Below are positions 1 through 64,000 of a stretch of DNA of 64,000 nt, one piece after another. The notes beneath the pieces were generated by a model, which was not told the origin of the DNA, made no database searches, and worked only from the letters and a program-made list of their open reading frames with translations. Each line of letters starts with the position of its first letter. Positions within the stretch are counted from its first letter, which is position 1. This DNA is from Candidatus Nitrospinota bacterium M3_3B_026. Lineage in GTDB: Bacteria > Nitrospinota_A > UBA7883 > JBPRGF01. The stretch covers positions 172,127 through 236,126 of the forward strand of contig JBPRGF010000023.1 of assembly GCA_051418015.1 (NCBI GenBank), read 5' to 3'. Position numbers and translations under genes: made by a program.

Positions 1-107
1 TGGCGGCGGAGACGATCGGGGAAGCCGTCGCGCCCGGCCCGTGGGGATGGCTTTTCGTCGAGAGGCGCGAGGACCTGCCCGCCTTTTTCGCCTCCTATTT
101 CGGGGGT

Positions 108-887
108 ATGGCTCTTTTCTTCATAATCATGGTTCCCATCCTTCTCGTCATCACGGCTGTCCTGTTCATGGTCAGCTTCCGGGCAGGGCTGGCGGCCGCC
201 GGGGCGGCCTACGTCATCCCCTTCGCCGGAGCGCCCGTCCTGCTTGGCAGGCTGGCGGGATCGTTCGTCGCCGCCGAGGAGTCCGGCCCCGTGGAGGCTG
301 GCGGGGCGGCGCCGGGGGGCGCGCTGACGGACATCAAGGACGACTTCTCTATAAAAAGGGCGGTGGAGCAAATCAGCCAAAAGGCCGAGACGGACATCAT
401 CACCGCGATCAGGGAGGCCGAGGAGCTGCGCGCCTCGCACCAGGACAACCCCGTCGTGCTGGCGGAGCTGAGCAGGCTGTACATGAAAAAGGGCGAGGGG
501 GAGAACGCCCTGCTGACCGGGAGGGTCGCCGTCAGCCGCGCCCTGGCGATGGGGTTGAACGACGAGGCGGTCAAAACGTTCCAGGCCCTCGGGAAGCTCC
601 GGGGCAAGCTCAAGCTCGAGGCCAAGGAGTTCGAAAAGCTCGCCAGGAGCTTTGTGCCCCGGGGCATGTTCGACGAGGCGGTCTGGTGTTTCCGCGCCAG
701 CGCCGCCTCGGGAGGGGACAAGATCAGGATACAGAAAGGGATCATCTCCGTTGCGGAGGCGGCCGCCCGGGCGGGGAACGCGAAAAAGGCAATGGCGGTT
801 TACGCCTTTTTCATAAAGAGCTTTCCGGATTCGGAGTTCCTGGGGTATTGCAAAAACGAGTACAAAAAGCTCAACGCCGGCAAGTAG
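108..887 (+). CDS. hypothetical membrane-anchored protein (N-terminal TM helix, Ala/Glu-rich helical C-terminus)
   Basis: ORF of 259 aa with hydrophobic N-terminus MALFFIIMVPILLVITAVLF. The overlapping 41..922 ORF is an Arg/Gly-rich alternative frame. No family recognised. Confidence 0.45.
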   Translation: MALFFIIMVPILLVITAVLFMVSFRAGLAAAGAAYVIPFAGAPVLLGRLAGSFVAAEESGPVEAGGAAPGGALTDIKDDFSIKRAVEQISQKAETDIITAIREAEELRASHQDNPVVLAELSRLYMKKGEGENALLTGRVAVSRALAMGLNDEAVKTFQALGKLRGKLKLEAKEFEKLARSFVPRGMFDEAVWCFRASAASGGDKIRIQKGIISVAEAAARAGNAKKAMAVYAFFIKSFPDSEFLGYCKNEYKKLNAGK

Positions 888-905
888 ACCCCTGCGCCGG
901 ACAGG

Positions 906-1625
906 CTACGAGAAGACCATGACGAACCCCACGGCCAGCAGCAGCGCGTGGACGATCTTCCTGAAGGACTCCTGGTCCACCCTGTCGTAGAGCGCCGCGC
1001 CGGAAAACGCCCCCAGCGCCACAAAGGGGGCCAGGATCAAAAACCACGAGACCGTCTTCATCGACGAGACGCCCGCCATGGCGTGGGCGGCGACGATTAT
1101 CACCTGGTTGATGATGAAAAACCCGGTCAGGGTGGCCTTGAAGCTGTCCCCGCCCCAGCCACGCAGCGAGCCGTAGATGACGACCGGCGGGCCGCCTGTG
1201 TTTATCGCCCCGCTGAAAAAACCCGACAGAAAACCGAAGACATAGCCCGCCCTCTCGTTCATGGCGACTTCCAGATCCTTCGCGAAAAGGGCGAACAGCG
1301 AGTAGACGACAAGGATGAAGCCCAGGATCAGCCTTATGATAGTCTCATCGTGGCTCACGAGGATATACAGCCCCAACGGTATCCCCGGCAGCGCTCCCGC
1401 CGCCAGGCGCAGAATCCGCCCGCCATCCATGTCCCGCCACGTCTTCACCGTCATGAAGACAAGCAGCGCCAGGGCGACAAGCGCTACAAGCGGTATCGCC
1501 TTTTTCACCCCCAGCAGGAGTGTAAGAAGAGGCACGGCGACCATCCCGGCGCCGAACCCCGTCAGACCCTGTATGAGGCCCGCGGCGAAAACCACCAGGA
1601 CGGCGAGCGTGATCTGAGCAGTCAT
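906..1625 (-). CDS. TauE/SafE (TSUP) family sulfite/anion exporter-like membrane protein
   Basis: 239 aa, multi-TM, with the Gly-rich motifs typical of the TSUP family (GLIQGLTGFGAGMVAVPLL ... FLSGFFSGAINTGGP). Confidence 0.75.
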   Translation of the reverse strand: MTAQITLAVLVVFAAGLIQGLTGFGAGMVAVPLLTLLLGVKKAIPLVALVALALLVFMTVKTWRDMDGGRILRLAAGALPGIPLGLYILVSHDETIIRLILGFILVVYSLFALFAKDLEVAMNERAGYVFGFLSGFFSGAINTGGPPVVIYGSLRGWGGDSFKATLTGFFIINQVIIVAAHAMAGVSSMKTVSWFLILAPFVALGAFSGAALYDRVDQESFRKIVHALLLAVGFVMVFS

Positions 1626-1685
1626 GGGCGGAAAAAAAGCGGAGGGGAAGCTCGCCGCGAAGGCGATGTGTGGCGGAGCCGCGCT

Positions 1686-2486
1686 TTACGGCCCATTCAT
1701 CCCTTTCCTGACGGATTTTACGAATCTTTCGAGGCCGCGGACGGCGGCGGCGGTGTTTTTCGCTTCTCTTATCACCCGGATGGCCTGCGAGCCTATGACT
1801 ATGCCGTCGGCCTTCCCCGCAAGCTCCCTGGCCTGCTCCGGCCCGGTGACGCCGAACCCGGCGACGACCGGAAGCCTCGACACCTTTTTAAGCCTCGATA
1901 GCCCCCTGGCCGCCTCCCTGGGGACGGCGGACTGCTTGCCCGTTATGCCGCGGACGTTGATGTAATAGACAAACCCCGTCGACCTGGCGGCGATCTTTTT
2001 AAGACGCCTGTCCGTGGAGGTGGGCGCGGCGAGGATTGTGTAATCGAGCCCCGACCGGCGAGCCGCCGGGCGAAACTGTTCCGCCTCGTCCACGGGGACG
2101 TCAGGCAGGATCAGCCCATCCACACCCGCAGAGGCGCTCTCCTTCATGAACTTTTCAACGCCGCGCCGCAGGACAAGGTTGGCCGACAGCATGAAAACCA
2201 GCGGGACATCGCTCCTTTTTCGTATCGCCCGGACAACCCCGAGGGTTTTATCCAGGTTGGCCCCCTTTTTGATGGCTCTCTGGAAGGACTCCTGGATCAC
2301 GGGCCCGTCCGCCAGCGGGTCGGAGAAGGGGACGCCGATCTCGACTATGTCCGCCCCGGCTTCGTGGGCGGCCACGGCCAGGTCGGCCGTCGCCTTCAGG
2401 CCGGGATCACCGGCGGGGAGGAATATCACCAGCGCCTTGCGCCTGTCCTCCCTCAGCCTCGCGAAGGTTTTTTGGATTCCGCTCAT
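1686..2486 (-). CDS. trpA: tryptophan synthase alpha subunit
   Basis: 266 aa with a TrpA-like N-terminus ([28 protein letters not shown]). Its ATG overlaps the trpB stop (ATGA). Confidence 0.9.
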
Positions 2487-3676
2487 CGATCCCCCTTGCC
2501 GAGGCTCTTTTGAACCACTTCCACGTCCTTGTCGCCCCGCCCGGAGAGGCAGACCACCATCAGGTCGCTCTTTTTCATCTTCGGCGCCTGCCTCATGGCG
2601 TAGGCGATGGCGTGGGCGGACTCCAGCGCGGGCAGTATCCCCTCCAGCCTGGTGAGTTTTTCAAACGCCGCGAGCGCCTGCCTGTCGGTCACGGAGACAT
2701 ACTCGGCCCTGCCCGTCTCCTTGTACCAGGCGTGCTCCGGGCCGACGCCGGGATAGTCCAGCCCCGCGGAGATGGAGTGGGTCTCCATTATCTGCCCGTC
2801 CCTGTCCTGCAGCACGTAGCTTCTTGCCCCGTGCAGGACACCCTCACGCCCGCGGGCTAGCGACGCGCCGTGGCGGCCAGTGGAAAGCCCCTCACCCGCC
2901 GCCTCGACGCCGGCCATGGCCACCTCGCCATCGTCATGGAAGGGATGAAAAAGCCCCATGGCGTTCGACCCTCCCCCCACGCACGCCACCAGCATGTTCG
3001 GGAGCCTGCCCTCCTTGGCGAGTATCTGGAACTTCGTCTCGTGCCCTATGACGGACTGGAACTCCCGCACGATCTTCGGGAAAGGGTGGGGGCCGACGAC
3101 GGAGCCGAGTATGTAGTGCGTGTCGTTGACCGATGCTATCCAGTCGCGGATCGCCTCGCTGGTGGCGTCCTTCAGCGTCTTCGTCCCCGTGTCCACCTTG
3201 ATGACCCGCGCGCCCAGGAGCTCCATGCGGAAGACGTTCAGCCTCTGCCGCTCCATGTCCTTCGCGCCCATGTAGACGTCGCACTCCAGCCCCAGGAGAG
3301 CCGCCGCCGTGGCCGTGGCGACGCCGTGCTGGCCCGCGCCCGTCTCTGCTATGACTCTTTTCTTGCCCATGGCCTCAGCCAGCAGGGCCTGGCCCACGGT
3401 GTTGTTTATCTTGTGCGCGCCGGTGTGGTTCAGGTCCTCCCGTTTCAGGTATATCTTCGCGCCGCCGCAATGGCCGGTGAGCCTTCTGGCGAGGTAAAGC
3501 GGCGTGGGCCTGCCTATGTAGGTGGAGCGGAGGCGGTCCAGCCTCCTGCGAAACCTGGGCGAGCGCATGGCCCGCTCGAACTGCCTGTCCAGCTCCTCCA
3601 GGGCGGGCATGAGCGTCTCTATGACGTACCTGCCGCCAAAAGAGCCGAAATGACCGTGAGAGTCGGGTAAAGCCAT
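2483..3676 (-). CDS. trpB: tryptophan synthase beta subunit (PLP-dependent)
   Basis: TrpB motifs are present ([37 protein letters not shown]). The ORF call runs to 4000 through a spurious N-terminal extension. The true start, [10 protein letters not shown], is at 3676. Confidence 0.9.
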
Positions 3677-3914
3677 CAATTCCTCGCCGCGGGAAAAAAG
3701 AAGTGAGTTTACACCTCTCCCGGAGTAATGTAAAGGATTATGGTTTTTTGCAAATCTCACGGTAATACAGGAAGTTGAAGTTTCACCTGCCGTGGCGGGC
3801 CGCCGTCCCCCACTTTTGCTTTTTTTTCGTTTCGCTTTCCGGCCTTTGGATATATAATAAGTCCCCGGATGCGGGCAAAGGCGGCAATTCAGCCATTTTT
3901 TTTCAGGAGGGCCG

Positions 3915-4967
3915 ATGGCCAGAGCGACAGACGAGAGGCAGAAGGCGTTGGGCAACGCTTTCGCCCAGATAGAAAAACAGTTCGGAAAGGGCGCCATCAT
4001 GCGCCTAGGCGACGGTGGGGATCACGCCCAGCCCCTGAACGTCATCTCCACCGGCTCGCTTTCCATAGACCACGCCCTTGGGATAGGCGGGTTTCCCCGG
4101 GGGAGAGTGGTGGAGGTCTTCGGGCCGGAATCCTCCGGCAAGACGACCCTCACCCTGCACGTTATCGCCCAGGCGCAAAGAAACGGCGGCGCGGCGGCGT
4201 TCATAGACGCCGAGCACGCCTTCGACCCGGTCTACGCGGGCAACCTGGGGGTGGACATCGACAACCTCATCATCTCCCAGCCGGACAACGGCGAGCAGGC
4301 CCTCGAGATCGCCGAGACTCTTGTCCGCTCCGGCGCGGTGGACGTGATAGTCATAGATTCCGTCGCGGCCCTCGTGCCGAAGTCGGAGCTGGAGGGGGAC
4401 ATGGGCGACCCCCAGATGGGGATGCAGGCCCGCCTGATGAGCCAGGCCCTGCGCAAGCTCACGGCGGTGATATCGAAATCCAAGACCAGCCTGGTGTTCA
4501 TCAACCAGATACGGCAGAAGATAGGTGTCACCTTCGGCAACCCGGAGACGACCACCGGCGGCAACGCCCTGAAGTTCTACTCCTCGGTCAGGGTGGACAT
4601 CCGCCGGCTGGCCTCCTTGAAAGACGGCGGGGACGTTATAGGCCACAGGACAAAGGTGAAAGTGGTGAAAAACAAGCTCGCTCCGCCCTTCCGCAACGCC
4701 GAGGTGGACATGGTGTTCGGCGAAGGGATATCGAGAGAAGGCGACATCGTGGACCTTGGCGTGGTCCACGGGATAATACAGAAATCCGGGGCCTGGTTCT
4801 CCTGCGGCGACGAGAGGATAGGACAGGGCAAGGAGAACGCCAAGAAGTTTTTGAGGGAATACCCGGAGATGGCCCTGGAGATAGAGAAAAAGCTGAGGGA
4901 GAAACTGGGCCTGCCCAGCCTGGAGGCCGTCTCCGAGAAGACCGAGGCGGCCGCCGAGGCCGAGTAG
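3915..4967 (+). CDS. recA: recombinase RecA
   Basis: 350 aa with Walker [11 protein letters not shown], and a canonical RecA sequence throughout. AGGAGG RBS sits 6 nt upstream. Confidence 0.95.
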
Positions 4968-4977
4968 TATTTTCAGC

Positions 4978-5484
4978 GTGGCCCGGAGGCGCGCCCCCAG
5001 GTCCTGCATGGACCATGCCCTGGCCCTGCTCGCAAGAAGGCCCCACTCCGTCCGCGAGATCGAGAAAAAGCTCGGGGAGAAGGGGCACGGCCGGGAGGAG
5101 ATAGACGCGGCTGTCAAAAGGCTCCTTGGCCTCGGCTATCTCGACGACGAATCCGTCTGCCGGGACTATGCCTCCTCGCGCGTCCGCAGGGCCCGCGTCG
5201 GGCCGGCGCGGCTGAGGATGGACCTCGCCCGCAAGGGTTTCGAAAAAGGGCTGATCAAAAGGACGCTGGAGGAGGTCTACGGCGAAGAGGGGGCCGAGCT
5301 TGCCATAGCCCGCCGCGCGGCGGCGAGGAAGGCCCGGTCGCTGAAACAGGGTCTTGGCAGGGACGAGATGAAGATAAAAATTTTCGATCACCTGGCGCGC
5401 AGGGGTTTCAGGATGGAGACGGCGCGCAGGCTCGCCCTTGATGAGTTTGACGAGATCCTGAGGCGGGCGGAGGAGAACGGATGA
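4978..5484 (+). CDS. recX: recombination regulator RecX
   Basis: 168 aa directly downstream of recA. Has a RecX-like helical repeat sequence (ALALLARRPHSVREIEKKL). Confidence 0.8.
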   Translation: MARRRAPRSCMDHALALLARRPHSVREIEKKLGEKGHGREEIDAAVKRLLGLGYLDDESVCRDYASSRVRRARVGPARLRMDLARKGFEKGLIKRTLEEVYGEEGAELAIARRAAARKARSLKQGLGRDEMKIKIFDHLARRGFRMETARRLALDEFDEILRRAEENG

Positions 5485-6257
5485 GCGATCTTCCTTCGTG
5501 GTATCTCCATATCTCCGCCTTTATCCTCGGGGCCTGCGTGGGCAGCTTCCTGAACGTGGTGATATACCGCCTGCCCATGGGCAAGTCGCTCGTCCGCCCG
5601 GGGTCCGGCTGCCCGGAGTGCGGCTCGCCGGTCCGGGCGATGGACAACGTGCCCATACTAAGCTGGCTTGTCCTGATGGGGCTGTGCCGCGACTGCGGCG
5701 CGCCGATATCGGCGAGGTACATCCTCGTGGAGCTTCTGACCGGCGTCCTGACGCTGGCCGTTGTCGTCATCCACGGCGCGGGCCCGGAGGCGCTTTTCTA
5801 TCTAGTCCTGGCGTGGTGCCTGGTGGCCGTCACGTTCATCGACCTCGAGTTCCAGATCATCCCCGACGAGCTTAGCGTGGGCGGCGTGGCGGCGGGGTTG
5901 CTGGCTTCGTCCTTTCTTTCGATGGGGCTGAAAGGCGCCCTCCTCGGCGTTCTGGCAGGCGGTGGGATATTCTTCGCCCTGGCCATAGCCTACCCCGGCG
6001 GGATGGGCGGCGGCGATATAAAGCTCATGGCGGCGATCGGCGCGTTCCTGGGCTGGAAACTGGCCCTGCTCACCATCGTGACAGGCTCGGTCCTCGGCGC
6101 CGCCGCGGGGCTTTCGGCGATGGCCTTTTTCGGCAAGGGGAGAAAAAGCAGGATACCCTTCGGCCCGTTCCTGGCTGCGGGAGGGATCGTCTCCATCCTG
6201 TGGGGGGAGCGGATCATCGGGGCCTACCTCGCCGCCTTTGGCCCCGGCACGGGCTGA
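5481..6257 (+). CDS. pilD: type IV prepilin peptidase (A24 family)
   Basis: Has the N-terminal Cys box (CPECGSPV ... CRDCGAPI), polytopic membrane segments and a GGGDIKLMAAIGAFLG motif. Overlaps the recX stop. Confidence 0.85.
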   Translation: MSDLPSWYLHISAFILGACVGSFLNVVIYRLPMGKSLVRPGSGCPECGSPVRAMDNVPILSWLVLMGLCRDCGAPISARYILVELLTGVLTLAVVVIHGAGPEALFYLVLAWCLVAVTFIDLEFQIIPDELSVGGVAAGLLASSFLSMGLKGALLGVLAGGGIFFALAIAYPGGMGGGDIKLMAAIGAFLGWKLALLTIVTGSVLGAAAGLSAMAFFGKGRKSRIPFGPFLAAGGIVSILWGERIIGAYLAAFGPGTG

Positions 6258-6300
6258 CGGACGCCCGGCCCCGTTCGACCGCCCCTGTTGTCATTCTGAG

Positions 6301-6328
6301 GCGCAAGCCGAAGAATCCCGCCGTGCCT
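6301..6328. repeat. partial copy of the same repeat motif
   Basis: GTCATTCTGAGGCGCAAGCCGAAGAATC, between the convergent pilD and cobA-hemD genes. Confidence 0.4.
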
Positions 6329-6343
6329 GACGTGGACGCGGCT

Positions 6344-7882
6344 CTACCTCACCCCGGCGCCGAAATGGCGCTCGATGGCTCCCGCCAGTGCGGCCGTGGT
6401 GAAATCTTTCGGCTCGATCACGGGGTTCAATCCAAGCTTGCGGGCGGTCTCCGAGGTGATCGGCCCGATAGAGGCCACCGTCACGCCTTCCATCAGCCGC
6501 GCCGCCTCATCCTTGCCCCACATCTGGACGAAGTTCTGGACGGTGGAGGAGGAGGTGAACGTCACAACGTCTATCAGGCCCTCCTCGAACATTTTGCGGA
6601 CCTCTTCCTTGCGCTCTTCGGGTTTGATGGTGACGTAGGCCTCGGCGATGGTCACCTCCGCGCCAAGCTCGCCGAGTTTTTCCGGCAGGACCTCCCGGGC
6701 CACTTTCGCGCGGGGGATGAGTATCTTTTTACCCTTGAGGTCCTCGGCGCCCAGCCCTTCTATGATCGCCTCGGCGCGATATTCCGCCGGCAAAAGATCG
6801 ACCCGCACGCCGAGGCTCTCCACCGCCTCCGCGGTCTTCGGCCCGATGCCGCAGACTTTCAGTCCCTTAAGGTCTCGTATGTCCATGCCGCGCTCTTTCA
6901 GCCGCTCGACGAAGAACTTTACGCCGTTGACGGAGGTGAAGATTATCCAGTCATAATCCGCGAGTCTGTCAAGGGCGGCGTCGAGGCTGTCCCAGGACTC
7001 CGGCTTCACGGTCTCTATGGTGGGGAACTCTATGACGTCCGCGCCGCGCTCAGCCAGCATGGCGGCGAAATCCGAGGCCTGCTCGCGCGCCCTGGTCACC
7101 ACTATTTTCCTGCCGAACAATGGTTTTCGCTCGAACCAGTCGAGCTCCTCCTTGAGCTCCACCACGCCGCCGACGACGGTTATGGCGGGGGGTTTTATGT
7201 TCGCCTCCCTGACCTTGTCCACTATATCCGCCAGCGTCCCGGTGACGGTCTTCTGCTCCGGCGTCGTCCCCCAGCGGATGACCGCGGCGGGAGTCTCGGC
7301 CGGGCGGCCGTGTTTGATGAGGTTCTCCACGATGTTCGGCAGGTTCTTGATCCCCATGTAAAAGACGAGGGTGCCCATGCCCGTGGCGATCCTGTCCCAG
7401 TGTATGTTCGACTCTTTTTTCGTGGGGTCCTCGTGCCCTGTTACGAAGGCGACGGTGGCCGTGTGATCGCGATGCGTGAGGGGTATCCCCGCGTAGGCCG
7501 CGCCCGCCGCGCCCGCCGTGACGCCGGGGACGACCTCGTAGCGCAGCCCGGCCCTGACAAGCTCCTGGGCCTCCTCTCCGCCGCGTCCGAAGATGAAAGG
7601 ATCTCCCCCCTTGAGCCGGGCCACGACCTTGCCCGCCCCGCAGCGGTCCACTATGATCTGGTTTATCTCGTCCTGGGTCTTAGTGTGGCTGCCGCCCTGT
7701 TTGCCGACGTATAAAATCTCCGCGTCCGGCCGGGCGCTCTCCAGCAGCTTCGGGCTGGCCAGGTAGTCATACACGATGACATCGGCGCGCTCGATGATCT
7801 CTTTTCCCTTCACCGTTATGAGGCCCGGGTCCCCCGGCCCCGCTCCGATGAGATAGACGATTCCTTTGGACGTTTGGGGCAT
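6344..7882 (-). CDS. cobA-hemD: bifunctional uroporphyrinogen-III C-methyltransferase / uroporphyrinogen-III synthase
   Basis: 512 aa. N-terminal SUMT motifs are present (VYLIGAGPGDPGLITVKG, GGDPFIFGRGGEE). The C-terminal half is HemD-like. Confidence 0.9.
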   Translation of the reverse strand: MPQTSKGIVYLIGAGPGDPGLITVKGKEIIERADVIVYDYLASPKLLESARPDAEILYVGKQGGSHTKTQDEINQIIVDRCGAGKVVARLKGGDPFIFGRGGEEAQELVRAGLRYEVVPGVTAGAAGAAYAGIPLTHRDHTATVAFVTGHEDPTKKESNIHWDRIATGMGTLVFYMGIKNLPNIVENLIKHGRPAETPAAVIRWGTTPEQKTVTGTLADIVDKVREANIKPPAITVVGGVVELKEELDWFERKPLFGRKIVVTRAREQASDFAAMLAERGADVIEFPTIETVKPESWDSLDAALDRLADYDWIIFTSVNGVKFFVERLKERGMDIRDLKGLKVCGIGPKTAEAVESLGVRVDLLPAEYRAEAIIEGLGAEDLKGKKILIPRAKVAREVLPEKLGELGAEVTIAEAYVTIKPEERKEEVRKMFEEGLIDVVTFTSSSTVQNFVQMWGKDEAARLMEGVTVASIGPITSETARKLGLNPVIEPKDFTTAALAGAIERHFGAGVR

Positions 7883-7949
7883 AAAATGTCTTTCCGAATG
7901 AAAATTTTAATTATAACGCACAGGGCCCGCCCGGAGCCTGCCCGCTCAA

Positions 7950-7987
7950 AACAAAAAAACCGGCGCCCGCTCTAAAAGGCGCCGGTT
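7950..7987 (-). terminator. rho-independent terminator downstream of rnpB (minus strand)
   Basis: 9-bp GC stem ACCGGCGCC/GGCGCCGGT with a 10-nt loop, followed on the minus strand by a U-tract (UUUUUUUGUUUUG). Confidence 0.5.
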
Positions 7988-7999
7988 CCCGTCAGTCAA

Positions 8000-8406
8000 T
8001 TTGAAGAGGCCGGCTGTAAGCCGGATCCTGTTCTCATCCCGCAGGATGAGCGACAGCCATTCATCTAGCCGCGCCGTTGCCGGCGCGGTCGAGCGGCCAA
8101 CCCGGAAGCTTTCGGGCGAGCAACCCTATACCCCTCGCGGGGGAACGCTTCCCTATTCGGCCTTGCGCCGGGTAGGGCTTGCCCTGCCGGCGATGTCACC
8201 ACCGCCGCGGTGAGCTCTTACCTCACCTTTTCACCCTTACTGCCGGAGGCCCGAAGGCCGCCGGTTAGCGGTATGTTTTCTGTGGCGCTTTCCCTGGGGT
8301 CGCCCCCGCTCCCCGTTAGGGAGTACCCTGCTCTGCGGCGTCCGGACTTTCCTCCCGCCGGCGATCCTGTGAAGGCGCCGGCCGGCGGCCGTCCACCGGC
8401 CTCTTC
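8000..8406 (-). ncRNA. rnpB: RNase P RNA, bacterial type A
   Basis: The reverse complement reads GAAGAGGCCGG...GGGAGGAAAGUCCGGAC...GGGUGAAAAGGUGAGGUAAGAGCUCACC...AGAUGAAUGGCUGUCGCUC...ACAGGAUCCGGCUUACAGCCGGCCUCUUC. These are the P1 pairing, the P4 GGAAAGUCCGG element and other universally conserved M1 RNA blocks. Confidence 0.9.
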
Positions 8407-8418
8407 ATAACTATTTTA

Positions 8419-9147
8419 CTACGTAACGCCCTTGCCAGTCTTCTCGCGCTCGAAATAGATGAACCTGCTGCAATGGGGGCAGCGGTGTATGTCGTCCGAC
8501 GTGCGGACGAGGTAGTAAAGCTGCGGCGGGATGAGCTGGTGGCATCCCTGGCACAGGTTGTCTCTGACCTGGACGACTCCCAGTCCCTCGCGGCTTTTCG
8601 AGACTCTCTCGTAGTTTTTGAGAACCGACGGGGTTATATTCGAAAGGATCGACTTCCGCTCGGCCAGCAGGGCGTCCAGCTCGGCGCGCTCCCGCGCCAT
8701 GACCGCCTCCTTCTCCGCCTTGACGGAGTTGAACTTCTTCTCCTCCTCCGCAACCTCCCCTTCCAGCGCCGCCCTGGCCGGGGCGCGGCTGTCGGTCTTT
8801 TCCATCAGCTCCAGCTGCTCATCCTCCATCCGCTTGATCCTGTTCTCGTACCCCTCCTGCTCCTTGAGGATGGCGCGGTACTCCACGTTGGTCTTCACCT
8901 GCGGAAGCTTGGCCTTGTCCTTGGCGATCTTCTCTTTAAGGTCGTCCACCTCTCTTTCGAGCTCTTTTCTCTTTTTCCCGTCCGCGTCCGTCTCCGCGTC
9001 GAACTCCGCGAGCCTGGCCCTTGCCTCCTCCAGCGCCGCGGAGGCCTGCTTGAGCTCTTCCGGGATGGATTTCAGGAGAGCCTCTTTTCCGGCGATCTTT
9101 GTGTCCAGTTTCTGGAGGGCTACGAGGCGTTCGAGATCGGCGTTCAT
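8419..9147 (-). CDS. zinc-ribbon domain protein (COG1579-like coiled coil with C-terminal C4 zinc ribbon)
   Basis: 242 aa. Long coiled coil, then CQGCHQLIPP...HRCPHCSRFIY. Confidence 0.65.
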   Translation of the reverse strand: MNADLERLVALQKLDTKIAGKEALLKSIPEELKQASAALEEARARLAEFDAETDADGKKRKELEREVDDLKEKIAKDKAKLPQVKTNVEYRAILKEQEGYENRIKRMEDEQLELMEKTDSRAPARAALEGEVAEEEKKFNSVKAEKEAVMARERAELDALLAERKSILSNITPSVLKNYERVSKSREGLGVVQVRDNLCQGCHQLIPPQLYYLVRTSDDIHRCPHCSRFIYFEREKTGKGVT

Positions 9148-9321
9148 ATATCCCGTTGGCGGTCCGTAATAAGCTTGCTCAGGAGAAAACCCAAAATATA
9201 CCGGATAAACGGAAAATTGTCAAAACATGGGATACCGTCCGCGCGTTTCAGCGCCGTCCCCGCATGGCGGACGAAGGGCTTCGCCCGAAGCCTCGGCCCC
9301 TCTTTGGCCGGGATGGGCGCG

Positions 9322-10449
9322 TCAGGCCGTGGCGCCGATCCCCGTCCCGGCCCTGTTCTTGTAGTCGCCCAGCAGGTATTTCTGGTCGCGGGTGATGAGG
9401 GTTATGGCCACGCCGCTTTTGCCGACGCGGCCGGTGCGGCCTATGCGGTGGACGTAGGTGGTGGGGTCCTCCGGCAGGCGGTAGTTTATGACCGTGGCGA
9501 TGTTGTCCACGTGTATGCCGCGGGCGGCGACATCCGTGGCCACGAGGACTTTTGTCTCGCCCTCCTTGAACTTTTTCATCACCTTGTCGCGCCGGGCCTG
9601 CCGGAAGTCGCCGTGGATCGCCTCAACGGAGAAACCATAGCCCGCCAGGCGCTCGGCGACGCTGTCCACCTCCCGCTTGGTGCGGCAGAAGATGAGGGTC
9701 TGCCCCTGTCCTTCGCGCTCCAGGGCGTCTATGAGAGCCTCGATCCTTTCGGAAGGATGGACCATGTGGAATATCTCCTCTATCCTGCCCCTTTCGGCCA
9801 CGGTGTCCTTTATCCTTATTATCTTCGGGCTGACCATGTGGTTGAAGGCTATGGCCAGGACCCTGTCCTCCATCGTCGCCGAGAGAAGGAAGGTCTGCCG
9901 CTCCTCGGGCAGAAAGCGCATGATCGCCTCCACGTCCTCGATAAAGCCCATGTTGAGCATTTCGTCCGCCTCGTCCAGGACAGCGAACTCCACGTGATCC
10001 AGCGACAATATTCCCCGGTCATGCAGGTCCAGGACGCGGCCCGGCGTCCCCACCACTATGTGCGCGCCCTTGCGGAGCCTGCGCGCCTGGTCCTCGACGG
10101 GCCGCCCCCCGACCACGGCGACGATGCGGCTTTTTCTGAGCTCGCCCAGCCTGCGGGCCTCGTCCCGGATCTGCGTGGCCAGCTCGCGGGTGGGGGCCAG
10201 AACAAGCGCCCTGGGATACCGCGGCCGACGGTCTTTTATGTTGGCGAGTATGGGCAGGGCGAAGGCGGCGGTCTTGCCCGTGCCGGTCCTGGCCTGGCCG
10301 ATCACGTCGCGCCCCTCCAGGGCGGGCGGGATGAACATCGCCTGGATCGGGGTGGGGGTTGCGTAACCCATTTTGGCCAGGGCGCCGTCCAGCTCCCAGC
10401 CCAGTCTGAAGTCGGCGAAGCTTGCGCGACGCTTTGTTGTTTCTGTCAC
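9322..10449 (-). CDS. DEAD-box ATP-dependent RNA helicase
   Basis: Q-motif (PTPIQAMFIP), Walker A (ARTGTGKTAAF), DEAD box (VLDEADEM), SAT motif and HRIGRTGR motif are all present. Confidence 0.9.
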   Translation of the reverse strand: MTETTKRRASFADFRLGWELDGALAKMGYATPTPIQAMFIPPALEGRDVIGQARTGTGKTAAFALPILANIKDRRPRYPRALVLAPTRELATQIRDEARRLGELRKSRIVAVVGGRPVEDQARRLRKGAHIVVGTPGRVLDLHDRGILSLDHVEFAVLDEADEMLNMGFIEDVEAIMRFLPEERQTFLLSATMEDRVLAIAFNHMVSPKIIRIKDTVAERGRIEEIFHMVHPSERIEALIDALEREGQGQTLIFCRTKREVDSVAERLAGYGFSVEAIHGDFRQARRDKVMKKFKEGETKVLVATDVAARGIHVDNIATVINYRLPEDPTTYVHRIGRTGRVGKSGVAITLITRDQKYLLGDYKNRAGTGIGATA

Positions 10450-10568
10450 TTGATAAGTCCGTTGAGTTTGAGATTCATGTAATATGGCGGATGAATAACA
10501 CCGCCTCGCCGGAGCGCCCGCTTGCGGGGCGCGATCCGGATTCTGTCAATGGCGGGGCGTTTCGGCCT

Positions 10569-10755
10569 CTAGGCCATGTTGCGCTGGCTTTTGCGGCGTT
10601 TTTTCAGAGCCTCTTTCTGTTTTCTTTTCCTCTTGGCGGAAGGCTTTTCGTAAGCCCGCCTTTTCTTGAGCTCTTTCCATAGGCCGTCTTTCAGAAGCTG
10701 CCTCTTAAGCACCTTCAAGGCGTGATCCACGCGCTGATTGATGACTCTAACCTGC
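10569..10755 (-). CDS. rpsU: 30S ribosomal protein S21
   Basis: S21-like basic sequence (QVRVINQRVDHALKVLKRQ...KRRAYEKPSAKRKRK). The likely start is TTG at 10755, preceded by an AGGGGAG RBS. The ATG at 10811 adds a non-conserved extension. Confidence 0.7.
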
Positions 10756-10842
10756 AAAAATAATCTCCCCTTTCGTCTTTCTCTTCCGGCGCCGGCCGGA
10801 GCCCGCGCCATGGTCCACGATAAAAATCCTCGCCCTCAAAAT

Positions 10843-10870
10843 AAAAAATCGCCGCGCCCCGGCGGCGTTT
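10843..10870. terminator. GC hairpin flanked by an A-run and a T-run (bidirectional terminator candidate)
   Basis: Stem CGCCGC/GCGGCG with a 6-nt loop. On the minus strand it is followed by UUUUUU, downstream of the 11015..12379 gene. Confidence 0.4.
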
Positions 10871-11014
10871 ATCGCTTGTTTTACTTTTTCCGCGAGGTGA
10901 CGGACGGAATATGTAAAACATGTCCCGTCACACAGTTATACATTCTTATATCATCTATGGCGATAAAATCAAGTTTTTTCAGCGGGGGTTCCGGGCAAGG
11001 ATGCGTGAGAATCC

Positions 11015-12379
11015 TCAGTCGCCGTATTGTATGGATCGCAGCCTTGATCTGACATCCGCGGGCAGGCGCGCCTCGTTTTTCAGCAGGGCGGGGGTGAGCT
11101 TTCCCTTCAGGAAAACGTCCAGTCTGCTCTCGGGGAACCCGAGGGCGCTCATGTAATCCTCGAAATAGGCCGACTCCGGCTCCTGCTCATCCTCCAGCAG
11201 CGCCCCATGGCAGAGGCCGGACACGTGCAGCGCGGCAAGCCCCGGCAGCGCGTCCTTCGGGATTTTCGCCGCCGGGAGGTAAAAGGGAAGGTTCTGAAGC
11301 TCCACCACACTGCCGACCCTCTCCGGCAGCTTCCAGCTTTTCAGCAGGGCTCCGGCGAGCCTGGCGTGGTCAAGGGTGTCGATCAGCTCGGCTATCTTGG
11401 GGTTTTTCCGTTTGAGCAGCAGGATTACGCTTCTCCCCACGTCGCTTAGCATCGCGATGGTGCTGTTCGTCCCGGCGGTCTCCCGGCTCGAAAGCAGGGA
11501 GACCTCGTGGGAGATGACGGAGAGCATGTAGGAGCGCTTCCTCAAGGCGGCGAAGTCCTCCCCCCTGGGCATCAGGTCGTGTATGCCGTGGTAAAGAACG
11601 AGCTGGTAAACCTGCGTGAAGCCGAGGAGCACTATCGCCCGGGAAAAGTCCGACACCTCCTGGGAGAGGCCGAAGTAGGGCGAGTTCACGGTCTTGAGGA
11701 TCATGGTGACAAGCGACGGGTCGAGCTTGACGGACTCGGCCACATCCTTCGGCGACGCGCGCTCGTCCAAAAGCTTCACGGCCAGCTCCCTTGCGCTCAA
11801 GGGGAGCTTGGGGATATTTTTGATGACTTCCGATACGAGCTCGGAGCGGATCACGTTCCCCCCGGTCTCCTCTTTCTCCCGGATGTAGGCCGAGAGCATG
11901 TTCTCCGCCCGCTCGACCCTGTGGAGGACGCCGAGCAGGCTTTCCATTCGCTCCTCGGCCAGCTCGGCAAGGCGCCTGAGCACGCGCAGCTGCACTCGTT
12001 CCGGGAAGTTGTCGAAAGCCTCGGGGGTGAACTCGAGGAGCGCCGACCGCCTGTTCGCGACGACGGTGGCCGTCCTCGGATTTTTGCTTATGAAGGCGAT
12101 CTCCCCCACGACATCGCCCTTGGACAGGGCGCCAAGCTTCCTGCGCGCGCCGTTGAAATCCTTGTGAACGTCCGCGCCGCCCTCGACGATGAGGTAGAAA
12201 GACCGTCTGGGATCCCCTTGTCTTATGATGAGGTCGCCGGAGGAATATTTACGCTCCGAGGCGGCCGAGTATACAAGCTCCAGGTCCCTGTCGCTCAGGC
12301 GTTCGAAGATAGGGGGGCGGAAAAGCTTTTCGGGGGTTTCATCCCCGGAGGCGTTTCTGGTTCTTGAGAAAATGGCCAT
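11015..12379 (-). CDS. cyclic nucleotide-binding domain + HDOD domain signalling protein
   Basis: 454 aa. N-terminal cNMP-binding fold (GDLIIRQGDP...FYLIVEGGADV...GEIAFI). C-terminal HDOD-like region. Confidence 0.7.
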   Translation of the reverse strand: MAIFSRTRNASGDETPEKLFRPPIFERLSDRDLELVYSAASERKYSSGDLIIRQGDPRRSFYLIVEGGADVHKDFNGARRKLGALSKGDVVGEIAFISKNPRTATVVANRRSALLEFTPEAFDNFPERVQLRVLRRLAELAEERMESLLGVLHRVERAENMLSAYIREKEETGGNVIRSELVSEVIKNIPKLPLSARELAVKLLDERASPKDVAESVKLDPSLVTMILKTVNSPYFGLSQEVSDFSRAIVLLGFTQVYQLVLYHGIHDLMPRGEDFAALRKRSYMLSVISHEVSLLSSRETAGTNSTIAMLSDVGRSVILLLKRKNPKIAELIDTLDHARLAGALLKSWKLPERVGSVVELQNLPFYLPAAKIPKDALPGLAALHVSGLCHGALLEDEQEPESAYFEDYMSALGFPESRLDVFLKGKLTPALLKNEARLPADVRSRLRSIQYGD

Positions 12380-12442
12380 GTATCTTGCGGGCCCCGCGCT
12401 TTTTCGTGAATCTTATCACAGAATCATAAAAAACTTCCCTTT

Positions 12443-13903
12443 TCAGCCGCCGTGAGACTCTTTCGCCAGGGCCCCGTTTATCATATTGAAAAGTTTTTCC
12501 TCCACTTGCCCCAGGGCCGACAGGGCGAACTCCTTTTTGAAGGCCTCCAATGGCACGACAGCCTTCGCCATGGACTGGTGCCCCCCCGCGCCTCCAAGCC
12601 TTGAGAAAAGCTCCGTGGCGACGTCACCCGCCCACAGGCCCGACGACGACATGTTCCGCATGGAGACGACGATGTTCCCCTCGTACACGCCCCCCACCGC
12701 CGTCCAGGAGCCCTCGCCTATCTGCAGGGAGAAGTCCGCCAGCCTGGGGATGATGTCCTCCTTTTCGATCTCGCCAAGCCACATGAACACAAGCTCCCCC
12801 TTCTCGCGCCTGTTGTTTATGGCCCGGACGAAATATGAAAGCTCCTTCGGGTCCAGCCTGGGCCGGGACATGCTGGAGAGAAGATGCGTGTTCCCGATAG
12901 GCCACAGCGCCGTGAAAGCCTCGAAATCCCGCCGGGAGGTGTCGCGGGCAAGGGTCATGGTGTCGCTTATTATCCCGTAGAGCAGCGCCGTGGCCAGCCG
13001 TTGCGTGATGGGCGTCCCCGCGGCGGCGAGATACTCGTACAGCATGGTGGAGGTGGCGCCGTAGGAGACATCGACGTCCTTGAACGCGGCGTCGTATTCA
13101 ACGGGGTACGGATGATGGTCCATCACCGCGTCGACACGGCCGAAAAGCCCCTCCTCGAAATAGGGCGGCTGAACGTCCACCATCACGACCCTGTCGAAAC
13201 CCGCCACATCCTTCCGCGAGATGCGCCGCACCCCGGTCCGCAAAAGACGGACCATCGCCTGGTTCTCCTTCCTGGCCACCTCCCCCAGCGAGCATATCGG
13301 GGCGCCCTCGCCGTCTCTGCCCAGGAGCGCCTGAGTGGCCATGCCGCAGGCTATCGCGTCGGGGTCCGGGTCGTTCTGGGTCATGATGAGCACCCTGTCC
13401 GCGCCGGAGAGGACTTTGAGAAGCCTGTGGACTTTCTGGCGGGTGTTTATCATGCTCCACTCGCCGGAAAGGCTTTTCTTGACCAGTTCCACGATGTTCA
13501 CCACAGAGACGTTGGCCAGCTTCTTAAAACGCGCGGGCTCCCCCTGGCTCGTCAGGGCCAGTATGGAGGGGGGGGCGGCGCGGGAGGAGAGAAACTCGAC
13601 AAGCCGCGAAAAGGACGAAAGGTCATCGGCGGCCAGCACCACCCTGTCCGACGAGGTTATGTCGAGCTTCGACACCTCGTCCAGGTAGAACTCGTTCCAC
13701 TCGAAAAGACGGCCGGGGAAGACCGGCGCCTGGCCGCTTTGAAGGGGGCCGATCTTGACCACTATCATGTCGTCGGGTCTTTCCGCCAGGCCGGATATCA
13801 CCGACAGGAGGTCATACCTGTACAGGAAAACAAAATATCTCATCTGAAAATTATAGACCATGCGCCCCAGGCGCGGGAGTCCTGGAGAACCCCCGAGCCC
13901 CAT
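12443..13903 (-). CDS. DHH-family phosphoesterase (NrnA/GdpP-like) with N-terminal extension
   Basis: DHH motifs are present (IMTQNDPDPDAIACG, MVDVQPPYF, VMDHHPYP) plus a DHHA1-like C-terminus (GGAGGHQSMAKA). Confidence 0.7.
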   Translation of the reverse strand: MGLGGSPGLPRLGRMVYNFQMRYFVFLYRYDLLSVISGLAERPDDMIVVKIGPLQSGQAPVFPGRLFEWNEFYLDEVSKLDITSSDRVVLAADDLSSFSRLVEFLSSRAAPPSILALTSQGEPARFKKLANVSVVNIVELVKKSLSGEWSMINTRQKVHRLLKVLSGADRVLIMTQNDPDPDAIACGMATQALLGRDGEGAPICSLGEVARKENQAMVRLLRTGVRRISRKDVAGFDRVVMVDVQPPYFEEGLFGRVDAVMDHHPYPVEYDAAFKDVDVSYGATSTMLYEYLAAAGTPITQRLATALLYGIISDTMTLARDTSRRDFEAFTALWPIGNTHLLSSMSRPRLDPKELSYFVRAINNRREKGELVFMWLGEIEKEDIIPRLADFSLQIGEGSWTAVGGVYEGNIVVSMRNMSSSGLWAGDVATELFSRLGGAGGHQSMAKAVVPLEAFKKEFALSALGQVEEKLFNMINGALAKESHGG

Positions 13904-13990
13904 CCTCGGCCGGTTTGGGCGAACGGGCTTGTTATCGTCTTCTTAAAGTCGTATCTTTATCTATTCGGGTGTTTAGCTCAGGCAAGGAAG

Positions 13991-14641
13991 ATGATAGACC
14001 TGCACACGCACACGCTCTTTTCCGACGGGGAGCTTCTTCCCTCGGAGCTTTTGAGGCGGGCCGAGACGGCCGGGTACCGCGCCATAGCCTTCACCGACCA
14101 CGTGGACGCCTCCAACTATGACTTCACGGCTCCGAGGATCGCCCGGGCCTGCGATGAACTGGCCGGGGGCCCCGTGACCGCCCTGCCGGGGGTGGAGATC
14201 ACCCATGTCCCGCCGGACAGGATAGGCGATCTCGTGAAAAGCTGCAGGGAGGCCGGGGCGAGGATCATAGTCGTCCACGGGGAATCGATCGTGGAGCCCG
14301 TGGCCCCGGGCACGAACAGGGCCGCCATCGAGGCGGGAGTGGACATACTCGCCCATCCGGGCCTCATAACCGGAGAGGACGCGGCGCTGGCGGCGGAAAT
14401 GGGCGTCCTGCTGGAGATAAGCGGCCGGGGAGGGCACAGCTTCACCAACGGCCACGTGGCCGCCACGGCGCGTAAGGCCGGGGCCGGACTGGTTTTCAAC
14501 ACCGACGCACACAGGATCGGCGACCTGATGGACGCCGAGATGGCCTTCAAGGTGGCCCTGGGCGCGGGGATGAGCGAAGGCGAGGTTGAAAGGATGTTCG
14601 AGGCGGCCATGGAGCTTGTCCGGAAGGCCGGGCGCGGATGA
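13991..14641 (+). CDS. PHP-domain (histidinol phosphatase-like) metal-dependent phosphoesterase
   Basis: MIDLHTHTLFSDG is the PHP motif I. Only the C-terminal 216 aa of the 12884..14641 ORF call are real. Upstream it is antisense to the DHH gene. Confidence 0.7.
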   Translation: MIDLHTHTLFSDGELLPSELLRRAETAGYRAIAFTDHVDASNYDFTAPRIARACDELAGGPVTALPGVEITHVPPDRIGDLVKSCREAGARIIVVHGESIVEPVAPGTNRAAIEAGVDILAHPGLITGEDAALAAEMGVLLEISGRGGHSFTNGHVAATARKAGAGLVFNTDAHRIGDLMDAEMAFKVALGAGMSEGEVERMFEAAMELVRKAGRG

Positions 14642-14929
14642 CGCGCCGCTTGCCATCATGGCCGGTTCTCTAATATCCTTGGTACCTTCCCGGTATTGAT
14701 AAGGAGACCTTTTCATAACTCGAAGGATAAGGCGCCGCCGGATATTTTCTCCCCCTGCCAGAGGGGGAGTGGCGCGGTCTTCCGCGGCGAGGGGATGGGA
14801 GTCAGATAAAATATACCCCCTCCCGCCTTACGGTGTCCTCCCCCTTGTGAAGGGGGAGGAAAAAATCGGAGAAGCGCGGTCATTAGGGTGATGCAAGGAT
14901 ATCATTGATAAGGAGAATAATTTTTTCAA

Positions 14930-15718
14930 ATGGGCCGCTATAAAAAGACAGCGAAGAAAAAAACAGGAGCGAAAGAGCCTTCATACGCCGACTCTTCCGT
15001 GACGGCGATGGAATGGGCTCGCGACAACATAGAGAAAGTCCTCGCCATTGCGGGCGTTCTGGTCCTCGCCGCCGCGGGCGTCTCCGGGCTTTTGTACTAC
15101 CGCCACGCCAGCGCGGAACGTGAATACACCACGCTTTACGAGGCCGTGGCCCCCGCTGCGGGCGAAGACGCGGGGGATGCCGCCCTGGACGATGGCCTCT
15201 CCAGCCTCCGGAAATTCCTTGAAAAAGATGTCTCGAAGGGCGTGGAGGCGCAGGCCAGGTTCTGGCTCGGTGATTTCCTGATCCGCAAGGATATGCCCGA
15301 AAAAGCGGCCTCCGAATACGACAGGATGGCGAAGATCACGGAAAGGGGGACCCTTTTCCATGAGCTTGCCCTCGCCAGAAGGGCGGACGCGCTCTGGAGG
15401 GCCGGAGACCCCGCCGCCGCCGCGGAGACGCTGCGGAAGCTTTACGAGTCGGCGGAGCATTACCCGCGTTCGACGGCTCTTTACAACCTGGCCCTGGCCC
15501 TCGCCGCGGCCAACGACAAGGACGAAGCCGCCGACACCATAAACAGGCTCATCGCGGATCACCCCTCTTTTCAATCCTCGGATTTTCTCGAGGCCACGAT
15601 CAGAAGGATCAGGTCCGGCGCCCTCGCCGCCCGTGGGCCCTCGGACGGGAAGATCGAGTCTGAAAAACCGGAGGCCATGCCCGTCGGCGCTTCCGATGTC
15701 CATGGCGGCGCGGGCTGA
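14930..15718 (+). CDS. TPR-like membrane-anchored protein
   Basis: 262 aa. Basic N-terminus, then a TM helix, then helical repeats. Confidence 0.5.
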   Translation: MGRYKKTAKKKTGAKEPSYADSSVTAMEWARDNIEKVLAIAGVLVLAAAGVSGLLYYRHASAEREYTTLYEAVAPAAGEDAGDAALDDGLSSLRKFLEKDVSKGVEAQARFWLGDFLIRKDMPEKAASEYDRMAKITERGTLFHELALARRADALWRAGDPAAAAETLRKLYESAEHYPRSTALYNLALALAAANDKDEAADTINRLIADHPSFQSSDFLEATIRRIRSGALAARGPSDGKIESEKPEAMPVGASDVHGGAG

Positions 15719-15763
15719 AGCCTTCGGCGTTCCGGCCCGCCGCCCGGAGTTGGAGGCCATTGA

Positions 15764-16465
15764 ATGACTCCCCACTGGTTCGACGTCTTTGTCGCCCTGT
15801 TTCTGCTGGCCTCGGCGGTCTGGTCATACTTCCGCGGGTTCATAAAGGAGGTCTTCTCCATAGCCTCCATCGCCGCGGGAGTGTTCGCCGGCTCCATGTA
15901 CCACGAGAAAGCGGCGCCCTGGTTTGAAATCATCACAGGCGATGAGTTCTACCGGAGACTCGCGGCGTTCGTCACGCTCTTCGTTCTCGCCGCCGCGGCG
16001 GTCGCGTTCATCGGGAGCCTGATACGGCGCGTCCTCCATGTCTCCTGGGCGATAAACTTCGCCGACAGCGTGGCCGGCGTCTTCCTCGGCGTTTTGAAAG
16101 GCTTTCTTATCCTTGTTATCATCACGCTTCCGCTGGCGCTCGCGCCCACGCTGAACAAGGAGGTTGTGAGAGGCTCCAGGAGCGCGCCGCTCCTGGCCGA
16201 AGCGGGGAGGCGGATCATCGAGATCACCGCGCCGGGCCTCGCGCCGGAGGCCCGCAAGTCCGAGAAATCCGACCCGGACACTGCGGCCGTGAAGCGCTAC
16301 ATGGAGGCGCTGAAAGAGAAGGCCGCGGTCATCGGGGGAAAGCTCGGTCTCGATGACAAAAAGAGCGGACGCGGGGACAAGATAACGGAAGAGGATAAAA
16401 AAGAGCTGGACAAGCTCATAGAGAGACTGAACAAAAACGCGGACAGCGAAACAGGGAGAGAGTAG
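15764..16465 (+). CDS. cvpA: CvpA family membrane protein
   Basis: N-terminal MxxxDxxxxxxLxxSAxxxYxRGF signature. Four TM helices. Confidence 0.75.
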   Translation: MTPHWFDVFVALFLLASAVWSYFRGFIKEVFSIASIAAGVFAGSMYHEKAAPWFEIITGDEFYRRLAAFVTLFVLAAAAVAFIGSLIRRVLHVSWAINFADSVAGVFLGVLKGFLILVIITLPLALAPTLNKEVVRGSRSAPLLAEAGRRIIEITAPGLAPEARKSEKSDPDTAAVKRYMEALKEKAAVIGGKLGLDDKKSGRGDKITEEDKKELDKLIERLNKNADSETGRE

Positions 16466-16468
16466 CCG

Positions 16469-17512
16469 ATGTTCAAGACCGTGGAATGGAAAGGCGATAA
16501 AGTCCGGCTCATAGACCAGCGCAAGCTGCCGCTGGAGGAGACCTATATCGACCTCGAGACGAGCGGCGAGGCGGCGGCGGCGATAAAAGACATGGCCGTC
16601 CGCGGCGCCCCGGCCATCGGCGTCACCGCCGCCATGGGCGCGGCGCTGGCGGCGAAGTCGATAAACGCCCCGGACGCCGACGGCTTCATGGCCGAGTTCG
16701 AAAAAGCGCTCGAAACCCTCGCCGCGTCGCGCCCCACGGCGGTGAACCTTTTCTGGGCGGTGGAGAGGATGCGCGCGAGAGCGCTGGCGGAAAAACCGAA
16801 CGGCGTCGAGGCGGTCAAAACGGCGCTGGAGGAGGAGGCGCTGCGGATATACCGCGAGGACCTTGCCATAAACAGGACGATGGGGGAGAACGGCGCCGCG
16901 CTGCTGGACGACGGCGATACCGTCCTGACCCATTGCAACGCCGGGGCGCTGGCGACGGCGGGCGATTACGGCACGGCCCTCGGCGTGATAAAGGCCGCCC
17001 ACCTCGCCGGGAAGAATGTGAAAGTCTTCGCCGACGAGACGCGGCCCTGGCTGCAGGGGGCGAGGCTGACCACCTGGGAGCTGATGAAGGAGGGGATACC
17101 GGTGACCCTGATCTGCGACAACATGGCGGGGAGCCTCATGAAGCGCGGCATGATAAACAAGGTCGTGGTGGGCGCGGACAGGATCGCGGCGAACGGCGAC
17201 GCGGCGAACAAGATAGGGACGTACACCGCCGCCGTCCTGGCGGCGCGGCATGGAGTCCCTTTCTACGTGGCGGCCCCCATGTCCACCATCGATTTCGACA
17301 CGCCGGACGGGGATGGAATACCCATAGAGGAGCGCGACTCCTCGGAGATCACAAAAGTCATGGGCGGCCAGAGGATAGCCCCGGAAGGGGTGGACGTGTA
17401 CAATCCCGCCTTCGACGTGACGCCGAACGAGCTTATCACGGCGATAATCACGGAGAAGGGAGTGGCCAGGCCGCCTTTCACCGAGTCGCTGGAAAAACTG
17501 CGGCGAGGATGA
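16469..17512 (+). CDS. mtnA: S-methyl-5-thioribose-1-phosphate isomerase
   Basis: 347 aa of the eIF-2B/MtnA family ([24 protein letters not shown]). Confidence 0.8.
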
Positions 17513-17587
17513 ACGCAACCGCCAATACGCCGAGACGGCGTCCAACGGCCCCGTTTCGCGCCGGCGCGGCGCAACGTTGACGGCGCA

Positions 17588-17721
17588 GTCCTGAGGCGAA
17601 AGCCCTGATTCCCCTTTCCCGGACGGCAAAGGCAAGGTCCTTCACTTCGCTGACGCTTCGTTCAGGACGCCGGGTTGAAGCGAAGATGCCAGCTTTCTCG
17701 TCCTGAGCAACGCGAAGGGCC
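17588..17721. repeat. short inverted-repeat intergenic element (GTCCTGA...TCAGGAC) plus a partial extra copy
   Basis: GTCCTGAGGCGAAAG...CAAGGTCCTTCAC...CGTTCAGGACGCCGG, then CGTCCTGAGCAACGCGAAGGGCC. It is a homologue of the 49647..49739 element. Confidence 0.6.
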
Positions 17722-17762
17722 TTGGCTTTCAAACCGAAACACCCCGCCCCTTTCCTGTACAA

Positions 17763-20726
17763 TTGACAGGTAAAACGCAGGGCGGGAAGATGAGAAACGA
17801 CGCGCTGGAAAGAGCCACGGGCGAGATCGGCCGGGAGATATTCTCCCGGATGGAAAAAGAAAAGCCGCGTTTCTGGGAGACCTCCTGGTGGGAGCGGCGA
17901 GTCGTGGAATGGCTCACCTCGGACCCGGAAGTGAAAAGCCGCGTCCTGCGCTTCGTGGACGTCTACCCTTCGCTTAAAAGCGACAGGGCCGTCGCGCGCC
18001 ACATAAAGGAATACCTGCCTGACGCCGCCGCGCGCCTGCCGGAGGGGCTTCGCGTGGGCGGCGCCATAATGAAATCCGCCCTCCACGCGCCCGCCGCCGC
18101 CTCCGCTGCCACCAGGGCGGCCATGTCGAGGATGGCGAAAAAGTTCATCGCCGGCTCGAGCATGGAGGAGATGACGGAGCGGCTGGACATTCTGCTCGAG
18201 GCGGGGATGAGCTACACCGTGGACATCCTCGGCGAGGCGACGCTTTCCGACAGGGAGGCGGACTTCTACGCGGACAGCTACCTGAAGCTCATAACCTATC
18301 TGGCCGCGGGGCGCGCTCCGGGCGACCCGGCGGCGAGCGTCTCCCTGAAGCTTTCATCCCTCGCGCCGCGTTTCGACCCGGCCGCGCCGGAATACGCCAA
18401 GACCGAGGCGCTGCGCCGTCTCCGCCCCATATTGAAAGCCGCCGCAAAGACAGGATCCGGCGTCAACATAGACATGGAGAGTTTCGAGCTTCGCGATCTT
18501 GCGCTGGAAGTTTTCCGGGAAATTCTGAACGACAGCTCCCTTGACGGGTGGGACGGCCTTGGAACGGTGGCCCAGGCGTACCTGAAAGACTCTGAAGAGT
18601 CGCTCGACGGCCTTCTCGGCATGATACGAGACAGCGGCCGCCGCGCCGCCGTCCGGCTCGTCAAGGGCGCATACTGGGACATGGAGGCCGTCATCGCCAG
18701 CCAGAGGCGCTGGCCCCTCCCCACACGGGAGAGCAAGGCCGCCACGGACGCAGCCTTCGAGCGGATGACGCTCAAGCTGCTCGAAAACACCGATCACGTG
18801 ACCGCGGCGGTAGCCTCGCACAACGTCCGCTCCATAGCCCGCGCCGTCGCCGCGGCGCGATGGATGGGAGCGCCCGAGGGGCGGTTCGAGATACAGACCC
18901 TCTACGGCATGGCCGATCCCGTGAAAAAGGCGCTGGTGGAGATGGGCGTCCCCGTCCGGGTGTACGCCCCCTTCGGCGAGATGATCCCCGGCATGGCCTA
19001 CCTTGTAAGGAGGCTTCTCGAAAACTCCTCGAACGAGTCCTTCCTGCGCCGCTCCCTGCTGGAGGAGGCTTCGCCGGAGGAGCTTTTGAGAGATCCGGCG
19101 GAGACCCCGGAGCAAACGGCGGAAAAGGCCGAGGAGGAAAACGAGTCAAAAATATTCGTCAACGAGCCCGCGCCCATGTTCCATGAAAAAAGCTTCAGGG
19201 ACGCCCTTGATGAAACCGTGGAGAAGACCCGCGCCGGGCTGGGAAAGCGTTACCATCCCATCATAGACGGCGAAAGAATCGAAGCGAACGTCTCCTTTTC
19301 CTCCACGGATCCTTCCAATCCTTCCCGGATCGTGGGGATCATATCGAAAGCCGGGGCGGATCTTGCCGAAAGGGCGATGAACACGGCCCTGGCCGCTTTC
19401 GGCTCCTGGGCGGCGCTGCCTGCGGAGAGCCGCTCGGAAAAGCTATTCAAAGCCGCGGCGATCATGAGAGAGCGCAAGCTCGGACTCGCCGCGCTTCAGA
19501 TGTTCGAGGTCGGCAAGACCAGGCAGGAGGCCGTGGCGGACGTGGACGAGGCCATCGACCACGTGATGTTCAACGCGGCCCATGCTCCCGCCCTGTCCAA
19601 GCGGGAGAGGACAAATGACGTCCTGGGCGAGGTGAACACCCTGCGTCACCGTCCCCGCGGCCCGGGAGTGGTGATCGCGCCGTGGAACTTCCCGCTGGCC
19701 ATCCTGGCGGGGATGGCCAGCGCCGCGCTGGCCGCCGGGAACACGGTGGTGGTGAAACCGTCGTCGAACTCCGCGGCGCTGGCTGCTGTGTTCATGGATA
19801 TCCTGCTGGAGGCCGGGGTCAGCCCAGGCGCGGCGGGTTTTCTGCCCGGCCCCGGCCCGATACTCGGCAAGGCGCTGATCTCCCATCCGGCGACATCCTT
19901 CGTCATGTTCACCGGGTCGTGGGAGACGGGCTCGGCCATCGTGGAGGCGGCGGCGGTAAAAAGGGCAGGCAGGCGCGGCTTCATCAAGACCTTCGCAGAG
20001 ATGGGAGGTAAAAACGCCGTAATCGTGGACGGGTCGGCCGACCTGGACGAGGCCGTCGCGGGGGTTGTATCGTCCGCCTTCGGGTTCGGAGGGCAGAAAT
20101 GCTCCGCCTGCTCGAGGGTGATCGCGCTGAATGATGTGTACGGCGATTTCGTGGAAAGACTCGTCGCCGCCGCGGAGAGCCTCGTCGTAGGCCCCCCATC
20201 AGACCCCGCGTCCTTCTACGGGCCGCTGATCGACGAGGCGGCGGTGGAGAAAGCCGGAAAGTACATCAGGATGGGGGAGAAAGAGGCCACGCCCCTGCTG
20301 GTCCGCAAGGATGTTTTCGAGAAGGGGCGCTTTGTCCCCCCCGCCCTGTTCGGCGACGTGGACCCCGCTTCGAGCCTTGCCAGGGACGAAATATTCGGCC
20401 CCGTGCTCTCCGTCATGAGGGCGAAGGATATGAGCCGGGCGATAGAGATCGTCAACGGCTCCGATTACGCCCTTACAGCGGGCCTTTACTCGCGCACGCC
20501 TTCGAGCGTGGAGAAGCTCATGGAAGGAATAGAGGCGGGCAACGTCTACATCAACAGGGGGATCACCGGCGCCGTCGTGGGAAGACAGCCTTTCGGCGGT
20601 TTCAAGAAATCCGGCGCGGGCTCGGCTAAGGCCGGGTCGCTCGCTCTTTTAAAGGAGCTTTCCATCCCCGTGGCGGAGACGGAGAACATCGTCCGCCACG
20701 GCTTTTCGCCGGACATCGGGAGCTGA
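17763..20726 (+). CDS. putA: bifunctional proline dehydrogenase / L-glutamate gamma-semialdehyde (P5C) dehydrogenase, PutA-like
   Basis: 987 aa. N-terminal proline dehydrogenase barrel. C-terminal ALDH domain with catalytic Cys context (FGFGGQKCSACSR) and EMGGKN. Confidence 0.8.
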   Translation: MTGKTQGGKMRNDALERATGEIGREIFSRMEKEKPRFWETSWWERRVVEWLTSDPEVKSRVLRFVDVYPSLKSDRAVARHIKEYLPDAAARLPEGLRVGGAIMKSALHAPAAASAATRAAMSRMAKKFIAGSSMEEMTERLDILLEAGMSYTVDILGEATLSDREADFYADSYLKLITYLAAGRAPGDPAASVSLKLSSLAPRFDPAAPEYAKTEALRRLRPILKAAAKTGSGVNIDMESFELRDLALEVFREILNDSSLDGWDGLGTVAQAYLKDSEESLDGLLGMIRDSGRRAAVRLVKGAYWDMEAVIASQRRWPLPTRESKAATDAAFERMTLKLLENTDHVTAAVASHNVRSIARAVAAARWMGAPEGRFEIQTLYGMADPVKKALVEMGVPVRVYAPFGEMIPGMAYLVRRLLENSSNESFLRRSLLEEASPEELLRDPAETPEQTAEKAEEENESKIFVNEPAPMFHEKSFRDALDETVEKTRAGLGKRYHPIIDGERIEANVSFSSTDPSNPSRIVGIISKAGADLAERAMNTALAAFGSWAALPAESRSEKLFKAAAIMRERKLGLAALQMFEVGKTRQEAVADVDEAIDHVMFNAAHAPALSKRERTNDVLGEVNTLRHRPRGPGVVIAPWNFPLAILAGMASAALAAGNTVVVKPSSNSAALAAVFMDILLEAGVSPGAAGFLPGPGPILGKALISHPATSFVMFTGSWETGSAIVEAAAVKRAGRRGFIKTFAEMGGKNAVIVDGSADLDEAVAGVVSSAFGFGGQKCSACSRVIALNDVYGDFVERLVAAAESLVVGPPSDPASFYGPLIDEAAVEKAGKYIRMGEKEATPLLVRKDVFEKGRFVPPALFGDVDPASSLARDEIFGPVLSVMRAKDMSRAIEIVNGSDYALTAGLYSRTPSSVEKLMEGIEAGNVYINRGITGAVVGRQPFGGFKKSGAGSAKAGSLALLKELSIPVAETENIVRHGFSPDIGS

Positions 20727-20749
20727 CCCCCATCCTTCGGAGAGGACGC

Positions 20750-22012
20750 TCAGGCCTTCTCCAGAACACCGCCCACGGAGACGAAAAGCTCCGGGAATGT
20801 GGGGAAGGTTATGTTCACCGCCTCGGCGGTGTCTATCACCGTCTCCCCCCCCGCCGCCGAGGCGAGAAGCGCAAGGCTCATCACCACCCTGTGGTCGCCG
20901 TGGCCTGTGACCTGCGCGCCGCTCGGCTCGCCGCCGTGTATGATGAGCGCGTCCGGCTCCTCCTCGCATCTGATCCCCATCTTCGCAAGCTCCCCGGCCA
21001 TGACGGCTATGCGATCGGTCTCCTTTATCCTCGCCTGGGGGACGGCGCCGAGCCTCGTCGTCCCCTCCGCCAGCGCCGCCAGGGCGGCCATGGCGGGAAG
21101 GGCGTCCGGCGTGGCGTTCAGGTCAAGCTCCACCCCGGCTAGCTCCGCGCCCGTCACCGTGACGCGGTCATCCCCAACCGTGACACGCGCCCCCATCTGT
21201 TCAAGATAGCCGAAGACGGCCTTGTCGCCCTGCGGGTCGTTCATATCAAGCCCCAGCAATGTCACCTCGTTGCCCGGGATCGCGCCCATGCAGGCGAAGA
21301 AGGTCGCCGAGGAAAAATCGCCCGGAATCGTCTCCTCGAAGGGCCTGTAGCCCTGCCCTCCGCGGGTTCTGAAAAGCTCGTAGCCCTCTCTTTCGTACTC
21401 GATCCCCATCTTGTCAAGCCACGCCAGGGTCATGTCCGCGTAGGGTTTTTCGTTGAGGCGGGCGAGCATCAGGGTTGTGTCTTCCGGCGCGAGGGGGGTA
21501 TGGACAAGGAGGCTTGAAAGATACTGAGACGTGGCGCCGTCCACCTTCGTCTTCCCGCCTTTTAGCGGCCCCGTGACCGTGGCCGGCAACTTTCCGTTCG
21601 CGCTCTCGGTCCTCGCGCCCAGATTTGACAGCGCCTCCAGCAACGGCCCCATCGGGCGGGCGCTGGTGCTCCTGTCACCGGTGATGGTTATGGGTACGCT
21701 GCCAAGCGACGCCATGGAAAGGATGAACCGGGCCGTCGTGCCGGAGTTGCCGACGTCCACCGGCGCGCCGGGCGCCGTGATCCTGCCTCCCGTCCCCCGT
21801 ATCCTCCAGGCGTCCGCGGCCGCCTCCGCCTCCGCCCCGAGAGCGGACACAGCCGTCAGGGCCGACCGGCCGTCGCTGGATTCCAGCGGGTTCCTTATCG
21901 TGGAGACGCCCCCGGCCAGCGCGGCTATGAAGACGGCGCGGATCGTGTGCGACTTCGACGCCGGTATACGCGCCTCGCCACGGATACGCGAAGGTTTTAC
22001 AGCGAATCTCAT
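20750..22012 (-). CDS. aroA: 3-phosphoshikimate 1-carboxyvinyltransferase (EPSP synthase)
   Basis: PASKSHTIRA motif. The likely start is MRFAVKPS at 22012. The ORF call extends to 22042. Confidence 0.85.
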   Translation of the reverse strand: MRFAVKPSRIRGEARIPASKSHTIRAVFIAALAGGVSTIRNPLESSDGRSALTAVSALGAEAEAAADAWRIRGTGGRITAPGAPVDVGNSGTTARFILSMASLGSVPITITGDRSTSARPMGPLLEALSNLGARTESANGKLPATVTGPLKGGKTKVDGATSQYLSSLLVHTPLAPEDTTLMLARLNEKPYADMTLAWLDKMGIEYEREGYELFRTRGGQGYRPFEETIPGDFSSATFFACMGAIPGNEVTLLGLDMNDPQGDKAVFGYLEQMGARVTVGDDRVTVTGAELAGVELDLNATPDALPAMAALAALAEGTTRLGAVPQARIKETDRIAVMAGELAKMGIRCEEEPDALIIHGGEPSGAQVTGHGDHRVVMSLALLASAAGGETVIDTAEAVNITFPTFPELFVSVGGVLEKA

Positions 22013-22029
22013 CCCGCCGCCCTTCCGCG

Positions 22030-22800
22030 TCAGAGCCCCCATCCCCGGATATCGTCGAGAAGGTCGTAACGGGTGAGGTCGAAGTGTATCGGCGTGACGG
22101 TGACGTACCCCTGCTCCAGCAGGACGATGTCCGCGTCGTTGTCCTCGTCGTCCACGACCATGTCGCCGCCCTGCCAGTAGTAGTCATGCTGGCGCAGGTC
22201 CACTCTCTTTTCGAACACCTCCAGGAACTTGCTCGACCCCATGCGGCAGACGGCGACGCCCTTGATCTCGTCCGCGCCGAGGGGGGGGACGTTGACGTTG
22301 AGCAGGACCCCTTTCGGCAGGCCCTTCTCCGCGACTTTCCGGGCTATCCGCGCGCCGTAGTCCGCCGCGGTTGAAAAATCCCCGCTGGAAAAGGAGGCCA
22401 GGGAGACGGCGACCGACGGGATACCGAGGATCATCCCCTCCGTTGCGGCGGAGACGGTGCCCGAGTATATGACGTTCGTGGCCACGTTGGGGCCCTGGTT
22501 CACTCCGGAGACCACCACGTCCGGCCTGTGTTTCAATATGGCGCGGACGGCGATCTTCACGCAGTCGGCCGGGGTGCCGTTCACGGCTATACCGAAAAGC
22601 GACCCGTTCCTGTTCACGTTCCGAACGCGCAGCGGGTCCGTGATGGTGATGGCGTGCCCCACGGCGGACATCTCCATCTCCGGCGCCACGACGTCCACCT
22701 GGGTCTCTTCAGCGAAGGCGCCGCGCATCGCCTTCAGGCCCCTGGCGTTTATTCCATCGTCGTTCGTAAGCAGTACTTTCAAATCACTCTCCACGTTCAA
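22030..22800 (-). CDS. surE: 5'/3'-nucleotidase SurE
   Basis: VLLTNDDGINARGL N-terminal motif. Confidence 0.9.
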   Translation of the reverse strand: MNVESDLKVLLTNDDGINARGLKAMRGAFAEETQVDVVAPEMEMSAVGHAITITDPLRVRNVNRNGSLFGIAVNGTPADCVKIAVRAILKHRPDVVVSGVNQGPNVATNVIYSGTVSAATEGMILGIPSVAVSLASFSSGDFSTAADYGARIARKVAEKGLPKGVLLNVNVPPLGADEIKGVAVCRMGSSKFLEVFEKRVDLRQHDYYWQGGDMVVDDEDNDADIVLLEQGYVTVTPIHFDLTRYDLLDDIRGWGL

Positions 22801-22834
22801 AAAAAGGCTCCAGCCTCGAGGTGAATTTTAGAGT

Positions 22835-23686
22835 TTATCGCAAAGCGGCGGACCCTATCCACAACACGCCGGATTTCCCGTCCGTCAAGTCATGCGGACG
22901 CAGGTAGAAATTCATCGCCTCGATCTTCTCCGGGTACGCCCATTTCTCCGGGAAGACATACCCTTTCCCGGCCAGGTTGTAAAACCACATCTCGAAATCC
23001 GTGAAGGGGATGGTTATCCGGCTCCACTCACCCTTCGGATCAAGGCCGTTGACGGTCCAACCGACGGTCCCCTTTCCCCTGGACGTCATGACGCTCAGGC
23101 TGAAACTTTCCAGGCCCTCGCTTTTCACGGCCAGCTCCATGCCCTTCATGCCAGCGGCGCTGACGGGCTCCGGAAACTCGACAAGCCCCGCCGCGAACCT
23201 CTCGCCTCCCCCGCCAAGGCCGGCCACGGAGAGCCTGGCGGAGACCGGGACGGGTTCTTCCTCCGTCTTCACTATCTCGAAGGCCGCCTTTGCGCCGGGG
23301 GAGCTTTTGAGTCTTGTCATGGAGGCCTGCCGCTCGGACGAGAAGTCCAGAAAGATCACCGGCGTGTCCGAAAGAGGGGGCGGCTCAGGCTTGGAGGCGC
23401 GTTGCCTGGCCCTTGCGAGCCTGGCCTCCCGCTCGCGCTCCATGGCCTTTTCTTTTTCCGACAGGCCGCTGAAAAGACCGCCCGAGCCTTCCAGCTCCTT
23501 CAATAGCATCTTCGCGGCCTTTTTCGTCTCCTCGATCACCCTCGTCGCCGCTCCCATCCCGCGGCCTGTCTCGATAGACGCGACGAAGGAATAGACCCCA
23601 AACAGAAACACGGCCACGAAGACAAAAAAGGCTATGGGGATGTAATTCAGATAAGCGGGTGGGCCTTGTTTTTTCACCGCTTTCAA
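22835..23686 (-). CDS. hypothetical membrane-anchored protein
   Basis: 283 aa. N-terminal TM helix, a charged coiled segment, and a C-terminal beta-rich domain. No family recognised. Confidence 0.45.
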   Translation of the reverse strand: MKAVKKQGPPAYLNYIPIAFFVFVAVFLFGVYSFVASIETGRGMGAATRVIEETKKAAKMLLKELEGSGGLFSGLSEKEKAMEREREARLARARQRASKPEPPPLSDTPVIFLDFSSERQASMTRLKSSPGAKAAFEIVKTEEEPVPVSARLSVAGLGGGGERFAAGLVEFPEPVSAAGMKGMELAVKSEGLESFSLSVMTSRGKGTVGWTVNGLDPKGEWSRITIPFTDFEMWFYNLAGKGYVFPEKWAYPEKIEAMNFYLRPHDLTDGKSGVLWIGSAALR

Positions 23687-23757
23687 CGATCTTCAGGTTT
23701 TCGTCCCGCCATGGCGGCGGATCCGGCGGCAGGGCCGCGCGGCGCTCCGTGAAAACT

Positions 23758-25677
23758 TCAGGACCCGCCGACGCTCTCCCTGGAGCCGCGCTCCCCGCGC
23801 TCCAGCGCCACGCCCTCGTCCTCCTTCTCGCCTTTGCCGGAAGAGGCCGCGGCGCGCGCGGCTTCATCCCCGGTCTTCTCTTTGGAGGTTTTGCGCTCGT
23901 CCACCATCTTCTGGATTTCCGATCCGTCGACGACCTCGTTCTCCAGCAGAAGCTCCATCACCTCGTCCAGGACGTCCCTGTACTCGATGAGCAGGCTTTT
24001 GGCCGTGTTGTAGGCCTCATAGACGAGCTTTTTGACCTCCTTGTCTATCTCGATGGCCGTGTGTTCGCTGTAGTCGCGGTGCTGGGCGATCTCGCGGCCG
24101 AGGAAAATCTGCTCCTCCTTCTGGCCGAAGGCTATGGGCCCGAGCTTGTCGCTCATCCCCCACTCGCACACCATCTTGCGCGCGAGGTTGCTCACCCGCT
24201 CGATGTCATTGGTGGCGCCAGTCGTGAGCTGGTCCAGCACAAGCTCCTCAGCCGCGCGGCCGCCCATCAGTATCTTCAGCTGGTTGACCAGGTAGCTTTT
24301 GGGGTGCGTGTGCTTTTCGTCCACCGGCAGCTGCTGGGTCACGCCGAGAGCCCTGCCACGGGGGATTATGCTCACCTTGTGTATGGGGTCCGTCCCCGGC
24401 AGCAGGGACGCCACCAGGGCATGGCCGGCCTCGTGGACGGCGGTGGTTTTCTTCTCCTCGTCGCTTATTATCATGGAGCGGCGCTCCGCCCCCATCATCA
24501 CCTTGTCCTTGGCCTGCTCGAAATGGCGCATACCGACCTTGTCCGCGTCCTCCCTGGCCGCCAGCAGCGCCGCCTCGTTGGTCAGGTTGGCAAGGTCCGC
24601 CCCCGTGAAGCCGGGAGTGCCGCGGGCGAGGACGCGGATATTCACGTCGTCCTCGAGGGGCAGGTTGCGGGTGTGCACCTTGAGTATCGCCTCCCGGCCG
24701 CCTATGTCCGGCCGGGGGACGACTATCTGCCTGTCGAACCTGCCGGGGCGCAGAAGCGCCGGGTCCAGCACGTCGGGCCTGTTCGTGGCGGCGATGACGA
24801 TGGCGCCCTCGTTGCCCTCGAACCCGTCCATCTCCACCAGCAGGGCGTTCAGCGTTTGCTCCCGCTCATCGTGGCCGCCTCCGAGGCCCGCGCCGCGATG
24901 CCGCCCCACGGCGTCTATCTCATCGACGAAGATAATGCACGGGGCGCTCTTTTTAGCCTGCTCGAAAAGGTCTCGCACGCGGGAGGCGCCGACGCCGACG
25001 AACATCTCCACGAAGTCAGAGCCGGATATGGAAAAGAACGGCACGCCGGCCTCGCCGGCTATGGCGCGGGCCAGCAGGGTCTTGCCGGTCCCCGGAGGGC
25101 CCATCAGCAGAACGCCTTTGGGTATCTTGCCGCCGAGTTTCTGGAACTTCTGGGGGTCCTTCAGAAACTCGATAATCTCCTGCAGGTCGTCCTTGGCCTC
25201 CTCCACGCCGGCCACGTCTTTGAAAGTGGCTTTCTGGTTCGTGTCAGAGACGAGCCTGGCCTTGCTCTTGCCGAAAGACAGCGCCCGCGTCCCGCCGTTT
25301 TGCATCTGGCGCATGAAAAATATCCAGATGGCTATCAGCAGGATCATCGGGAACCAGGAGATCAGGACGCTGAGGTACCACGGCGTCTGCTCCTGGGGGC
25401 GGACGGTCACCTTGACCTCGGCCTCCCGGAGGTCCTGGAAAAGCTCCGGGTAATCCATGATGTAGACCCGGAAATTCCTGCCGTCCACGAACTTTCCGAG
25501 GGCCGTGTTGCCCTGGATGATTACTTCGCCTATCTTTCCGTTCTCCACCGAGTTTATGAACTCGGTGAAAGTTATCTCGGAACCCGCCGGCCTGGTCTGG
25601 CTGAACATGTTGAACAGGGCTATCATCACGAGCCCCACGACCAGCCAGAGGGCTATGTTTTTGTAAAACTGGTTCAA
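23758..25677 (-). CDS. ftsH: ATP-dependent zinc metalloprotease FtsH
   Basis: Two N-terminal TM helices. AAA Walker A GPPGTGKT and the SRH motif. Zn site HEAGHA. Confidence 0.95.
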
Positions 25678-25832
25678 ACCTGCTCTCCCGGTTGGATCAA
25701 CGATCTAATGGGTCTTACTTGAGACTCAATGCATCTACATTAACATGCGTGGCGGCGCGCCTCAATCTATTTCAAGCCCGCGGCGGCGTGTCCCTCAGGG
25801 GCTGGATGAGACGAACGGGGAAATCCCGGCCG

Positions 25833-26249
25833 CTACCGTTTTTCAGCCCCGGCGCCCTCCTCCGTGGAGGGCGGAGCGGGGGGCAGGGTCCTGGAGAAAG
25901 TCTCCGCGGCGATGGGAAGAGAGGCCGCGGGCTCTTCCCCGGGAACGGGGTAGACGCCGGGCTCATCCGGGAGGGGTTTTTGTTTCAGCTCGGTAAGCTC
26001 TTTTTCCAGACGGGAGACCTTCCTTGAAAGCCTCCAGTTTCTGCCCTTTTCCCTCAACGAAGAGACAGCCCACCCCAGCCCCGCAAGCAGAGCCCCCGCG
26101 CCGAAGGAAGCCAGGATGGCGACCCACAGCCTGACGGTGTACTCGTACCCGAAAAAGTAGGATATATCCACCATCCCCTGGTTCTTTACGGCGAAGGTGA
26201 CCAGGAAGAAAACGATTATAAGGCCGAGTACAAGTTTGACCGCCAACAT
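25833..26249 (-). CDS. LapA/DUF1049-like small inner-membrane protein
   Basis: 138 aa. Two N-terminal TM helices, then a coiled segment (RLEKELTELKQ). Lies immediately upstream of ftsH. Confidence 0.4.
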   Translation of the reverse strand: MLAVKLVLGLIIVFFLVTFAVKNQGMVDISYFFGYEYTVRLWVAILASFGAGALLAGLGWAVSSLREKGRNWRLSRKVSRLEKELTELKQKPLPDEPGVYPVPGEEPAASLPIAAETFSRTLPPAPPSTEEGAGAEKR

Positions 26250-26255
26250 GGGCTT

Positions 26256-26759
26256 TTACTCTTCCCCCCGCGGTTTGTCATCATCGCCCCGGCCGCTCTC
26301 CCCGCCGGACCGGGGAGAGGGTTCGCCGCCCGCCGCGGCTTCGTCCGCCTTTTTCCCTTCACCGCCCGCCGGCTTCTGAAAAGAGCTGGCGCCGCTGGCC
26401 CCGGCGGATGACGCGGCGGCCTTCTCTCGCCTGGCGGACCTGAGCTTTTGCCGGTATTCTTCCCTTTCGCGCCGGGCCTCGGCTTTCCGCTGGTCGATGG
26501 CCTCCTCGGCCTTCGATATCTCATCCCCGGCCGAGCGCGTCTCCTCGACAAGTCTTTTGACCTTTTCGTCCTCCCAGGCGGGTTTCCCTTCAGCGATGTT
26601 CCTGTATACGGCCTCCCCAAGCTTGGTCAGCAGGCCGTTTCTTTTGTTGGAGAAGCCTATTATCCTGAGTTTCAGCCTCATGATCTCGATGAAGTGGGAC
26701 GTCTGCCGCCATGCGGCCCTCAGGGTATCCTTCAAAACCTCAAGAAAGCTCATATACAA
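26256..26759 (-). CDS. hypothetical coiled-coil protein
   Basis: 167 aa, charged helical protein with a Gly/Glu-rich tail. Confidence 0.4.
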   Translation of the reverse strand: MYMSFLEVLKDTLRAAWRQTSHFIEIMRLKLRIIGFSNKRNGLLTKLGEAVYRNIAEGKPAWEDEKVKRLVEETRSAGDEISKAEEAIDQRKAEARREREEYRQKLRSARREKAAASSAGASGASSFQKPAGGEGKKADEAAAGGEPSPRSGGESGRGDDDKPRGEE

Positions 26760-26774
26760 AAATCCCCGCCTCGT

Positions 26775-27686
26775 TTAAAGCCCCGTTCCCCTCTCTTCGG
26801 ACTCGATCGGCTGAGTCTCTATGTCAAGCGGGGAAAGGGGCTCCATGATGTCCCCGTCGCTTTCTCCCTCCTCGGGCGTCCCGGCCTCCGCGTCCATCGG
26901 CTCTTCCATTCCGGCCGGGCTCTGCTCTTCCTCCAGCCCCGTAACGGGCTCATCCACACCGATCTCCTCTTCTTCGGGAAGGTATTCTCCCACGTCCCCG
27001 GGCTCGGGGGCGCCGGGCCCTTCCTCCATGACCACGGCTGGCTCTTCGGTCTCCACGGGCTCCTCCATCAGCGGCGATTCTTCTTCGGCTCCAGGGGCCA
27101 GGGCGTCGGCGCCAGGCGCCACGAATATCCCCGCCCTTCCCTCTTCCGGGGCTCGCTTCCCGGCGTCCGACCCGAGGACAGCGAGAAGCCCGAGCGTCTC
27201 ATCCTTCAACTCGCGGGCCCTTTCGGCCGCCTCCGGCCCCCCCAGCGCGATCGCCTCGTCAAGGGCGTTCAGGGTTTGCCTCAGCTCGGCCCGGGCGGCG
27301 GCGGCGCTGGCCGCCCTGCCCTCCTCCCGTTGCGCTCGAAGCTGGCCGGACAGTTTCCTCACGGCGGCGTTCAGCCTCTCCATCTCGCCGGACACGTCAC
27401 CCGCGACCTTCCACGCCATGAAACCCACGGCAAGGACCGCCGCCAGCGAGACAACGGCCGCCACGTTGGCCAATGAGAGAATGGCCCTCGAAGAGCGTTC
27501 CCGGCCCCTATCTTCCTCCTCGAAGCCGTAGTCATATGGTGAACGGCCGCTTTCCACGTAGTCGGCCATTCTCCTCCTGGCGTCGCCTGCGCGCCCGGCG
27601 CTTTCCCTGGACTCCGGCGGCGCCGGGGCGTCCGGATTGGGAGGACGGTCTTCCCCGGACGAGGAGCCTTCGTTTTTCTCCGTCAT
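26775..27686 (-). CDS. hypothetical acidic membrane-anchored protein
   Basis: 303 aa. A central TM helix, with a very acidic Glu/Pro-rich C-terminus. Confidence 0.4.
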   Translation of the reverse strand: MTEKNEGSSSGEDRPPNPDAPAPPESRESAGRAGDARRRMADYVESGRSPYDYGFEEEDRGRERSSRAILSLANVAAVVSLAAVLAVGFMAWKVAGDVSGEMERLNAAVRKLSGQLRAQREEGRAASAAAARAELRQTLNALDEAIALGGPEAAERARELKDETLGLLAVLGSDAGKRAPEEGRAGIFVAPGADALAPGAEEESPLMEEPVETEEPAVVMEEGPGAPEPGDVGEYLPEEEEIGVDEPVTGLEEEQSPAGMEEPMDAEAGTPEEGESDGDIMEPLSPLDIETQPIESEERGTGL

Positions 27687-27726
27687 CTAAATAGCCCCGT
27701 AGGATTCAACAGAAAATTTGACCTCG

Positions 27727-27756
27727 CGCCCGTTATCCGCATAATATCTTCTCTCG
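27727..27756 (+). promoter_or_regulatory. candidate sigma70-type promoter upstream of folD
   Basis: TTGACC, then an 18-nt spacer, then TAATAT. Lies about 140 nt upstream of the folD ATG in a divergent intergenic region. Confidence 0.3.
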
Positions 27757-27895
27757 GCGGGGACATTTGCAAATCTTCCCGGCTTTTGCGCGCGCGGCCG
27801 TGGCTTTTTAATTATGGAAAAATCGTACTTGAGCTTCCCTTGAGCGTCAAGACCAATTAAGGTTCCAGGTTTTACAAGAGGAGATTGAACGAGTA

Positions 27896-28753
27896 ATGAC
27901 GGTAAAGATAGACGGCAGGGAGGTGGCGGCCTCCATTCGCGAAGAGATCAAAAAGGAGACCTGGCACATAGAGAAGGAGAAGGGCGAGCGCCCCGGCCTC
28001 GCCGTCATCCTCGTGGGCGACGACCCGGCCTCGCAGGTCTACGTCCGCCTGAAGAAAAAGGGATGCGAGGAGGTGGGGATCACATCCTACCAGCATATCC
28101 TCCCGGCGGACACGGGGATGGAGGAGCTGCTAGCCCTGATCGACAGGCTGAACACGGATCCCAAGGTGAACGGGATACTGGTCCAGTTGCCGTTGCCGGA
28201 TCATATGGATAAAAGCGTCGTCCTGGACAGGATCCACCCGGACAAGGACGTGGACGGCTTTCATCCGGTGAACGTGGGGCTGCTGTCGCACAAGCTGGCC
28301 AAACTCATGCCCTGTACGCCGTCGGGCTGCATGGAGCTTCTCGACCGGAGCCACATCCCCATCGAGGGCGCCCACGCGGTGGTGGCGGGCAGGTCTGACA
28401 TCGTGGGCAAGCCGGTGGCCATGATGCTGTTGCACAGGAACGCCACGGTCACCATCTGCCACTCCAGAACAAAAGACCTCAAGGCGATAACCTCCCAGGC
28501 GGACATACTCGTCGCCGCCATCGGCAGGCCGGGGACGATCACCGCGGACATGGTGAAGGAGGGGGCGGCCGTAATAGACGTCGGCGTCAACAAGGTGGAC
28601 AACAAGATAGTGGGCGACGTGGACTATGACGGCGTCTTCGGCAAGGCTGGGTGGATAACCCCCGTGCCCGGCGGCGTCGGGCCGATGACTATCGCCATGC
28701 TGCTTTACAACACGATGCTCGCCTACAAAATCCAGCGCGGGCTGGTGGTCTAG
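27896..28753 (+). CDS. folD: bifunctional methylene-THF dehydrogenase / methenyl-THF cyclohydrolase
   Basis: 285 aa with FolD motifs (LAVILVGDDPASQVYV, GILVQLPLP, GGVGPMT). Confidence 0.9.
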   Translation: MTVKIDGREVAASIREEIKKETWHIEKEKGERPGLAVILVGDDPASQVYVRLKKKGCEEVGITSYQHILPADTGMEELLALIDRLNTDPKVNGILVQLPLPDHMDKSVVLDRIHPDKDVDGFHPVNVGLLSHKLAKLMPCTPSGCMELLDRSHIPIEGAHAVVAGRSDIVGKPVAMMLLHRNATVTICHSRTKDLKAITSQADILVAAIGRPGTITADMVKEGAAVIDVGVNKVDNKIVGDVDYDGVFGKAGWITPVPGGVGPMTIAMLLYNTMLAYKIQRGLVV

Positions 28754-28766
28754 AAACCAGCGAGCC

Positions 28767-30203
28767 ATGCCTGAGGACGAAGGCCGCAAAATATACACCG
28801 TCGCGGAGCTTTCCCGCGACATCAAGACCATCCTGGAGGGCGCTTTTTCGAGCGTCTGGGTCGAGGGCGAAGTCTCCAAGTTTTTCGTTCAGCCCGTCTC
28901 CGGGCACGCCTACATAACCATCAAGGACGAACAGGCCGTTCTCAACGCGGTCATGTGGAAGAGCAAGAGAGCCTACCTCAAGTTCGAGCCCAAAATGGGC
29001 GACCTTATCGTCTGCCGCGGCAGGGTGTCGGCCTACGGTAAGCGCAGCGAGTACCAGCTCGTCGTGGAGGCGATGGAGCCAAAGGGGCTGGGGGCGCTTC
29101 AGGCGGCTTTCGAGCAGCTGAAAAAAAAGCTGGCCGCCGAGGGGCTCTTCGACGAGAAACATAAAAAACCGCTTCCCGACATCCCATGGTCCGTCGGCCT
29201 GGTCACGGCTCCGAAGGGCGCGGCCGTCCGCGACATGGCGCGGACGATCAATCGCAGGTTTCCCGGCCTGCGGATAGTTCTCGCCCCGGTTAGAGTGCAG
29301 GGCGAAGGGGCGGCCGAGGAAATCGCGGCGGCGATAAAAGATTTCAATGAGTATGGGAAGGTGGACGTCATCATAGCCGGGCGCGGCGGCGGCTCGCTGG
29401 AGGACCTCTGGGCGTTCAACGAGGAGGTGGTGGCGCGGGCCATATTCGCGTCGAAAATCCCGGTCGTCTCCGCCGTGGGGCACGAGACGGACTTTACGAT
29501 AGCCGACTTCACGGCGGACGTGAGAGCCTCCACGCCCACCGCCGCGGCGGAGCTTGTCGCGCCGGAGAAGGAGACAGTCTACAGGCAGATCGACGATCAC
29601 GCCAGGCGGCTGACCGTGGCCCTTCGCGACATGACGGAGAAATATATTAGAGACGTCGACGAGCTTTACGCAAGGGGGCGACGGGCCGTCGAATCCTCGA
29701 ACCGGGAACTTAAAGAGCGCCTGAACGGCGCCGCGCGCCACCTTGGGGCGCTCAGCCCGATGGCAAGGCTGAAAGAGAGAAAAACCATCGCCGCGACTCT
29801 TTCAAGGCGGCTCGGGAGGTCCGCCGAAAAGGCGACAAAGGAAAAACGAAAAGAGGCGCGGGCGTTCGCCTCAAGACTTTTCGCCTTCAGGCCGGAGCGG
29901 GTGGCGGCCCAGCTTCGCGGCGTACTCGATAAAAACCTCGCCACCCTCGTGGACAGGACGCGGGCGCTCGCCTCCATCAGGCGCGGACGGCTGGAGACGG
30001 CCGCGGGCAGGCTCAACGCCGTCAGCCCCCTGGCGGTGCTCGAGCGCGGGTACAGCATCGTCTCATCGCCCGACGGCAAGAGGGTTTACAGATCGATCAA
30101 AACCCTGAAACCGGGCGACAGGGTCAGGATCCGCATGGCCGACGGCCACACCGGCGCCACGATCAGCGGCGACAGGTCTGAACGGCAGGAAAAACTTTTT
30201 TGA
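28767..30203 (+). CDS. xseA: exodeoxyribonuclease VII large subunit
   Basis: 478 aa. OB-fold N-terminus plus a catalytic domain (GRGGGSLEDLWAFNEE). Confidence 0.9.
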   Translation: MPEDEGRKIYTVAELSRDIKTILEGAFSSVWVEGEVSKFFVQPVSGHAYITIKDEQAVLNAVMWKSKRAYLKFEPKMGDLIVCRGRVSAYGKRSEYQLVVEAMEPKGLGALQAAFEQLKKKLAAEGLFDEKHKKPLPDIPWSVGLVTAPKGAAVRDMARTINRRFPGLRIVLAPVRVQGEGAAEEIAAAIKDFNEYGKVDVIIAGRGGGSLEDLWAFNEEVVARAIFASKIPVVSAVGHETDFTIADFTADVRASTPTAAAELVAPEKETVYRQIDDHARRLTVALRDMTEKYIRDVDELYARGRRAVESSNRELKERLNGAARHLGALSPMARLKERKTIAATLSRRLGRSAEKATKEKRKEARAFASRLFAFRPERVAAQLRGVLDKNLATLVDRTRALASIRRGRLETAAGRLNAVSPLAVLERGYSIVSSPDGKRVYRSIKTLKPGDRVRIRMADGHTGATISGDRSERQEKLF

Positions 30204-30220
30204 TGTGTTAAACTGCGCTC

Positions 30221-30487
30221 ATGGCCGAAAAGGAAAAACCTGAAAAAGAGATGAAGTTCGAGGCGGCTCTGAAACGCCTCGAGGAGATAGTCGGCAAGCT
30301 CGAGGACGGAGACCTCGAGCTCGAAAAATCCATAGAGCTTTTCGAGGAAGGGATCAAGATGGCCAAGACCTGCCAGAAGAAGCTCGACGAAGCGGAAAAG
30401 AAAATAGAGAAACTGGTCAAAGAGCGCGGCGGGGAGCTTGGCGCCGAGCCTCTGGAAGAGATCGGCGAGGAGGACGCGCCGTTCTAG
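30221..30487 (+). CDS. xseB: exodeoxyribonuclease VII small subunit
   Basis: 88 aa (FEAALKRLEEIVGKLEDGDLELE). Confidence 0.85.
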   Translation: MAEKEKPEKEMKFEAALKRLEEIVGKLEDGDLELEKSIELFEEGIKMAKTCQKKLDEAEKKIEKLVKERGGELGAEPLEEIGEEDAPF

Positions 30488-30537
30488 CCCATGCCCGCGT
30501 CATATAACCATCCGTCCGGCCGGCTCTTCCAGCGCGA

Positions 30538-31431
30538 TTGATGCCTCTTACAAGGTATTTCGCTGAAATAAAAGAACAGGTTGACGTCGAGCTTGACCGC
30601 CTCGTCCCGGACGAGACGACGCGCCCAGCCGCGCTGATAAAAGCCATGCGCCACTCCCTTTTCGCCGGGGGCAAGCGCCTGCGCCCAATACTGGCCGTGG
30701 CGGCGGCGGAGGCCGTCGACGGCTCCCGCGAAGCCGTCATGCCCTTCGCGGCGGCGGTGGAGATCATCCACACCTACACCCTCATCCACGACGACCTTCC
30801 CGCCCTGGACGACGACGACACCAGGCGCGGCGCGGCGACATGCCATGTCAAGTTCGGCGAGGCCACGGCCATACTGGCCGGCGACGCTCTCCTGACGCTG
30901 GCCTTCGAAGTGATGACAGACTCTAAAAATTTTCCCGGCGCGGAGGCGGCCATGCTTCTCGACGTGGCCAGGGAGACGGCGGAGGCCATCGGCTCCACAG
31001 GCACGATCGGCGGGCAGGTGGTGGACCTCGAGATGGAGGGCAAGGAAGCGGACATGGCCGCGCTCGAGTATATCCATACGCACAAGACCGGAAAACTCAT
31101 CGTGGCGTCTATCAGAGGCGGCGCAAGGCTCGGCGGCGCGGAGGAGGACAGGCTGGAGGCGCTGACCGTCTACGGCAAGAACGTTGGGCTGGCCTTCCAG
31201 GTGGTGGATGACATCCTGGACGTTGAGGGAGACGCGGAAAAGCTCGGAAAGGCGGCGGGAGCGGACGCGAAAAAGAAGAAGGCGACATACCCTTCGCTCA
31301 TGGGCGTCGAGGAGTCCCGCAAGCTCGCCGCAAGGCTCATCGACAGGGCGATAGCGGCCTTGGATATGCTGGGAGACAGCGGGGAGAAGCTCTCGGACCT
31401 GGCGCGATACGTTATAGCCCGCGCCTTCTAG
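30538..31431 (+). CDS. ispA: polyprenyl (farnesyl/geranylgeranyl) diphosphate synthase
   Basis: FARM motif LIHDDLPALDDDDTRRG and SARM motif VVDDILD. Follows xseAB, the conserved gene order. Confidence 0.85.
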   Translation: MMPLTRYFAEIKEQVDVELDRLVPDETTRPAALIKAMRHSLFAGGKRLRPILAVAAAEAVDGSREAVMPFAAAVEIIHTYTLIHDDLPALDDDDTRRGAATCHVKFGEATAILAGDALLTLAFEVMTDSKNFPGAEAAMLLDVARETAEAIGSTGTIGGQVVDLEMEGKEADMAALEYIHTHKTGKLIVASIRGGARLGGAEEDRLEALTVYGKNVGLAFQVVDDILDVEGDAEKLGKAAGADAKKKKATYPSLMGVEESRKLAARLIDRAIAALDMLGDSGEKLSDLARYVIARAF

Positions 31432-31530
31432 GGCCGCCCGGCGCGCCGCGGAAACCGGGCGGCGTGGAAAGCGAAAAGGAGCTTATATTAAGCTATGTGA
31501 CTATCACCAAACGACGCTGCGGCTTCCGGC

Positions 31531-32676
31531 ATGAATGAACACCACGGACAGAACAACGGCGCCAGGCTGATGGACTCGTCCGGTCTGGACGCGCTCATCG
31601 CCGCCCTTGTCCGTGAGGGCCGCCGGGTCGTGGGGCCGGTGATCCGGGACGGGGCCATACTCCTCGACGAGATCAACGGCGTCGAAGACCTGCCGCGCGG
31701 CGTGTCGGACGAGCAGGACGCCGCATTCTACCGGCTCCGCGAGACCGGTGGGAATACCCTTTTCGGATATAACGCAGGCCCCCAACTCTGGAAAAAGTTT
31801 CTGTTTCCCCCGAGGCTTACTTTGTGGACGGCGAAGCGGAACGGCCAAGGCTTCGAGATCGAGCCGGACGGGGGGGAACCTGAGAAACTCGCCCTCCTCG
31901 GCGTCCGGCCCTGCGATCTGGCGGCGATAAGGATACAGGACAGGGTCTTCGCGGATGGCGAATTCAAGGACCTCTCATATGCGACGCGAAGGCGAAATAT
32001 TTTCGCCATCGCCGTGAACTGCTCCCGCGCCGGGGGGACGTGCTTTTGCGCCTCCATGGGGACGGGACCGAAAGCTTCCGGTGAGTTCGACATCGCGCTC
32101 ACGGAGATAGAAGACGAAGTGGGCCATCGTTTCCTGCTTGAAACAGGCTCGGCCGAAGGCGAAAGAGTTCTCGAAAACACATCCACCACGAAAGCCAGCG
32201 AGAACGACCTCATCGCCGCGAAGGCGATTCTCGAAAAGACCTCCCGGAGCATGGGCAGGAGGCTTGAAACGGAGGGCCTGAAAGAGATTTTGTACGAGTC
32301 CGCCGAAGGCAGGATTTGGGAGGACGCGGCTGAAAGATGCCTCGCCTGCGCTAATTGTACGATGGTGTGCCCCACCTGTTTTTGCTCCACGGTGGAGGAC
32401 ATGACGGATCTTTCCGGCGATTTCACGAGGCGGGAGCGGCGCTGGGACTCGTGCTTCACGCTGGATTTTTCCTACATCCACGGCGGGCCCGTCAGGAGGA
32501 CGCGCGCGGCCCGGTACCGCCACTGGATAACCCATAAGCTAGCGTCGTGGATGGACCAGTTCGGGACGGCCGGGTGCACAGGGTGCGGGCGCTGCATCAC
32601 ATGGTGCCCCGCGGCGATAGACATTACGAAAGAGGCCCGGGCGGCGCGGGACGCGGCGGCCCGGGAGAAAGTATGA
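31531..32676 (+). CDS. NiFe hydrogenase (group 3b-like) beta subunit, AsrA-like Fe-S protein
   Basis: 381 aa with two C-terminal 4Fe-4S motifs (CLACANCTMVCPTCFC, CTGCGRCITWCP). First gene of a beta-gamma-small-large gene order. Confidence 0.7.
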   Translation: MNEHHGQNNGARLMDSSGLDALIAALVREGRRVVGPVIRDGAILLDEINGVEDLPRGVSDEQDAAFYRLRETGGNTLFGYNAGPQLWKKFLFPPRLTLWTAKRNGQGFEIEPDGGEPEKLALLGVRPCDLAAIRIQDRVFADGEFKDLSYATRRRNIFAIAVNCSRAGGTCFCASMGTGPKASGEFDIALTEIEDEVGHRFLLETGSAEGERVLENTSTTKASENDLIAAKAILEKTSRSMGRRLETEGLKEILYESAEGRIWEDAAERCLACANCTMVCPTCFCSTVEDMTDLSGDFTRRERRWDSCFTLDFSYIHGGPVRRTRAARYRHWITHKLASWMDQFGTAGCTGCGRCITWCPAAIDITKEARAARDAAAREKV

Positions 32677-32698
32677 TTTTTCAAGGGGAGACGAGGCG

Positions 32699-33166
32699 AT
32701 GAGACCAAAATCCCTTGCGCCGGTACTGGAGGGGCACCCGTTCCTTGAGGGGATGGAGAAAAAGCACATCGACCTGATCGTGGGATGCGCCAAAAACGTC
32801 CGCTTCAACGCCGGGGACTACATCTTCCGCGAAGGCGAAGCGGCGAACGATTTCTACATCATCCGCCGGGGCCTCGTCTCGGTGGAGCTTTACAGCCCCC
32901 GGAAAGGCCCCATCTCCATCCAGACCCTTCGCGACGGCGACATACTCGGCTGGTCGTGGCTCATACCGCCACACCAGTGGCGGTTCGACGCGCGGGCGGT
33001 GGAGACAACGAGGGCCATAGCGCTGGACGGCGGATGCCTGCGCGGGAAGCTGGAGGACGACCACGGCCTCGGCTACCAGCTGCTGAAAAGATTCTCCCGG
33101 GTCATGGCAAAGACGCTCGAGGGCACGAGGCTCCAGCTGCTGGACCTTTACGGCGAAGGCGCATGA
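32699..33166 (+). CDS. stand-alone cyclic nucleotide-binding domain protein (no DNA-binding domain)
   Basis: 155 aa with a cNMP-binding fold (GDYIFREGEAANDFYIIRRGLVSVEL, GDILGWSWL). GGGGAG RBS. Its stop overlaps the ATG of the next gene (ATGA). Confidence 0.65.
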   Translation: MRPKSLAPVLEGHPFLEGMEKKHIDLIVGCAKNVRFNAGDYIFREGEAANDFYIIRRGLVSVELYSPRKGPISIQTLRDGDILGWSWLIPPHQWRFDARAVETTRAIALDGGCLRGKLEDDHGLGYQLLKRFSRVMAKTLEGTRLQLLDLYGEGA

Positions 33167-34017
33167 CGACGCCCGTTTCCATCAATCCCGGAGCGGACGC
33201 GGCGATCCCCGTTCCCTGGATGGTGACGGCCAGGAGGGAGCAGACGCGCGACGTCTTCACCCTCGAGCTTGCCCCGCCCGCCGGGATGGACGGTCTCCGG
33301 TTCGCGCCGGGCCAGTTCAACATGCTGTACCAGTTCGGCGCGGGCGAGGCGCCGATCTCCATCAGCGGCGACCCAGCGAGGACCGGCGCGCTGGAGCACA
33401 CGATCCGGGCCGTCGGCGGCGTGACAAGGCTTATGGCCAGCCTTAGGGAAGGAGACGCCATCGGCGTCCGGGGCCCATACGGGCGTGGATGGCCGATGCC
33501 TGAGGCGGAGGGGAAAGACGTCGTCATCGCCGCGGGCGGGATCGGGCTGGCCCCGCTGCGCCCGGCGGTTCTTGGCATACTGGCGGAGCGGGAAAAATTT
33601 GGAAGAGTCGTCCTGTTTTACGGCGCGCGATCCGACGAGGACATAGTCTTCGAAGACGACCTGCGGGAATGGCGGTCGAGGTTCGACATGGAGATCGAGG
33701 TGACCGTCGACCGGGGGTCCGGCGGATGGCGCGGACCCGTCGGCGTCGTCACACAGCTTATTCCGCGGGCCGCCTTTGATCCCGCGAAAACGCTGGCCAT
33801 GATATGCGGGCCGGAGGTGATGGCGAAGTTCACCGTGTCGGAGTTTTTAAGGCTCGGCGTTGAGCCGGGGAGGATATACGTCTCCATGGAACGGAGCATG
33901 AAATGCGGAGTCGGCCTTTGCGGGCATTGCCAGATGGGCCCGCTTTTCGTCTGCAAGGACGGGCCGGTTTTCACCTATGACAGCATCCGCCGCCTCATGG
34001 CTCTGCGGGAGATATAG
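33163..34017 (+). CDS. NiFe hydrogenase gamma subunit, AsrB-like FAD/NAD(P)-binding 2Fe-2S oxidoreductase
   Basis: 284 aa. FAD-binding barrel (RDVFTLEL...GQFNMLY), an NAD-binding region (VVIAAGGIGLAPL), and a C-terminal 2Fe-2S Cys cluster (CGVGLCGHCQMGPLFVCKDGPVF). The ORF call at 32785 is a spurious extension. Confidence 0.75.
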   Translation: MTTPVSINPGADAAIPVPWMVTARREQTRDVFTLELAPPAGMDGLRFAPGQFNMLYQFGAGEAPISISGDPARTGALEHTIRAVGGVTRLMASLREGDAIGVRGPYGRGWPMPEAEGKDVVIAAGGIGLAPLRPAVLGILAEREKFGRVVLFYGARSDEDIVFEDDLREWRSRFDMEIEVTVDRGSGGWRGPVGVVTQLIPRAAFDPAKTLAMICGPEVMAKFTVSEFLRLGVEPGRIYVSMERSMKCGVGLCGHCQMGPLFVCKDGPVFTYDSIRRLMALREI

Positions 34018-34782
34018 ATGAAAAAGAAACTGGCCGTCTTCAAGTTCGCCTCATGCGACGGCTGCCAGCTTTCGCTTCTCAACCTGGAGGACGAGCTTCT
34101 GGCCATCGCCGGCGCCATCGACATCGCCTATTTCCCCGAGGCGTCGCGGGAGTACGTCAAGGGGCCTTACGACCTTTCCCTGGTGGAAGGCTCCATAACC
34201 ACCTCCCACGACGCGGAGCGGATCCAGAAGGTGAGGGAAAACTCGAAATTCCTCGTGACCATCGGCGCCTGCGCGACGGCGGGGGGCATCCAGGCGCTCC
34301 GGAATTTTCAGGACGTAAACGAGTTCATATCCGTGGTCTATGCCTCGCCGGAGTATATCAGCGCGCTCGGCGAGTCCACGCCCATCGCCGATCACGTCGC
34401 CGTGGACTTCGAGCTTCGCGGCTGCCCCGTGAACAAAGGGCAGCTGCTGGAGGTCGTAACGGCCTTCATCCACGGGAGAGCGCCAAAAGTCCCGGCCCAC
34501 AGCGTCTGCCTGGACTGCAAGCTGGCGGGGAACGTCTGCGTGATGGTGGCCCGGAGTGAGCCGTGTCTTGGGCCCGTGACCCACACAGGCTGCGGCGCGC
34601 TCTGCCCGGCGTATCATCGCGGCTGCTACGGCTGTTTCGGGCCGATGGAGACGCCGAACACGCGCTCCATGGGCGGGCGGCTGAAGGCGCTGGGGCTTTC
34701 GGGGGAGGACGTCGTCCGCTCTTTCCGGGGCTTCAACGCCTGGGCGGAGGATTTCAGGGAGGCCGGCGGGGAGGATGAGTGA
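34018..34782 (+). CDS. NiFe hydrogenase small (delta) subunit
   Basis: 254 aa. Proximal-cluster Cys pattern [27 protein letters not shown]. Confidence 0.8.
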
Positions 34783-36070
34783 AACCAGGAAGATAAGGGT
34801 GGACTACCTCGCCCGCGTCGAGGGAGAGGGGGCTATGACATTGAAGATAAAGGACGGCGCCGTCTCCGGCGTGGCCCTTGAGATATTCGAGCCGCCACGC
34901 TTTTTCGAGGCTTTTTTGAGGGGGCGGAGATTCCAGGAAGCGCCGGACATCACCGCCCGGATATGCGGCATATGCCCCATCGCCTACCAGATGAGCGCCG
35001 TCCACGCCATGGAGGACGCGCTGGGGGTCGCCGTCGACGGGGCCACGAGGGATCTTCGCAGGCTGATCTACTGCGGCGAGTGGATAGAAAGCCACGCCCT
35101 CCACGTCTACATGCTCCATGCCCCCGATTTCCTCGGGTACGAAAGCGCCATCCACATGGCAAAAGACCACCCGGAAATAGTAAAACGCGGTCTTTTTATA
35201 AAGAAGGCGGGCAACGCCATCGTCTCGCTTCTTGGCGGCAGGGAGGTTCACCCCATAAACGTCCGGGTGGGGGGTTTTTACAGGTTGCCGCGAGCTGGCG
35301 AGCTTTCCGGCCTGGAGGAGACTCTCAAAAGAGCCAGGGACGAGGCCGTGGAAACCGTGAAATGGGCCGCCGCCCTCCCCTTCCCCGAGTTTGAGAGGGA
35401 TTATGTCTTCGTGGCGTTGTCTCATGAAAGAGAGTATCCCTTCAACGAGGGAAGAATCACCTCCACCGGCGGGCTCGACATCCCTGTCAGCGACTACGAA
35501 AAACATTTCGAGGAGGAGCACGCCGCCCATTCCACGGCCCTGCGCTCGAAGATAAAGGGAGGCGGCGCGTACATGACCGGGCCGATGGCGCGGTATAGCA
35601 TCAACTTCGGGAAGCTGCGGCCGATAGCGGTGGAAACGGCGCGGGCGGCGGGCCTTGCGCCGTACATCACGAACCCGTACAAGAGCATAGCCGTCCGCGC
35701 CGTGGAGATTCTCCACGCCATAGACGAGGCGCTGCGGATCATCGGGGACGGAAAGCTTCCCGAAAAGCCGTTCGTGGAGGCGGAGCCCTCCGAGTCCACG
35801 GGATACGGCGCGACGGAGGCGCCGCGGGGGCTTCTCTACCACAGGTACACGCTTGACGAGAGCGGGCTGATAACGAGCGCCAGGATCGTCCCCCCCACGT
35901 CGCAGAACCAGCGGATAATCGAGGAGGACCTTTTCAAGGCCGCCTCCGAAAACCTCCGCCTGCCCGACGATGAGCTTACGTTACGGCTGGAACAGACGAT
36001 AAGGAACTATGACCCGTGCATATCCTGCTCCACGCATTTTCTGAAGCTGAAAATAGAACATGAACGGTAA
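34775..36070 (+). CDS. NiFe hydrogenase large (alpha) subunit
   Basis: N-terminal L1 motif RICGICP. C-terminal L2 motif DPCISCSTH followed by a 10-aa cleavable tail. Confidence 0.9.
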
Positions 36071-36536
36071 GGTCCTCATAGGCGTCGGGTCCGAGGATCG
36101 CGGCGACGACGCCGCAGGGCTCAGGATCGTCCGCGCCCTCAGGGACATGGTTCCCAGGAGCGTCGAGGTGGTGGAGGCGCCGGGCGAGGGAGCGCGTATA
36201 ATGGAGGCTTGGCAGGGTTTTCATTTCACGCGGGTGTTCGACGCCGTCTCCTCCGGCGCGCCGCCGGGGACGATCGTAAAGCTCGACCCGCGTAAGGACC
36301 CCTTTCCCGCGGCCTTTTTTCGCAGTTCCTCCCACACTTTCGGCCTGGCGGAGGCGGTGGAGCTTGCGCGGTCGCTCGGCGCTCTTCCGCCGTCTCTCAT
36401 GATCTACGGGGTGGAGGGGAAGGACTACGGGCTGGGGCGGGGGCTCTCGGCGGAGGTGTCCGCCGCCGTGGATGAGATCGTGGAGATGGTCAAAAAGGAG
36501 ATGCTCTCTTCGCCATCCATGGGAGATGATGGCTAG
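36060..36536 (+). CDS. hydrogenase maturation endopeptidase (HycI/HoxW family)
   Basis: 158 aa ([17 protein letters not shown]). Overlaps the large-subunit stop. Confidence 0.8.
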
Positions 36537-37054
36537 GACTTGGAGAACCGCTCCGACACGGAGTCGAAGCCTATGACCACCTTGTCGCGGCTTTCGAGGG
36601 TGACCGTCCCTTCGAAAGAGTGGCCGAACGTCTCGTCCCCGTCCCTGGTGTCCTTTATGGCCACTTTTATCGCATGCGAGCCGAGGGGCAGGATGAACTT
36701 CTCGTAGACATACGTGGCGCTGTCCTGCCTTATGCCCGATGGGACGATCTGCTTGTCCAGGGCGGTTTCGCCGTCGATCCACACCTTGAGCCGCAGGGGG
36801 ACGCGTTCCCGGCTGCCGCAAACCCTGTCCGCCCGCTGCATGTGCGGGCGTCTCAGCTTGGCCTCCTTTTTGAACTCTTCGAGCTCCTCCTCGTCGCACA
36901 GGCTCCTGCGCTCGGTCACTCTCTTGAACGATATGATGACCCCCCCCACGTCGTCGCTGTAATAGCTGTAGGACGGCGAGTCGGAAAGAAAATACACCAG
37001 CGGCGCGGGGGACAAAAGCAGGATCACGGCCCAGACCGTCAGTCTATCCTTCAT
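36533..37054 (-). CDS. hypothetical secreted protein
   Basis: 173 aa with an N-terminal signal-like helix. Last gene of the minus-strand oxidase operon. Its stop overlaps the protease stop (convergent). Confidence 0.4.
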   Translation of the reverse strand: MKDRLTVWAVILLLSPAPLVYFLSDSPSYSYYSDDVGGVIISFKRVTERRSLCDEEELEEFKKEAKLRRPHMQRADRVCGSRERVPLRLKVWIDGETALDKQIVPSGIRQDSATYVYEKFILPLGSHAIKVAIKDTRDGDETFGHSFEGTVTLESRDKVVIGFDSVSERFSKS

Positions 37055-38730
37055 TTCAGCGCGCCCTCCATGTCGTTGGCGGCGGTCTTTCCGCCGGATG
37101 GTTTTCTGACGATCTCCAGGAACTTCTTTATGTCCGCCACCACTTCCTCGTCCTCAAACCTCGACACCAGCATGACTTTTATCCGCTCCCCCGCGCTCTC
37201 GTCCACTCCGGTGATGTTCGCCGGGTCCGTCGCCTCCTCGATCCGCTCGTTGCCTTCCCTGTAATGGCAGTCCAGCGGCCTGCAGCCCACGACCACGACC
37301 CCCTTCGCGCCGTCCTTGAACGCCGCTCCCACAAGGTCCGGCTCCAGGACGCCGGCGCAGGGGATGACCATCACGGCCGCCGCGGGCTCGCCGGCAAGGC
37401 TTCTCTCGTCGTCCGACAGGACGTTCGAGAGGGTCATGCTCCGCTCGCACATGAAGCAGAGGATGACCGGCTTCTCCCCCTCCGCGGGCGCCATAAGGGA
37501 CTTTATGTCCTCCAGCATCGAATCCCGCGTCATCTCCCCCATGGATATCCCGGACGTGGGGCACGCCGTCACGCAGAACCCGCATCCCTCGCACCGCGCC
37601 GGGAATATTTCCACCTGTGTGTCGTATGGTCTTCCGTCCGTTCTGGGAGTTATGCTCACCGCCTCGAAAGGGCAGACCGGCTGGCAGAGGTTGCATCCTT
37701 TGCATTTTTCAAGGTCTACCAGCGCGAACTGTTTTCGGGCTTTTTTTTTTGCCGCCGCCTTTCGCTTCTCACGCTCCAGCGCCGGCGCGGGGATGAGCCA
37801 TGGCAGGGCCGTGAAAAGCGCGAGGGCCGCGGAGCCGGCGATCCACATCGCGCCGGGGGCGACCCTGAAGGCGTCCATGAAGGGGAACGGGATCAGGTAG
37901 AACCAGTCTATCTCCACTCTTCCTAAAAGCTTCGAAAGGTCCGCGGGTCCCATACTGACGGCCGGTTTCACGAGGGAGAGGCCCAGCAGGCCCGCCAGTA
38001 TGACCAACGCCACCGGCCGCGGCGGGGAGATCAGGGGCCTGGAAAGGCGCATGTAGTGGATCCAGGCCATTATCAACAGGAAACAGGGGATCATGAGATG
38101 CAGGTAGTTGGTCACGAAAAAGAGCACGCTCGTGACCGTCTCGTTGGTCAGGAACGTCCTGGAGACGGGCTCCACGGTGATGGGGAGGGCGTCCAGCAGG
38201 CGGGCGAACTCCACGGCCACCATCTTCCCCTTCTCGTCCCACACCAGCACGTAGCCGGATATCCCCTCGAACCAGACCCAGAACAGGATCACCGAGCCGG
38301 AGACCCACGCCACCCATCTAGCGCGCCTGAACCGGTCGGAGAAAAAGACCTGGGCCACGTGCAGAAGGATGGATATGGCCAGCCCGTCGGCGGCGTAGCG
38401 GTGCATGGAGCGCATTATGCCGCCGTAATATTTCTGCTCCTTGGTGATGTATTGTACGGACTCGTAGGCCCCTTCCACGCTCATATCGTAAAAGAGGAAC
38501 AGGTATGACCCGGTGATGATGAGGATCCAGAACAGGAACAGGGATATGGCCCCGAGGAAGTACATGGGGTTCAGCCTCGGCGGGAAGATCTTGTTCAGCT
38601 GCTCCTGGATGAAGACCAGCGTCGTGTTGCCGGGCCGCAATATCCAGGGGATAAGCTCATTCTGGTACGTCTTGGAGGCCCTTTTCAGGGACCTTTCGAG
38701 TTCTCTCTCCTTGTCCGTGTCTTGTCTCAT
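37051..38730 (-). CDS. fusion protein: di-haem cytochrome b6-like membrane domain + 2x[4Fe-4S] ferredoxin + MvhD-like (FlpD) domain
   Basis: Cytochrome b His pairs 14 residues apart (MHRYAADGLAISILLH and YLHLMIPCFLLIMAWIH) and a b6-like GYVLVWD motif. Two CxxCxxCxxxCP motifs (CKGCNLCQPVCP, CEGCGFCVTACP). MvhD signature GCRPLDCHYREGN. Confidence 0.7.
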   Translation of the reverse strand: MRQDTDKERELERSLKRASKTYQNELIPWILRPGNTTLVFIQEQLNKIFPPRLNPMYFLGAISLFLFWILIITGSYLFLFYDMSVEGAYESVQYITKEQKYYGGIMRSMHRYAADGLAISILLHVAQVFFSDRFRRARWVAWVSGSVILFWVWFEGISGYVLVWDEKGKMVAVEFARLLDALPITVEPVSRTFLTNETVTSVLFFVTNYLHLMIPCFLLIMAWIHYMRLSRPLISPPRPVALVILAGLLGLSLVKPAVSMGPADLSKLLGRVEIDWFYLIPFPFMDAFRVAPGAMWIAGSAALALFTALPWLIPAPALEREKRKAAAKKKARKQFALVDLEKCKGCNLCQPVCPFEAVSITPRTDGRPYDTQVEIFPARCEGCGFCVTACPTSGISMGEMTRDSMLEDIKSLMAPAEGEKPVILCFMCERSMTLSNVLSDDERSLAGEPAAAVMVIPCAGVLEPDLVGAAFKDGAKGVVVVGCRPLDCHYREGNERIEEATDPANITGVDESAGERIKVMLVSRFEDEEVVADIKKFLEIVRKPSGGKTAANDMEGALK

Positions 38731-38779
38731 GTCAAGTGTAGATTCGATAACTGCGTGGCGGATTCGGCGCTGGTCTCAC

Positions 38780-39595
38780 TTAGGAGGCTTGCGCGCCCCT
38801 CGCGCGGCCTGAGTGGCGGGAGAAAAGATGGGCTATCCTGCCCCGCAACAGGTAAACGACAGTGGCCACTATCAGGATGTACTGCAAAATGACTGCGAAG
38901 ACAAACGTGTAATCGACCTTGTAGGTCTTGGTGACGGGATCGTAGTTCGAGCAGTAGATCAACAGCTTTGACAGGGCGCTGGTCATCCTCCCCTGCGCCG
39001 TGCGGCCGGCGAGGACATCCCGGACGGCGTTCTCCACTTCCGCGGGATCGTAGTCCACTCCGTAGAAATGCCTGGCGACGGAGCCGTCGGGCGCGACGAG
39101 GGTGAGGCGGTTCAGGTGATCGAGGCTGTCCGCCTTCTTCTCGTAGGAAAAGCCGAGGTCCGACACCATCATCCCCAGCGTCTCGTCGTCGGTGGTCGTG
39201 AATATCCATCTTTCGAAATTGTCCGCGAAAGCCGCGCCGTACTCCCTGAGCCTGGCGGGGTTGTCGTTATGGTTGTCGATGCTTATCGACAGCGTCATCA
39301 GCTTCCCGGCGACGGCCGGGTCGATGGCCGCCAACATGTTTTTAAGGCTCTCGTTTATGAGCCAGCAAGGGCCGTGGCAGTCCACGTACATGAAGCTTAC
39401 GAGGACGGGCCTGCCTTTCAGGCTGTGGAACGGGAGGTAGTCCCCGTCCTGCGTAATAAGCCTGTAGTTTCGCACCTTCCGCCCCACCGCCAGCTCCGAG
39501 CGCTCCAGGACCGAAGCCCCAGGCGCGGCCGGCGCCGTGGCGGAAAGCGGCGAAACGATCAGAACAACCGCTAATACCAGCGCACGTTTCAGCAT
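38780..39595 (-). CDS. SCO1/SenC family copper chaperone (thioredoxin-like)
   Basis: 271 aa. Signal peptide, CHGPC (CxxxC) motif, and a C-terminal TM segment. Confidence 0.7.
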   Translation of the reverse strand: MLKRALVLAVVLIVSPLSATAPAAPGASVLERSELAVGRKVRNYRLITQDGDYLPFHSLKGRPVLVSFMYVDCHGPCWLINESLKNMLAAIDPAVAGKLMTLSISIDNHNDNPARLREYGAAFADNFERWIFTTTDDETLGMMVSDLGFSYEKKADSLDHLNRLTLVAPDGSVARHFYGVDYDPAEVENAVRDVLAGRTAQGRMTSALSKLLIYCSNYDPVTKTYKVDYTFVFAVILQYILIVATVVYLLRGRIAHLFSRHSGRARGAQAS

Positions 39596-39685
39596 GGGGT
39601 AAAGGCCGCTCCCCTTAAAAACCGCCGCGGCTCCGGGCCGGTGGTGTTACCCCCGCCGGAGCCGCGGCTCCCCTCTCTAAGCGCG

Positions 39686-39814
39686 TCAACCCACCTTCCA
39701 TACTCCTACAAGATACTTCCAGTTGAGGAAGTAGAAGGCCACGAACGTAATGAAAAATATGATGATGATGGCGAACGAGCCTTTCGGCCTGTGTTCGTCT
39801 CTCTCTTCAACCAT
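39686..39814 (-). CDS. small single-TM membrane peptide (42 aa), candidate oxidase accessory subunit
   Basis: Not in the ORF track. ATG is preceded by AGGAGG at -5. MVEERDEHRPKGSFAIIIIFFITFVAFYFLNWKYLVGVWKVG. Lies between SCO1 and subunit I. Confidence 0.45.
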   Translation of the reverse strand: MVEERDEHRPKGSFAIIIIFFITFVAFYFLNWKYLVGVWKVG

Positions 39815-39844
39815 GATGACACCTCCTATGCTAAAAAGGCCCTG

Positions 39845-41365
39845 TCAAGCCTCGATCTTTTTGCCGACTAGCAGCGTCCCGACGGCCACCAACACATACA
39901 TGGCGCCGCCCAGCACCGCTATGACGCCGCCGATGCCCACGATCGCCATCGAAAGGTCCACGATGGGCCCGAAGTTGACGGCGAAGGGCGAATCCGCCCC
40001 GGTCATGTCCCAGCTTCTCCTGGGCACGCCGAACACCCCGGCGAACATCATGAAGATGCACAGCAGGTACATCCCTATGCCATAGACGTAGGGCTGGGCC
40101 TTGGCTATGCCCTTGAAGGCCACCTCGCGCCTGAATATGAGAGGCAGCACGTAGTAGGTCACGCCCATGAAGGCCATCGTCGTGCCCGCCACCACTGTGG
40201 CGTGGAAATGGCCGGGGACGCGGATGGTGTTGTGGACGACTATGTTCAGCTGCTCCGTGCCGTATATGACGCCGGAGATGCCTCCCAGGAAGCCGAAGCC
40301 CACCATCGAGAACCACAGCGAGGACCATCCCGGATCGCCCCACGGGGCCTTCTTGAGCCACTCGAAAAGACCGGCGGTGTAGCCCTTCTTCCTGAGCGCC
40401 ACCTCCGTCGCCGCCGGCACGGAGAAGGCGTGGATCATCGAGGCCAGCACAGCAAGGTGCATGAAGTACCCCGTGTTCCACGACTTGTGCGCCGCCGAGA
40501 GGCCCGGGTCGACCAGCAGGTGGTGCTCCGAGGCTATCAGGATGAACAAGATGTAAAGGCCGAAAGCGATGCGGCTGACCTTCTCGTTGATCGGCGTGGA
40601 GCCGACCGTCAATGTCCCCAGAAGGTACCAGACAGCCACCATGGCGCAGACGTTTATCTGCTGCGACGAGTGGCCGAAGCCCCAGAACAGCAGCCTGTAG
40701 ACCTCCGCGTCCATCATGGGGATGAGCCCCAGGGCCCACAGCCACGTGGGGATAAAAGTGGCCGCTCCATGCGCCAGGGTCAGTATGGCGATGATCGCCG
40801 CCGCCATGGCCCCGAAGGTCACAAGCGGGACGGAGCCTTCGTAGGTCTTGTCCCTCTTGGCCACCGCCAGCGTGGCGAAAAAGACCACGCAACCCACGAT
40901 GGCGCCCACGGCGAAGAGTATCACGCCGAGGTAGTACCAATGGTCGGCCTTCAAGGGGATGTACGAGGTGAACATCACGTCCGCCTTGCCGAGCAGTATC
41001 TCCACCGCCGCTATTGCGGCTCCGCCCAGCATCAGCAGATACGCCAGCCACCCGGCCCATGGCGCGGCCAGCCTGGTGTTCAGCAACACCGCGGACGCGA
41101 AGTAGAGCACAGCTATCTCGAAGAAGATGATCCACGCCACCAGCATGGCGATCCCGTGCAGGGTCAGCAGCCGGTAGAACCACTCGTCATTGAGTATGTG
41201 CACGGCCTGCCACCTGGTGAGGACCATGAACAGCCCGATTATCCCCCCCACGAGGAGGAACACGATCGAAGTCACCGCGTTGACCTGTATCAGGGTCTGC
41301 GCGGGAAGGTGTATCTTGAAACCGGTTGTCGGACAGGTTCTGAACCGTCCTTCTTGCTCCGCCAT
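39845..41365 (-). CDS. heme-copper oxidoreductase superfamily subunit I (12+ TM), possibly a nitric oxide reductase
   Basis: All six canonical His are present: helix II (LTLHGIAM), helix VI (GFGHSSQQ), helix VII (SEHH) and helix X (GHFHATV). There is no Tyr at H+4 in helix VI. Confidence 0.85.
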   Translation of the reverse strand: MAEQEGRFRTCPTTGFKIHLPAQTLIQVNAVTSIVFLLVGGIIGLFMVLTRWQAVHILNDEWFYRLLTLHGIAMLVAWIIFFEIAVLYFASAVLLNTRLAAPWAGWLAYLLMLGGAAIAAVEILLGKADVMFTSYIPLKADHWYYLGVILFAVGAIVGCVVFFATLAVAKRDKTYEGSVPLVTFGAMAAAIIAILTLAHGAATFIPTWLWALGLIPMMDAEVYRLLFWGFGHSSQQINVCAMVAVWYLLGTLTVGSTPINEKVSRIAFGLYILFILIASEHHLLVDPGLSAAHKSWNTGYFMHLAVLASMIHAFSVPAATEVALRKKGYTAGLFEWLKKAPWGDPGWSSLWFSMVGFGFLGGISGVIYGTEQLNIVVHNTIRVPGHFHATVVAGTTMAFMGVTYYVLPLIFRREVAFKGIAKAQPYVYGIGMYLLCIFMMFAGVFGVPRRSWDMTGADSPFAVNFGPIVDLSMAIVGIGGVIAVLGGAMYVLVAVGTLLVGKKIEA

Positions 41366-41378
41366 AAGCCCCCCCTAC

Positions 41379-41906
41379 CTATTCAACGTATATCTTGCCG
41401 AACATCAGGTGATGCCCGATGCCGCAGAACTCGTTGCAGATTATGGTGTACTCCCCGGCTTTCGTCGGCGTGATGGTCAGCACCGAGTCCCACCCGGGGA
41501 CGGCCTGGAAGTTCATGTTCAAAGGATAGATCGAAAAACCGTGGTTCACGTCCACGGAGGACAGATGCAGCCTGTAGGTCTGGCCCGCCTTGAGCTTCAG
41601 GATGGGGTCCCACGACCACTGGGCGGCTCTCATGAAGGCGTCGCTGTTGGGAGGAGGCTCCACGACCGGGATTCCTTCCTCCTCGCCCACCTTGTACTTC
41701 TCTATGAACTTATCGGTCAGGTTGTAGAAATCGTCGGTGGTGAGCTTGTAGTACTCCTGCGGCGGGTTCTGCTCCCCGATTATATGCCAGGCCGGCATAA
41801 TAAGTGTTATCAATATGCACCATATCAGCGCGATGGTGATCCATATCTTCTCCTCCGCATGGAGAGGACTGCGCCACCAGTGCCGCGCGGGCGAATGAAT
41901 GCTCAT
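41379..41906 (-). CDS. heme-copper oxidase subunit II with CuA site (cupredoxin), no cytochrome c domain
   Basis: N-terminal TM helices. CuA motif VNHGF...ICNEFCGIGHHLM (H-x35-CxExCGxxHxxM). Confidence 0.8.
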   Translation of the reverse strand: MSIHSPARHWWRSPLHAEEKIWITIALIWCILITLIMPAWHIIGEQNPPQEYYKLTTDDFYNLTDKFIEKYKVGEEEGIPVVEPPPNSDAFMRAAQWSWDPILKLKAGQTYRLHLSSVDVNHGFSIYPLNMNFQAVPGWDSVLTITPTKAGEYTIICNEFCGIGHHLMFGKIYVE

Positions 41907-41928
41907 GTCTTCCCCCCTTATTTAGTTT

Positions 41929-42132
41929 TCACCCTTTGACCAAAGGAGACGTGGCGACGCTGCCCAACTCCACAAGTCCCCAGACGGTGTACAACAGCAG
42001 GAAAATCGCCGCCCCGAGGAAAAACAGCAGATACACGTCATCGAAAAACACCTGCCAGAAAGATACCGGCTCCTCTTCCCGCGCCTCTTCTTGTTCCATA
42101 TGACTTCCCCCCTTTAATCTAAGGTTCGCCAA
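41929..42132 (-). CDS. small membrane protein (first gene of oxidase operon)
   Basis: 67 aa with one TM helix. Possibly starts at the internal MEQEE. Confidence 0.35.
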   Translation of the reverse strand: MANLRLKGGSHMEQEEAREEEPVSFWQVFFDDVYLLFFLGAAIFLLLYTVWGLVELGSVATSPLVKG

Positions 42133-42263
42133 AGATGAGGATCACGCCTGTAGCGCCGGCTCCGTCGCCGGGTACCGCGCCGCGCGCCGCGATCACGCTC
42201 AAACCGGCGCTCATGCGCCACGCTCTTACCGCGTTTTTATATCGGCAACCATCGGTAAAAGCT

Positions 42264-42277
42264 ATGATAAAAGTCAT
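42264..42277. promoter_or_regulatory. FNR/Dnr(Crp-Fnr family)-type palindrome
   Basis: ATGATaaaagTCAT, versus the consensus TTGAT-N4-ATCAA. Lies in the divergent intergenic region, about 130 nt upstream of the oxidase operon. Confidence 0.35.
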
Positions 42278-42529
42278 AAACAACAGACGCATTTCATTAC
42301 CATCCGCGACGCTCTGGCTATATGCCTGCGGCGCCCCGTAAGCGCCGGGACGCTCTGGCGAACACCCTGGAAAACCGTCGGCGCCAAGGAAAGCAAAACG
42401 CTTCGCCCGAAGAAAATAATTTCGCGCGGAGGGCGCAATTTTTTTCCAGGCCACCGCGGAATCTTCAGCAACCGCCGAGAATCCAAAAAGTTACATCATG
42501 AAAAATTCCGCAAGATACTTTTCAAATGT

Positions 42530-42543
42530 ATGACTTTAATCAT
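42530..42543. promoter_or_regulatory. FNR/Dnr-type palindrome upstream of nirS
   Basis: ATGACtttaATCAT, centred 77 nt upstream of the nirS ATG. This is consistent with a -41.5 class II site. Confidence 0.45.
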
Positions 42544-42613
42544 ATCGTCCGGCCGGAGTCCCGTTTATAAACGGTATTAAGCAGCGAATAAGACTTTTTT
42601 TTGGGGGGGACAC

Positions 42614-44218
42614 ATGAAAAGATATTTCTTTCTGTTCGCGCTGAGTCTTGCGTTAATCACCACGTTTTACACGCCACAAGCCCTGGCGGAGCCCGAAGCG
42701 CCACCGTTGAACCAGGATGAATGGCACATCGCCAAGAGCATCTACTTCAACAGGTGCGCCGGCTGCCACGGCACCCTGAGGAAAGGCGCCACGGGGCCCA
42801 ACCTCCTTCCGGAGAAGACCCTCGAATTCGGCACGGAGACCATCAGGAGCTTCATTATGGAGGGGACCGAGGGGGGCATGCCGGCCTTCGGCAGGGGCGG
42901 AATCCTGACGCCGGAGGAGGTCGACATCATGGCCAGGTTCGTCCAGCATGACCCCGTGGCCCCGCCGGAGATGTCGCTGGCGGACATGATGGAAAGCTGG
43001 AACCTTGTCGTGCCGCCGAACAAGAGGCCGAAAAAGCCGGCCCACAACAGGAACTGGCAGAACTTCTTCGGCGTGGTCCTGCGCGACGCTGGCCAGGTGG
43101 CCATCATCGACGGCGACACCAAGGAGAAGGTATCCACCGTCAACACAGGCTTCGCGGTGCACATCCTGCGCGCCTCGGCGTCGGGCCGGTATATCTTCTC
43201 AATCGGCCGCGACGGCAAGGCGACCATGATCGACACCTGGATGAAAAAGCCGTCCATCGTGGCCGAGGTCAAGACCTGCTCCGAGGCCCGCTCCATCGAC
43301 ACCAGCAAATACGAAGGCTACGAGGACAAGTACGCCGTGGTGGGCTGCTACTGGCCGCCGCACTTCGTCGTCCTGAACGGCGCCACGCTGGAGCCGATGA
43401 AAATCGTCAGCACCAGAAGCTACACCTACGACTCGTATGAGTACCATCCCGAGCCCCGCGTGGCGGCGATCGTCTCCTCGCACTACAGCCCGGAGTGGGT
43501 CCTGAACGTCAAGGAGACGGGCTACGTCTGGCTGGTCGATTACTCCGATATCGAGAACATGAAGATCACCCAGATCGAGTCTGAGCGCTTCCTTCACGAC
43601 GGGGGCTGGGACGCCAAGCACCGCTACTTCATGGCGGCGGCGAACATGCGCGACACCATGGTTGTCATAGACACCAAGACCAGGAAGAAGGTGGCGCAGT
43701 TCAAGGTCGGCACCAAGCCGCACCCGGGCCGCGGCGGAAACTGGGTCGACCCGAAATACGGCCCCGTCTCGGGCACGGTGCACCTCGGCGAGGGACTGCT
43801 CTCGGTGTGGGGGTCCGACCCTGAGGGTCACCCGGAACACGCCTGGAAGGTCGTGAGAAGCATCGAGCTTCCCGGCGGCGCCGGCAGCCTGTTCATGAAG
43901 ACCCACCCCAAGAGCAAACACATGTGGATGGACTTCACCCTGAACCCGGACCCGAAGAACCATCGCAGCGTATGCGTGATGGACATCAACAAGCCTAACA
44001 CCAAGGACCTGAACTGTTTCCAGGTGACCGACCACGGACGCGTCGTGCACATGGAGTACAACAAGAAAGGGGACGAGGTGTGGCTGAGCGTCTGGGACAA
44101 GGAGGGCGAGCTGGTCATCTACGACGACAGGACCCTGAAGGTCAAGAAGAGGATCAAGGGTCTTCGCACTCCCACGGGCAAGTTCAACGTGTACAACACG
44201 CAGCACGACATCTACTGA
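42614..44218 (+). CDS. nirS: cytochrome cd1 nitrite reductase
   Basis: 534 aa. Signal peptide, haem c site IYFNRCAGCHGTLRKGATG, a d1 beta-propeller, and a C-terminus FNVYNTQHDIY near-identical to Pseudomonas NirS. Confidence 0.92.
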   Translation: MKRYFFLFALSLALITTFYTPQALAEPEAPPLNQDEWHIAKSIYFNRCAGCHGTLRKGATGPNLLPEKTLEFGTETIRSFIMEGTEGGMPAFGRGGILTPEEVDIMARFVQHDPVAPPEMSLADMMESWNLVVPPNKRPKKPAHNRNWQNFFGVVLRDAGQVAIIDGDTKEKVSTVNTGFAVHILRASASGRYIFSIGRDGKATMIDTWMKKPSIVAEVKTCSEARSIDTSKYEGYEDKYAVVGCYWPPHFVVLNGATLEPMKIVSTRSYTYDSYEYHPEPRVAAIVSSHYSPEWVLNVKETGYVWLVDYSDIENMKITQIESERFLHDGGWDAKHRYFMAAANMRDTMVVIDTKTRKKVAQFKVGTKPHPGRGGNWVDPKYGPVSGTVHLGEGLLSVWGSDPEGHPEHAWKVVRSIELPGGAGSLFMKTHPKSKHMWMDFTLNPDPKNHRSVCVMDINKPNTKDLNCFQVTDHGRVVHMEYNKKGDEVWLSVWDKEGELVIYDDRTLKVKKRIKGLRTPTGKFNVYNTQHDIY

Positions 44219-44301
44219 TGGCAAGCGCGCGGTAACACCGTTGAGGGCGCCCCGGCGCGGCGGCAAGCCCCCGGGGCGCCCCGAATTAAAAGAGGCGCAT
44301 T

Positions 44302-46017
44302 ATGACCTCGCCATCCATGACGCGGATCGCGGCTCTCATCCTTGCGCCGGTGTTTATCTCCGGCCCCGGATCGGCCTTCGCCGAAACTTCCGCGAAGAAC
44401 CTCTATGGGGAGCATTGCGCGAGCTGCCATCACCCGAAAAGGCTGGGGCTCACGGCCCCTCCCTTGATACCGGGTCTTTTTTCAAGAAGCGCCAAGGGCC
44501 GCCTGCCCCAAATAATCCGCGACGGGCTTCCGGCCACGCGGATGCCGGCTTTCGGCGGCGAGCTTTCTGATGAACAGATAAAACTTCTGGCGGAACTCAT
44601 ACAAGAACCGGCGAAGGAGTTGGACTGGACTTTTGAGGACATACGGTCTAGCAAGATTGACATTGACGAGCCTGGAAAAGTTTTAAGAGCCGACATCGAG
44701 AATATAACGCTGGTCATGGAGCGCGGGACGCAGAGCCTCGTCGTTCTGGACGGCGCGGATTTCAGCGAGCTCGGCAGGTTCCACGTGGGCGCCGTCCACG
44801 GCGGGCCGAAGTTTTCGTATTCCCTGGATCGTGTGTACGCCCTTGCCAGGGACGGGATACTGACAAGCTATAATCTGAGAGCCCTTTCCGCCGAGACCAG
44901 GCTCAAGGCGGGGATAAACTCCCGCTCCGTCGCCGTATCAAGCGGCGACAAAACGGTGGCCGTGGCCAATTACCTTCCGTCCAACGTCGTCCTTTTCGAC
45001 AAAGACCTGGAGCCCGTCGGCGAGATACCACTGCCCGGAAAGGCGGGGGGGTTCTACTCGCTGCCGTCCCTGAAAAGCTTCGCCCTGTCGTTCAGGGAGA
45101 TTCCGGAACTCTGGATAATCGGCGAGAGCCCGCCTTTCGAGATCGAAAAACGAAAGCTGCCCGAGGCTTTCCAGGATTTTTCGGTCAGTCCCGTCAAGCC
45201 TTACATAATCGGGACGAAACGGGGCGGCGATCATATGTACATCTACGACTACATGGAGGACAGGATACTCAAAAAGATCCCCACCAGCGGCCTGCCGCAC
45301 CTGGCCTCGGCCGCGTTCTACATACACAAGGGCGAGCTTTTCGCCGGGGTCAACCACATAAAAAAGCCAGCGGCCACGATCATATCCCTCGACCGGCTCG
45401 ACAAGGTGGCCGAGATACCCCTTCCCGGCGCGGGCTTTTTCGTCCGGACGCATCATGCCACGCCGTACCTGTGGATAGATACCGAGACGGAGCGGATCGC
45501 CCTCGTGAACAAGGACGACTTCTCCGATATCCGCTACCTGACGCCCCACGAGGGGCGCAAGGCGATGCACGTGGAATTCACCAAGGAGGGCGCCCGCGCC
45601 CTGGTCACCATCCCGGGCAGGGGCGGCGAGGTGGTCATATACGACGCGAAGACCCTGGAAAAGATCAACGCCATCCCCTTCGAACGGCCCGTCGGCAAGT
45701 ACAACGCCACGAACAAGACGTACCCGGGCAGATCGCTCGCGGCGCGGAAGGCGGATGGGGCCAGCGCGGGCAAACAGGTCTTCGACAAATACTGCATGGG
45801 GTGCCACCACCAGGTCTACGAGGCGTTCGGGCCATCCTTCACCCGGATAGCCAGGGAGAGGGGCGCGGCAAGGATAAAGTTTCACATCCTGTCGCCCGAG
45901 GCCAGCGCAAAGACCCTGGGGTACAAGAGAAACTCCATGCCCAGGATAAAACTTTCGCCGGAGCAGCTGGAGGCGATAGTCAGATACATAAAAAGCTTCG
46001 GCCAGACGGGGGGATAA
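44302..46017 (+). CDS. nirN: cd1-family beta-propeller protein with N- and C-terminal c-type cytochrome domains (NirN-like fused to a NirC-like cytochrome c)
   Basis: 571 aa. Signal peptide. CASCHH at the N-terminus, a d1-type propeller, and a second CMGCHH motif in a C-terminal domain of about 90 aa. Confidence 0.65.
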   Translation: MTSPSMTRIAALILAPVFISGPGSAFAETSAKNLYGEHCASCHHPKRLGLTAPPLIPGLFSRSAKGRLPQIIRDGLPATRMPAFGGELSDEQIKLLAELIQEPAKELDWTFEDIRSSKIDIDEPGKVLRADIENITLVMERGTQSLVVLDGADFSELGRFHVGAVHGGPKFSYSLDRVYALARDGILTSYNLRALSAETRLKAGINSRSVAVSSGDKTVAVANYLPSNVVLFDKDLEPVGEIPLPGKAGGFYSLPSLKSFALSFREIPELWIIGESPPFEIEKRKLPEAFQDFSVSPVKPYIIGTKRGGDHMYIYDYMEDRILKKIPTSGLPHLASAAFYIHKGELFAGVNHIKKPAATIISLDRLDKVAEIPLPGAGFFVRTHHATPYLWIDTETERIALVNKDDFSDIRYLTPHEGRKAMHVEFTKEGARALVTIPGRGGEVVIYDAKTLEKINAIPFERPVGKYNATNKTYPGRSLAARKADGASAGKQVFDKYCMGCHHQVYEAFGPSFTRIARERGAARIKFHILSPEASAKTLGYKRNSMPRIKLSPEQLEAIVRYIKSFGQTGG

Positions 46018-46018
46018 G

Positions 46019-47188
46019 ATGTTCAGACTAAGCCATTATTACAACATAGCTGAAGGGCGCGCGGGCCGCGGCGGAAAGTCCCATGGCGCCAGATGCGGCG
46101 GGAAGCCGATCGTGATATGGAACCTCACGAGGACATGCAACCTCTCGTGCGTCCATTGCTACGCCTCGTCGAAGGCGCGCGGCTACAGCAGGGAGCTTTC
46201 CACGGAGCAGGCCGTCTCGGTCATGGACGGCCTTTACGCCGCCGGGGTGAGAACGGTCATCCTCTCCGGCGGCGAGCCGATGATCCGCGGGGATATCCTT
46301 AACCTTGCCGCAAGCGCTAAAGAAAAAGGCTTCATGACCTCCATCTCCACCAACGGCACACTTATAGGAGAGAAGGAGGCGGACAGGATAGCCGCCGCGG
46401 GGCTGGACTACGTCGGCGTGAGCCTGGACGGCATCGGCGAGACCCACGACCGCGTCCGGGGCGTCGAAGGCTCTTTCGAGCAGGCCGTGGCGGGGCTTTT
46501 CAGGCTGGCGGAGCGGGGGGTAAAATGCGGCGTGCGTTTCACGCTGACGAGGATGAACATGAACGACCTGCCGGCGATCTTCGAGTTCGCCGAGAAGAAC
46601 GGGATAGGGAAAATATATTTATCACACCTCGTCTACTCCGGCAGGGGTGGCGTCAATCGGGGGGAGGACGTCACCCCGGCTGAGACGAGGGAAGCGATGG
46701 ATTACGTTTTCAGCAAGGCGCGGGAGTACACGCGGCGCGGGCGCGGGCCGCAGATCGTCACCGGGAACAACGACGCCGACGCCGCGTACCTGCTCCTGCG
46801 TCTCATGGAGGGGAGCCCGGAGGGGGCCGAGCGGCTCCTGCCGGTGATGGAGAGGTTCGGCGGGGCCAACGCCGGGGTGGGGGTCGCGAACATAGACCCC
46901 ACCGGTGAGGTCCACCCCGATCCTCTCATGTCCTCCGTGAACCTGGGGAACGTCACCGAAAAATCTTTCGGTGAGATATGGCATGACTCCGAAAACCCCG
47001 TCCTGAAAAGGCTCCGGGCGAGGCCCCGCGTCTTCAACGGCCGGTGCGGACGGTGCGCCTGGCTGAAGGTGTGCGGCGGCTCCTGCCGCGTCCGGGCTCT
47101 GCGGATGACGGGGGACATGTGGGGTCACGACCCCGCCTGCTACCTTACCGACGAGGAAACCCAGGTTGAGCTTGCGCAGGCTGTATAG
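46019..47188 (+). CDS. nirJ: haem d1 biosynthesis radical SAM protein
   Basis: 389 aa. CNLSCVHCY radical SAM cluster plus a C-terminal SPASM-like Cys cluster (CGRCAWLKVCGGSC). Lies in the nir context. Confidence 0.8.
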   Translation: MFRLSHYYNIAEGRAGRGGKSHGARCGGKPIVIWNLTRTCNLSCVHCYASSKARGYSRELSTEQAVSVMDGLYAAGVRTVILSGGEPMIRGDILNLAASAKEKGFMTSISTNGTLIGEKEADRIAAAGLDYVGVSLDGIGETHDRVRGVEGSFEQAVAGLFRLAERGVKCGVRFTLTRMNMNDLPAIFEFAEKNGIGKIYLSHLVYSGRGGVNRGEDVTPAETREAMDYVFSKAREYTRRGRGPQIVTGNNDADAAYLLLRLMEGSPEGAERLLPVMERFGGANAGVGVANIDPTGEVHPDPLMSSVNLGNVTEKSFGEIWHDSENPVLKRLRARPRVFNGRCGRCAWLKVCGGSCRVRALRMTGDMWGHDPACYLTDEETQVELAQAV

Positions 47189-48338
47189 CGCTGTTATCCC
47201 GGCCGTTCTCGCGCTCGCGGCAGCAGCGGCGACAGCGGGCGAGTGGGGCACGGGGGCGCTCATGGTGGTCATCGAGCGCGAAAGCGGCTCCGTCCTGGTC
47301 ATAGACTCCGCCCAGGACCACAAAGTCCTGGGCAGGATAGAGGGTCTCGGCGTACTGCATCACGCATCGGTCTCCTTCTCCCGCGGCGGGCGCTACGGCT
47401 ACGTCGTCAGCCGCGACGGCTTTTTGAGCAAGATCGACCTTCTGAGGCTCGAAGTCACCGCCAGGGTGAAGGTGGGAGAGAGCGCCATCGGGCTGGCTGT
47501 CACGCAGGACGGGAAACATATCGCCATCAGCAATTACAAGCCGGGGAACATCGTCATCGTCTCCGATGAGACTTTTGAGATCGTAAAGACCATAGACGCC
47601 GACGAGTCGAAGACCGTCGGCCTCGTGGACGCCCCGGAGAACAGGCTGGTGGTCTCTTTAATGGACGCGAACGAGATATGGGTAATAGACGCGAACGATC
47701 CGGATTTCCCCGTCATCAAAAAGTTCAAGGACGTCGGCGAGAAGCCATACGACGGCCTGCTGACTCCCGACGGGCGGTATTACATCGCCGGGCTTTTCCA
47801 TTCCCCGTGGGCGGCGATGGTGGACCTCTGGAGCATGGACGGGGTTGAAAAAATCCCGCTGCCCGTCCCGCCCGAAAAAAAGGACAAACCGCCGGTCCTG
47901 AAGATCCCCCACCTGGAGGGGTGGATCATGGCCGGGCAGGGCCTTTTCGCGCCGGTGATAGGCGGCTCCGGGCTGGCGCTGATCGACATGGAGACATGGA
48001 AGGTAAAGAAGGTGATAGACCTGCTGGCATACCCCGTCTTCGCCATGGCCCAGCCGGACATGAGGAGGATATGGACCAACTACGTCCTGGGCGAACACCA
48101 CGACACCGTGCAGGTCGTGGACGTGAAAACCCTCGAGGTGGTCAAAACCCTCAAACCCGGCGACAAAATTTTCCACATGCAGTTCACGCCCAAGGGCGGC
48201 GCCGTCTACCTCTCCTCCAACGGCGACGACAAGGTCCTGATCTACGACACGAAGACTTTTGGGCTTGTCAGGGAGATATCAGCCAGAAAACCATCCGGGA
48301 TATTCTCAAGCGCCCGCTCCGCCACCTTCGGGCTGTGA
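47166..48338 (+). CDS. nirF: haem d1 biosynthesis protein NirF (d1-type propeller without haem c)
   Basis: 390 aa. Signal peptide. cd1-propeller-like repeats. No CxxCH. Confidence 0.7.
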   Translation: MSLRRLYSAVIPAVLALAAAAATAGEWGTGALMVVIERESGSVLVIDSAQDHKVLGRIEGLGVLHHASVSFSRGGRYGYVVSRDGFLSKIDLLRLEVTARVKVGESAIGLAVTQDGKHIAISNYKPGNIVIVSDETFEIVKTIDADESKTVGLVDAPENRLVVSLMDANEIWVIDANDPDFPVIKKFKDVGEKPYDGLLTPDGRYYIAGLFHSPWAAMVDLWSMDGVEKIPLPVPPEKKDKPPVLKIPHLEGWIMAGQGLFAPVIGGSGLALIDMETWKVKKVIDLLAYPVFAMAQPDMRRIWTNYVLGEHHDTVQVVDVKTLEVVKTLKPGDKIFHMQFTPKGGAVYLSSNGDDKVLIYDTKTFGLVREISARKPSGIFSSARSATFGL

Positions 48339-48488
48339 TCCCTCCGAAACGCGCCGGCCGGGGAGCGGAGTGACAAAAAACATGGCGGACTGGTCTCGGT
48401 AATGTAGAATATCTCGCATGTTTTTTCGGCTGTAACCCAGGGCGGGCCGCAGCGGCGCCTCCCGCATCATCCAGCGGCAGCATACGCA

Positions 48489-49592
48489 ATGAGCACGATC
48501 CTTATCGTGGACGACAACGAGGACAGCATTGTCCTTTACGAGTCCATCATCTCGTCGCGCGGCTACAGGGTCATCACCGCCGGCGACGGCGAGGAAGCCC
48601 TGGAGAAGCTTAAAGCCGCCGAAGGGGGCGTGGACCTCGTCCTCTCCGACATCATGATGCCGAAAATAGACGGGCTGGGCCTTGCCAGGAGGATAAAGAG
48701 CGACCCCGACGCGCGCCACATCCCGGTGATCCTGCTCACCGCCGGGAAACGTGAGCGCGAGGACATGGCGGGCGGACTGGACGTCGGCGCGGACGACTAT
48801 CTCGTAAAGCCCGTGGACACCGTGGAGCTGATGGCGAGGCTGCGCTCACACCTGAGGGTGAAAAAGCTCCAGGACGAGCTGACGCTGGCGAACCGCCGCC
48901 TGGCGGAGATGAACGACAACCTGGAGCAGTTGGTCGAGGAGCGGACGGTCGAGATCATGCTGACCAGGAACGCGGCCATATTCGGCCTCGCCAAGATCGC
49001 CGAGCGCCGCGACCCGGAGACCGGCGGGCATCTTGAGAGGATACGCGAATACACCAGGGCGCTGGCCATCCAGATGCGGAAGGCGCCGCGTTTCAGGGAC
49101 GTGATCGACGACGACTTCATCGTCAATATCTACCAGTCCAGCCCCCTGCACGACGTGGGCAAGGTGGGCATCCCGGACAGCATATTGCTCAAGCCCGGCA
49201 AGCTGACGCCCGAGGAGTTCGAGATCATGAAAACCCATTCAACGATCGGCGGGGACTCCCTCGCGGCGGCGGAGCGCTCCTTCGCGGGTGACAGCTTTCT
49301 TTCCATGGGAAGAGACATCGCCTACTACCACCATGAACGGTGGAACGGGAAGGGATACCCGAAAGGTTTGGAGGGGGATGAAATCCCTCTCGCCGCCCGG
49401 ATAATGGCCCTGGCCGACGTCTACGACGCCCTGGTCAGCAAACGGGTCTACAAGGAGGCCATGTCCCACGAAGAGGCCAGGAAAATCATCCTGGGCGAAG
49501 AGGGGGAGCATTTCGACCCGGACATCGTGGCGGCTTTCCGGGAGATAGACCAGTTGTTCCTGGAGACAAGAAGAAAACACTCGGACGAGTGA
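48489..49592 (+). CDS. response regulator with HD-GYP phosphodiesterase domain (RpfG-like)
   Basis: REC domain (VDDNED...DLVLSDIMMP...DYLVKP). HD motif HDVGKVGIP. GYP motif WNGKGYPKGL. Confidence 0.85.
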   Translation: MSTILIVDDNEDSIVLYESIISSRGYRVITAGDGEEALEKLKAAEGGVDLVLSDIMMPKIDGLGLARRIKSDPDARHIPVILLTAGKREREDMAGGLDVGADDYLVKPVDTVELMARLRSHLRVKKLQDELTLANRRLAEMNDNLEQLVEERTVEIMLTRNAAIFGLAKIAERRDPETGGHLERIREYTRALAIQMRKAPRFRDVIDDDFIVNIYQSSPLHDVGKVGIPDSILLKPGKLTPEEFEIMKTHSTIGGDSLAAAERSFAGDSFLSMGRDIAYYHHERWNGKGYPKGLEGDEIPLAARIMALADVYDALVSKRVYKEAMSHEEARKIILGEEGEHFDPDIVAAFREIDQLFLETRRKHSDE

Positions 49593-49646
49593 ACGGAGGG
49601 TAAAAAGAAGACCTTTGCCTAACCTGGATGCTCCGGTGTTTTGAAG

Positions 49647-49739
49647 TCCTGAGCCGCAAGGCGAAGGATCTTGCCTTTGCCGTCCCATGATGAAATCAAG
49701 GTCCTTCACGTCACGGCGAAGACTCCGCTCGTTCAGGAC
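49647..49739. repeat. short inverted-repeat intergenic element (GTCCTGA...TCAGGAC)
   Basis: GTCCTGAGCCGCAAGGCGAAGG...CAAGGTCCTTCACGTCACGGCGAAG...CGTTCAGGAC. Lies between the convergent HD-GYP and CheY genes. Spurious + strand ORFs are called over it. Confidence 0.6.
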
Positions 49740-49787
49740 GGCGGCAACGGGCGGCAAGGCCGGTTGCGAAGGTATCGGAAAAGGCCC

Positions 49788-50174
49788 TCAAGCCCCCTGT
49801 CCCGGCTCCGGGGTCAGGACCTCCGCCACCGCCTCCAGCATCTCCTGCTGGTTGATCGGCTTCCTGAACACCTTTGCCGCTCCCAGGATGCTGGCCATCC
49901 TGAGCATGTCGGACATGTCATCCTTCGAGCCGCCGGAAATGACGATTATTTTGACGCCGGGGAAATCCTTCCGCAGCTTCTCCAGGACCTCTATCCCGCT
50001 CCTGCCGGGCATCATGACGTCGGTGACGATAAGGTCGGGCTTGTTCTCCTTGAAAAGACGCATCCCCTCCCCGCCGTCGGCGGCCTCCACCACGTTGTGC
50101 CCCCTCGGCTCAAGAAGATAGCGCAACGTCATGCGCATCAACTCGTCGTCGTCTATTACCAGTATGTCAGCCAT
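49788..50174 (-). CDS. single-domain CheY-like response regulator
   Basis: The true start is MADILVIDDDELM at 50174. DLIVTDVMMP and a conserved K are present. The ORF call to 50255 is a spurious extension. Confidence 0.75.
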   Translation of the reverse strand: MADILVIDDDELMRMTLRYLLEPRGHNVVEAADGGEGMRLFKENKPDLIVTDVMMPGRSGIEVLEKLRKDFPGVKIIVISGGSKDDMSDMLRMASILGAAKVFRKPINQQEMLEAVAEVLTPEPGQGA

Positions 50175-50451
50175 TACAGACCCCTGACAGATCAGGCGGA
50201 CGCGCGAAAAAACCTGGCCGCCCCCACTCGTTGAAAGCCTCAGCTTCGGCCGCAAGTTTACACAGATTCTACACCATGCCCGGTGTTTTTGACATTATAA
50301 CTTATCCATACAGCTTTCGAGCAGAAAAAACAAAGACTCCTCCCGCAGAACCCCGCGAGAGGTAAAATGATTTTTTACTATCCCCGGCGCCTCCGCGCGA
50401 TTGAGCGCGCTATTGATGAAATCTTTATAACCTGTTATTATTAATGGAATT

Positions 50452-51336
50452 ATGAAAAGCTTTGACCTGCGCCCGGCGAGATTCCTCCTGCTCTTCGCGG
50501 CGTTCGTTCTCGCCGCCTGCGGCGCCGAGCCCGGCGGGACGGCGCCAGACAGCGCGTCGGATGGCGCGGAAAACAGGCGCGCTTTCGGCCGCGGCGCCCC
50601 GGATAACACCCTCGCCCGGGAGCGGGAATTAAGGGAAAACCCGGCCTGCGGCAGGGCTGGCGAAGAGTTCGTCTTGCCGATCCTGTACATAGTGGACAGG
50701 TTCAACGAGTTCGTCTCCAAAACCGGCGGGGAAAAGGGGATGGCGCTCCTGCCCGCCGGACATCCGGACTCCCCCGATGGCGTCTCCGTCCTTGTCTGCC
50801 GCGATGAGGGAGTCGCCGCCTACGCTTACGGCAGGACGGTGGTTCTCGGCGGAGGTCTTCTGGCCGTCCTGAGGGACGCGGCCCGAAGCGCCGTGGTCTA
50901 CAACGGCGACGATGCGGCGATCAGGGCGAGGCTCGACCACATCGCCGCCAGGGCGAGGATGGGCGATTTCTCCGGCATTGCGTTCCCGGAGACGCGGGAG
51001 CGGACGCAAGACGACGACGGCGCGCGCGAGGCCGAGGAGCTTTTCACCTCCGCCACGGCGTTCGTGCTGTTCCACGAGCTCGCCCACACCCAGGCCGGCC
51101 AGGAGGCGGCAAAGATGGATTACCCAGACCCTTACGCCGAGCTCAAGGCGGATATCTTCGCCGCCGAGGTCATGCGCCCGACCGGCTTCAGCATGGAGGG
51201 AGTGGACCTCGTTTTCGAGGTGCTGGAGAGGCTGGCCCCCGGCGAGTCCATAGGGCACCTGCCGCCATGGGAGAGGGCCAGGGCGGTTAAAGAGGCCGAA
51301 GGGGATTACGGCCCCCTCGCCTTCGCCCGGGAATAG
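50452..51336 (+). CDS. lipoprotein with HExxH zinc-metallopeptidase-like motif
   Basis: Lipobox LAAC. FVLFHELAHTQ motif. 294 aa. Confidence 0.45.
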   Translation: MKSFDLRPARFLLLFAAFVLAACGAEPGGTAPDSASDGAENRRAFGRGAPDNTLARERELRENPACGRAGEEFVLPILYIVDRFNEFVSKTGGEKGMALLPAGHPDSPDGVSVLVCRDEGVAAYAYGRTVVLGGGLLAVLRDAARSAVVYNGDDAAIRARLDHIAARARMGDFSGIAFPETRERTQDDDGAREAEELFTSATAFVLFHELAHTQAGQEAAKMDYPDPYAELKADIFAAEVMRPTGFSMEGVDLVFEVLERLAPGESIGHLPPWERARAVKEAEGDYGPLAFARE

Positions 51337-51355
51337 CCGCCGCCCCAGGCTTTCC

Positions 51356-53596
51356 CTACTTGGCGAGGTCGTACACCCCCTCCCAGTCATCCGTCGGCAG
51401 CTCCCGCATGAGCCGCGATATCCTCTCCAGGTAAAGCGACACAGCCTTGTCCTCGCCGCCCGCCGCGGCGTCGAGGTTTTTGAATATCTCTAAGGCGCGG
51501 GAGAGGGCGCGTCCCTGGAACGCCTTCACCGCCTCCTGGAACTCGTGGGCGAAGCGCCGCTGCTCCTCCGTCGCGGCGTCTTTCTCCTCGATGACCTCGT
51601 AAACCCTGATAGGCTCCTTCTTCCCGGCCACCCGCACCCTGTCCAATTCCCTGAGCAGGAACCTGTCGGCCACCTCGGCGCGGGTGAACTCCGATATCAT
51701 TATCTTCGACCCGTAATACTTGTTCGCTCCCTCCAGGCGGGAGGCCAGGTTCACGGCGTCGCCCATCATGGTGTAGTCCATCCTGTCCTTGGACCCCATG
51801 TTGCCCACCACCATCGGGCCGGTGTTGATCCCCATCCTGACGTTTATGTCGGCCTTCGCCCCGCGCCGCCACCTTTCCCTGTCCGCGGCTATCCTTCGCT
51901 GCATCATCACCGCCGCGAGAACGCAAAGCTCGGCGTGATTCTTCACGTCGAGGGGCGCGCCCCAGAAGGCGATGATCGCGTCGCCCTCGTACTTGTCCAC
52001 TGTCCCGTCGAGCTCCAGGATTATGTCCGTCATGGCGGAGAGGTAGTCGTTCAACAGCGCCACCAGCTCGTTCGGCTGGAGTTTCTCGCTTATGCTGGTG
52101 AACCCGGCTATGTCCGAAAAAAAGGCGGTCATCTCCCTCTTCTCCCCGCCGAGTTTCAGCAGACCGGGGTCTTCTATAATCTTCGCGATCACCTTGGGGG
52201 AAAGGTAATGCCCGAACGCCTCCTGGATGAACTTCTTGGACTTGCGCTCGGCGACGAACTGGTAAACCGTGATCGTCAGGTAGCCGAGCCCGATCGTCCC
52301 GGAGGGGATAACGCTGTTGAACCAGACCAGCTTCTCCCTGAACATCCAGTAGTTGAACCACCCCAGCGCCCCGAACAGAAGCAGGGCAAATACAAGCCCT
52401 ATGTATATGTTGACCCTTGGGATGACCAGCAGCAGGACCAGCCCGATGACAACCGCCAGGGCCGCGTCGTAGGCGCTCTGGTATCCGAACTTGGTGACGG
52501 ACAGGTTATTGAGCGCGGCGGCCATGGCGTTCGCCTGGACCTCGACGCCGTTCGTCTGGCCGTAGGGGGTCGTCCGCACATCCTTGATCTCCGTAGCCGT
52601 GGCCCCCACCAGCGCCAGCCGCCCGGCCAGCATCCCGCGCAGCCTCTCGTCGTCCGGCGGCGCTTCCATGAGCGTCTTGACGGAGACGCTGTTGAAAATC
52701 CCCTCCGGCCCGAGAAAGCGCAGGAGAACCATCCCGTGCTCGTCCGTGTCCACGAAATGGCTTCCCAGTCCCACACCGTGAAAGACGCCGTGCTTGAAAT
52801 AGACGTAGGTGTCGTTCAACACCCCGCCGTAGAGCGCCACCGAAGCAAGAGCCAGCGAGGGATAGAAGTCTCCCTTGTGCTCCATGACCATGGGATATGA
52901 GCGGAAAACCCCGTCCGGGCCCGACGCGACGTTCAAAAACCCCGACGCCGCGGAGACCTTCTGTATGACCGGGATGTTGGGCGCCACGCTGGTCATCCCG
53001 GCGTCTATCGACACCTCGCGGCTGTCCTTGGTCCTTCGAACGAGCTTGATCCTGAAGGGCCTTATCTGTTTTCGCTTCTCCTCCCGCGCTTCGGCGGTGA
53101 ACTCGTCGCCCTTGTGGAACAAAAAGCCCGTGACGACGTTCCCCGCCTTCCTGAGCGACCCGGCCAGCGCGTCGTCTCTGGACACCTCCCCGCGCAAAGC
53201 CAGAAGCTCGCTGTAGAACCCAGGATGCGCCCTGTCCACCCCCTCTTCCTTCGCCGCTTCGCCGATCCTCTCCACGACCTCCCCGGTCAGCTTGTTAGCC
53301 TCGGTCGTGAAAGTCATGTCCAGAGCCGTCACCACGGCGCCGTATCCGGCCAGCTTCTCCACTATCTCGCCGATGAAGCTCCTGGGCCATGGCCACCTGC
53401 CGAAGGCGTCCAGAGAGCTTTCGTCCACGCCGACTATCACTATCCTGGGGTCCGGCTCGTTGGGGGCGGTCTGCTTGATAAGAAGATCGTATATCTTCAG
53501 CTCGAACTCCTCGATGAAACCCGGCGGACGAAAGGCGAGGAGAGCCAGCACGGCCAGCAGCGGAAGGTATATCCTGCCAAGGGAGATCATCGCCAA
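51356..53596 (-). CDS. CHASE2 sensor domain - class III adenylate/guanylate cyclase
   Basis: 746 aa. N-terminal TM plus a periplasmic CHASE2 domain and TM bundle. C-terminal cyclase homology domain (FFSDIAGFTSISEKL ... GDAIIAFWGAP ... GINTGPMVVGNMG). Confidence 0.85.
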   Translation of the reverse strand: MAMISLGRIYLPLLAVLALLAFRPPGFIEEFELKIYDLLIKQTAPNEPDPRIVIVGVDESSLDAFGRWPWPRSFIGEIVEKLAGYGAVVTALDMTFTTEANKLTGEVVERIGEAAKEEGVDRAHPGFYSELLALRGEVSRDDALAGSLRKAGNVVTGFLFHKGDEFTAEAREEKRKQIRPFRIKLVRRTKDSREVSIDAGMTSVAPNIPVIQKVSAASGFLNVASGPDGVFRSYPMVMEHKGDFYPSLALASVALYGGVLNDTYVYFKHGVFHGVGLGSHFVDTDEHGMVLLRFLGPEGIFNSVSVKTLMEAPPDDERLRGMLAGRLALVGATATEIKDVRTTPYGQTNGVEVQANAMAAALNNLSVTKFGYQSAYDAALAVVIGLVLLLVIPRVNIYIGLVFALLLFGALGWFNYWMFREKLVWFNSVIPSGTIGLGYLTITVYQFVAERKSKKFIQEAFGHYLSPKVIAKIIEDPGLLKLGGEKREMTAFFSDIAGFTSISEKLQPNELVALLNDYLSAMTDIILELDGTVDKYEGDAIIAFWGAPLDVKNHAELCVLAAVMMQRRIAADRERWRRGAKADINVRMGINTGPMVVGNMGSKDRMDYTMMGDAVNLASRLEGANKYYGSKIMISEFTRAEVADRFLLRELDRVRVAGKKEPIRVYEVIEEKDAATEEQRRFAHEFQEAVKAFQGRALSRALEIFKNLDAAAGGEDKAVSLYLERISRLMRELPTDDWEGVYDLAK

Positions 53597-53641
53597 CCTC
53601 TAAAAAAACCGCCGCCGGGCGGCGCGCCCCGGCGGCCGCCG

Positions 53642-54811
53642 TCAGAAACTGTACACCAGCCCGGCGTCCACGTTAAAGACGTCGTAGGCGGCGTCCTCGG
53701 ACGACGCGGCGTCCTTTTTGTCCAGAACGCGGGAATAGCGCGCCCGCAGCGTCGCGTAGACGCTGGAGCTGAAGCTCCAGGTCATCCCCGGCTCGATGTA
53801 CGCCTTGCTCCGGCCGGCGTCGTAGTAATCGTCCTCCTCGTGATAGCCGTTCGCGCCCACCTCCTTGTAGCCGAGAAGGCCCGTTGCGGAAAGCCTGCCG
53901 GAGAATTTGTACGAGCCGCTGACATATGCCTCCAGGGAGTTGTTGTTGGAGTTGGCCCGCTCGCTCTCCAGGGTGTCGCCGTCGCCTATGACCTCGTTTT
54001 TCCGCTGTGTGGAATACGTGACCCCCGCCACGCTGGTGAAAGACCCGCCCCACTTGCGAATGTAGCGGGCGGTGGCGATGATGACATCCCCCTGCCGGAA
54101 AACGCCGCGCCCGCTCTGCTTGTCCTCTCCGTACCGGCTGTAGGCAAGTGAGAAAAGGGCGTAGTCCTCCCCCACGGTCCGCGCCACCGTGTTCAGGACG
54201 AGAAGAAGCCTGTCCCCTGGGTCGAACTCGTCGCCCGCGGTCTCGGTGGCGGGGTCGTATTCCCCCGTGAACTCGTACCGCGCTCCCAGCCCCGCGGCGC
54301 CCCATTTGAACCTGTATACCGCCATCAGGTGCGGCGCGACGTTGAGCCCGGCGCCGTAGGTGTTTATCAGCATCAGGTCCTGGCTCAGGTCGTCCACCAT
54401 CACTTTCTTGAGCTCGTCCTCCGAGTACGAGCTTTTCCCGGTGGGCGCGCCCACGTCCACCCCGCCGCGAAGGGTGAGCCCGCCTCTTTTGATGGAGTAG
54501 TACGTGGATATGTCCGTGTCCGCCAGCGTCGTGACATCGAACCTGTCCTCGGCGTGGGAGGCTTTGTACGAGGTGCTCACGAAAACGCCGTTTATCGCCG
54601 CGCCCCAGCTTTTCCCCTCGTAGGAGACTTGCGCGAAGCTCAAAGCCTGCGTCCCGTCGCTGTCGAGGTCGCCGGTCCTCCATGAGCCGTAATTCAGGGA
54701 AAGCGAGACAAGCCACGGCCGCTTTTCGTCTTCGCCGTGGGCGACGCCGGCCGTCCCCGCGAGAAGGGCCGCCAACAGCGCGAAACCGGACAACCACGGG
54801 CGGCGTTTCAT
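53642..54811 (-). CDS. outer-membrane beta-barrel protein
   Basis: Signal peptide and alternating amphipathic strands. C-terminal ...GLVYSF with a terminal Phe. Confidence 0.5.
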   Translation of the reverse strand: MKRRPWLSGFALLAALLAGTAGVAHGEDEKRPWLVSLSLNYGSWRTGDLDSDGTQALSFAQVSYEGKSWGAAINGVFVSTSYKASHAEDRFDVTTLADTDISTYYSIKRGGLTLRGGVDVGAPTGKSSYSEDELKKVMVDDLSQDLMLINTYGAGLNVAPHLMAVYRFKWGAAGLGARYEFTGEYDPATETAGDEFDPGDRLLLVLNTVARTVGEDYALFSLAYSRYGEDKQSGRGVFRQGDVIIATARYIRKWGGSFTSVAGVTYSTQRKNEVIGDGDTLESERANSNNNSLEAYVSGSYKFSGRLSATGLLGYKEVGANGYHEEDDYYDAGRSKAYIEPGMTWSFSSSVYATLRARYSRVLDKKDAASSEDAAYDVFNVDAGLVYSF

Positions 54812-55890
54812 CTGAGGTCGATGATAATGTCGAAGGTTGTCTTGCTGACGGGTGGGGCGGCTTCTCCCCCGCTCTTCGTCTTCTGCTCCACTATCCCCTG
54901 CTCGCCGGTATTCTGGCCCTCGACCCCCTCGTCGGTTCCCACCTTGTCAGGCGCGATTTGCTTGGGGATGGAGACGCTCCTGGTCATGTTGTTTATGGCC
55001 ATGCTCTCCGCGGCGTCCTGGGGAGGGGGCGGCGGCGGAGAAGACGGCTCAGGAGGAGCGGGAGCCCCGGCCTTTTCCTGAGCTTTCTCAGGCTCTTTGC
55101 CGGGCTTTTCCTCGGGGGGCGCCTCCGGCTCTTCTTTCTTCTCCTCCTCTGGCGCCTTCGGGGCGGGCTTTGGCTTTTCGGCCGGGGGACGCTCCTTTTT
55201 CGGCGTCGTTTTAAAGGGGATCGTCCTGTTGAGATTCCTCAGGCGCGCGGGCGAGATGGGGAACGGCTTGAGAGGCGGCGCCCCGGGCGTGACGGCGGTG
55301 CGGCGTCCGGCTGTCAGGTTCACGACGGTCGCCGCCGGGTCGAACCCGCGGACATAGACCTGGCCCTTCTCCCCGGCCCTTCCGAGCAGGTCTATCGACG
55401 TCCTTTCCTTCTTGTGCTCCACGACGAAGGGGGGGGTTCCAGCGACGCCGCATATCGCCGCCTTGGTGTGGTATTCGAACTTGGAATCCGGCGTGGTCAG
55501 CTTCGTCACGGAGGCTTTCACCCTCCCCACCATCAGTCCGAACACGGAGGATGTGGCCCCCTTCTCGTCCCTGCTCAGCGATTTTATGACCATGTCCGTG
55601 TCACGGTCCACGCGCATCAGGTCGCCGGTGTCGAACTCTATCTCAATGATTCCGTCGGCGGCGGTCCTGATCCTGTCCCCCTCGCTGAACACCATTCCGA
55701 TGGACACCTCGCTCTCCCTGGAGTCGGCCGCCGATATGACCATGACCTTCCCTTCCACGTAGACGGCTTCGGCGATTATCGGCGTGGAAGACGCAAAAGT
55801 TGGTGACCCAACGGATAAAACCAGCGCGAAGACGAAGACGGAAAAAAAACCCGCGCCAAAGTTGCTGGGGATCGACCCGGGGATTCTCAT
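54808..55890 (-). CDS. FecR-domain protein with Pro/Glu/Lys-rich linker
   Basis: Likely start MRIPGS at 55890. N-terminal TM, then a FecR-like beta domain (DRIRTAADGIIEIEF...), then a PEPK-rich low-complexity tail. Overlaps the start of the downstream barrel gene. Confidence 0.6.
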   Translation of the reverse strand: MRIPGSIPSNFGAGFFSVFVFALVLSVGSPTFASSTPIIAEAVYVEGKVMVISAADSRESEVSIGMVFSEGDRIRTAADGIIEIEFDTGDLMRVDRDTDMVIKSLSRDEKGATSSVFGLMVGRVKASVTKLTTPDSKFEYHTKAAICGVAGTPPFVVEHKKERTSIDLLGRAGEKGQVYVRGFDPAATVVNLTAGRRTAVTPGAPPLKPFPISPARLRNLNRTIPFKTTPKKERPPAEKPKPAPKAPEEEKKEEPEAPPEEKPGKEPEKAQEKAGAPAPPEPSSPPPPPPQDAAESMAINNMTRSVSIPKQIAPDKVGTDEGVEGQNTGEQGIVEQKTKSGGEAAPPVSKTTFDIIIDLR

Positions 55891-56085
55891 CCGGATCAAC
55901 CGGAAAAGCTTGTTGAGTGAAACATGACGCCGCTTTCGCGCCTCCGCCGATATGAAAGCTTTGGCTTTTTGAATCAGTATTTTACAAGGGAGTCGCGATG
56001 TTGTCAACGAAAGCGCGGCTCTTTTTTCAAAGCGGCGGGCCTCCGCCTGCTTGACAATTTCCAGGCGCGAGGGGCGGTGGTATAA

Positions 56086-56766
56086 TTGAGAATGCTCAAA
56101 CTCGGGAGATTTTCAGGTTTTTCGGTACTGCTGATCCTGCTCCTTTCCGGCGCGCTTCCCGACGCCGCCCGCGCCGATATCTACAAGTGGGTTGACGACG
56201 CGGGGAAAGTACATTTCACCGACGACCCATACGAAGCTGAGCGCAAAGGCGTCAAGCCCGCCGAAACCGGCGAGGTCCGCAAGCCGGAAGATGAGGCCCC
56301 GGAGCAGGCCGAGCCAGCCGCCGAGGTCGGCGGCGCCGACGAAGAGAAAAAAGAAGAAGCCCAGCGAAAAGGCTCCGTGGAGCTGGTGGGGGATATCGAG
56401 TTCAAGCCTTCCGCGGGCGGGCGGGCCATATTGAGCGCGGCGATAAAAAACGGCTCCTCCCTGCCCGTTCGCGACATATGGCTGGACGTTTTCCTTTTCA
56501 CCCGCGAGGGGGAGCGTTTCGACTATTCCGTCAAGCTCACCAGCGGAAAGACCGCTCCGGACAGGCTCGCGCCGGGCGAGACGGGGATCATGGAACAGGA
56601 GACGGATCTTGCCCCCGAGGAGATATTCGCCCACAAGTACAGGCTCTCCTGGCGGGAGTTCGACATCGTCTCTCCTCCACCGGGCGACAAAGAGCTTCCC
56701 GAGGGGGTCATCCACAAGGTCATAAAAAAGAGCCCCGAAAAAGCGTCCGAGGGCGCGCCGCAGTAA
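56086..56766 (+). CDS. DUF4124-like secreted protein
   Basis: Signal peptide, then a DIYKWVDDAGKVHFTDDP motif. Confidence 0.55.
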   Translation: MRMLKLGRFSGFSVLLILLLSGALPDAARADIYKWVDDAGKVHFTDDPYEAERKGVKPAETGEVRKPEDEAPEQAEPAAEVGGADEEKKEEAQRKGSVELVGDIEFKPSAGGRAILSAAIKNGSSLPVRDIWLDVFLFTREGERFDYSVKLTSGKTAPDRLAPGETGIMEQETDLAPEEIFAHKYRLSWREFDIVSPPPGDKELPEGVIHKVIKKSPEKASEGAPQ

Positions 56767-56768
56767 CC

Positions 56769-58136
56769 GTGGCGAAATCCTCCACAGTTTTCATCTGCCA
56801 GTCCTGCGGCTACCAGAGCGCCAAGTGGATGGGCAAATGCCCCTCCTGTGACAAATGGGACACCTTCAGCGAGGAGCTCTCAGTCCCCACGGCCCGCTCC
56901 CACGAAAAGCGAAGATGGGTCGAAACCGACGGACGAAACGATCCCGTTCCCATAACCGAAGTGAAGTCCGACGCCGCCGAGCGCGTATCCACCGGGATAG
57001 GCGAGCTGGACAGGACGCTCGGCGGAGGGGTCGTCTCCGGCTCGCTGACGCTCGTGGGGGGCGACCCGGGGATAGGCAAGTCAACCCTTCTTCTGCAGGT
57101 GGCGGGAGCGCTCGCGAAAACCGCGCCGGTCCTTTACGTCTCCGGAGAGGAGTCGCCCAGCCAGATCAGGATGAGGGGCGAGCGGCTGGGGCTCATGTCC
57201 GAGGCGCTAATGGTCCTGCCGGAGACGCAGGTGGAGATGATCGAGAGGCGAATCCTCGAGATACGCCCCGCCCTCGCCGTGGTGGACTCCATCCAGACCA
57301 TATTCACATCCGAGCTGCCCTCGGCGCCGGGGACGGTGGGGCAGGTCCGCGAGTCCGCCGGGAGGCTCCTTGCGTTGTCCAAGCGGACCGGCATCCCGCT
57401 GTTCCTGATCGGACACGTCACGAAGGACGGGGCCATAGCAGGCCCGAGGCTGCTTGAGCACATGGTGGACACGGTGCTCTACTTCGAGGGGGACAAGGGC
57501 GGCCCGTACAGGATATTGCGCGGGGTGAAAAACAGGTTCGGCTCCACAAACGAGATAGGCGTTTTCGAGATGAAAGGCGACGGGCTGGCCTGCGTGGACA
57601 ACCCGTCGGAGATATTCATCTCCGAGCGGCCCGGCGGCGTCTCAGGCTCGGTGGTGGTGGCCTGCGTCCACGGCGCGCGGCCGCTGCTTGTGGAGACACA
57701 GGCCCTCGTCGCCTCGTCGCATTATCCCACGCCGCGCAGGACGAGCGTCGGCGTGGACCCGAACAGGGTGGCGATACTGCTTGCGATCGTGGAAAAACGG
57801 GCGGGCTACCACATCATGGGAGAGGACGTCTTCGTCAACGCCGCCGGAGGCGTCCGCGTCGACGAGCCGGCGACGGACCTGGGCGTGGTGACCGCCATGG
57901 TCTCCAGCTTCCGCGACGCGCCGGTGGACTCCCGAACCGTCGTCATCGGCGAGGTGGGCCTGAGCGGGGAGATACGCTCCGTGCCGATGATGGACCTGCG
58001 GCTGAACGAGGCGGCCAAGCTCGGGTTCCGCCGCGCCGTCATCCCGAAAGCGAGGAAGACCGCGCCGTTGCCGGACAGCATCGAGCTTATCGAAGTGGCA
58101 GACGTCGGCGAGGCGCTGGAAGTGTTGCTGGACTAA
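56769..58136 (+). CDS. radA: DNA repair protein RadA
   Basis: GTG start. Zinc finger CQSCGYQSAKWMGKCPSC. Walker A GDPGIGKST. KNRFG motif. Lon-like C-terminus. The ORF call from 56478 is a spurious N-terminal extension. Confidence 0.9.
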   Translation: MAKSSTVFICQSCGYQSAKWMGKCPSCDKWDTFSEELSVPTARSHEKRRWVETDGRNDPVPITEVKSDAAERVSTGIGELDRTLGGGVVSGSLTLVGGDPGIGKSTLLLQVAGALAKTAPVLYVSGEESPSQIRMRGERLGLMSEALMVLPETQVEMIERRILEIRPALAVVDSIQTIFTSELPSAPGTVGQVRESAGRLLALSKRTGIPLFLIGHVTKDGAIAGPRLLEHMVDTVLYFEGDKGGPYRILRGVKNRFGSTNEIGVFEMKGDGLACVDNPSEIFISERPGGVSGSVVVACVHGARPLLVETQALVASSHYPTPRRTSVGVDPNRVAILLAIVEKRAGYHIMGEDVFVNAAGGVRVDEPATDLGVVTAMVSSFRDAPVDSRTVVIGEVGLSGEIRSVPMMDLRLNEAAKLGFRRAVIPKARKTAPLPDSIELIEVADVGEALEVLLD

Positions 58137-58151
58137 AATGGCGCGGCGGCG

Positions 58152-58652
58152 TCAACCGTCGACCTCCGTCAGCTTTCCCGTCCCGACGTCGTACACGAAG
58201 CCGCGAGCTGTGACGGGGGCGGGTATCCATGGGTGTTTTTTAATCTTCCGTACCTGCTCGCGAACGTTCTCCTCAAGGCCGGAGAAGGCGTGGAACGCGC
58301 GCGGAGCGTCCGCCTCGGCGCCGGTGTCCTTTATCAACCTGCCCCGCAGCTCTTCGTCCGTGAAGGTCAGCATCCCGCAATCGGTGTGGTTGACGACCAT
58401 GACCTCCTCCACGCCGAGCAGCTCGCAGGCTATGACAAGCGACCGGATAGCGTCATCGGAGACGATCCCGCCCGCGTTGCGGATCACGCACGCGTCGCCT
58501 TTTTCGAGTCCCATGACGCTGAACACGTCGAGGCGCGCGTCCATGCATGTGATCACGGCCAGTTTTTTACCAGGCCGCCGGGCAAGCCCGCCGTCCCTGA
58601 AATCGGCTGAAAACTCCTCGTTGGCCTCCAACACCTCATCGATCGCGCTCAT
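58152..58652 (-). CDS. beta-class carbonic anhydrase
   Basis: CMDARLD and HTDCGM zinc-ligand motifs. Confidence 0.8.
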   Translation of the reverse strand: MSAIDEVLEANEEFSADFRDGGLARRPGKKLAVITCMDARLDVFSVMGLEKGDACVIRNAGGIVSDDAIRSLVIACELLGVEEVMVVNHTDCGMLTFTDEELRGRLIKDTGAEADAPRAFHAFSGLEENVREQVRKIKKHPWIPAPVTARGFVYDVGTGKLTEVDG

Positions 58653-60618
58653 GCCCTCCCCCCATGCTTCGCATCACCCCCATCATCTCGTCCACGCGGT
58701 GGGCGTAGGTGTGCTTTTCCAGGACCGCCCGCCTGCCCGCCGCGGCGATCCGCTCACGCTCCTTTTCATGTTCGATGTAATACTCGGCCAGCTCGGCCGC
58801 GTTCTCGTCGTCGTAGATGACAAGGCTCTCGCGGTCGGTGAAAAAGTCGCGCAGACCGTCGGCGTCGTCGGTCAGCAGCATGGAGCCCGAACAGAGAGCC
58901 TCGAAGACGCGCATGTTCAGATCGTTTTTTATCGCGTTGTTGAAAACGATGCGCGACTGGCAGAAAAACCTGGCCATGTCCTCGAGGAACAGCCGGTCGT
59001 AGCGCGTCCGCGTCCTCTCGGCGATCCGCATGAGAAGCCGCGTCCGCCGCTCGTCGGTCAGCGATCCGACGAACCCCACGTCGTGTTTTTTCTCCACGTC
59101 GATTTTGCCGTGTATCTCGGGGTCGCAGGCCAGCGGGAGCCAGTGGACGTTCTCGACCCCGGCTTCACTGAAGTTTGGAATATAAGCCCGCTGGGCGAGG
59201 AAAACCACGTCGAACATCTTCGCCGTCTGGATATGCTTTTCAAGGTGTATGTGCGTGTCGATGAGGTAGGCCGCCTTCGGGACGGAAAGCGCCTCCAGCG
59301 CGGCGGGAGGGCCGCCGATCCCCGTCTCCACCCAGACGAAAAAGTCCGGCGCGAACCCCTCCGGCAGCCTTTCGATGACGGAGCGCATGTCCAGAACCGC
59401 CTTCTGGTCGTCGATATCGTGCGTCCACGCGGGAGTTTTCATGTTCCCAAGGTCCCATTTCGCGATGGCCTCTCGCGGCAGCTTCGCGCCTGCCGTCACC
59501 ACGTTCAGCTTTTTACGCATAGCCCTTTCCAGGTACGCGCCTGTCGTGGCTGGGTAGGAGGTGTACGAGAGAAGGACGTTCTCGGCGCCTTCGAAGGAGG
59601 GTTTGAACACCTTCTTTTTCGCCGCTTTCGGAAAGGCCGCGCGCGGCTTTGCGGGGCGCCACTCCACGGCGCGCCTTATGGCGGCGCTCCATTTTTCCAG
59701 GAACGCGCTCAGCGGGAAGAGTCTTTCAACGGTTTTGCGCCCTTCGGCGCCGATCTTTTTCGCAAGGTCTGCGTCATCGAGCAGCGCCAGAACCTTTTCG
59801 CGCAACTCCTCGGCCGTCGCGCCGATGAACCCATCCACGCCGCCGGTTATCGGGCAGGTGGGGTTCTCCACGGCGGCCACCGGCATACCCGTGGCCATCG
59901 CCTCCAGAACGGCGAGGTTGTAGCCGTCCTCCCAGGGCGGCATGGCCGTGCTCAAAAGCAGCCTGTTCTCCCGGTACGCCTTTTTCAAGCCCTCCCATCC
60001 GGCGGAGACCCGCGACTCCGGGATGTCCGGGTTCTCGCCCACTATGACGTTGGGAAGACCGTCCTTCAGAACCTCCTCCTGGAGCGAGAAGCCGGTCATC
60101 AGGTCCCGCGCCTTTATGCTGTTGCCGACCCTCAGGACGCGCCGCTGCTCGCCGGTGTAGCCGCCGTATTGCGAAACATCCACGCCGGGGAGGATGATCT
60201 CGCCCGGCATGTCCCAGTCGGCCCGCTTCGTCTCGGAGATAAAGACGCGGTAGACGAGGCTGGTCAGGGTCTTCACCTGTTCTCTGTGACCGTCCGCCGC
60301 CTCCGGCCTGCCGCCGAGCGCCGCCTCGGTGGAGAGCCTGTTGTGGAACACCAGGAGCTTCGGAAGGCGCGCCTCCTTCGCCATCACGATGTCTTTCACG
60401 TTGTGGGCGAGCAGCAGATCGTAATGACCCTCCTTTAATAGCCGCTCGCTGGCCTGCGCCGTCGTGATTTCCTTCACGTTCGGCGGCATGGGGCGCATGG
60501 CGTGGTCCCACGATTTCAACGGCGCGCCTATGTTCGGCGGGGCCACCTCGAACTCATGATCGAGCCGGACGAGAAGCGACAGGTAGGGCGTGTGCCAGTT
60601 GAAGGTTAAAATTCTCAT
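58636..60618 (-). CDS. two-domain glycosyltransferase with CgeB-like (DUF3880/GT1-type) C-terminal domain
   Basis: 660 aa. The C-terminal block (VFEALCSGSMLLTD...AAGRRAVLEKHT) is shared with the next gene. Confidence 0.55.
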   Translation of the reverse strand: MRILTFNWHTPYLSLLVRLDHEFEVAPPNIGAPLKSWDHAMRPMPPNVKEITTAQASERLLKEGHYDLLLAHNVKDIVMAKEARLPKLLVFHNRLSTEAALGGRPEAADGHREQVKTLTSLVYRVFISETKRADWDMPGEIILPGVDVSQYGGYTGEQRRVLRVGNSIKARDLMTGFSLQEEVLKDGLPNVIVGENPDIPESRVSAGWEGLKKAYRENRLLLSTAMPPWEDGYNLAVLEAMATGMPVAAVENPTCPITGGVDGFIGATAEELREKVLALLDDADLAKKIGAEGRKTVERLFPLSAFLEKWSAAIRRAVEWRPAKPRAAFPKAAKKKVFKPSFEGAENVLLSYTSYPATTGAYLERAMRKKLNVVTAGAKLPREAIAKWDLGNMKTPAWTHDIDDQKAVLDMRSVIERLPEGFAPDFFVWVETGIGGPPAALEALSVPKAAYLIDTHIHLEKHIQTAKMFDVVFLAQRAYIPNFSEAGVENVHWLPLACDPEIHGKIDVEKKHDVGFVGSLTDERRTRLLMRIAERTRTRYDRLFLEDMARFFCQSRIVFNNAIKNDLNMRVFEALCSGSMLLTDDADGLRDFFTDRESLVIYDDENAAELAEYYIEHEKERERIAAAGRRAVLEKHTYAHRVDEMMGVMRSMGGGHERDR

Positions 60619-62984
60619 GACCCCAAAACCCCCGCCTCGCCAAGCGTTTTGAAAATCTCCTGGAAGCGTTTTTCGAGGGTATGGTTTTCGATTACCTTTC
60701 TATATCCCGCCTCCGCCACGCGCTCCCGCTCTTCCGGGTGGTCAAGGTAATACCGCGCCTTCTCCCGCGCCTCCTCCGGCGTCGAGTAACAGGCGAAGTC
60801 CTCCCCCTCCGCAAGGACACCCTCCCAGGCCGCGCGCCGCTCGGCCAGGGCGAACCCGCCGCAGGCCATGATCTCCAGCGCCCTCAGGGGGGCGGCGTCC
60901 CACGGGGCGGCGGCGTCATGGGCGAGGTTTACCTTCGCATTGAAGTAGATATCGGGGTATGACTCCGGGTCAAACGGGCGCCAGTAATCCCCGGCGCTCC
61001 CGGAGGCGGCGGAGAATAAATCGCCCAGCCCTTCGGCGACGGCTCCCAGAATTCTCGCGGAAACCTCCTCGCCCAGGATGGCCTGGATATCCTCCTCCGA
61101 AAAAACCCCGCCGAGAGGCGGCGCGCCTTGCGCCTCCTCCTCCCACAGCCTTGGTATTATCCAGTCCCCGTAGTTTTCAAGCTGCCGCTCCATTATCCGC
61201 CGGAACCCGCGAAGCCACCCGAAAAGCGCGTCCTTGCTCTCCACCGGAAGGCCGCGTCCCGTAAGTTCTTTCTTTATCCGCTCCATAAAGCCGGGGTACC
61301 TGTTTTCCCACTCCGGCCGTTCGAGATAGAGAACAGCCGCCTCCCGTTTCGAGTTCAGCGCGCCGCGTTTTACCACGCCAGTGTCCACTCCGGGGGGGAG
61401 AACGTGGACGTTCTCAGCGCCAAGCCTCTTGTAGCGCGCAAGCTCCGAAGGCGACGAGCTGAATATGAAGATAGTTTTGTCCATAAGGCCGCGCCGCCAC
61501 TCGATCTTTCCCCGCCGCCTGCCGTACTCCCACGCCGCGTATGGTATCCCCATCAGCGCCATCCTTTCGGCGACTCTGAAATCGTAGACCGGCGTGATGA
61601 AAACCTCCGGCGCGAAGTCCCGCAAGACCAGCTCCTGGGACCACGTGACCCCGCCCTTCTCCGCCATGGGGATCTCGATCACGGAGTTTCCGATCCGCTC
61701 CAGGACGTCGAGCCAGCCGAAGGAGGAGGCATGGCCGCAGGCCAGCGCCACGCGGCGGCCGCCGCGCTCACGCGAGACGTGGAAGGGGGGCTCCCCGGGA
61801 AAGGGGAAAGGATGGAGTTCGTCCGGATCAGCGGGAAGCTCGGCGTCTGGATCAAGCTCCCTCGCCTTGCGCAGGGCCGCGGCGGCGGTGTCGTTCATGC
61901 CCGCCATAACGGCCAGCTCGGCGCGCTTCAAGACACCCGCGGCGATCATCCGGTTGAGCTTTTTCCTGTAAGGATACGACGCCTTCGCGCCCGGCGCGGT
62001 TTTCTCCGCCACGAGGTATATCGACCATTCGTTCTGGCACGTCCCCTGCTCCACAATGGACAGGCCGGGGATGAGAGAGACCAGGGAACAGAGTGATGCG
62101 CGGGTGAAGGCGCTCTTGTGGGCCGGGTCTGCGCGCAGGGTGTCGAACGCCTCGTCGTCGGGCAGGACCAGCCCCAGGACGCCGCCGGGTTTCAACACGC
62201 GCGTCCATTCCGAGAGCGCCCTGACGGGGTCGGCATAATGCTCCAGGTTGTGGCGGGCGATAACGTAGTCCAACGAGTCATCGGCGAACATGTAAAGATT
62301 GTCCCCGCTGGCCTGGACGTCCGCCTGGGAGGTCATCTGTCTCTGGCTGGTCTCGGCCCCGCTCTTCCCCGGCGGTGTGATGTCAACCCCTATGGCCTCC
62401 GGGCTCGTCTTCGCCCCGCCGCATCCCACGTCGATCCCCCTGCCCTCGACCAGGGGCAGCATCGGCTCGGCCTCGGGATTAAGATGGCGGTGGGTGTTTT
62501 TCATCATCGTGTTGGCCAGGTTCAGGACGATCCTGGCGTCCTTGTGGTTCGCGTTGACCTTCACGGCCTCGGTCCACTTCATGAACGCCCGGCCCCAGGC
62601 GCCCATGACGTAGTCCGCCACGCCCGCCAGGAACCACAGCTCGCCATAGCCCTCGAAGCGGGTCAGCGCCTTCTCGAAATATTTCGACGCCTCGTGGTAG
62701 CTCTTGTGATAGAAGAGGATTTTTCCCAGCAGGTAGTCCAGCTCGAAAGAGCGGGTCAGGAAGTCGCGCTCCGCCTCGGTTTCGGCGACCGACTCGAAAA
62801 CGACGTCCGTGTTCCCCTGCGCCGCCTCCCTGACAAGATACTCAAAAGCCTTCCTCTCCACCTCGCCGAGGTCTTCCGGGACGACGGGGATGTCCGCGTA
62901 GTCCGGCGGCCCGGAAAGGATCTCGTCGATGAGCTTGGCGAGCATGTCCGGCGCGTCGCCGGGCCTGATGTAAAGATCGGTCAT
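60615..62984 (-). CDS. multidomain TPR - class I SAM methyltransferase - CgeB-like glycosyltransferase protein
   Basis: 789 aa. SAM motif GIDVGCGGAKT. C-terminal block (ALEIMACGGFALAER...AEAGYRKVIENHT) paralogous to 58636..60618. Confidence 0.55.
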   Translation of the reverse strand: MTDLYIRPGDAPDMLAKLIDEILSGPPDYADIPVVPEDLGEVERKAFEYLVREAAQGNTDVVFESVAETEAERDFLTRSFELDYLLGKILFYHKSYHEASKYFEKALTRFEGYGELWFLAGVADYVMGAWGRAFMKWTEAVKVNANHKDARIVLNLANTMMKNTHRHLNPEAEPMLPLVEGRGIDVGCGGAKTSPEAIGVDITPPGKSGAETSQRQMTSQADVQASGDNLYMFADDSLDYVIARHNLEHYADPVRALSEWTRVLKPGGVLGLVLPDDEAFDTLRADPAHKSAFTRASLCSLVSLIPGLSIVEQGTCQNEWSIYLVAEKTAPGAKASYPYRKKLNRMIAAGVLKRAELAVMAGMNDTAAAALRKARELDPDAELPADPDELHPFPFPGEPPFHVSRERGGRRVALACGHASSFGWLDVLERIGNSVIEIPMAEKGGVTWSQELVLRDFAPEVFITPVYDFRVAERMALMGIPYAAWEYGRRRGKIEWRRGLMDKTIFIFSSSPSELARYKRLGAENVHVLPPGVDTGVVKRGALNSKREAAVLYLERPEWENRYPGFMERIKKELTGRGLPVESKDALFGWLRGFRRIMERQLENYGDWIIPRLWEEEAQGAPPLGGVFSEEDIQAILGEEVSARILGAVAEGLGDLFSAASGSAGDYWRPFDPESYPDIYFNAKVNLAHDAAAPWDAAPLRALEIMACGGFALAERRAAWEGVLAEGEDFACYSTPEEAREKARYYLDHPEERERVAEAGYRKVIENHTLEKRFQEIFKTLGEAGVLGS

Positions 62985-63031
62985 GGCTCCTTCAGGCGGG
63001 CTCTTCGGCCCGCCCCCCGGCGCGCCCCCTG

Positions 63032-64000
63032 TCAGCTCCAGCTCGCAAGGCCCGGCTCGATCCTGTTGAACATGCTCGGGTGGGTGGGGAGAACGCGGAT
63101 TGAAAAGCCGTGGCGGCCGCTTTCAGTAAGCGGTATGGCGCCCTTGAACATCGCCCTGTGGCTGTCCAGCTCCTCGAAGACCATCGGGGCGGGTTTGCCC
63201 TCCACCAGCCGATCGTTGTAGTCCAGCGCGCCGTAGTACAGCTCCACCCTCAGGTCCTCCGGCTTCAGGCGGCCGAGACGGATGAACGCCGCCACCTCCA
63301 GCATCCTGCCCACGTACAGGTCCCCGTCACCGTCCTTCTGCCTCACTTCTTCTATGGCCACCTGCGCCCACTGGTCGTAAAGCTCCCTTTTCCACGCGGC
63401 CAGTTCCTTGAGCTTTTTTCTGTCTTCCCCTTTAAGCTCCCTGATCCTGCTGACGCAGGGCAGGTAGAAATACGTGGTGTAGTTTCTTACCATCCTGTTG
63501 GTGTTGAAGACCGCGTTGAGCTTCGATATCGAGGATTTCACCATTTTTATCCAGCCCCGGGGCATGTCATCCCTTCCGCGGCCGTAAAACAGCGGCACGA
63601 TCTCTTTTTCCAGCATGTCGTAGAGCGCCCTGGACTCTATCTGGTCCTGCTCGGCGGTGTCGGTGTACTCCTCGCCGCGGCCGATGGCCCAGCCCGTGTC
63701 CACGCTGTAGCCCTCGCACCACCAGCCGTCCAGCACCGAGAAGTTCAGGGCTCCGTTTGCGGCGGCTTTCATGCCCGACGTGCCCGAGGCCTCCATTGGC
63801 CGGCGAGGGTTGTTCAGCCAGACGTCGACGCCCTGGACCATGTACCTTGCGACGTTGATGTCGTAGTTTTCCAGGAAGACCACCTTGTCGCGCAGGTCCT
63901 CGTCGCGGGCCCAGTGGACTATGTTCTTGATGAGGGTTTTCCCTTCGTGGTCGCGGGGATGGGCCTTGCCGGCGAAGATGATCTGGACGGGCCTGTCCTT
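63032..64000 (-). CDS. glgP: alpha-glucan (glycogen/maltodextrin) phosphorylase, GT35 family; 5' end beyond window
   Basis: PLP-site motif EASGTSGMKAAANGALN. Upstream frame-continuous sequence QIIFAGKAHPRD runs to the window edge. Confidence 0.8.
   Translation of the reverse strand, partial: KDRPVQIIFAGKAHPRDHEGKTLIKNIVHWARDEDLRDKVVFLENYDINVARYMVQGVDVWLNNPRRPMEASGTSGMKAAANGALNFSVLDGWWCEGYSVDTGWAIGRGEEYTDTAEQDQIESRALYDMLEKEIVPLFYGRGRDDMPRGWIKMVKSSISKLNAVFNTNRMVRNYTTYFYLPCVSRIRELKGEDRKKLKELAAWKRELYDQWAQVAIEEVRQKDGDGDLYVGRMLEVAAFIRLGRLKPEDLRVELYYGALDYNDRLVEGKPAPMVFEELDSHRAMFKGAIPLTESGRHGFSIRVLPTHPSMFNRIEPGLASWS

Follow-up and report, generated by a model that had tools for sequence, protein, structure and literature searches.

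A cytochrome b–ferredoxin–MvhD fusion protein as the putative Rieske-less redox partner of eNOR-type nitric oxide reductase

We analyzed a 64-kb stretch of DNA (64,000 nucleotides, referred to here as the window) from contig JBPRGF010000023.1 of Candidatus Nitrospinota bacterium M3_3B_026. An operon on its minus strand encodes a haem-copper enzyme together with a 559-aa protein that fuses a membrane cytochrome b to a ferredoxin module and an MvhD/FlpD domain, and a nir gene cluster diverges from it. The features are as follows, with the evidence for each in brackets.

42614..48338, plus strand: divergent nir cluster with nirS, nirN-like, nirJ-like and nirF-like genes (Pfam)
41929..42099, minus strand: 56-aa single-transmembrane (TM) peptide, first gene of the operon, putative small eNOR-associated subunit (translation, tblastn)
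41379..41906, minus strand: predicted eNOR subunit II, one TM helix and a periplasmic cupredoxin with a CuA site (COX2 PF00116, CoxB TIGR02866)
39845..41365, minus strand: predicted eNOR subunit I, haem-copper superfamily, B-family related (COX1 PF00115, E 5e-63)
39686..39814, minus strand: 42-aa single-TM peptide behind subunit I (ORF list, conservation)
38780..39595, minus strand: SCO1/SenC copper chaperone, N-terminal anchor and C-terminal TM helix (PF02630, E 7e-13)
37051..38730, minus strand: cytochrome b–2x[4Fe-4S]–MvhD/FlpD fusion, 559 aa (ORF list, Pfam, NCBIfam, AF2)
37786..38592, minus strand: membrane domain of the fusion, aa 47-315, cytochrome b helices A-F (Pfam, TM prediction, Foldseek)
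37531..37734, minus strand: ferredoxin domain of the fusion, 2x[4Fe-4S], cytoplasmic, aa 333-400 (Fer4 matches, HdrA2 C-terminal match)
37102..37464, minus strand: MvhD/FlpD domain of the fusion, cytoplasmic, aa 423-543 (PF02662, alignment to solved MvhD/VhuD chains)
36533..37054, minus strand: ORF173, a 173-aa partner with an N-in TM anchor and a periplasmic beta-sandwich

The seven genes of the operon run in the order 56-aa peptide, subunit II, subunit I, 42-aa peptide, SCO1, fusion and ORF173, with the ORF173 start overlapping the fusion stop by 4 nt. Homologues of the 56-aa peptide were found by tblastn directly 5' of subunit II in 61 related loci. The 42-aa peptide is kept directly behind subunit I in 77 loci and is joined to the C-terminus of that subunit in many relatives, while SCO1 lies between subunit I and the fusion in 53 loci. 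ORF173 is oriented N-in and C-out, and in many relatives a domain of its type is joined to the C-terminus of the cytochrome. The operon unit includes ORF173 as well as the two small TM peptides. Most ORF173 homologues contain a C...P-x-H-M...C motif of copper-type ligands, but the Cys/His/Met motif is missing from P0056, P0060 and P0082, and no cofactor ligands are conserved in all of the homologues. In the divergent cluster, Pfam matches to Cytochrom_D1 (E 7e-131, 2e-53 and 4e-80) and Radical_SAM (E 6e-30) mark the nir genes; the nirN-like cd1 protein carries a cytochrome c, the nirJ-like protein is a radical SAM enzyme and the nirF-like protein is of the cd1 type. About 21 of 80 related loci have a NirS gene no more than 10 kb away. 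An earlier reading of this DNA, made from the sequence only, was silent on ORF173, the two small peptides and the nir cluster.

That sequence-only reading had proposed the tripartite fusion itself. The open reading frame at 37051..38730 is exact, and the cytochrome b, double ferredoxin and MvhD/FlpD assignments are all borne out by Pfam matches above the gathering cut-offs: Cytochrome_B (PF00033) at residues 47-229 (E 2.8e-24), two Fer4 motifs at residues 338-392 (E 2.5e-12) and FlpD (PF02662) at residues 423-542 (E 2.4e-16), the last spanning 120 of 123 profile positions with 60.3 bits against a cut-off of 22.3. Among NCBIfam models, ExtP and cytochrome b6 match residues 56-231, the C-terminal ferredoxin and MvhD part of HdrA2 matches residues 333-543 (E 5e-32), and VhuD (NF045873) matches with an E of 1e-10 that falls under the cut-off of that model. 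Each sequence motif named earlier is present as described, namely H-x13-H twice (H110-x13-H124 and H211-x13-H225), GYVLVWD (G159-YVLVWD165) and residues 482-494, GCRPLDCHYREGN. The ferredoxin cysteines form two motifs, C343xxC346xxC349xxxC353P and C380xxC383xxC386xxxC390P. An MvhD-type [2Fe-2S] cluster is predicted in the MvhD/FlpD domain, with C428, C458, C483 and C488 as candidate ligands, since these align with cysteines of the solved MvhD/VhuD chains 9sfi_K, 9sw2_D and 5odc_D. In an alignment of 95 homologues with a mean identity of 28%, H110/H124 and H211/H225 are invariant and correspond to two bis-His haem b sites in a four-helix bundle, with the His pairs on helices B and D (H110/H211 on the p-side, H124/H225 on the n-side). 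The eight ferredoxin cysteines are invariant or nearly so, as are D275, W164-D165, P183 and P256, and the four FlpD-domain cysteines are invariant or at least 90% conserved. The fourth of these is missing in some Gemmatimonadota relatives. AF2 models the fusion as one compact protein (pLDDT 91.3, pTM 0.89).

Six TM helices are predicted in the fusion, with positive-inside loops, and the N-terminus and every Lys/Arg-rich loop fall on the cytoplasmic side. Because a Lys/Arg-rich linker follows TM6, the ferredoxin and FlpD domains are placed in the cytoplasm as well, which answers the question of sidedness raised previously. The two predicted b haems cross the membrane. Two extra TM helices had been proposed to link the cytochrome to the ferredoxin module; the helices exist, but they are helices E and F of the cytochrome b itself. 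By Foldseek, the membrane domain resembles cytochrome b of bc1/bcc complexes over about 285-340 aligned columns, and the match covers helices A-F, which build the Qo pocket. The ef loop carries the invariant D275 within 'IDWFY', a PEWY-like Qo motif; xD275-W-F-Y reads as a PDWY-like variant without the Pro. The fusion contains Qo-site elements (cd loop, helices E/F and the ef loop with its invariant Asp), which form a putative Qo-like quinol pocket on the periplasmic side. The earlier description of a genuine quinol-reactive cytochrome b is supported as far as this conserved pocket goes. The Cys of the b6-type haem cn site (CxGG) was not found in the fusion, which has N54-P-M-Y-F-L-G60-A at that position; cytochrome b6 has YCLGG there. 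The earlier statement that no Rieske partner lies nearby agrees with our Pfam scans, in which no Rieske gene was found among the larger ORFs of the whole 64-kb window. Likewise, no Rieske gene occurs inside the operon in the Pfam-annotated loci L081-L089. The Rieske genes that do occur in L083 and L088 are unrelated and lie several kb off.

Judging from its active-site residues, the neighboring haem-copper enzyme is predicted to be an eNOR-type NO reductase and not an oxidase. The best solved relatives of subunit I are ba3-type oxidases, whose Y237 aligns to Q236; Gln236 therefore replaces the cross-linked Tyr, and H232, H281 and H282 are kept. Related loci show no exception at H232 and Q235, and both Q236 and the H281/H282 pair are found in 61 of 63. 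In subunit II, all 59 loci compared have the CuA ligands H122, C157, C161, H165 and M168. A Gln at the cross-linked Tyr site defines eNOR (PMC8756737, Table A4), and a CuA-containing subunit II is required for it (PMC11214002). The placing of the fusion gene in a haem-copper operon was correct, and Gln236 together with the intact CuA site marks the enzyme as a probable NO reductase. Its proteins share 51-52% identity with those of Gallionellaceae, which have the same operon, and the Ferrigenium counterparts of the Gallionellaceae proteins are classed as eNOR (PMC11214002; bioRxiv 10.64898/2026.01.22.701106). NO reductase activity without O2 reductase activity has been shown only for the R. marinus enzyme (PMC11214002), which in isolated form is slow with artificial donors. 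The divergent nirS cluster is consistent with the putative NO reductase role. Since eNOR retains a full CuA site, it needs a periplasmic one-electron donor.

Over 100 independent homologue clusters, drawn from many phyla and sources, share the fusion architecture. It occurs in at least 548 species genomes, and 372 clusters represent it when sequences are grouped at 50% identity. A frameshift that joined two genes had been raised as a possible objection; the recurrence of the fused form confirms that the tripartite protein is genuine. A survey of co-occurrence, also suggested earlier, found near-universal synteny with eNOR: subunit I lies upstream of the fusion in 57 of the 59 related loci with enough flanking sequence, colinearly in 53, and five of six loci picked by subunit I alone carry the fusion and an ORF of ~180 aa. 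The fusion is therefore a general eNOR companion across many phyla, and this strongly conserved synteny (57/59; 5/6) fits the idea of a dedicated redox partner advanced in the sequence-only reading. There are exceptions. The fusion was not found within 8 kb of the eNOR genes in L084, and in two loci it is present with no eNOR nearby. L006 keeps SCO1-fusion-ORF173 with no haem-copper genes nearby. A minority of relatives are split, with cytochrome b only (P0031, P0037, P0038), Fer4 and FlpD only (P0048) or FlpD as a separate gene (L087). In Gallionella loci, a protein combining cytochrome b with Fer2, FAD_binding_6 and NAD_binding_1 domains occupies the same operon slot and is followed by an ORF173 homologue. 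Rare variants have an extra C-terminal c-type cytochrome behind the ORF173-like domain (P0104, RME88945.1), and in Magnetococcus the fusion pair adjoins nirS. Many carriers of the fusion are heterotrophic Alpha- and Gammaproteobacteria.

In view of this distribution, the earlier claim that the architecture is not a described one was overstated. NCBI names the protein 'hydrogenase iron-sulfur subunit' or 'cytochrome b N-terminal domain-containing protein', and it is listed, with no comment, in a 2022 table (PMC8756737). The literature discusses it only in a 2026 preprint on one genus, which mentions a 'cytochrome b and [Fe-S]' gene in the Ferrigenium eNOR operon and, beside eNOR, a cytochrome b/[Fe-S]/FAD/NADH protein (genes 2878407319 and 2878407323 of Ferrigenium straubiae; bioRxiv 10.64898/2026.01.22.701106). 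Both proteins were detected by proteomics during autotrophic Fe(II)-oxidizing denitrification, and the authors proposed that NO reduction and NAD+ reduction are coupled (bioRxiv 10.64898/2026.01.22.701106). The Ferrigenium genes, as seen through the Gallionella loci L057, L066 and L074, share the gene family and operon described here. However, the preprint treats them as 'rather unusual' markers of the genus and does not note the MvhD domain, whereas we find a multi-phylum eNOR companion and count ORF173 as part of the unit. The window contains the MvhD form only, with no FNR form, while Ferrigenium has the additional FAD/NADH protein.

Several known systems resemble parts of the fusion. In the membrane part these are the cytochromes b6/b of the b6f and bc1 complexes, with which it shares PF00033, the RSxHRY...H and H-x13-H haem motifs, the cd loop, a PEWY-like ef loop and helices A-F; its best solved sequence matches are b6 chains (E 1e-23). 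Unlike these, it has no Rieske or cytochrome c1/f partner, no haem cn Cys (YFLG vs. YCLGG) and no helices G/H, it carries a fused Fe-S/MvhD chain on the n-side at the place of the Qi site or haem cn, and it is encoded in an NO reductase operon. QmoABC, HdrDE and DsrMK, found in sulfate reducers and methanogens, also wire a di-haem membrane cytochrome b to cytoplasmic [4Fe-4S] domains of the HdrC/ferredoxin type and presumably shuttle electrons between menaquinol and reactions in the cytoplasm, and QmoB has a C-terminal MvhD-like domain too. However, the Qmo/Hdr cytochrome b belongs to the NarI/HdrE family, which lacks a Qo-type pocket, and not to PF00033, and the partners of these complexes are APS reductase, DsrC or heterodisulfide instead of a haem-copper NO reductase. 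No CCG/HdrB-D domains were detected in the fusion by Pfam. The resemblance to Qmo/Hdr is one of functional analogy and not of membership. Anammox and other Rieske/cytochrome b complexes that have a large NAD(P)-binding Fe-S subunit on the cytoplasmic side likewise combine a bc-type cytochrome b with a cytoplasmic oxidoreductase module, and quinol bifurcation toward NAD(P)H has been proposed (Kartal et al.; Dibrova et al. 2017, subfamily G). They retain Rieske and c-type subunits and a separate oxidoreductase, whereas the fusion has no Rieske protein and a fused ferredoxin and MvhD module. In the cytoplasmic half, positions 569-770 of 777 of Methanosarcina HdrA2 align to residues 333-543 (E 5e-32), and the four cysteines align with those of MvhD in Mvh-Hdr complexes, but the fusion lacks the HdrA flavoprotein core, HdrBC and a conserved hydrogenase partner and is attached to a membrane cytochrome. 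The b6-like, Rieske-less cytochromes of the Geobacter Cbc type offer a further likeness, with ExtP as the best NCBIfam cytochrome b match (E 3e-30), although the score of 105 bits is far below the equivalog cut-off of 290. The partners of Cbc-type cytochromes and ExtP are periplasmic multihaem cytochromes.

We consider it very probable that the fusion serves eNOR as a redox partner and connects the membrane's p-side with cytoplasmic Fe-S clusters, and the best reading of the sequences is that the fusion and ORF173 together make up a Rieske-less electron-transfer module of the cytochrome b type that is dedicated to eNOR. A full directional mechanism, in which electrons would pass from quinol to both eNOR and a cytoplasmic carrier, is put forward tentatively, as an outcome we would not bet on. 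Still more doubtful is that this involves Qo-type bifurcation with no Rieske protein, one branch leading to eNOR and NO and the other through the b haems and the Fe-S/MvhD chain to reduce ferredoxin or NAD(P)+. In the directional mechanism, quinol would be oxidized at the Qo-like pocket. The first electron would go to the high-potential side, where the CuA site of eNOR would receive it, with or without a c-type cytochrome in between, for NO reduction. The second, low-potential electron would cross the membrane from haem bL to haem bH and enter the Fe-S/MvhD chain, which would pass it to a soluble, ferredoxin-like cytoplasmic carrier or, in the Gallionellaceae variant with the 2Fe-2S/FAD/NAD module, to NAD(P)+. 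The strongly oxidizing NO/N2O couple would pay for this uphill delivery of electrons to the cytoplasm.

We favor this directional scheme because none of the other models considered uses all three conserved nodes (the Qo pocket, the haems across the membrane and the Fe-S chain in the cytoplasm), and because of the synteny of the fusion with eNOR (57/59, 53 colinear, 5/6). The cytochrome c-fused variants and the Magnetococcus nirS also favor it, since they place a periplasmic one-electron carrier beside the module, and so does the interchangeable nature of the cytoplasmic part, which is replaced by the Fer2/FAD/NAD form in the same slot in Gallionella. Ferrigenium expresses the proteins where periplasmic electrons are plentiful and cytoplasmic ones scarce (bioRxiv 10.64898/2026.01.22.701106), and bifurcating roles of a similar kind have been suggested for the Rieske/cytochrome b complexes of anammox bacteria, whose Fe-S subunits bind NAD(P). 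However, no high-potential acceptor equivalent to Rieske is encoded in the operon and ORF173 has no universal cofactor ligands, nor is any cytoplasmic acceptor gene conserved there, and we know of no precedent for direct transfer from quinol to CuA. The scheme is further weakened because many heterotrophic carriers have no obvious need for uphill electron flow, because L084 has eNOR without the fusion and two loci have the fusion without eNOR, and because the fusion gene lies among maturation genes (SCO1, haem O synthase).

Electrons might instead flow outward, as in NOX or ferric reductases, from a cytoplasmic reductant through the Fe-S chain and b haems to periplasmic CuA or c-type cytochromes, although we regard this as rather unlikely. 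Ferredoxin or a different carrier that docks on the MvhD cluster would supply the electrons, with NAD(P)H taking this part in the Fer2/FAD/NAD variant, and NO could be cleared without involving the bc1/cytochrome c chain, in an energy-neutral detoxification with a logic similar to that of Hmp or NorVW. NOX, FRE and cytochrome b561 likewise pair a di-haem membrane domain with a cytoplasmic reductase, the operon slot of the fusion can be filled by an FNR-type variant, and variants fused to periplasmic cytochrome c exist. Further points in favor of outward flow are the Rrf2/NsrR-like regulators that lie between divergent operons in Gemmatimonadota-type loci, the hemerythrin gene downstream in about 40 loci, the ScdA/RIC-like neighbors in one locus and the slow turnover of isolated R. 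marinus eNOR. However, outward flow leaves the retention of helices E/F, the ef loop and the invariant Qo Asp unexplained and would short-circuit respiration. It also makes poor sense in Fe(II)-oxidizing autotrophs that express the proteins, where cytoplasmic reductant is scarce, and haem bL is probably too far from CuA without an intermediate.

A role in assembly of eNOR seems less probable again. Here the fusion, ORF173 and SCO1 would send reducing equivalents to the periplasm, reducing Cu(II) to Cu(I) or Fe(III) to Fe(II) for CuA/FeB insertion or keeping the SCO1/CuA thiols reduced, and ORF173 would be a periplasmic domain for metal or thiol handling. By gene order the fusion falls among biogenesis genes (SCO1 and a UbiA haem O synthase), L006 keeps SCO1, the fusion and ORF173 side by side without haem-copper genes nearby, most ORF173 homologues have the copper-type motif, and a CopD gene adjoins the ORF173 homologue in L083. 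Eukaryotic cupric and ferric reductases follow the same logic with b haems and an FNR module. Furthermore, maturation of eNOR under anoxia has been flagged as a problem to solve (bioRxiv 10.64898/2026.01.22.701106). Against this, three ORF173 homologues lack the Cys/His/Met motif, SCO1 does not adjoin the fusion in Gemmatimonadota-type loci and is absent from the Magnetococcus locus, and SCO1/PCuAC alone suffice for other CuA enzymes. CtaA is found alongside the fusion in 10 loci, which means that the fusion does not stand in for haem A synthase. A conserved Qo-like pocket and a chain of three clusters would also be more than a low-flux task calls for.

It is very unlikely that the fusion is a stand-alone quinone oxidoreductase which couples a putative group 3b hydrogenase or another cytoplasmic enzyme via MvhD, its link to the haem-copper enzyme being incidental. 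MvhD normally bridges [NiFe] hydrogenase and HdrA, solved complexes of this kind were matched, and the sequence-only reading considered cross-talk with a hydrogenase operon conceivable. Convergent [NiFe] genes are indeed present in the window, with a domain composition consistent with putative group 3b, and hyp genes lie beside the operon in L088, the sole such locus. However, the adjacency is not conserved and cross-talk is unsupported: neither hydrogenase subunit, large or small, turned up among 89 related loci with a threshold as loose as E < 0.01, L089, the closest Nitrospinota relative on a long contig, has none, no HdrA-like gene was found in Pfam scans of the larger ORFs of the window, and the near-universal synteny is with eNOR. 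Finally, an assembly or frameshift artefact joining cytochrome b and ferredoxin/MvhD genes, which the split relatives (P0031, P0037, P0038, P0048, L087) might bring to mind, has a negligible chance of being correct and is rejected, as the fused architecture recurs in over 100 independent clusters from many phyla, in 80 species genomes and in the 372 clusters formed at 50% identity, and AF2 gives one compact protein.

eNOR is reportedly among the commonest NO reductases in nature, about as widely distributed as cNOR and qNOR, which makes it a source of N2O (PMC11214002). The fusion, its periplasmic partner and two small TM peptides are present in most of the eNOR operons examined, and on account of these conserved companion genes the functional eNOR unit is probably larger than the purified two-subunit enzyme. 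The analysis also corrects the database name 'hydrogenase iron-sulfur subunit'. If the module does bifurcate quinol electrons, it would be a new and widespread energy-coupling device, through which denitrifiers and lithoautotrophs (Nitrospinota, Gallionellaceae, Rokubacteria and others) would gain low-potential reductant without reverse flow through complex I, and the bioenergetic accounting of denitrification would change. If it is a maturation device, it would bear on how haem-copper NO reductases are assembled under anoxia. Either way, the analysis provides a gene set for knock-out, complexome and cryo-EM work.

The gene under study occupies window positions 38730..37051 on the minus strand and encodes 559 aa, exactly as given by the sequence-only reading, and the three domains proposed there were recovered with Pfam, all assignments scoring well over the curated cut-offs. 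Within the protein, hereafter the fusion, these are:

aa 47-229: Cytochrome_B (E 2.8e-24)
aa 338-392: two 4Fe-4S motifs
aa 423-542: FlpD/MvhD (E 2.4e-16)

NCBIfam matched aa 333-543 in a single block to the C-terminal ferredoxin and MvhD part of HdrA2 (E 5e-32), and detected likeness to ExtP and cytochrome b6 in the membrane part. The motifs listed in that reading are also in place: H110-x13-H124, H211-x13-H225, GYVLVWD, two CxxCxxCxxxCP and GCRPLDCHYREGN. When 95 homologues (mean identity 28%) were aligned, the four haem His, the eight ferredoxin Cys and MvhD C428/C458/C483/C488 were invariant or at least 90% conserved, and the four MvhD Cys line up with Cys of solved MvhD/VhuD chains. Residues W164-D165, P183 and P188 of the cd loop are nearly invariant, and the protein has no haem cn cysteine.

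Hydropathy and the positive-inside rule predict six TM helices, with the N-terminus, the B-C and D-E loops and the Lys/Arg-rich linker following TM6 in the cytoplasm. The Fe-S and MvhD domains, whose side had been left to topology prediction, are therefore predicted to lie inside the cell. The two TM helices earlier described as extra are present; however, they correspond to helices E and F of cytochrome b, since in Foldseek the model and the cytochrome b of bc1/bcc complexes align over approximately 285-340 columns. These helices form subunit IV in b6f and build the quinol-oxidising pocket (PMC5600118). The ef loop of the fusion carries 'IDWFY', a PEWY-like motif in which the Asp is invariant. 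None of the solved structures searched spans the entire protein, and AlphaFold2 predicted it as a single compact unit (pLDDT 91.3, pTM 0.89).

The 109 clusters recovered in a homologue search come from Nitrospinota, Deltaproteobacteria, Nitrospirae, Gemmatimonadota and Acidobacteria, and almost all of them have the three-part architecture. That shared architecture, together with the compact AlphaFold2 model, excludes a frameshift as the origin of the fusion. The suggestion that this is not a described architecture did not hold in the sense of rarity: the fusion is functionally uncharacterised but common across databases, with a relative in at least 548 genomes when one genome per species was scanned, and 372 clusters at 50% identity in an exhaustive profile-free search of 1.84 billion representatives (E <= 1e-30). 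Many of the 50%-identity representatives are about 690-720 aa long, matching a form that is fused with a domain like ORF173, the 173-aa ORF downstream of the fusion. The features of the window that bear on its setting are as follows:

42614-48338, plus strand: nir cluster, divergent from the eNOR operon (nirS, E 7e-131)
42099..41929, minus strand: 56-aa single-TM ORF of unannotated size, upstream of subunit II, with a strong Shine-Dalgarno sequence
39814..39686, minus strand: 42-aa single-TM ORF between subunit I and SCO1
37054..36533, minus strand: ORF173, directly downstream of the fusion, its start overlapping the fusion stop by 4 nt
32785-34017, plus strand: hydrogenase NAD-binding subunit of 410 aa, the C-terminal 160 aa matching NAD_binding_1 and the DHODB Fe-S domain in Pfam

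Subunit I of the adjoining haem-copper (HCO) oxidase most resembles B-family ba3 oxidases (E about 1e-39) and retains the three metal-ligand His, and its Gln236 aligns with Y237, the cross-linked Tyr of ba3. At this site Gln is diagnostic of eNOR, whereas Asn marks sNOR and CuANOR, Asp gNOR, and Glu cNOR/qNOR (PMC8756737 Table A4). The Rhodothermus marinus eNOR has been found by experiment to be an NO reductase unable to reduce O2 (PMC11214002); the source paper counts 547 GTDB genomes with an eNOR. Q235 of subunit I does not vary over 63 related loci, 61 of which also have Q236, and in 59 loci subunit II shows no change at any of its five CuA ligands. Judged by these residues, the neighbouring oxidase is of the eNOR type. 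An sNOR (norSY-senC-orf1, as in ammonia oxidisers) was ruled out, given Gln here as against the Asn of sNOR/CuANOR and the small 6-TM 'orf1'. The divergent cluster comprises nirS, a nirN-like gene whose cd1-like product carries two additional cytochrome c domains, a nirJ-like radical SAM gene and a nirF-like cd1 gene. Among related loci, nirS lies no more than 10 kb away in about 21 of 80, and NosR-like, ApbE, Crp/Dnr, NirE and CtaA genes are further neighbours; the setting is denitrification. Elsewhere in the window, a CobA/HemD fusion (6344-7882, minus strand) could be the precorrin-2 source for haem d1.

When the window proteins were compared by tblastn with 80 loci fetched around fusion relatives, the order subunit II, subunit I, often UbiA haem O synthase, SCO1, fusion, ORF173 was kept. 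Subunit I was present in 57 of the 59 loci having at least 4.5 kb of upstream sequence, colinear in 53 of those. As a reverse test, six loci were selected by subunit I alone, and five of them have the fusion and an ORF of about 180 aa; the sixth, L084, has no fusion within 8 kb. Subunit I identity in these six was 61-64%, and the subunit I matches listed were all at least 61% identical, which places distant eNORs such as that of Rhodothermus marinus outside the test. In the five positive loci (L081, L082, L083, L085 and L086) the fusion-ORF173 pair is divergent from the eNOR genes, with an Rrf2-family (NsrR-like) regulator between them (around 6800-7250), a position that suggests NO-responsive control of loci of this Gemmatimonadota type. 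ScdA_N/DUF2249 and FeS_assembly_P neighbour the pair in L085, and a CopD gene adjoins the ORF173 homologue in L083. Two loci are without an HCO gene: a Magnetococcus locus with fusion-ORF173-nirS and another with TetR-SCO1-fusion-ORF173. In a more distant relative (L087:880-5843), cytochrome b and Fer4 form one 385-aa protein, which also contains DUF4405, and FlpD is encoded by its own gene; the surrounding operon is of bc type, encoding a dihaem cytochrome c and another cytochrome b of full length but no HCO. Because GC-rich DNA contains shadow ORFs, all-vs-all comparison of the neighbouring ORFs gave noisy clusters, which served only to choose representatives for Pfam.

The operon also includes both small TM peptides. 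Homologues of the 56-aa ORF occupy the same position in 61 related loci and share the motif P.MQ..LDNPFLLLFLGV..P.V.Y..WG; by analogy with subunit IIa of ba3, the peptide may be a small eNOR subunit. The 42-aa ORF is conserved in 77 loci (motif GTFVLA..F..FVLYYFVNWKYLS.VW), and many of these loci have it fused to the C-terminus of subunit I, which is then longer (565-585 aa). A scan of the operon region for sigma-70-like promoters found no site and was uninformative.

ORF173 had no match in Pfam or NCBIfam and only three in a word-indexed homologue search, and its relatives were gathered by tblastn and from the C-terminal extensions of fused homologues. In these longer proteins (about 640-720 aa) the MvhD domain is followed by one TM helix and a domain of ~110 aa homologous to ORF173. 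A homologue was found in 72 of the 75 loci with enough downstream sequence. The protein is predicted to be oriented N-in/C-out and to fold as a TM helix plus beta-sandwich (pLDDT 84.5). Its motif C...P-x-H-M-(R/Q)...C (aa 53-79), common to most homologues but missing in 3 of 13 aligned, is a possible Cu or thiol site and belongs to a helical insert in the beta-sandwich that was modelled with lower confidence. As a rule, eNOR loci of different phyla contain the fusion, this periplasmic partner and the two small peptides.

Several variants depart from this plan. In three Gallionella loci (L057, L066 and L074; e.g. L066:5701-9579) the usual slot of the fusion holds a 646-aa protein of cytochrome b, Fer2, FAD_binding_6 and NAD_binding_1, followed by the ORF173 homologue, with an MvhD-type fusion further downstream. 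It follows that the cytoplasmic module can be exchanged, a pyridine-nucleotide module being one of its forms. A very divergent COX1-like protein of 470 aa (PF00115, E 1e-6, below cut-off) follows the ORF173 homologue in the Gallionella loci. Rare relatives (the homologue P0104; RME88945.1) carry a C-terminal c-type cytochrome (CRVCH) after the ORF173-like domain, which puts a one-electron carrier on the periplasmic face; RME88945.1 is listed in Table A3 of PMC8756737, where the cytochrome domain is of the 'C1' family, NirS-fused in Chloroflexi. In about 40 proteobacterial loci (e.g. L022:12029-12430), though not in the window, a bacteriohemerythrin gene (PF01814, ~130 aa) immediately follows the ORF173 homologue; its product could be an O2/NO-binding or Fe-S-protecting accessory.

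The sole source we found that discusses fusion-type genes is a 2026 bioRxiv preprint on Ferrigenium straubiae (10.64898/2026.01.22.701106). It describes 'cytochrome b and [Fe-S]' and cytochrome b/[Fe-S]/FAD/NADH genes in an eNOR operon, termed 'rather unusual', detects both products in the proteome during denitrifying Fe(II) oxidation, and speculates that a supercomplex couples NO reduction to NAD+ reduction. It does not mention the MvhD domain or the wide distribution, and the main text of the eNOR papers does not mention the fusion gene. Cultured carriers of the locus include culture KS of F. straubiae and isolates of Bradyrhizobium, Rhodoplanes and Afifella.

The unit has a di-haem membrane wire, a predicted p-side Qo-type pocket, a cytoplasmic three-cluster chain, a periplasmic partner domain and a dedicated linkage to eNOR. 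We tentatively rank quinol bifurcation first among its possible roles. Quinol would be oxidised at the Qo-type pocket of the fusion; one electron would reach NO by way of CuA or cytochrome c, and the other would cross bL and bH, enter the Fe-S/MvhD chain and be passed to a cytoplasmic acceptor. This is the only model among those considered that uses all the conserved features, and it agrees with expression in an Fe(II)-oxidising autotroph; however, there is no Rieske-like acceptor, nor an evident need for bifurcation in heterotrophs. The reverse direction, in which a NOX-like conduit would serve to detoxify NO by bringing electrons from a cytoplasmic reductant out to periplasmic eNOR, appears rather unlikely. 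The FNR variant, the NsrR-like regulators and the hemerythrin genes all fit such a conduit, but it leaves the Qo pocket without explanation. We consider it less probable again that the module is a metal or thiol reductase acting in maturation with SCO1. Gene order, the Cys/His/Met motif and the CopD neighbour would suit that role, yet the motif is patchily conserved and the redox chain elaborate. A further candidate, an alternative haem A synthase, was ruled out, as 10 loci have COX15/CtaA alongside the fusion.

Coupling to hydrogenase through the fusion is the least credible reading, and very improbable. The convergent genes in the window do encode a [NiFe] hydrogenase with an NAD-binding and Fe-S subunit set, the first ~240 aa of the NAD-binding subunit having no Pfam match at E <= 1e-4. 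However, the cross-talk conceived from this adjacency has no counterpart in the loci compared: at a threshold as loose as E < 0.01, tblastn with the window subunits detected hydrogenase in 0 of 89 related loci. On its 810-kb contig, the nearest Nitrospinota relative carries nirS but no hydrogenase beside the operon, and hyp genes lie near the fusion in one acidobacterial-type locus. We regard the adjacency as coincidental.

Conceptual precedents for the fusion are the anammox bc-type cytochromes with cytoplasmic oxidoreductase subunits, the Qmo/Hdr-type complexes and the Rieske-less Cbc/ExtP cytochromes, and we rate it as belonging among cytochrome-b-anchored Fe-S electron modules. The most useful new points are the assignment of the oxidase to the eNOR type, a multi-part eNOR unit found across phyla, a cytoplasmic module that is interchangeable, and the recognition that the hydrogenase link is spurious.

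Follow-up and report, generated by a model that had tools for sequence, protein, structure and literature searches.

The residue at the position of the active-site tyrosine distinguishes oxygen reductases (Tyr) from the nitric oxide (NO) reductases, which carry Glu in cNOR and qNOR, Asn in sNOR and Gln in eNOR, the last with one channel (PMC8756737 Table A4, after Hemp & Gennis 2008). A Gln at this position is used as the criterion for eNOR (PMC8756737 Table A4, section 2.7.1), a family represented by Rmar_0161 of R. marinus and the 'cytochrome a1-like' haemoprotein of M. magnetotacticum. Murali et al. 2024 (PMC11214002) place this family beside the B family of oxidases and describe a K-like proton channel and CuA subunit II homologues for it. 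The R. marinus enzyme turned over NO at 0.68 per second, with no reduction of O2 (PMC11214002). Models of eNOR-type families revealed no migrated Tyr, some eNORs have a Lys as low-spin haem ligand, and the family has been tied to haem As, to CtaA in many (not all) operons and to obligately microoxic denitrification (Murali et al., PMC11214002). A conserved Tyr between helices III and IV is a further eNOR feature (FIND preprint 10.1101/592808), and a preprint legend (Extended Data Fig. 5) mentions channel residues in helix VII.

The closest solved structure is the B-type oxidase ba3 of T. thermophilus (PDB 1XME, 3S8F), which reduces O2 and in which Tyr237 is cross-linked to His233; its K path is the one used here for comparison (PMC3141039). 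The cNOR and qNOR enzymes (P. aeruginosa NorBC, G. stearothermophilus qNOR) lack the cross-link Tyr, use a Glu four residues after the helix-VI histidine (H+4) as fourth FeB ligand, have a cytochrome c subunit or a fused domain in the place of CuA, and are without a conserved cytoplasmic proton channel (PMC11214002). [quoted passage not shown]

The DNA analysed here, a window of 64 kb from the Nitrospinota bacterium M3_3B_026, encodes a haem-copper subunit I that is, with a probability of about 0.87, the catalytic subunit of an eNOR-type NO reductase, B-family-derived and part of a six-gene operon lying head-to-head with nirS and haem d1 genes. The locus shares with eNOR a B-type subunit I with the six canonical histidines, Gln at H+4, a subunit II with CuA, a K-type channel in which Ser309 (ba3 numbering) is retained and a helix-VII residue conserved, the Tyr of the III–IV loop and the frequent linkage to nir genes. 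The assignment was made by these published family features. Set against eNOR generally, the M3_3B_026 protein is of a short form (506 aa), has Glu instead of Ala before the HH pair of helix VII, comes from a Nitrospinota MAG and has no ctaA or ctaB nearby. Because the gene falls within the described eNOR family and has as its neighbour the nitrite reductase supplying its substrate, it adds a new member to a known kind.

Active-site motifs of subunit I and their conservation

The subunit I gene (39845..41365, minus strand; Pfam COX1, 4.6e-63) is intact, with an ATG start 13 bp past the stop codon of the subunit II gene that precedes it. In the translation, the helix-VI motif G231-H232-S-S-Q235-Q236 falls at 40658..40675 and the helix-VII motif S279-E280-H281-H282 at 40520..40531 (both minus strand); WGFGHSSQQINV, which contains GHSSQQ, spans aa 228-239, and ASEHH aa 278-282. 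In a HMMER alignment with the chains of T. thermophilus ba3 (E ~1e-38, high posterior), His232 falls on ba3 His233 and His281/282 on ba3 His282/283. The alignment also sets Gln236, at H+4, on the cross-linking Tyr237, confirming the initial annotation, which had read the helix-VI Tyr as replaced by Gln; the segment is GHSSQQIN here and GHPIVYFW in ba3. An AlphaFold2 model (pLDDT 87, pTM 0.89) has 12 TM helices, with His232 within the sixth (220-254) and the HH pair at the end of the seventh (261-282). The HSSQQ region is therefore helix VI, a point set beforehand as a test of that annotation. The best Foldseek match of the model is ba3 (TM 0.86-0.88; 25-26% sequence identity), and the best PDB sequence matches are B-type oxidases (E 1e-38 to 1e-40; A-type, 1e-6). 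Judged from sequence, the metal B ligands are predicted to be His232, His281 and His282, those of the low-spin haem His70 and His388, and that of the high-spin haem His386.

This site is, as had been proposed, unlike those of A-, B- and C-type oxidases and of cNOR and qNOR (Gln versus Glu at H+4), and the suggestion of NO reduction, drawn from the missing Tyr, agrees with the published eNOR scheme. Like cNOR and qNOR, the M3_3B_026 enzyme presumably converts NO to N2O at a haem/non-haem metal site with three His ligands. It differs from sNOR, which has Asn at the Tyr position (PMC8756737 Table A4) and is without the Ser309 present here (PMC11214002); from nNOR, where the low-spin haem is His/Met rather than the predicted His70/His388 and H+4 is Glu rather than Gln; and from gNOR, where one metal-B His is replaced by Asp and subunit II is without CuA ligands, whereas all three His and CuA are kept in M3_3B_026. 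In C-type oxidases the cross-link Tyr precedes the HH pair by six residues (Tyr251 with His257/258 in P. stutzeri cbb3). The equivalent residue of subunit I is Ile275 (HH-6), the nearest Tyr to the pair is Tyr271 (HH-10), and no Tyr occurs in the 17 residues after it. The earlier claim that a C-type-like Tyr is missing thus stands, but its placing of that Tyr after the HH pair does not.

The QQ motif of helix VI is not a product of chance. In 120 homologues retrieved by homology alone and three plasmid-borne relatives, down to 50% identity, H232, Q235, Q236, N238, H281 and H282 are invariant; the pattern G-H-x-x-Q-Q-[IV]-N is invariant in the 120, and Gln occupies H+4 in 124/124 homology-selected sequences. 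Across 205 family sequences H232, Q235, Q236 and N238 are again invariant (205/205), as are H70, H281, H282 and H386, and residue 388 is His in 202 and Lys in three; a Thermus homologue reads HFK, with Lys as the low-spin haem ligand. Tyr135, located in the loop 125-141 between helices III and IV, is present in all 205 but discriminates weakly, because ba3 has a Tyr there too. At least 591 genome loci carry a GHxxQQ-type pattern, similar in magnitude to the GTDB count of 547 eNORs (PMC11214002), and the best 80 of these loci are all MAGs. The orthologue search for HSSQQ/SEHH suggested in the initial annotation succeeds to this extent for QQ, but SEHH is limited to one subclade.

Matches on plasmids are bimodal: those at 49-55% identity all have QQ, and the nine examined at 33% identity or less all have the oxidase pattern GH[PA][ILV]VYFW. 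The latter, haloarchaeal, Deinococcus, Geobacillus and Methylobacterium plasmid matches (28-33% identity) considered as candidate eNOR or sNOR, are B-type oxidases with VYFW in all nine cases and were kept as negative controls. Thermus WP_015717644.1, a member of the published eNOR alignment (PMC8756737), is not among the cluster members listed for the Thermus, T. roseum and Defluviimonas homologues, and no Magnetospirillum protein is among the listed matches of a Defluviimonas-seeded protein search, all of them relatives of at least 80% identity.

Operon partners and the divergent nir genes

All six genes of the operon are on the minus strand. The small TM subunit comes first, then subunit II with CuA and subunit I, an order also seen in ba3; SCO1, the cytochrome b/Fe-S fusion and a 173-aa protein follow. 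Upstream of subunit II, a 67-aa single-TM protein (41929..42132) takes the position of ba3 subunit IIa. It has no Pfam or NCBIfam match, but tblastn homologues occupy the same position in 32 related loci, and small ORFs, annotated or called, are found at its place in T. roseum, Thermus, Defluviimonas and Nitrospinae loci. Subunit II (41379..41906, 175 aa; Pfam COX2, 5.3e-7; motif CNEFCGIGHHLM) consists of one N-terminal TM helix and a cupredoxin domain whose CuA site is complete, as in ba3 (His122, Cys157, Cys161, His165 and Met168, all five conserved in the family). Its Glu19, also conserved in the family, is the counterpart of Glu15 in subunit II of ba3, where the K path begins.

Downstream of subunit I lies a SCO1/SenC-family protein (38780..39595, 271 aa, CHGPC motif; Pfam SCO1-SenC, 7e-13), which is probably a copper chaperone for CuA assembly and is found in this position in 31 related loci. 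It is followed by a 559-aa fusion (37051..38730; Pfam Cytochrome_B 2.8e-24, FlpD 2.4e-16, Fer4) whose N-terminal part is, from motifs and hydropathy, a dihaem cytochrome b with about 6 TM helices (His110/124 and His211/225), succeeded by a 2x[4Fe-4S] ferredoxin (C343..CP354, C380..CP391) and an FlpD/MvhD-like domain. The fusion adjoins eNOR in 38/38 related loci with adequate flanks, and even relatives of the fusion at just 32-34% identity adjoin a QQ-type COX1. This link may be new; it is undiscussed in the eNOR papers cited here. The last gene (36533..37054) encodes a hypothetical membrane-anchored protein of 173 aa without Pfam or NCBIfam matches. A tblastn homologue directly follows the fusion in 29 loci, and unannotated ORFs of 174-184 aa hold the same place in other loci. 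The [NiFe]-hydrogenase genes alongside (31531-36536) were considered as part of the system and rejected, a large-subunit homologue being present in only 1/89 loci. The eNOR trait of CtaA/CtaB in the operon is absent here: a tblastn search of all 64 kb finds neither a ctaA nor a ctaB homologue, whereas 22-30 of 84 related loci have one.

On the plus strand, divergent from the eNOR operon, nirS (42614..44218) encodes a cytochrome cd1 nitrite reductase of 534 aa (Pfam Cytochrom_D1, 6.6e-131, and a cytochrome c domain). Behind it, also on the plus strand, lie haem d1 maturation genes identified with Pfam and NCBIfam (44302..48338): a NirN-like protein with cytochrome c, d1 propeller and a second cytochrome c domain (44302-46017; Pfam), the radical SAM protein NirJ (46019-47188; NCBIfam TIGR04051, 4e-137, though under its cut-off) and a NirF-like d1 propeller (47166-48338; Pfam). 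The 480-bp intergenic region between nirS and the eNOR operon contains no FNR/DNR box (TTGAT-N4-ATCAA, up to two mismatches). A palindrome with three mismatches, ATGACTTTAATCAT, is located ~70 bp upstream of nirS, and no regulatory claim is drawn from it.

A role other than respiration has to be weighed at this point, in which the enzyme would serve to remove toxic NO or would work on some other small substrate, and the fusion might supply electrons from a cytoplasmic or quinol donor. Detoxification is conceivable in view of the slow turnover of the R. marinus enzyme (PMC11214002), and generalized roles for eNOR have been raised (PMC8756737). Moreover, nirS is a close neighbour of eNOR (10 kb or less) in just 10 of about 80 related loci, and in the closest named relative, the Nitrospinae MAG GCA_016208975.1, this six-gene operon stands with no nir genes nearby. 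In M3_3B_026, however, nirS and its maturation genes are directly adjacent and divergent, and a conserved K-type channel and the CuA site suit an energy-conserving respiratory enzyme; we consider a non-respiratory role unlikely.

The short-form subclade and the limits of the family

The initial annotation had taken the Glu before the HH pair as part of a family signature and suggested a distinct, new family. Neither idea is borne out: Gln at the Tyr position is already diagnostic of eNOR (PMC8756737 Table A4), and residue 280 is Glu in 65, Ala in 138 and another residue in 2 of 205 sequences, with Glu confined to one subclade, so that it was rejected as a family-defining residue. All Glu280 sequences are short-form; the M3_3B_026 subunit I is without the ~70-aa C-terminal extra helix of the T. 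roseum, Thermus and Defluviimonas homologues. As read from the alignment, Glu280 is a marker of this short-form subclade (Nitrospinota and relatives), and changes at 227, 230, 240 and 276 correlate with it.

A haem-copper family apart from every described one would find some backing in the coherence of this subclade, defined by Glu280 and its correlated positions, and in the profile searches, where no Pfam or NCBIfam model specific for subunit I was found and the NCBIfam oxidase models all score far under their cut-offs. Against this, the eNOR features that can be read from sequence are present, namely the six canonical His, Gln at H+4, B-family affinity, CuA subunit II, K-type channel and III–IV-loop Tyr. 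The Glu280 sequences are, in addition, 61-100% identical to the M3_3B_026 subunit I and have the QQ-N motif in common with the Ala280 majority, as well as channel residues and operon partners; they therefore form a subclade and not a family, and a new family is highly improbable.

Two tyrosines, Tyr271 and Tyr300, are eNOR-specific and both invariant in the 205-sequence set. Judged by helical register alone against the ba3 K path (PMC3141039), Tyr271 would lie ~15 Å below the HH pair and Tyr300 (helix VIII) ~13 Å above Ser309, and both appear too distant from His232 to cross-link. An equally slight chance attaches to a divergent B-family oxygen reductase that has lost the helix-VI Tyr and perhaps uses Tyr271 or Tyr300: the ba3-like fold, the nearest solved relatives and the invariance of these residues would fit, but the Tyr site is invariably filled by a bulky Gln, the two tyrosines would be at the wrong depth, and Murali et al. 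found neither a migrated Tyr nor O2 reduction by the R. marinus enzyme (PMC11214002).

Predicted mechanism and implications

In the eNOR reading, NirS would release NO in the periplasm, and electrons would pass from CuA in subunit II via the low-spin haem (His70/His388) to a binuclear site formed by the high-spin haem (His386) and metal B (His232, His281, His282), where two NO would be converted to N2O and H2O. NO coupling is a two-electron reaction that would not need the His-Tyr cofactor, whose position Gln236 would occupy with Gln235 and Asn238 as invariant neighbours. NO reductase activity, a lack of O2 reduction and proton uptake are all predicted by analogy with R. marinus eNOR and ba3.

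The K path can be compared residue by residue. The HMMER alignment pairs Ser309, His312, Ser315 and Tyr247 with ba3 Ser309, Thr312, Thr315 and Tyr248, which together with Glu15 of ba3 subunit II are the K-path positions shared by the two proteins. His312 takes the place of a Thr, and ba3 Tyr244 is replaced by Val243. Conservation across the family is high, with S309 in 202/205, H312 in 204/205, S or T at 315, and both Y247 and Y271 (helix VII) in 205/205. Protons would probably be taken from the cytoplasm by a ba3-like route leading from subunit II Glu19 via Ser315, Tyr247, His312 and Tyr271 to Ser309, in which Tyr271 may stand in for ba3 Tyr244. With cytoplasmic proton uptake through the K path, turnover would therefore be electrogenic.

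A more far-reaching and rather doubtful idea is that the short-form Glu280 eNORs and their relatives are the terminal module of an undescribed NO-reducing complex, with the cytochrome b/Fe-S/MvhD-like fusion and the ~175-aa protein as obligate partners. If so, the fusion could carry electrons across the membrane to CuA, either from a low-potential donor in the cytoplasm or from the quinol pool, and Glu280, beside the metal-B histidines, could tune or ligate the non-haem metal. NO respiration could then be strictly anaerobic and possibly independent of haem A, in contrast with the 'obligate aerobic denitrifier' picture drawn for eNOR.

Every correct recognition of an eNOR alters what nitrogen metabolism is predicted for its host. 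In the present case, a genome of the Nitrospinota lineage that has nirS and no canonical nor gene in the 64-kb window would gain a predicted N2O-producing step. Two features go beyond the eNOR papers cited here, a Glu beside the metal-B His pair in one subclade and a strictly co-located cytochrome b/Fe-S fusion, and they could bear on the B-site metal of eNOR and on its electron source in vivo.

Active site of subunit I

The 506-aa subunit I is encoded by an intact ORF at 39845–41365 on the minus strand, with an ATG start 13 bp past the stop codon of the upstream gene and a Pfam COX1 match of 4.6e-63. In an HMMER search of all PDB chains its top matches are B-family oxidases (7deg_A at 8e-40, the Thermus thermophilus ba3 oxidase at ~1e-38), with A-type oxidases reaching only ~1e-6; the alignment pairs His232, Gln236 and His281/His282 with ba3 His233, the cross-link Tyr237 and His282/His283, respectively. 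In an AlphaFold2 model (71 homologues as input; pLDDT 87, pTM 0.89, 12 TM helices), His232 lies within TM helix 6 (220–254) and the histidine pair ends TM helix 7 (261–282), and Foldseek ranks ba3 structures at the top (TM 0.86–0.88, identity 25–26%). Pairing, predicted helices and structural ranking thus identify the translated motif WGFGHSSQQINV (aa 228–239; GHSSQQ at 40658–40675, minus strand) as helix VI and show that its cross-link tyrosine has truly been replaced by Gln236, as the initial annotation had proposed. The translated helix VII motif is ASEHH (aa 278–282; SEHH at 40520–40531, minus strand).

In C-family oxidases such as P. stutzeri cbb3, the cross-link tyrosine lies six residues ahead of the histidine pair, and its placement after the pair in the initial annotation was a small slip; in subunit I this position is Ile275, and the C-family replacement tyrosine is absent. 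A tyrosine migrated from another position is probably absent as well, judging from the helical register, the bulky invariant glutamine at the tyrosine site and a statement by Murali et al. (PMC11214002). Two invariant tyrosines are specific to the eNOR family of haem-copper nitric oxide reductases: Tyr271, which by helical register lies ~15 Å below the pair, and Tyr300, located some nine residues above Ser309 in helix VIII. Glu83 (helix II, 13 residues below the haem ligand His70), Asn297 and Tyr300 (both towards the top of helix VIII) are invariant in 205 of 205 family sequences and align with Ala, His and Leu in ba3.

Assignment to eNOR and the Glu280 subclade

The residue at the cross-link position is tyrosine in oxygen reductases, glutamate in cNOR and qNOR, asparagine in sNOR and glutamine in eNOR, for which one proton channel is predicted (PMC8756737 Table A4, after Hemp & Gennis 2008); the glutamine served as the inclusion criterion for eNOR in PMC8756737. 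According to Murali et al. (PMC11214002), eNORs encode CuA-subunit homologues and retain residues, Ser309 among them, that resemble the ba3 K channel. Subunit II of the window operon (41379–41906, minus strand) is a 175-aa cupredoxin whose CuA site is complete (His122, Cys157, Cys161, His165, Met168). The ba3 K path, resolved at 1.8 Å, runs through Glu15B, Thr315, Tyr248, Thr312, Tyr244, Ser309, the haem hydroxyl and Tyr237 (PMC3141039), and its counterparts here are subunit II Glu19, Ser315, Tyr247, His312, Val243, Ser309 and Gln236. Unlike ba3, the window protein has thus lost Tyr244, and Tyr271 of helix VII sits at roughly the same depth, in line with a preprint's legend to Extended Data Fig. 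5 (10.1101/2021.10.15.464467), which includes helix VII among the locations of eNOR channel residues.

Each of the alternative families is at odds with the window protein in a defining feature. gNOR would require a His-to-Asp exchange and no CuA, and the histidine ligands and CuA site are complete here; cNOR, qNOR and nNOR would carry glutamate in place of Gln236; sNOR and bNOR would carry asparagine, and Ser309, present here, is absent in sNOR. Gln236 at the tyrosine site, B-family nearest solved relatives, the CuA subunit II and the K path together argue that subunit I is, by published criteria, an eNOR family member, the Rhodothermus marinus enzyme being compared by description. That enzyme, when purified, reduces NO at 0.68 per second at 25 °C and does not reduce O2 (PMC11214002); for the newly predicted families, the FeB pattern of NO reductases still awaits verification (PMC11214002). 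The active-site signature is real and meaningful, and its suggested link to NO reduction was correct. The proposed distinct family does differ from the oxidases and from cNOR/qNOR; it is already known as eNOR, described in 2008 and characterized biochemically in 2024.

Every eNOR criterion that can be read from sequence is found in the window protein. A scan of 185,579 species genomes for the motif yielded at least 591 confirmed loci, of the same order as the GTDB count of 547 eNORs (PMC11214002). H232, Q235, Q236, N238, H281 and H282 are invariant in 120 homologues gathered by homology alone (61–90% identity) and in three plasmid-borne relatives (50–55%). The same six residues are invariant over 205 non-identical sequences, about 80 of which were fetched by the motif itself and so provide no independent test of it. 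When 72,556 plasmids were searched by tblastn, the matches split cleanly by identity: those at 49–55% (Defluviimonas, Thermomicrobium roseum, Thermus thermophilus) read GH[SG][SA]QQ[IV]N, versus the oxidase motif GH[PA][ILV]VYFW in all nine inspected matches at ≤33% (Haloarcula, Halomicrobium, Natrialba, Halogeometricum, Deinococcus, Geobacillus, Methylobacterium). The homologue on Thermus plasmids (T. thermophilus pTthSNM6-6b; 7983–9668 of comparison locus L002), whose annotation reads cbb3-type or ba3-type oxidase, has HFK, not HFH, with Lys replacing the second low-spin haem His; this is the His/Lys ligation reported for some eNORs (PMC11214002). Its neighbours are a multicopper oxidase, cytochrome P460 and an Rrf2 regulator.

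The glutamate ahead of the histidine pair (Glu280; codon 40526–40528, minus strand) had been taken as part of the signature, and it does not mark the family: across the 205 sequences, Glu occupies position 280 in 65, Ala in 138 and some other residue in two. All Glu-type sequences share at least 61% identity with the query and are short forms, lacking the extra C-terminal helix of ~70 residues that many Ala-type sequences have. Glu280 also co-varies with positions 227 (F/W), 230 (F/L), 240 (C/A) and 276. This confinement to short forms with shared correlated changes indicates, at the sequence level, that the eNOR in the window is a subclade variant, whose hosts among named genome loci are Nitrospinota, Thermodesulfobacteriota, Thermodesulfovibrionia and 'Deltaproteobacteria' MAGs.

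A cytochrome b/Fe–S fusion associated with eNOR

The operon, on the minus strand, comprises a 67-aa single-TM protein (located where ba3 has subunit IIa), subunit II, subunit I, a SCO1/SenC-family protein (probably a copper chaperone), a 559-aa fusion protein (37051–38730) and a 173-aa membrane-anchored protein (36533–37054). The same six-gene order occurs in a Nitrospinae MAG and, with an inserted haem o synthase, on a Defluviimonas plasmid. The 173-aa protein has a hydrophobic N-terminal segment and matches nothing in Pfam or NCBIfam; its homologues, detected by tblastn in 29 loci, always directly follow the fusion gene. Unannotated ORFs of 174–184 aa occupy its place in the related loci L090, L097 and L098.

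The fusion joins a dihaem cytochrome b (haem ligands His110/124 and His211/225, spacing 13 in both pairs; about six TM segments) to two [4Fe–4S] clusters (two CxxCxxCxxxCP motifs) and an FlpD/MvhD-like domain. Given six TM segments, the Fe–S part and the cytochrome b N-terminus would face the same compartment, presumably the cytoplasm. The fusion is 100% identical to a protein of Candidatus Nitrospinota bacterium M3_3B_026, which identifies this bacterium as the source. Homologues lie no more than 10 kb from the eNOR genes in 67 of 84 eNOR-type loci, and are present in all 38 genome loci with at least 4.5 kb of upstream and 5.5 kb of downstream sequence. Fusions of this kind also lie at L003 11423–13003, L090 12555–14180, L097 7001–8695 and L098 7001–8620. 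None is present in five of five B-type oxidase control loci or in the T. roseum and Thermus eNOR loci. Relatives at only 32–34% identity still adjoin QQ-type COX1 genes, and two other distant relatives have no such neighbour. Across much of the family, then, fusion and eNOR go together very tightly, though not in every member. Such a protein appears uncommented in the flanking genes listed by PMC8756737, and the main texts of both Murali papers do not mention it. The fusion may, as a conjecture, be a dedicated electron-input module; this conserved, unexplained redox partner and the subclade-specific glutamate are the only features that may go beyond the literature.

Genomic setting and a possible route of NO reduction

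Many eNOR operons have ctaA or ctaB; neither was found in the 64 kb of the window. A 480-bp divergent intergenic region (42133–42613) separates the operon from nirS (plus strand; Cytochrom_D1, 6.6e-131), which is followed on the same strand by NirN-like, NirJ and NirF-like genes. This region holds no FNR/DNR box at ≤2 mismatches; an imperfect palindrome, ATGACTTTAATCAT, lies ~70 bp upstream of nirS. Rrf2-family (NsrR-like) regulators adjoin eNOR in Thermus plasmids and L097, and no such gene was seen next to the window operon. Directly downstream of the nir genes is a response regulator with an HD-GYP-type HD domain (48489–49592, plus strand); together with a CHASE2-adenylate/guanylate cyclase (51356–53596, minus strand) it hints at nucleotide second-messenger control near the denitrification genes. 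A [NiFe]-hydrogenase cluster (31531–36536, plus strand) converges on the end of the operon and encodes a 4Fe–4S dicluster protein, a cNMP-binding protein, an FAD/NAD-type oxidoreductase ORF, small and large subunits and a maturation protease-like ORF; its link to eNOR is probably incidental, since a large-subunit homologue occurs in only one of 89 related loci. The remainder of the window is housekeeping (PutA, AroA, FtsH, XseA, RadA).

On the most economical reading, NirS would produce periplasmic NO for reduction by eNOR, which would draw electrons via CuA and protons from the cytoplasm via a K-type path. NO reduction of this kind would conserve energy, unlike turnover by cNOR.

Follow-up and report, generated by a model that had tools for sequence, protein, structure and literature searches.

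Introduction

Co-regulation of nitrite reductase and nitric oxide (NO) reductase genes by an FNR-like activator is textbook knowledge for proteobacterial denitrifiers. At class II promoters, activators such as FNR and CRP bind a site at position -41.5, which replaces the -35 element; in E. coli FNR, an Fe-S cluster serves as the O2 sensor. FNR-like boxes mediate the activation of nir and nor genes by the regulators DNR and NnrR, and in the DNR/ANR system of Pseudomonas as well as in the NNR/NnrR systems of alpha-proteobacteria the production and the removal of NO are co-induced (PMC1274295). The HcpR1-type motif, wyTTGACnnnnGTCAArw, was described for delta-proteobacteria and cyanobacteria, and HcpR1 is predicted to control norB in Synechocystis (Rodionov et al. 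2005, PMC1274295). The motifs of the Crp/Fnr family vary at the outer base of the half-site in step with the recognition helix of the regulator; the motifs of FNR, DNR and HcpR1 have T at this base, and that of CRP has G (Rodionov et al., PMC1274295). A different type of NO reductase, eNOR, is recognized by a diagnostic Gln at the position of the cross-linked Tyr of subunit I (PMC8756737), and the enzyme of Rhodothermus marinus has been biochemically shown to reduce NO (Murali et al. 2024, PMC11214002).

The subject of this study is the intergenic region between nirS and a divergently oriented eNOR-type operon, located within a 64-kb stretch of DNA that was analyzed as a whole (referred to below as the window). 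Like the DNR/ANR and NNR/NnrR systems, this locus has a 14-bp TGA-N6-TCA repeat 5′ of the nitrite reductase gene as well as of the NO reductase genes. It differs from them in the outer base of the half-site (A in ATGAC, as opposed to T in TTGAT/TTGAC), in the predicted NO reductase (an eNOR-type derivative of the B family with CuA, not cNOR or qNOR), in its hosts (uncultured lineages labelled as Nitrospinota or Nitrospirae) and in the absence of linkage between the regulator gene and the locus. Compared with the HcpR1 motif, the inner half-site GAC-N4-GTC and the flanking y/r extension are the same, whereas position 3 is A instead of T, and the putative regulon comprises nirS, eNOR and sco/cytochrome b instead of hcp/frdX. 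The class II (-41.5) promoters of E. coli FNR share with this locus the 22-nt distance to the -10 element, the lack of a -35 hexamer and a site over the -35 region, which is a predicted one here, but their consensus is TTGAT-N4-ATCAA. Finally, the operon resembles that of R. marinus eNOR (PMC11214002) in its B-family-related subunit I, in the Gln replacing the cross-linked Tyr and in the CuA-containing subunit II, and differs in additionally containing a pair of very small membrane ORFs, SCO1 and a fusion of cytochrome b, Fe-S and FlpD. A literature search retrieved no paper combining eNOR with Dnr, NnrR and promoter. To our knowledge, FNR-like co-regulation of nir and NO reductase genes has not been described for Nitrospinota-like lineages.

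Results

Genetic organization of the nirS locus and the divergent operon

The features identified in the window are summarized in Table 1. The product of the gene to the right of the spacer has the domain structure of NirS, with an N-terminal cytochrome c domain and a d1 β-propeller, and genes of heme d1 biosynthesis are adjacent to it. The HD-GYP response regulator gave a sub-threshold match to the NCBIfam model "nitric_RR_NosR" (176 bits compared with a cutoff of 400).

Table 1. Features of the window (positions counted from its first nucleotide).
Feature	Position	Strand	Evidence or remarks
cNMP-HDOD protein	11015-12379		strong match in the regulator search
Hydrogenase-linked oxidoreductase	32785-34017		cNMP-like N-terminus; strong match in the regulator search
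173-aa conserved protein	36533-37054	-	after the cytochrome b/FlpD fusion
Cytochrome b (N-terminal part), two [4Fe-4S] motifs and FlpD/MvhD, fused	37051..38730	-	Pfam
SCO1/SenC copper chaperone (sco)	38780..39595	-	Pfam SCO1-SenC
Perfect 13-bp hairpin followed by TTTTT	39617..39668	-	read from the sequence; terminator- or attenuator-like
42-aa conserved membrane ORF	39686..39814	-	translation; between subunit I and sco
Heme-copper oxidase subunit I, predicted eNOR type	39845..41365	-	Pfam COX1 (4.6e-63)
Heme-copper oxidase subunit II (cupredoxin)	41379..41906	-	Pfam COX2
56-aa conserved membrane ORF, first gene of the eNOR operon	41929..42099	-	translation, tblastn
-10-like hexamer TATAAA, eNOR side	42236..42241	-	22 nt after box B
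Box B, ATGACTTTTATCAT read on the minus strand (ATGATAAAAGTCAT on the plus strand)	42264..42277	-	predicted Crp/Fnr-type activator site, eNOR-operon promoter
Box A, ATGACTTTAATCAT	42530..42543	+	predicted Crp/Fnr-type activator site, nirS promoter
-10-like hexamer TATAAA, nirS side	42566..42571	+	22 nt after box A
nirS, cytochrome cd1 nitrite reductase	42614..44218	+	Pfam Cytochrom_D1 (6.6e-131) and Cytochrome_CBB3
nirN-like gene	44302-46017	+	downstream of nirS; d1-propeller
nirJ	46019-47188	+	radical SAM/SPASM
nirF	47166-48338	+	downstream of nirJ
Response regulator with HD-GYP domain	48489-49592		directly after nirF
CHASE2 adenylate/guanylate cyclase	51356-53596		

The divergent operon starts with a 56-aa membrane ORF, to which tblastn matches were obtained at the same position in nine related loci (L007, L089, L091, L001, L087, L090, L008, L092 and L013). 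Subunit II contains an intact CuA motif, CNEFCGIGHHLM (CxExCx3Hx2M), together with an upstream His. The best solved relatives of subunit I are ba3/B-family oxidases, and its best named homologues are encoded by Nitrospinae/Nitrospinota MAGs. Alignment of subunit I with ba3 showed that the histidine ligands of ba3 are retained (H of LTLHG, GH, HH and HFH) and that GHSSQQ stands opposite GHPIVY of Thermus ba3, which places Gln at the position of the cross-linked Tyr. Given this signature, and given that a characterized eNOR reduces NO, the unusual oxidase of the window is therefore most likely an eNOR-type NO reductase. The original prediction had assigned this oxidase a role connected with NO, to which the eNOR-diagnostic Gln in subunit I lends support.

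Homologs of the 42-aa membrane ORF occupy the same gap between subunit I and sco in L001, L089, L091, L087, L008 and L090. The hairpin located next to this ORF separates the eNOR structural genes from sco and cytochrome b; its loop is ~19 nt long, and it was missed by a terminator scanner with a loop limit of 3–8 nt. Equivalent hairpins are present in L001, L089, L091 and L008. Further along the operon, sco is syntenic across every eNOR locus compared, and the cytochrome b/FlpD fusion in most of the related loci, being split or shortened in L091 and L092. The 173-aa protein is 50% identical to protein p174 of L087. A conserved family of secreted proteins of ~180 aa, without a Pfam match, adjoins several related loci and has no member in the window.

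Two palindromic boxes in the spacer

The intergenic region spans positions 42100–42613 (514 bp) and not 42133–42613, because the conserved 56-aa ORF starts at position 42099. Of the previous description of this region as a 480-bp AT-richer spacer, the base composition thus holds (GC content of 0.52, compared with 0.62 for the window) and the extent does not. The AT-rich parts are the segments surrounding the boxes, with GC contents of 0.35 and 0.43; GC-rich sequence is found in the leader and in the central part of the spacer.

The same description had placed two palindromes in the spacer, the first of them about 77 nt before the nirS ATG. Both were found, and their coordinates were refined: the center of box A is at 42536.5, which is 77.5 nt 5′ of the nirS ATG (42614), and that of box B is at 42270.5, which is 171.5 nt 5′ of the start codon (ATG) of the 56-aa ORF with which the minus-strand operon begins. 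Each box is an inverted repeat of two 5-bp half-sites with a 4-bp gap and a TGA-N6-TCA core (half-sites and spacers: ATGAC-TTTA-ATCAT and ATGAT-AAAA-GTCAT). When each is read toward its own gene, the two differ by only one spacer base (ATGACTTTAATCAT and ATGACTTTTATCAT).

A search of the 64-kb window with the strict pattern ATGAYNNNNRTCAT (ATGAY-N4-RTCAT) yielded exactly two matches, boxes A and B, compared with 0.06 expected from shuffling; two or more matches were obtained in 0 of 100 shuffles. With the looser pattern TGAYNNNNRTCA, 6 matches were found in the 64 kb against 1.7 expected. A 22-bp position weight matrix, trained exclusively on sites from other loci and genomes with the window sites excluded, scored box A at 28.6 bits and box B at 25.7 bits, the next best position in the window reaching 12.3; the top score over 50 shuffles had a mean of 10.5 and a maximum of 20.6. 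When the strict search was extended to 826 kb (the window and the loci compared with it), 31 matches were detected compared with 2.8 expected, a number that includes near-duplicate contigs and some sites away from nirS, eNOR and sco promoters; approximately two-thirds of the 31 lie 5′ of nirS, the eNOR operon or sco.

Two other assignments of this DNA were rejected. The Fur consensus contains ATGAT-A-ATCAT, with a 1-bp spacing, and a Fur-type box was dismissed because the gap in the boxes is 4 bp. A 111-aa ORF that covers box B (42119–42454, minus strand) was considered spurious, as it has a homologue in none of the related loci.

Promoter geometry

Transcription starts were predicted by placing them 7 nt past each -10-like hexamer. 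This gives a start at ~42578 for nirS, with a leader of ~36 nt, and a start at ~42229 for the eNOR operon, with a leader of ~130 nt; the center of the respective box would be located at ~-41.5 in both cases. A consensus scan for -35/-10 sigma-70 promoters detected none in the spacer, as expected for activator-dependent class II promoters. The box half ATGACT was excluded as a -35 hexamer, because it lies 30 nt from the -10-like element.

The succession of a box, 22–23 nt and a TA-rich hexamer is found in 11 of the 13 orthologous sites, with L007 having the same spacing as the window; the -10 match at the expected offset is weak in the case of L008 nirS and L001 eNOR. As judged from these predicted starts, the geometry on both sides of the spacer would be of the class II (-41.5) activator type. 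A -41.5 placement suited to activation by Dnr, NnrR or FNR, originally suggested for the nirS box, is thus in agreement with the 22-nt distance to TATAAA, with the missing -35 hexamer and with the spacing in the orthologous sites.

The 130-nt leader of the eNOR operon shows no significant RNA structure (z = -1.03); this value and the lack of conservation led us to reject a structured RNA at this place. An Rfam scan of the window identified only RNase P RNA, with neither a riboswitch nor any known RNA in the spacer.

Conservation of the box upstream of nirS

The boxes were compared across 86 loci obtained by NirS-alignment scans of species-representative genomes and metagenomes. The sequence ATGAC-N4-RTCAT is present 5′ of nirS in seven of the eight loci whose NirS proteins are 66–82% identical (L007, L008, L001, L010, L003/L014 and L009, of which L003/L014 and L009 are near-identical around the box); no box was found 5′ of nirS in the remaining locus of this group, L002. 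Anchored alignments revealed that the nirS box is invariant while its flanks diverge or become unalignable, the only other element retained being the -10-like hexamer 22–23 nt downstream.

The TGA-N6-TCA core is invariant in all 13 orthologous sites, and the consensus of the box is yATGAC-N4-GTCATa. The canonical FNR/Dnr consensus (TTGAT-N4-ATCAA or TTGAC-N4-GTCAA) was not found at these sites, the outer base being A in 13 of 13 sites of the clade; the clade half-site agrees with the canonical one at four of five positions. Most of the ~30 loci with NirS proteins 43–49% identical contain the canonical TTGAY-N4-RTCAA, situated 70–300 nt 5′ of nirS, and two nirS loci with an adjacent Crp-like gene have boxes of the GTGAC..GTCAC type. 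Since a canonical FNR/Dnr box occupies the equivalent position of nirS elsewhere, the ATGAC box would therefore be a lineage-specific version of it. The two palindromes had initially been called FNR/Dnr-type sites; the TGA-N6-TCA core, the 5-N4-5 layout and the canonical boxes at the same place of nirS support this, with the specification that the half-site is ATGAC and not TTGAT.

Conservation of the box upstream of the eNOR operon and sco

In the window, L007, L008 and L001, where eNOR and nirS are divergently arranged, two boxes are present in each case, and the box-bearing nirS loci without an adjacent eNOR (L010, L003/L014 and L009) have one box each. Homologs of subunit I were followed to the contigs that encode them. 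The 14-mer ATGACTTTTATCAT occurs unchanged 5′ of the 56-aa ORF in L087/L088 (84% identical), in which the operon is located away from nirS and its upstream neighbor is a flagellar hook gene; L088 is a second contig with the L087 sequence. The identical 14-mer also precedes the eNOR operon of L007. Related boxes were identified upstream of the operon in L008, L001, L090, L094 and L095. Those of L095 (82%) and L094 (78%), neither of which has nirS nearby, are located 5′ of the 56-aa ORF, and that of L090 (77%) lies 107.5 nt 5′ of this ORF. No upstream box was detected for the eNOR structural genes of L089, L091, L092 and L093. Alignment of the eNOR leaders revealed conservation of the box, the -10-like element and the ribosome-binding site, and of nothing else.

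In L001, L089, L091, L093 and L094, the gap that separates sco from the 42-aa ORF contains an extra box; in the first three of these it follows the hairpin. In total, 7 loci have a box 5′ of nirS, 8 (9 when L088 is counted) have one 5′ of the eNOR operon and 5 have one 5′ of sco. The inferred regulon therefore spans nirS, eNOR and the sco/cytochrome b module. That shared control would tie the oxidase to denitrification was part of the original prediction. It is favored by L087, L094 and L095, in which the operon is preceded by the same box without having nirS as its neighbor.

Short palindromes are frequent in AT-rich intergenic DNA and the box is absent from some relatives, so the two sites might be thought of as chance occurrences or selfish repeats of the spacer, devoid of any regulatory role. 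The excess over expectation, both in the window and in the 826 kb, the distance in matrix score between the two boxes and the next best position, and the invariance of the core positions across loci with unalignable flanks render this explanation highly improbable.

Search for the cognate regulator

Crp/Fnr-type transcription factor genes were sought by Pfam analysis of candidate ORFs, by phmmer with E. coli CRP and FNR against six-frame translations, and with an HMM built from 14 nirS-linked regulators, also against six-frame translations. No such gene was found in the 64-kb window, nor within ≤10 kb on each side of the box-bearing loci. The strong matches in the window were a cNMP-HDOD protein and the cNMP-like N-terminus of a hydrogenase-linked oxidoreductase (Table 1). 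Three weak matches (E of 1.6 to 10) were set aside as chance.

Among the regulators encoded next to nirS, those with the recognition helix SRETVSR are paired with GTGAC..GTCAC boxes and those with the helix PETFSR with TTGAC..GTCAA boxes, a pairing consistent with the rule of Rodionov et al. The outer A of the ATGAC half-site differs from every Crp/Fnr consensus listed in PMC1274295, and a full-text literature search for the exact motif returned the TTGAC-N4-GTCAA family only. A dimer of the Crp/Fnr family that acts as a class II activator is suggested by several features, namely the TGA-N6-TCA core, the symmetry of the 5-N4-5 layout with its y/r flanks, the predicted -41.5 geometry and the canonical boxes of other lineages.

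Alternatively, the boxes could be operators for a protein outside the Crp/Fnr family, such as an NO-sensitive repressor of the Rrf2/NsrR type or some other dimeric helix-turn-helix protein. Bound over the -35 region, it would keep both promoters repressed as long as NO or nitrite is absent. Such a protein would fit in with the lack of a Crp/Fnr gene linked to any box-bearing locus and with an outer base that deviates from the published Crp/Fnr consensus; NsrR-type repressors also control NO-detoxifying genes (PMC1274295), and a site at -48 to -35 could equally well block the polymerase. On the other hand, the boxes share their TGA-N6-TCA core and even 5-N4-5 symmetry with Crp/Fnr sites, and canonical FNR/Dnr boxes are found at the equivalent place in distant nirS loci. 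Sites of NsrR are longer, being odd-centered 11-1-11 repeats. Moreover, there is no recognizable -35 hexamer that a repressor could occlude, and a fixed gap of 22 nt to the -10-like element is what a class II activator requires. Symmetry, spacing and the missing -35 element therefore agree less well with a repressor operator than with a Crp/Fnr activator site, and we regard the former as unlikely.

We thus retain a Crp/Fnr-family activator as the probable ligand of the boxes. Because no Crp/Fnr gene is present in the window or in the flanks of the box-bearing loci, its signal is deduced by analogy with DNR, NNR and NnrR, and is assumed to be NO and/or low O2.

Some members of the family, such as CRP, Clp and Bcam1349, respond to cyclic nucleotides. 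The protein binding the boxes might accordingly answer to cAMP, cGMP or c-di-GMP and not directly to NO or O2, with the products of nearby signaling genes as its input. The HD-GYP response regulator with its sub-threshold "nitric_RR_NosR" match is encoded directly after nirF, similar response-regulator/HD genes are found beside L094, L090, L011 and L013, and the window additionally encodes a CHASE2 adenylate/guanylate cyclase and the cNMP-HDOD protein. These arguments are purely contextual, however; the inner GAC..GTC resembles boxes of the DNR/HcpR type and not the CRP-type TGTGA, and the direct regulators of nirS and nor in the denitrifiers studied so far are NO sensors (PMC1274295). We consider control by a cyclic nucleotide to be unlikely.

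Discussion

The boxes of the spacer are near-identical, are placed like activator sites and are conserved in relatives, so nirS and the eNOR operon are very probably co-activated by one FNR/Dnr-like regulator. The circuit that we propose with good, though not full, confidence consists of two back-to-back, activator-dependent promoters, at which a single Crp/Fnr-family regulator co-induces both transcription units. The rightward promoter of the 514-bp spacer would serve nirS and the heme d1 genes, and the leftward one the operon of the eNOR-type NO reductase. Each would have its own 14-bp palindrome, centered ~41.5 nt upstream of the predicted start and overlapping the position at which a -35 element is missing. 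The protein most likely to bind each box is a dimeric regulator of the Crp/Fnr family whose gene presumably lies elsewhere in the genome. Like FNR, Dnr, NNR and NnrR at the promoters of nir and nor genes, it would recruit RNA polymerase by the class II mode. The NO-generating reduction of nitrite and the reduction of NO would consequently be induced together. In this circuit, the regulator's family, its activating rather than repressing role and the start sites are inferred, and the signal is assumed by the analogy given above.

In these respects, the proposed circuit represents the classical control of nir and nor genes by regulators of the FNR/Dnr type in a form specific to this lineage. Its novel aspects are the half-site ATGAC, a target of the eNOR type that comes with an accessory module, and the uncultured hosts, which are labelled as Nitrospinota or Nitrospirae. 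The result is of help in genome annotation and, in principle, comes as no surprise.

A bolder proposal, which we put forward only tentatively, is that the boxes represent an undescribed specificity class of the Crp/Fnr family with the half-site ATGAC, confined to these uncultured Nitrospinota/Nitrospirae-labelled lineages and governing a regulon of nirS, eNOR and an electron-transfer module composed of sco and cytochrome b-FeS-FlpD. If this is true, it would constitute the first regulatory evidence that eNOR and its accessory module belong to a denitrification program. The replacement of T by A at the outer base would add a further case of co-evolution between the recognition helix and the box in the Crp/Fnr family. 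Since HD-GYP response regulators recur nearby, the regulator of the ATGAC boxes might sense something other than NO or O2.

The motif may be used to delimit the denitrification regulon in related MAGs and to find the cognate regulator. The conserved box also provides independent evidence, at the level of sequence, that the eNOR-type enzyme and the sco/cytochrome b-FeS-FlpD module, neither of which appears to be an oxygen reductase, work together with NirS.

Control regions and associated genes in related loci

In five related loci, the gap between the 42-aa ORF and sco of the eNOR operon (NO-reductase-like heme-copper subunits; divergent from nirS in the window) contains an extra copy of the box ATGAY-N4-RTCAT, a predicted Crp/Fnr-type activator site (L001, position 2987; L089, 11741; L091, 11752; L093, 11787; L094, 11729). 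The presence of this box ahead of sco suggests, at the level of sequence, that the sco/cytochrome b genes form a unit under separate control. The same gap in the window contains a hairpin and no box. The nirS/eNOR spacer of the window also carries, in its GC-rich middle part between the two boxes, a direct repeat (CCGCGACGCTCTGGC and CCGGGACGCTCTGGC) whose copies are 41 bp apart.

The nir/eNOR loci of relatives are accompanied by a conserved, apparently secreted protein family (approximately 150–185 aa), without a Pfam match, which the window lacks. In L090, the member of this family is preceded by a box.

In other lineages, Crp/Fnr regulators adjoin nirS (loci L017, L018, L074, L060 and L050). 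Among these nirS-linked regulators, the recognition helix SRETVSR is paired with GTGAC..GTCAC boxes and PETFSR with TTGAC..GTCAA boxes, a pairing that fits the published helix-to-box rule.

Positions of the identified features (L numbers, related loci from other genomes or contigs)
Feature	Locus	Position	Strand	Remarks
RNase P RNA, bacterial class A	window	8001-8404	-	296 bits
cNMP-binding HDOD protein	window	11015-12379	-	
Cytoplasmic NiFe hydrogenase-like cluster	window	31531-36536	+	just upstream of eNOR operon
NAD-binding subunit, cNMP-like N-terminus	window	32785-34017	+	adjoins NiFe hydrogenase genes
Cytochrome b/[4Fe-4S]/FlpD fusion	window	37051-38730	-	
Hairpin and T-run	window	39617-39668	-	after 42-aa ORF
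42-aa membrane ORF	window	39686-39814	-	
56-aa membrane ORF	window	41929-42099	-	
Direct repeat, copy 1	window	42304-42318		
Direct repeat, copy 2	window	42345-42359		
HD-GYP response regulator	window	48489-49592	+	immediately 3' of nirF
CHASE2 adenylate/guanylate cyclase	window	51356-53596	-	
Secreted family	L090	8569-9108		
Secreted family	L094	8539-9096		
Secreted family	L089	7842-8390		
Secreted family	L093	7843-8319		
Secreted family	L091	1735-2283		
Secreted family	L087	14772-15224		
Secreted family	L001	11837-12541	-	
Crp/Fnr regulator	L017	2-1036		
Crp/Fnr regulator	L018	141-881		

Signaling genes and other features of the window

The HD-GYP response regulator matched the NCBIfam model nitric_RR_NosR below threshold (176 bits; cutoff 400), and similar genes adjoin related loci L094, L090, L011 and L013. 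Three cyclic-nucleotide signaling parts are present in the window: the cyclase, the cNMP-binding HDOD protein and the cNMP-like N-terminus. The hydrogenase-like cluster encodes the small and large subunits, an Fe-S subunit and the NAD-binding subunit, together with a maturation protease of the HycI type. The RNase P RNA could be used for phylogenetic placement of the organism.

Additional components of the eNOR operon

Two tiny, conserved membrane ORFs (56 and 42 aa) lie on either side of the eNOR subunit genes; no Pfam or NCBIfam match was found for the former. Since both recur in essentially all of the related eNOR operons fetched, they may encode additional small subunits. An unusual fusion protein, which starts with a b6/petB-like cytochrome b domain and also carries two [4Fe-4S] ferredoxin motifs and an FlpD/MvhD domain, is encoded 3' of SCO1 in most related operons; in L091 and L092 it is split or shortened. 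This protein is a possible electron-input module of the eNOR-type enzyme.
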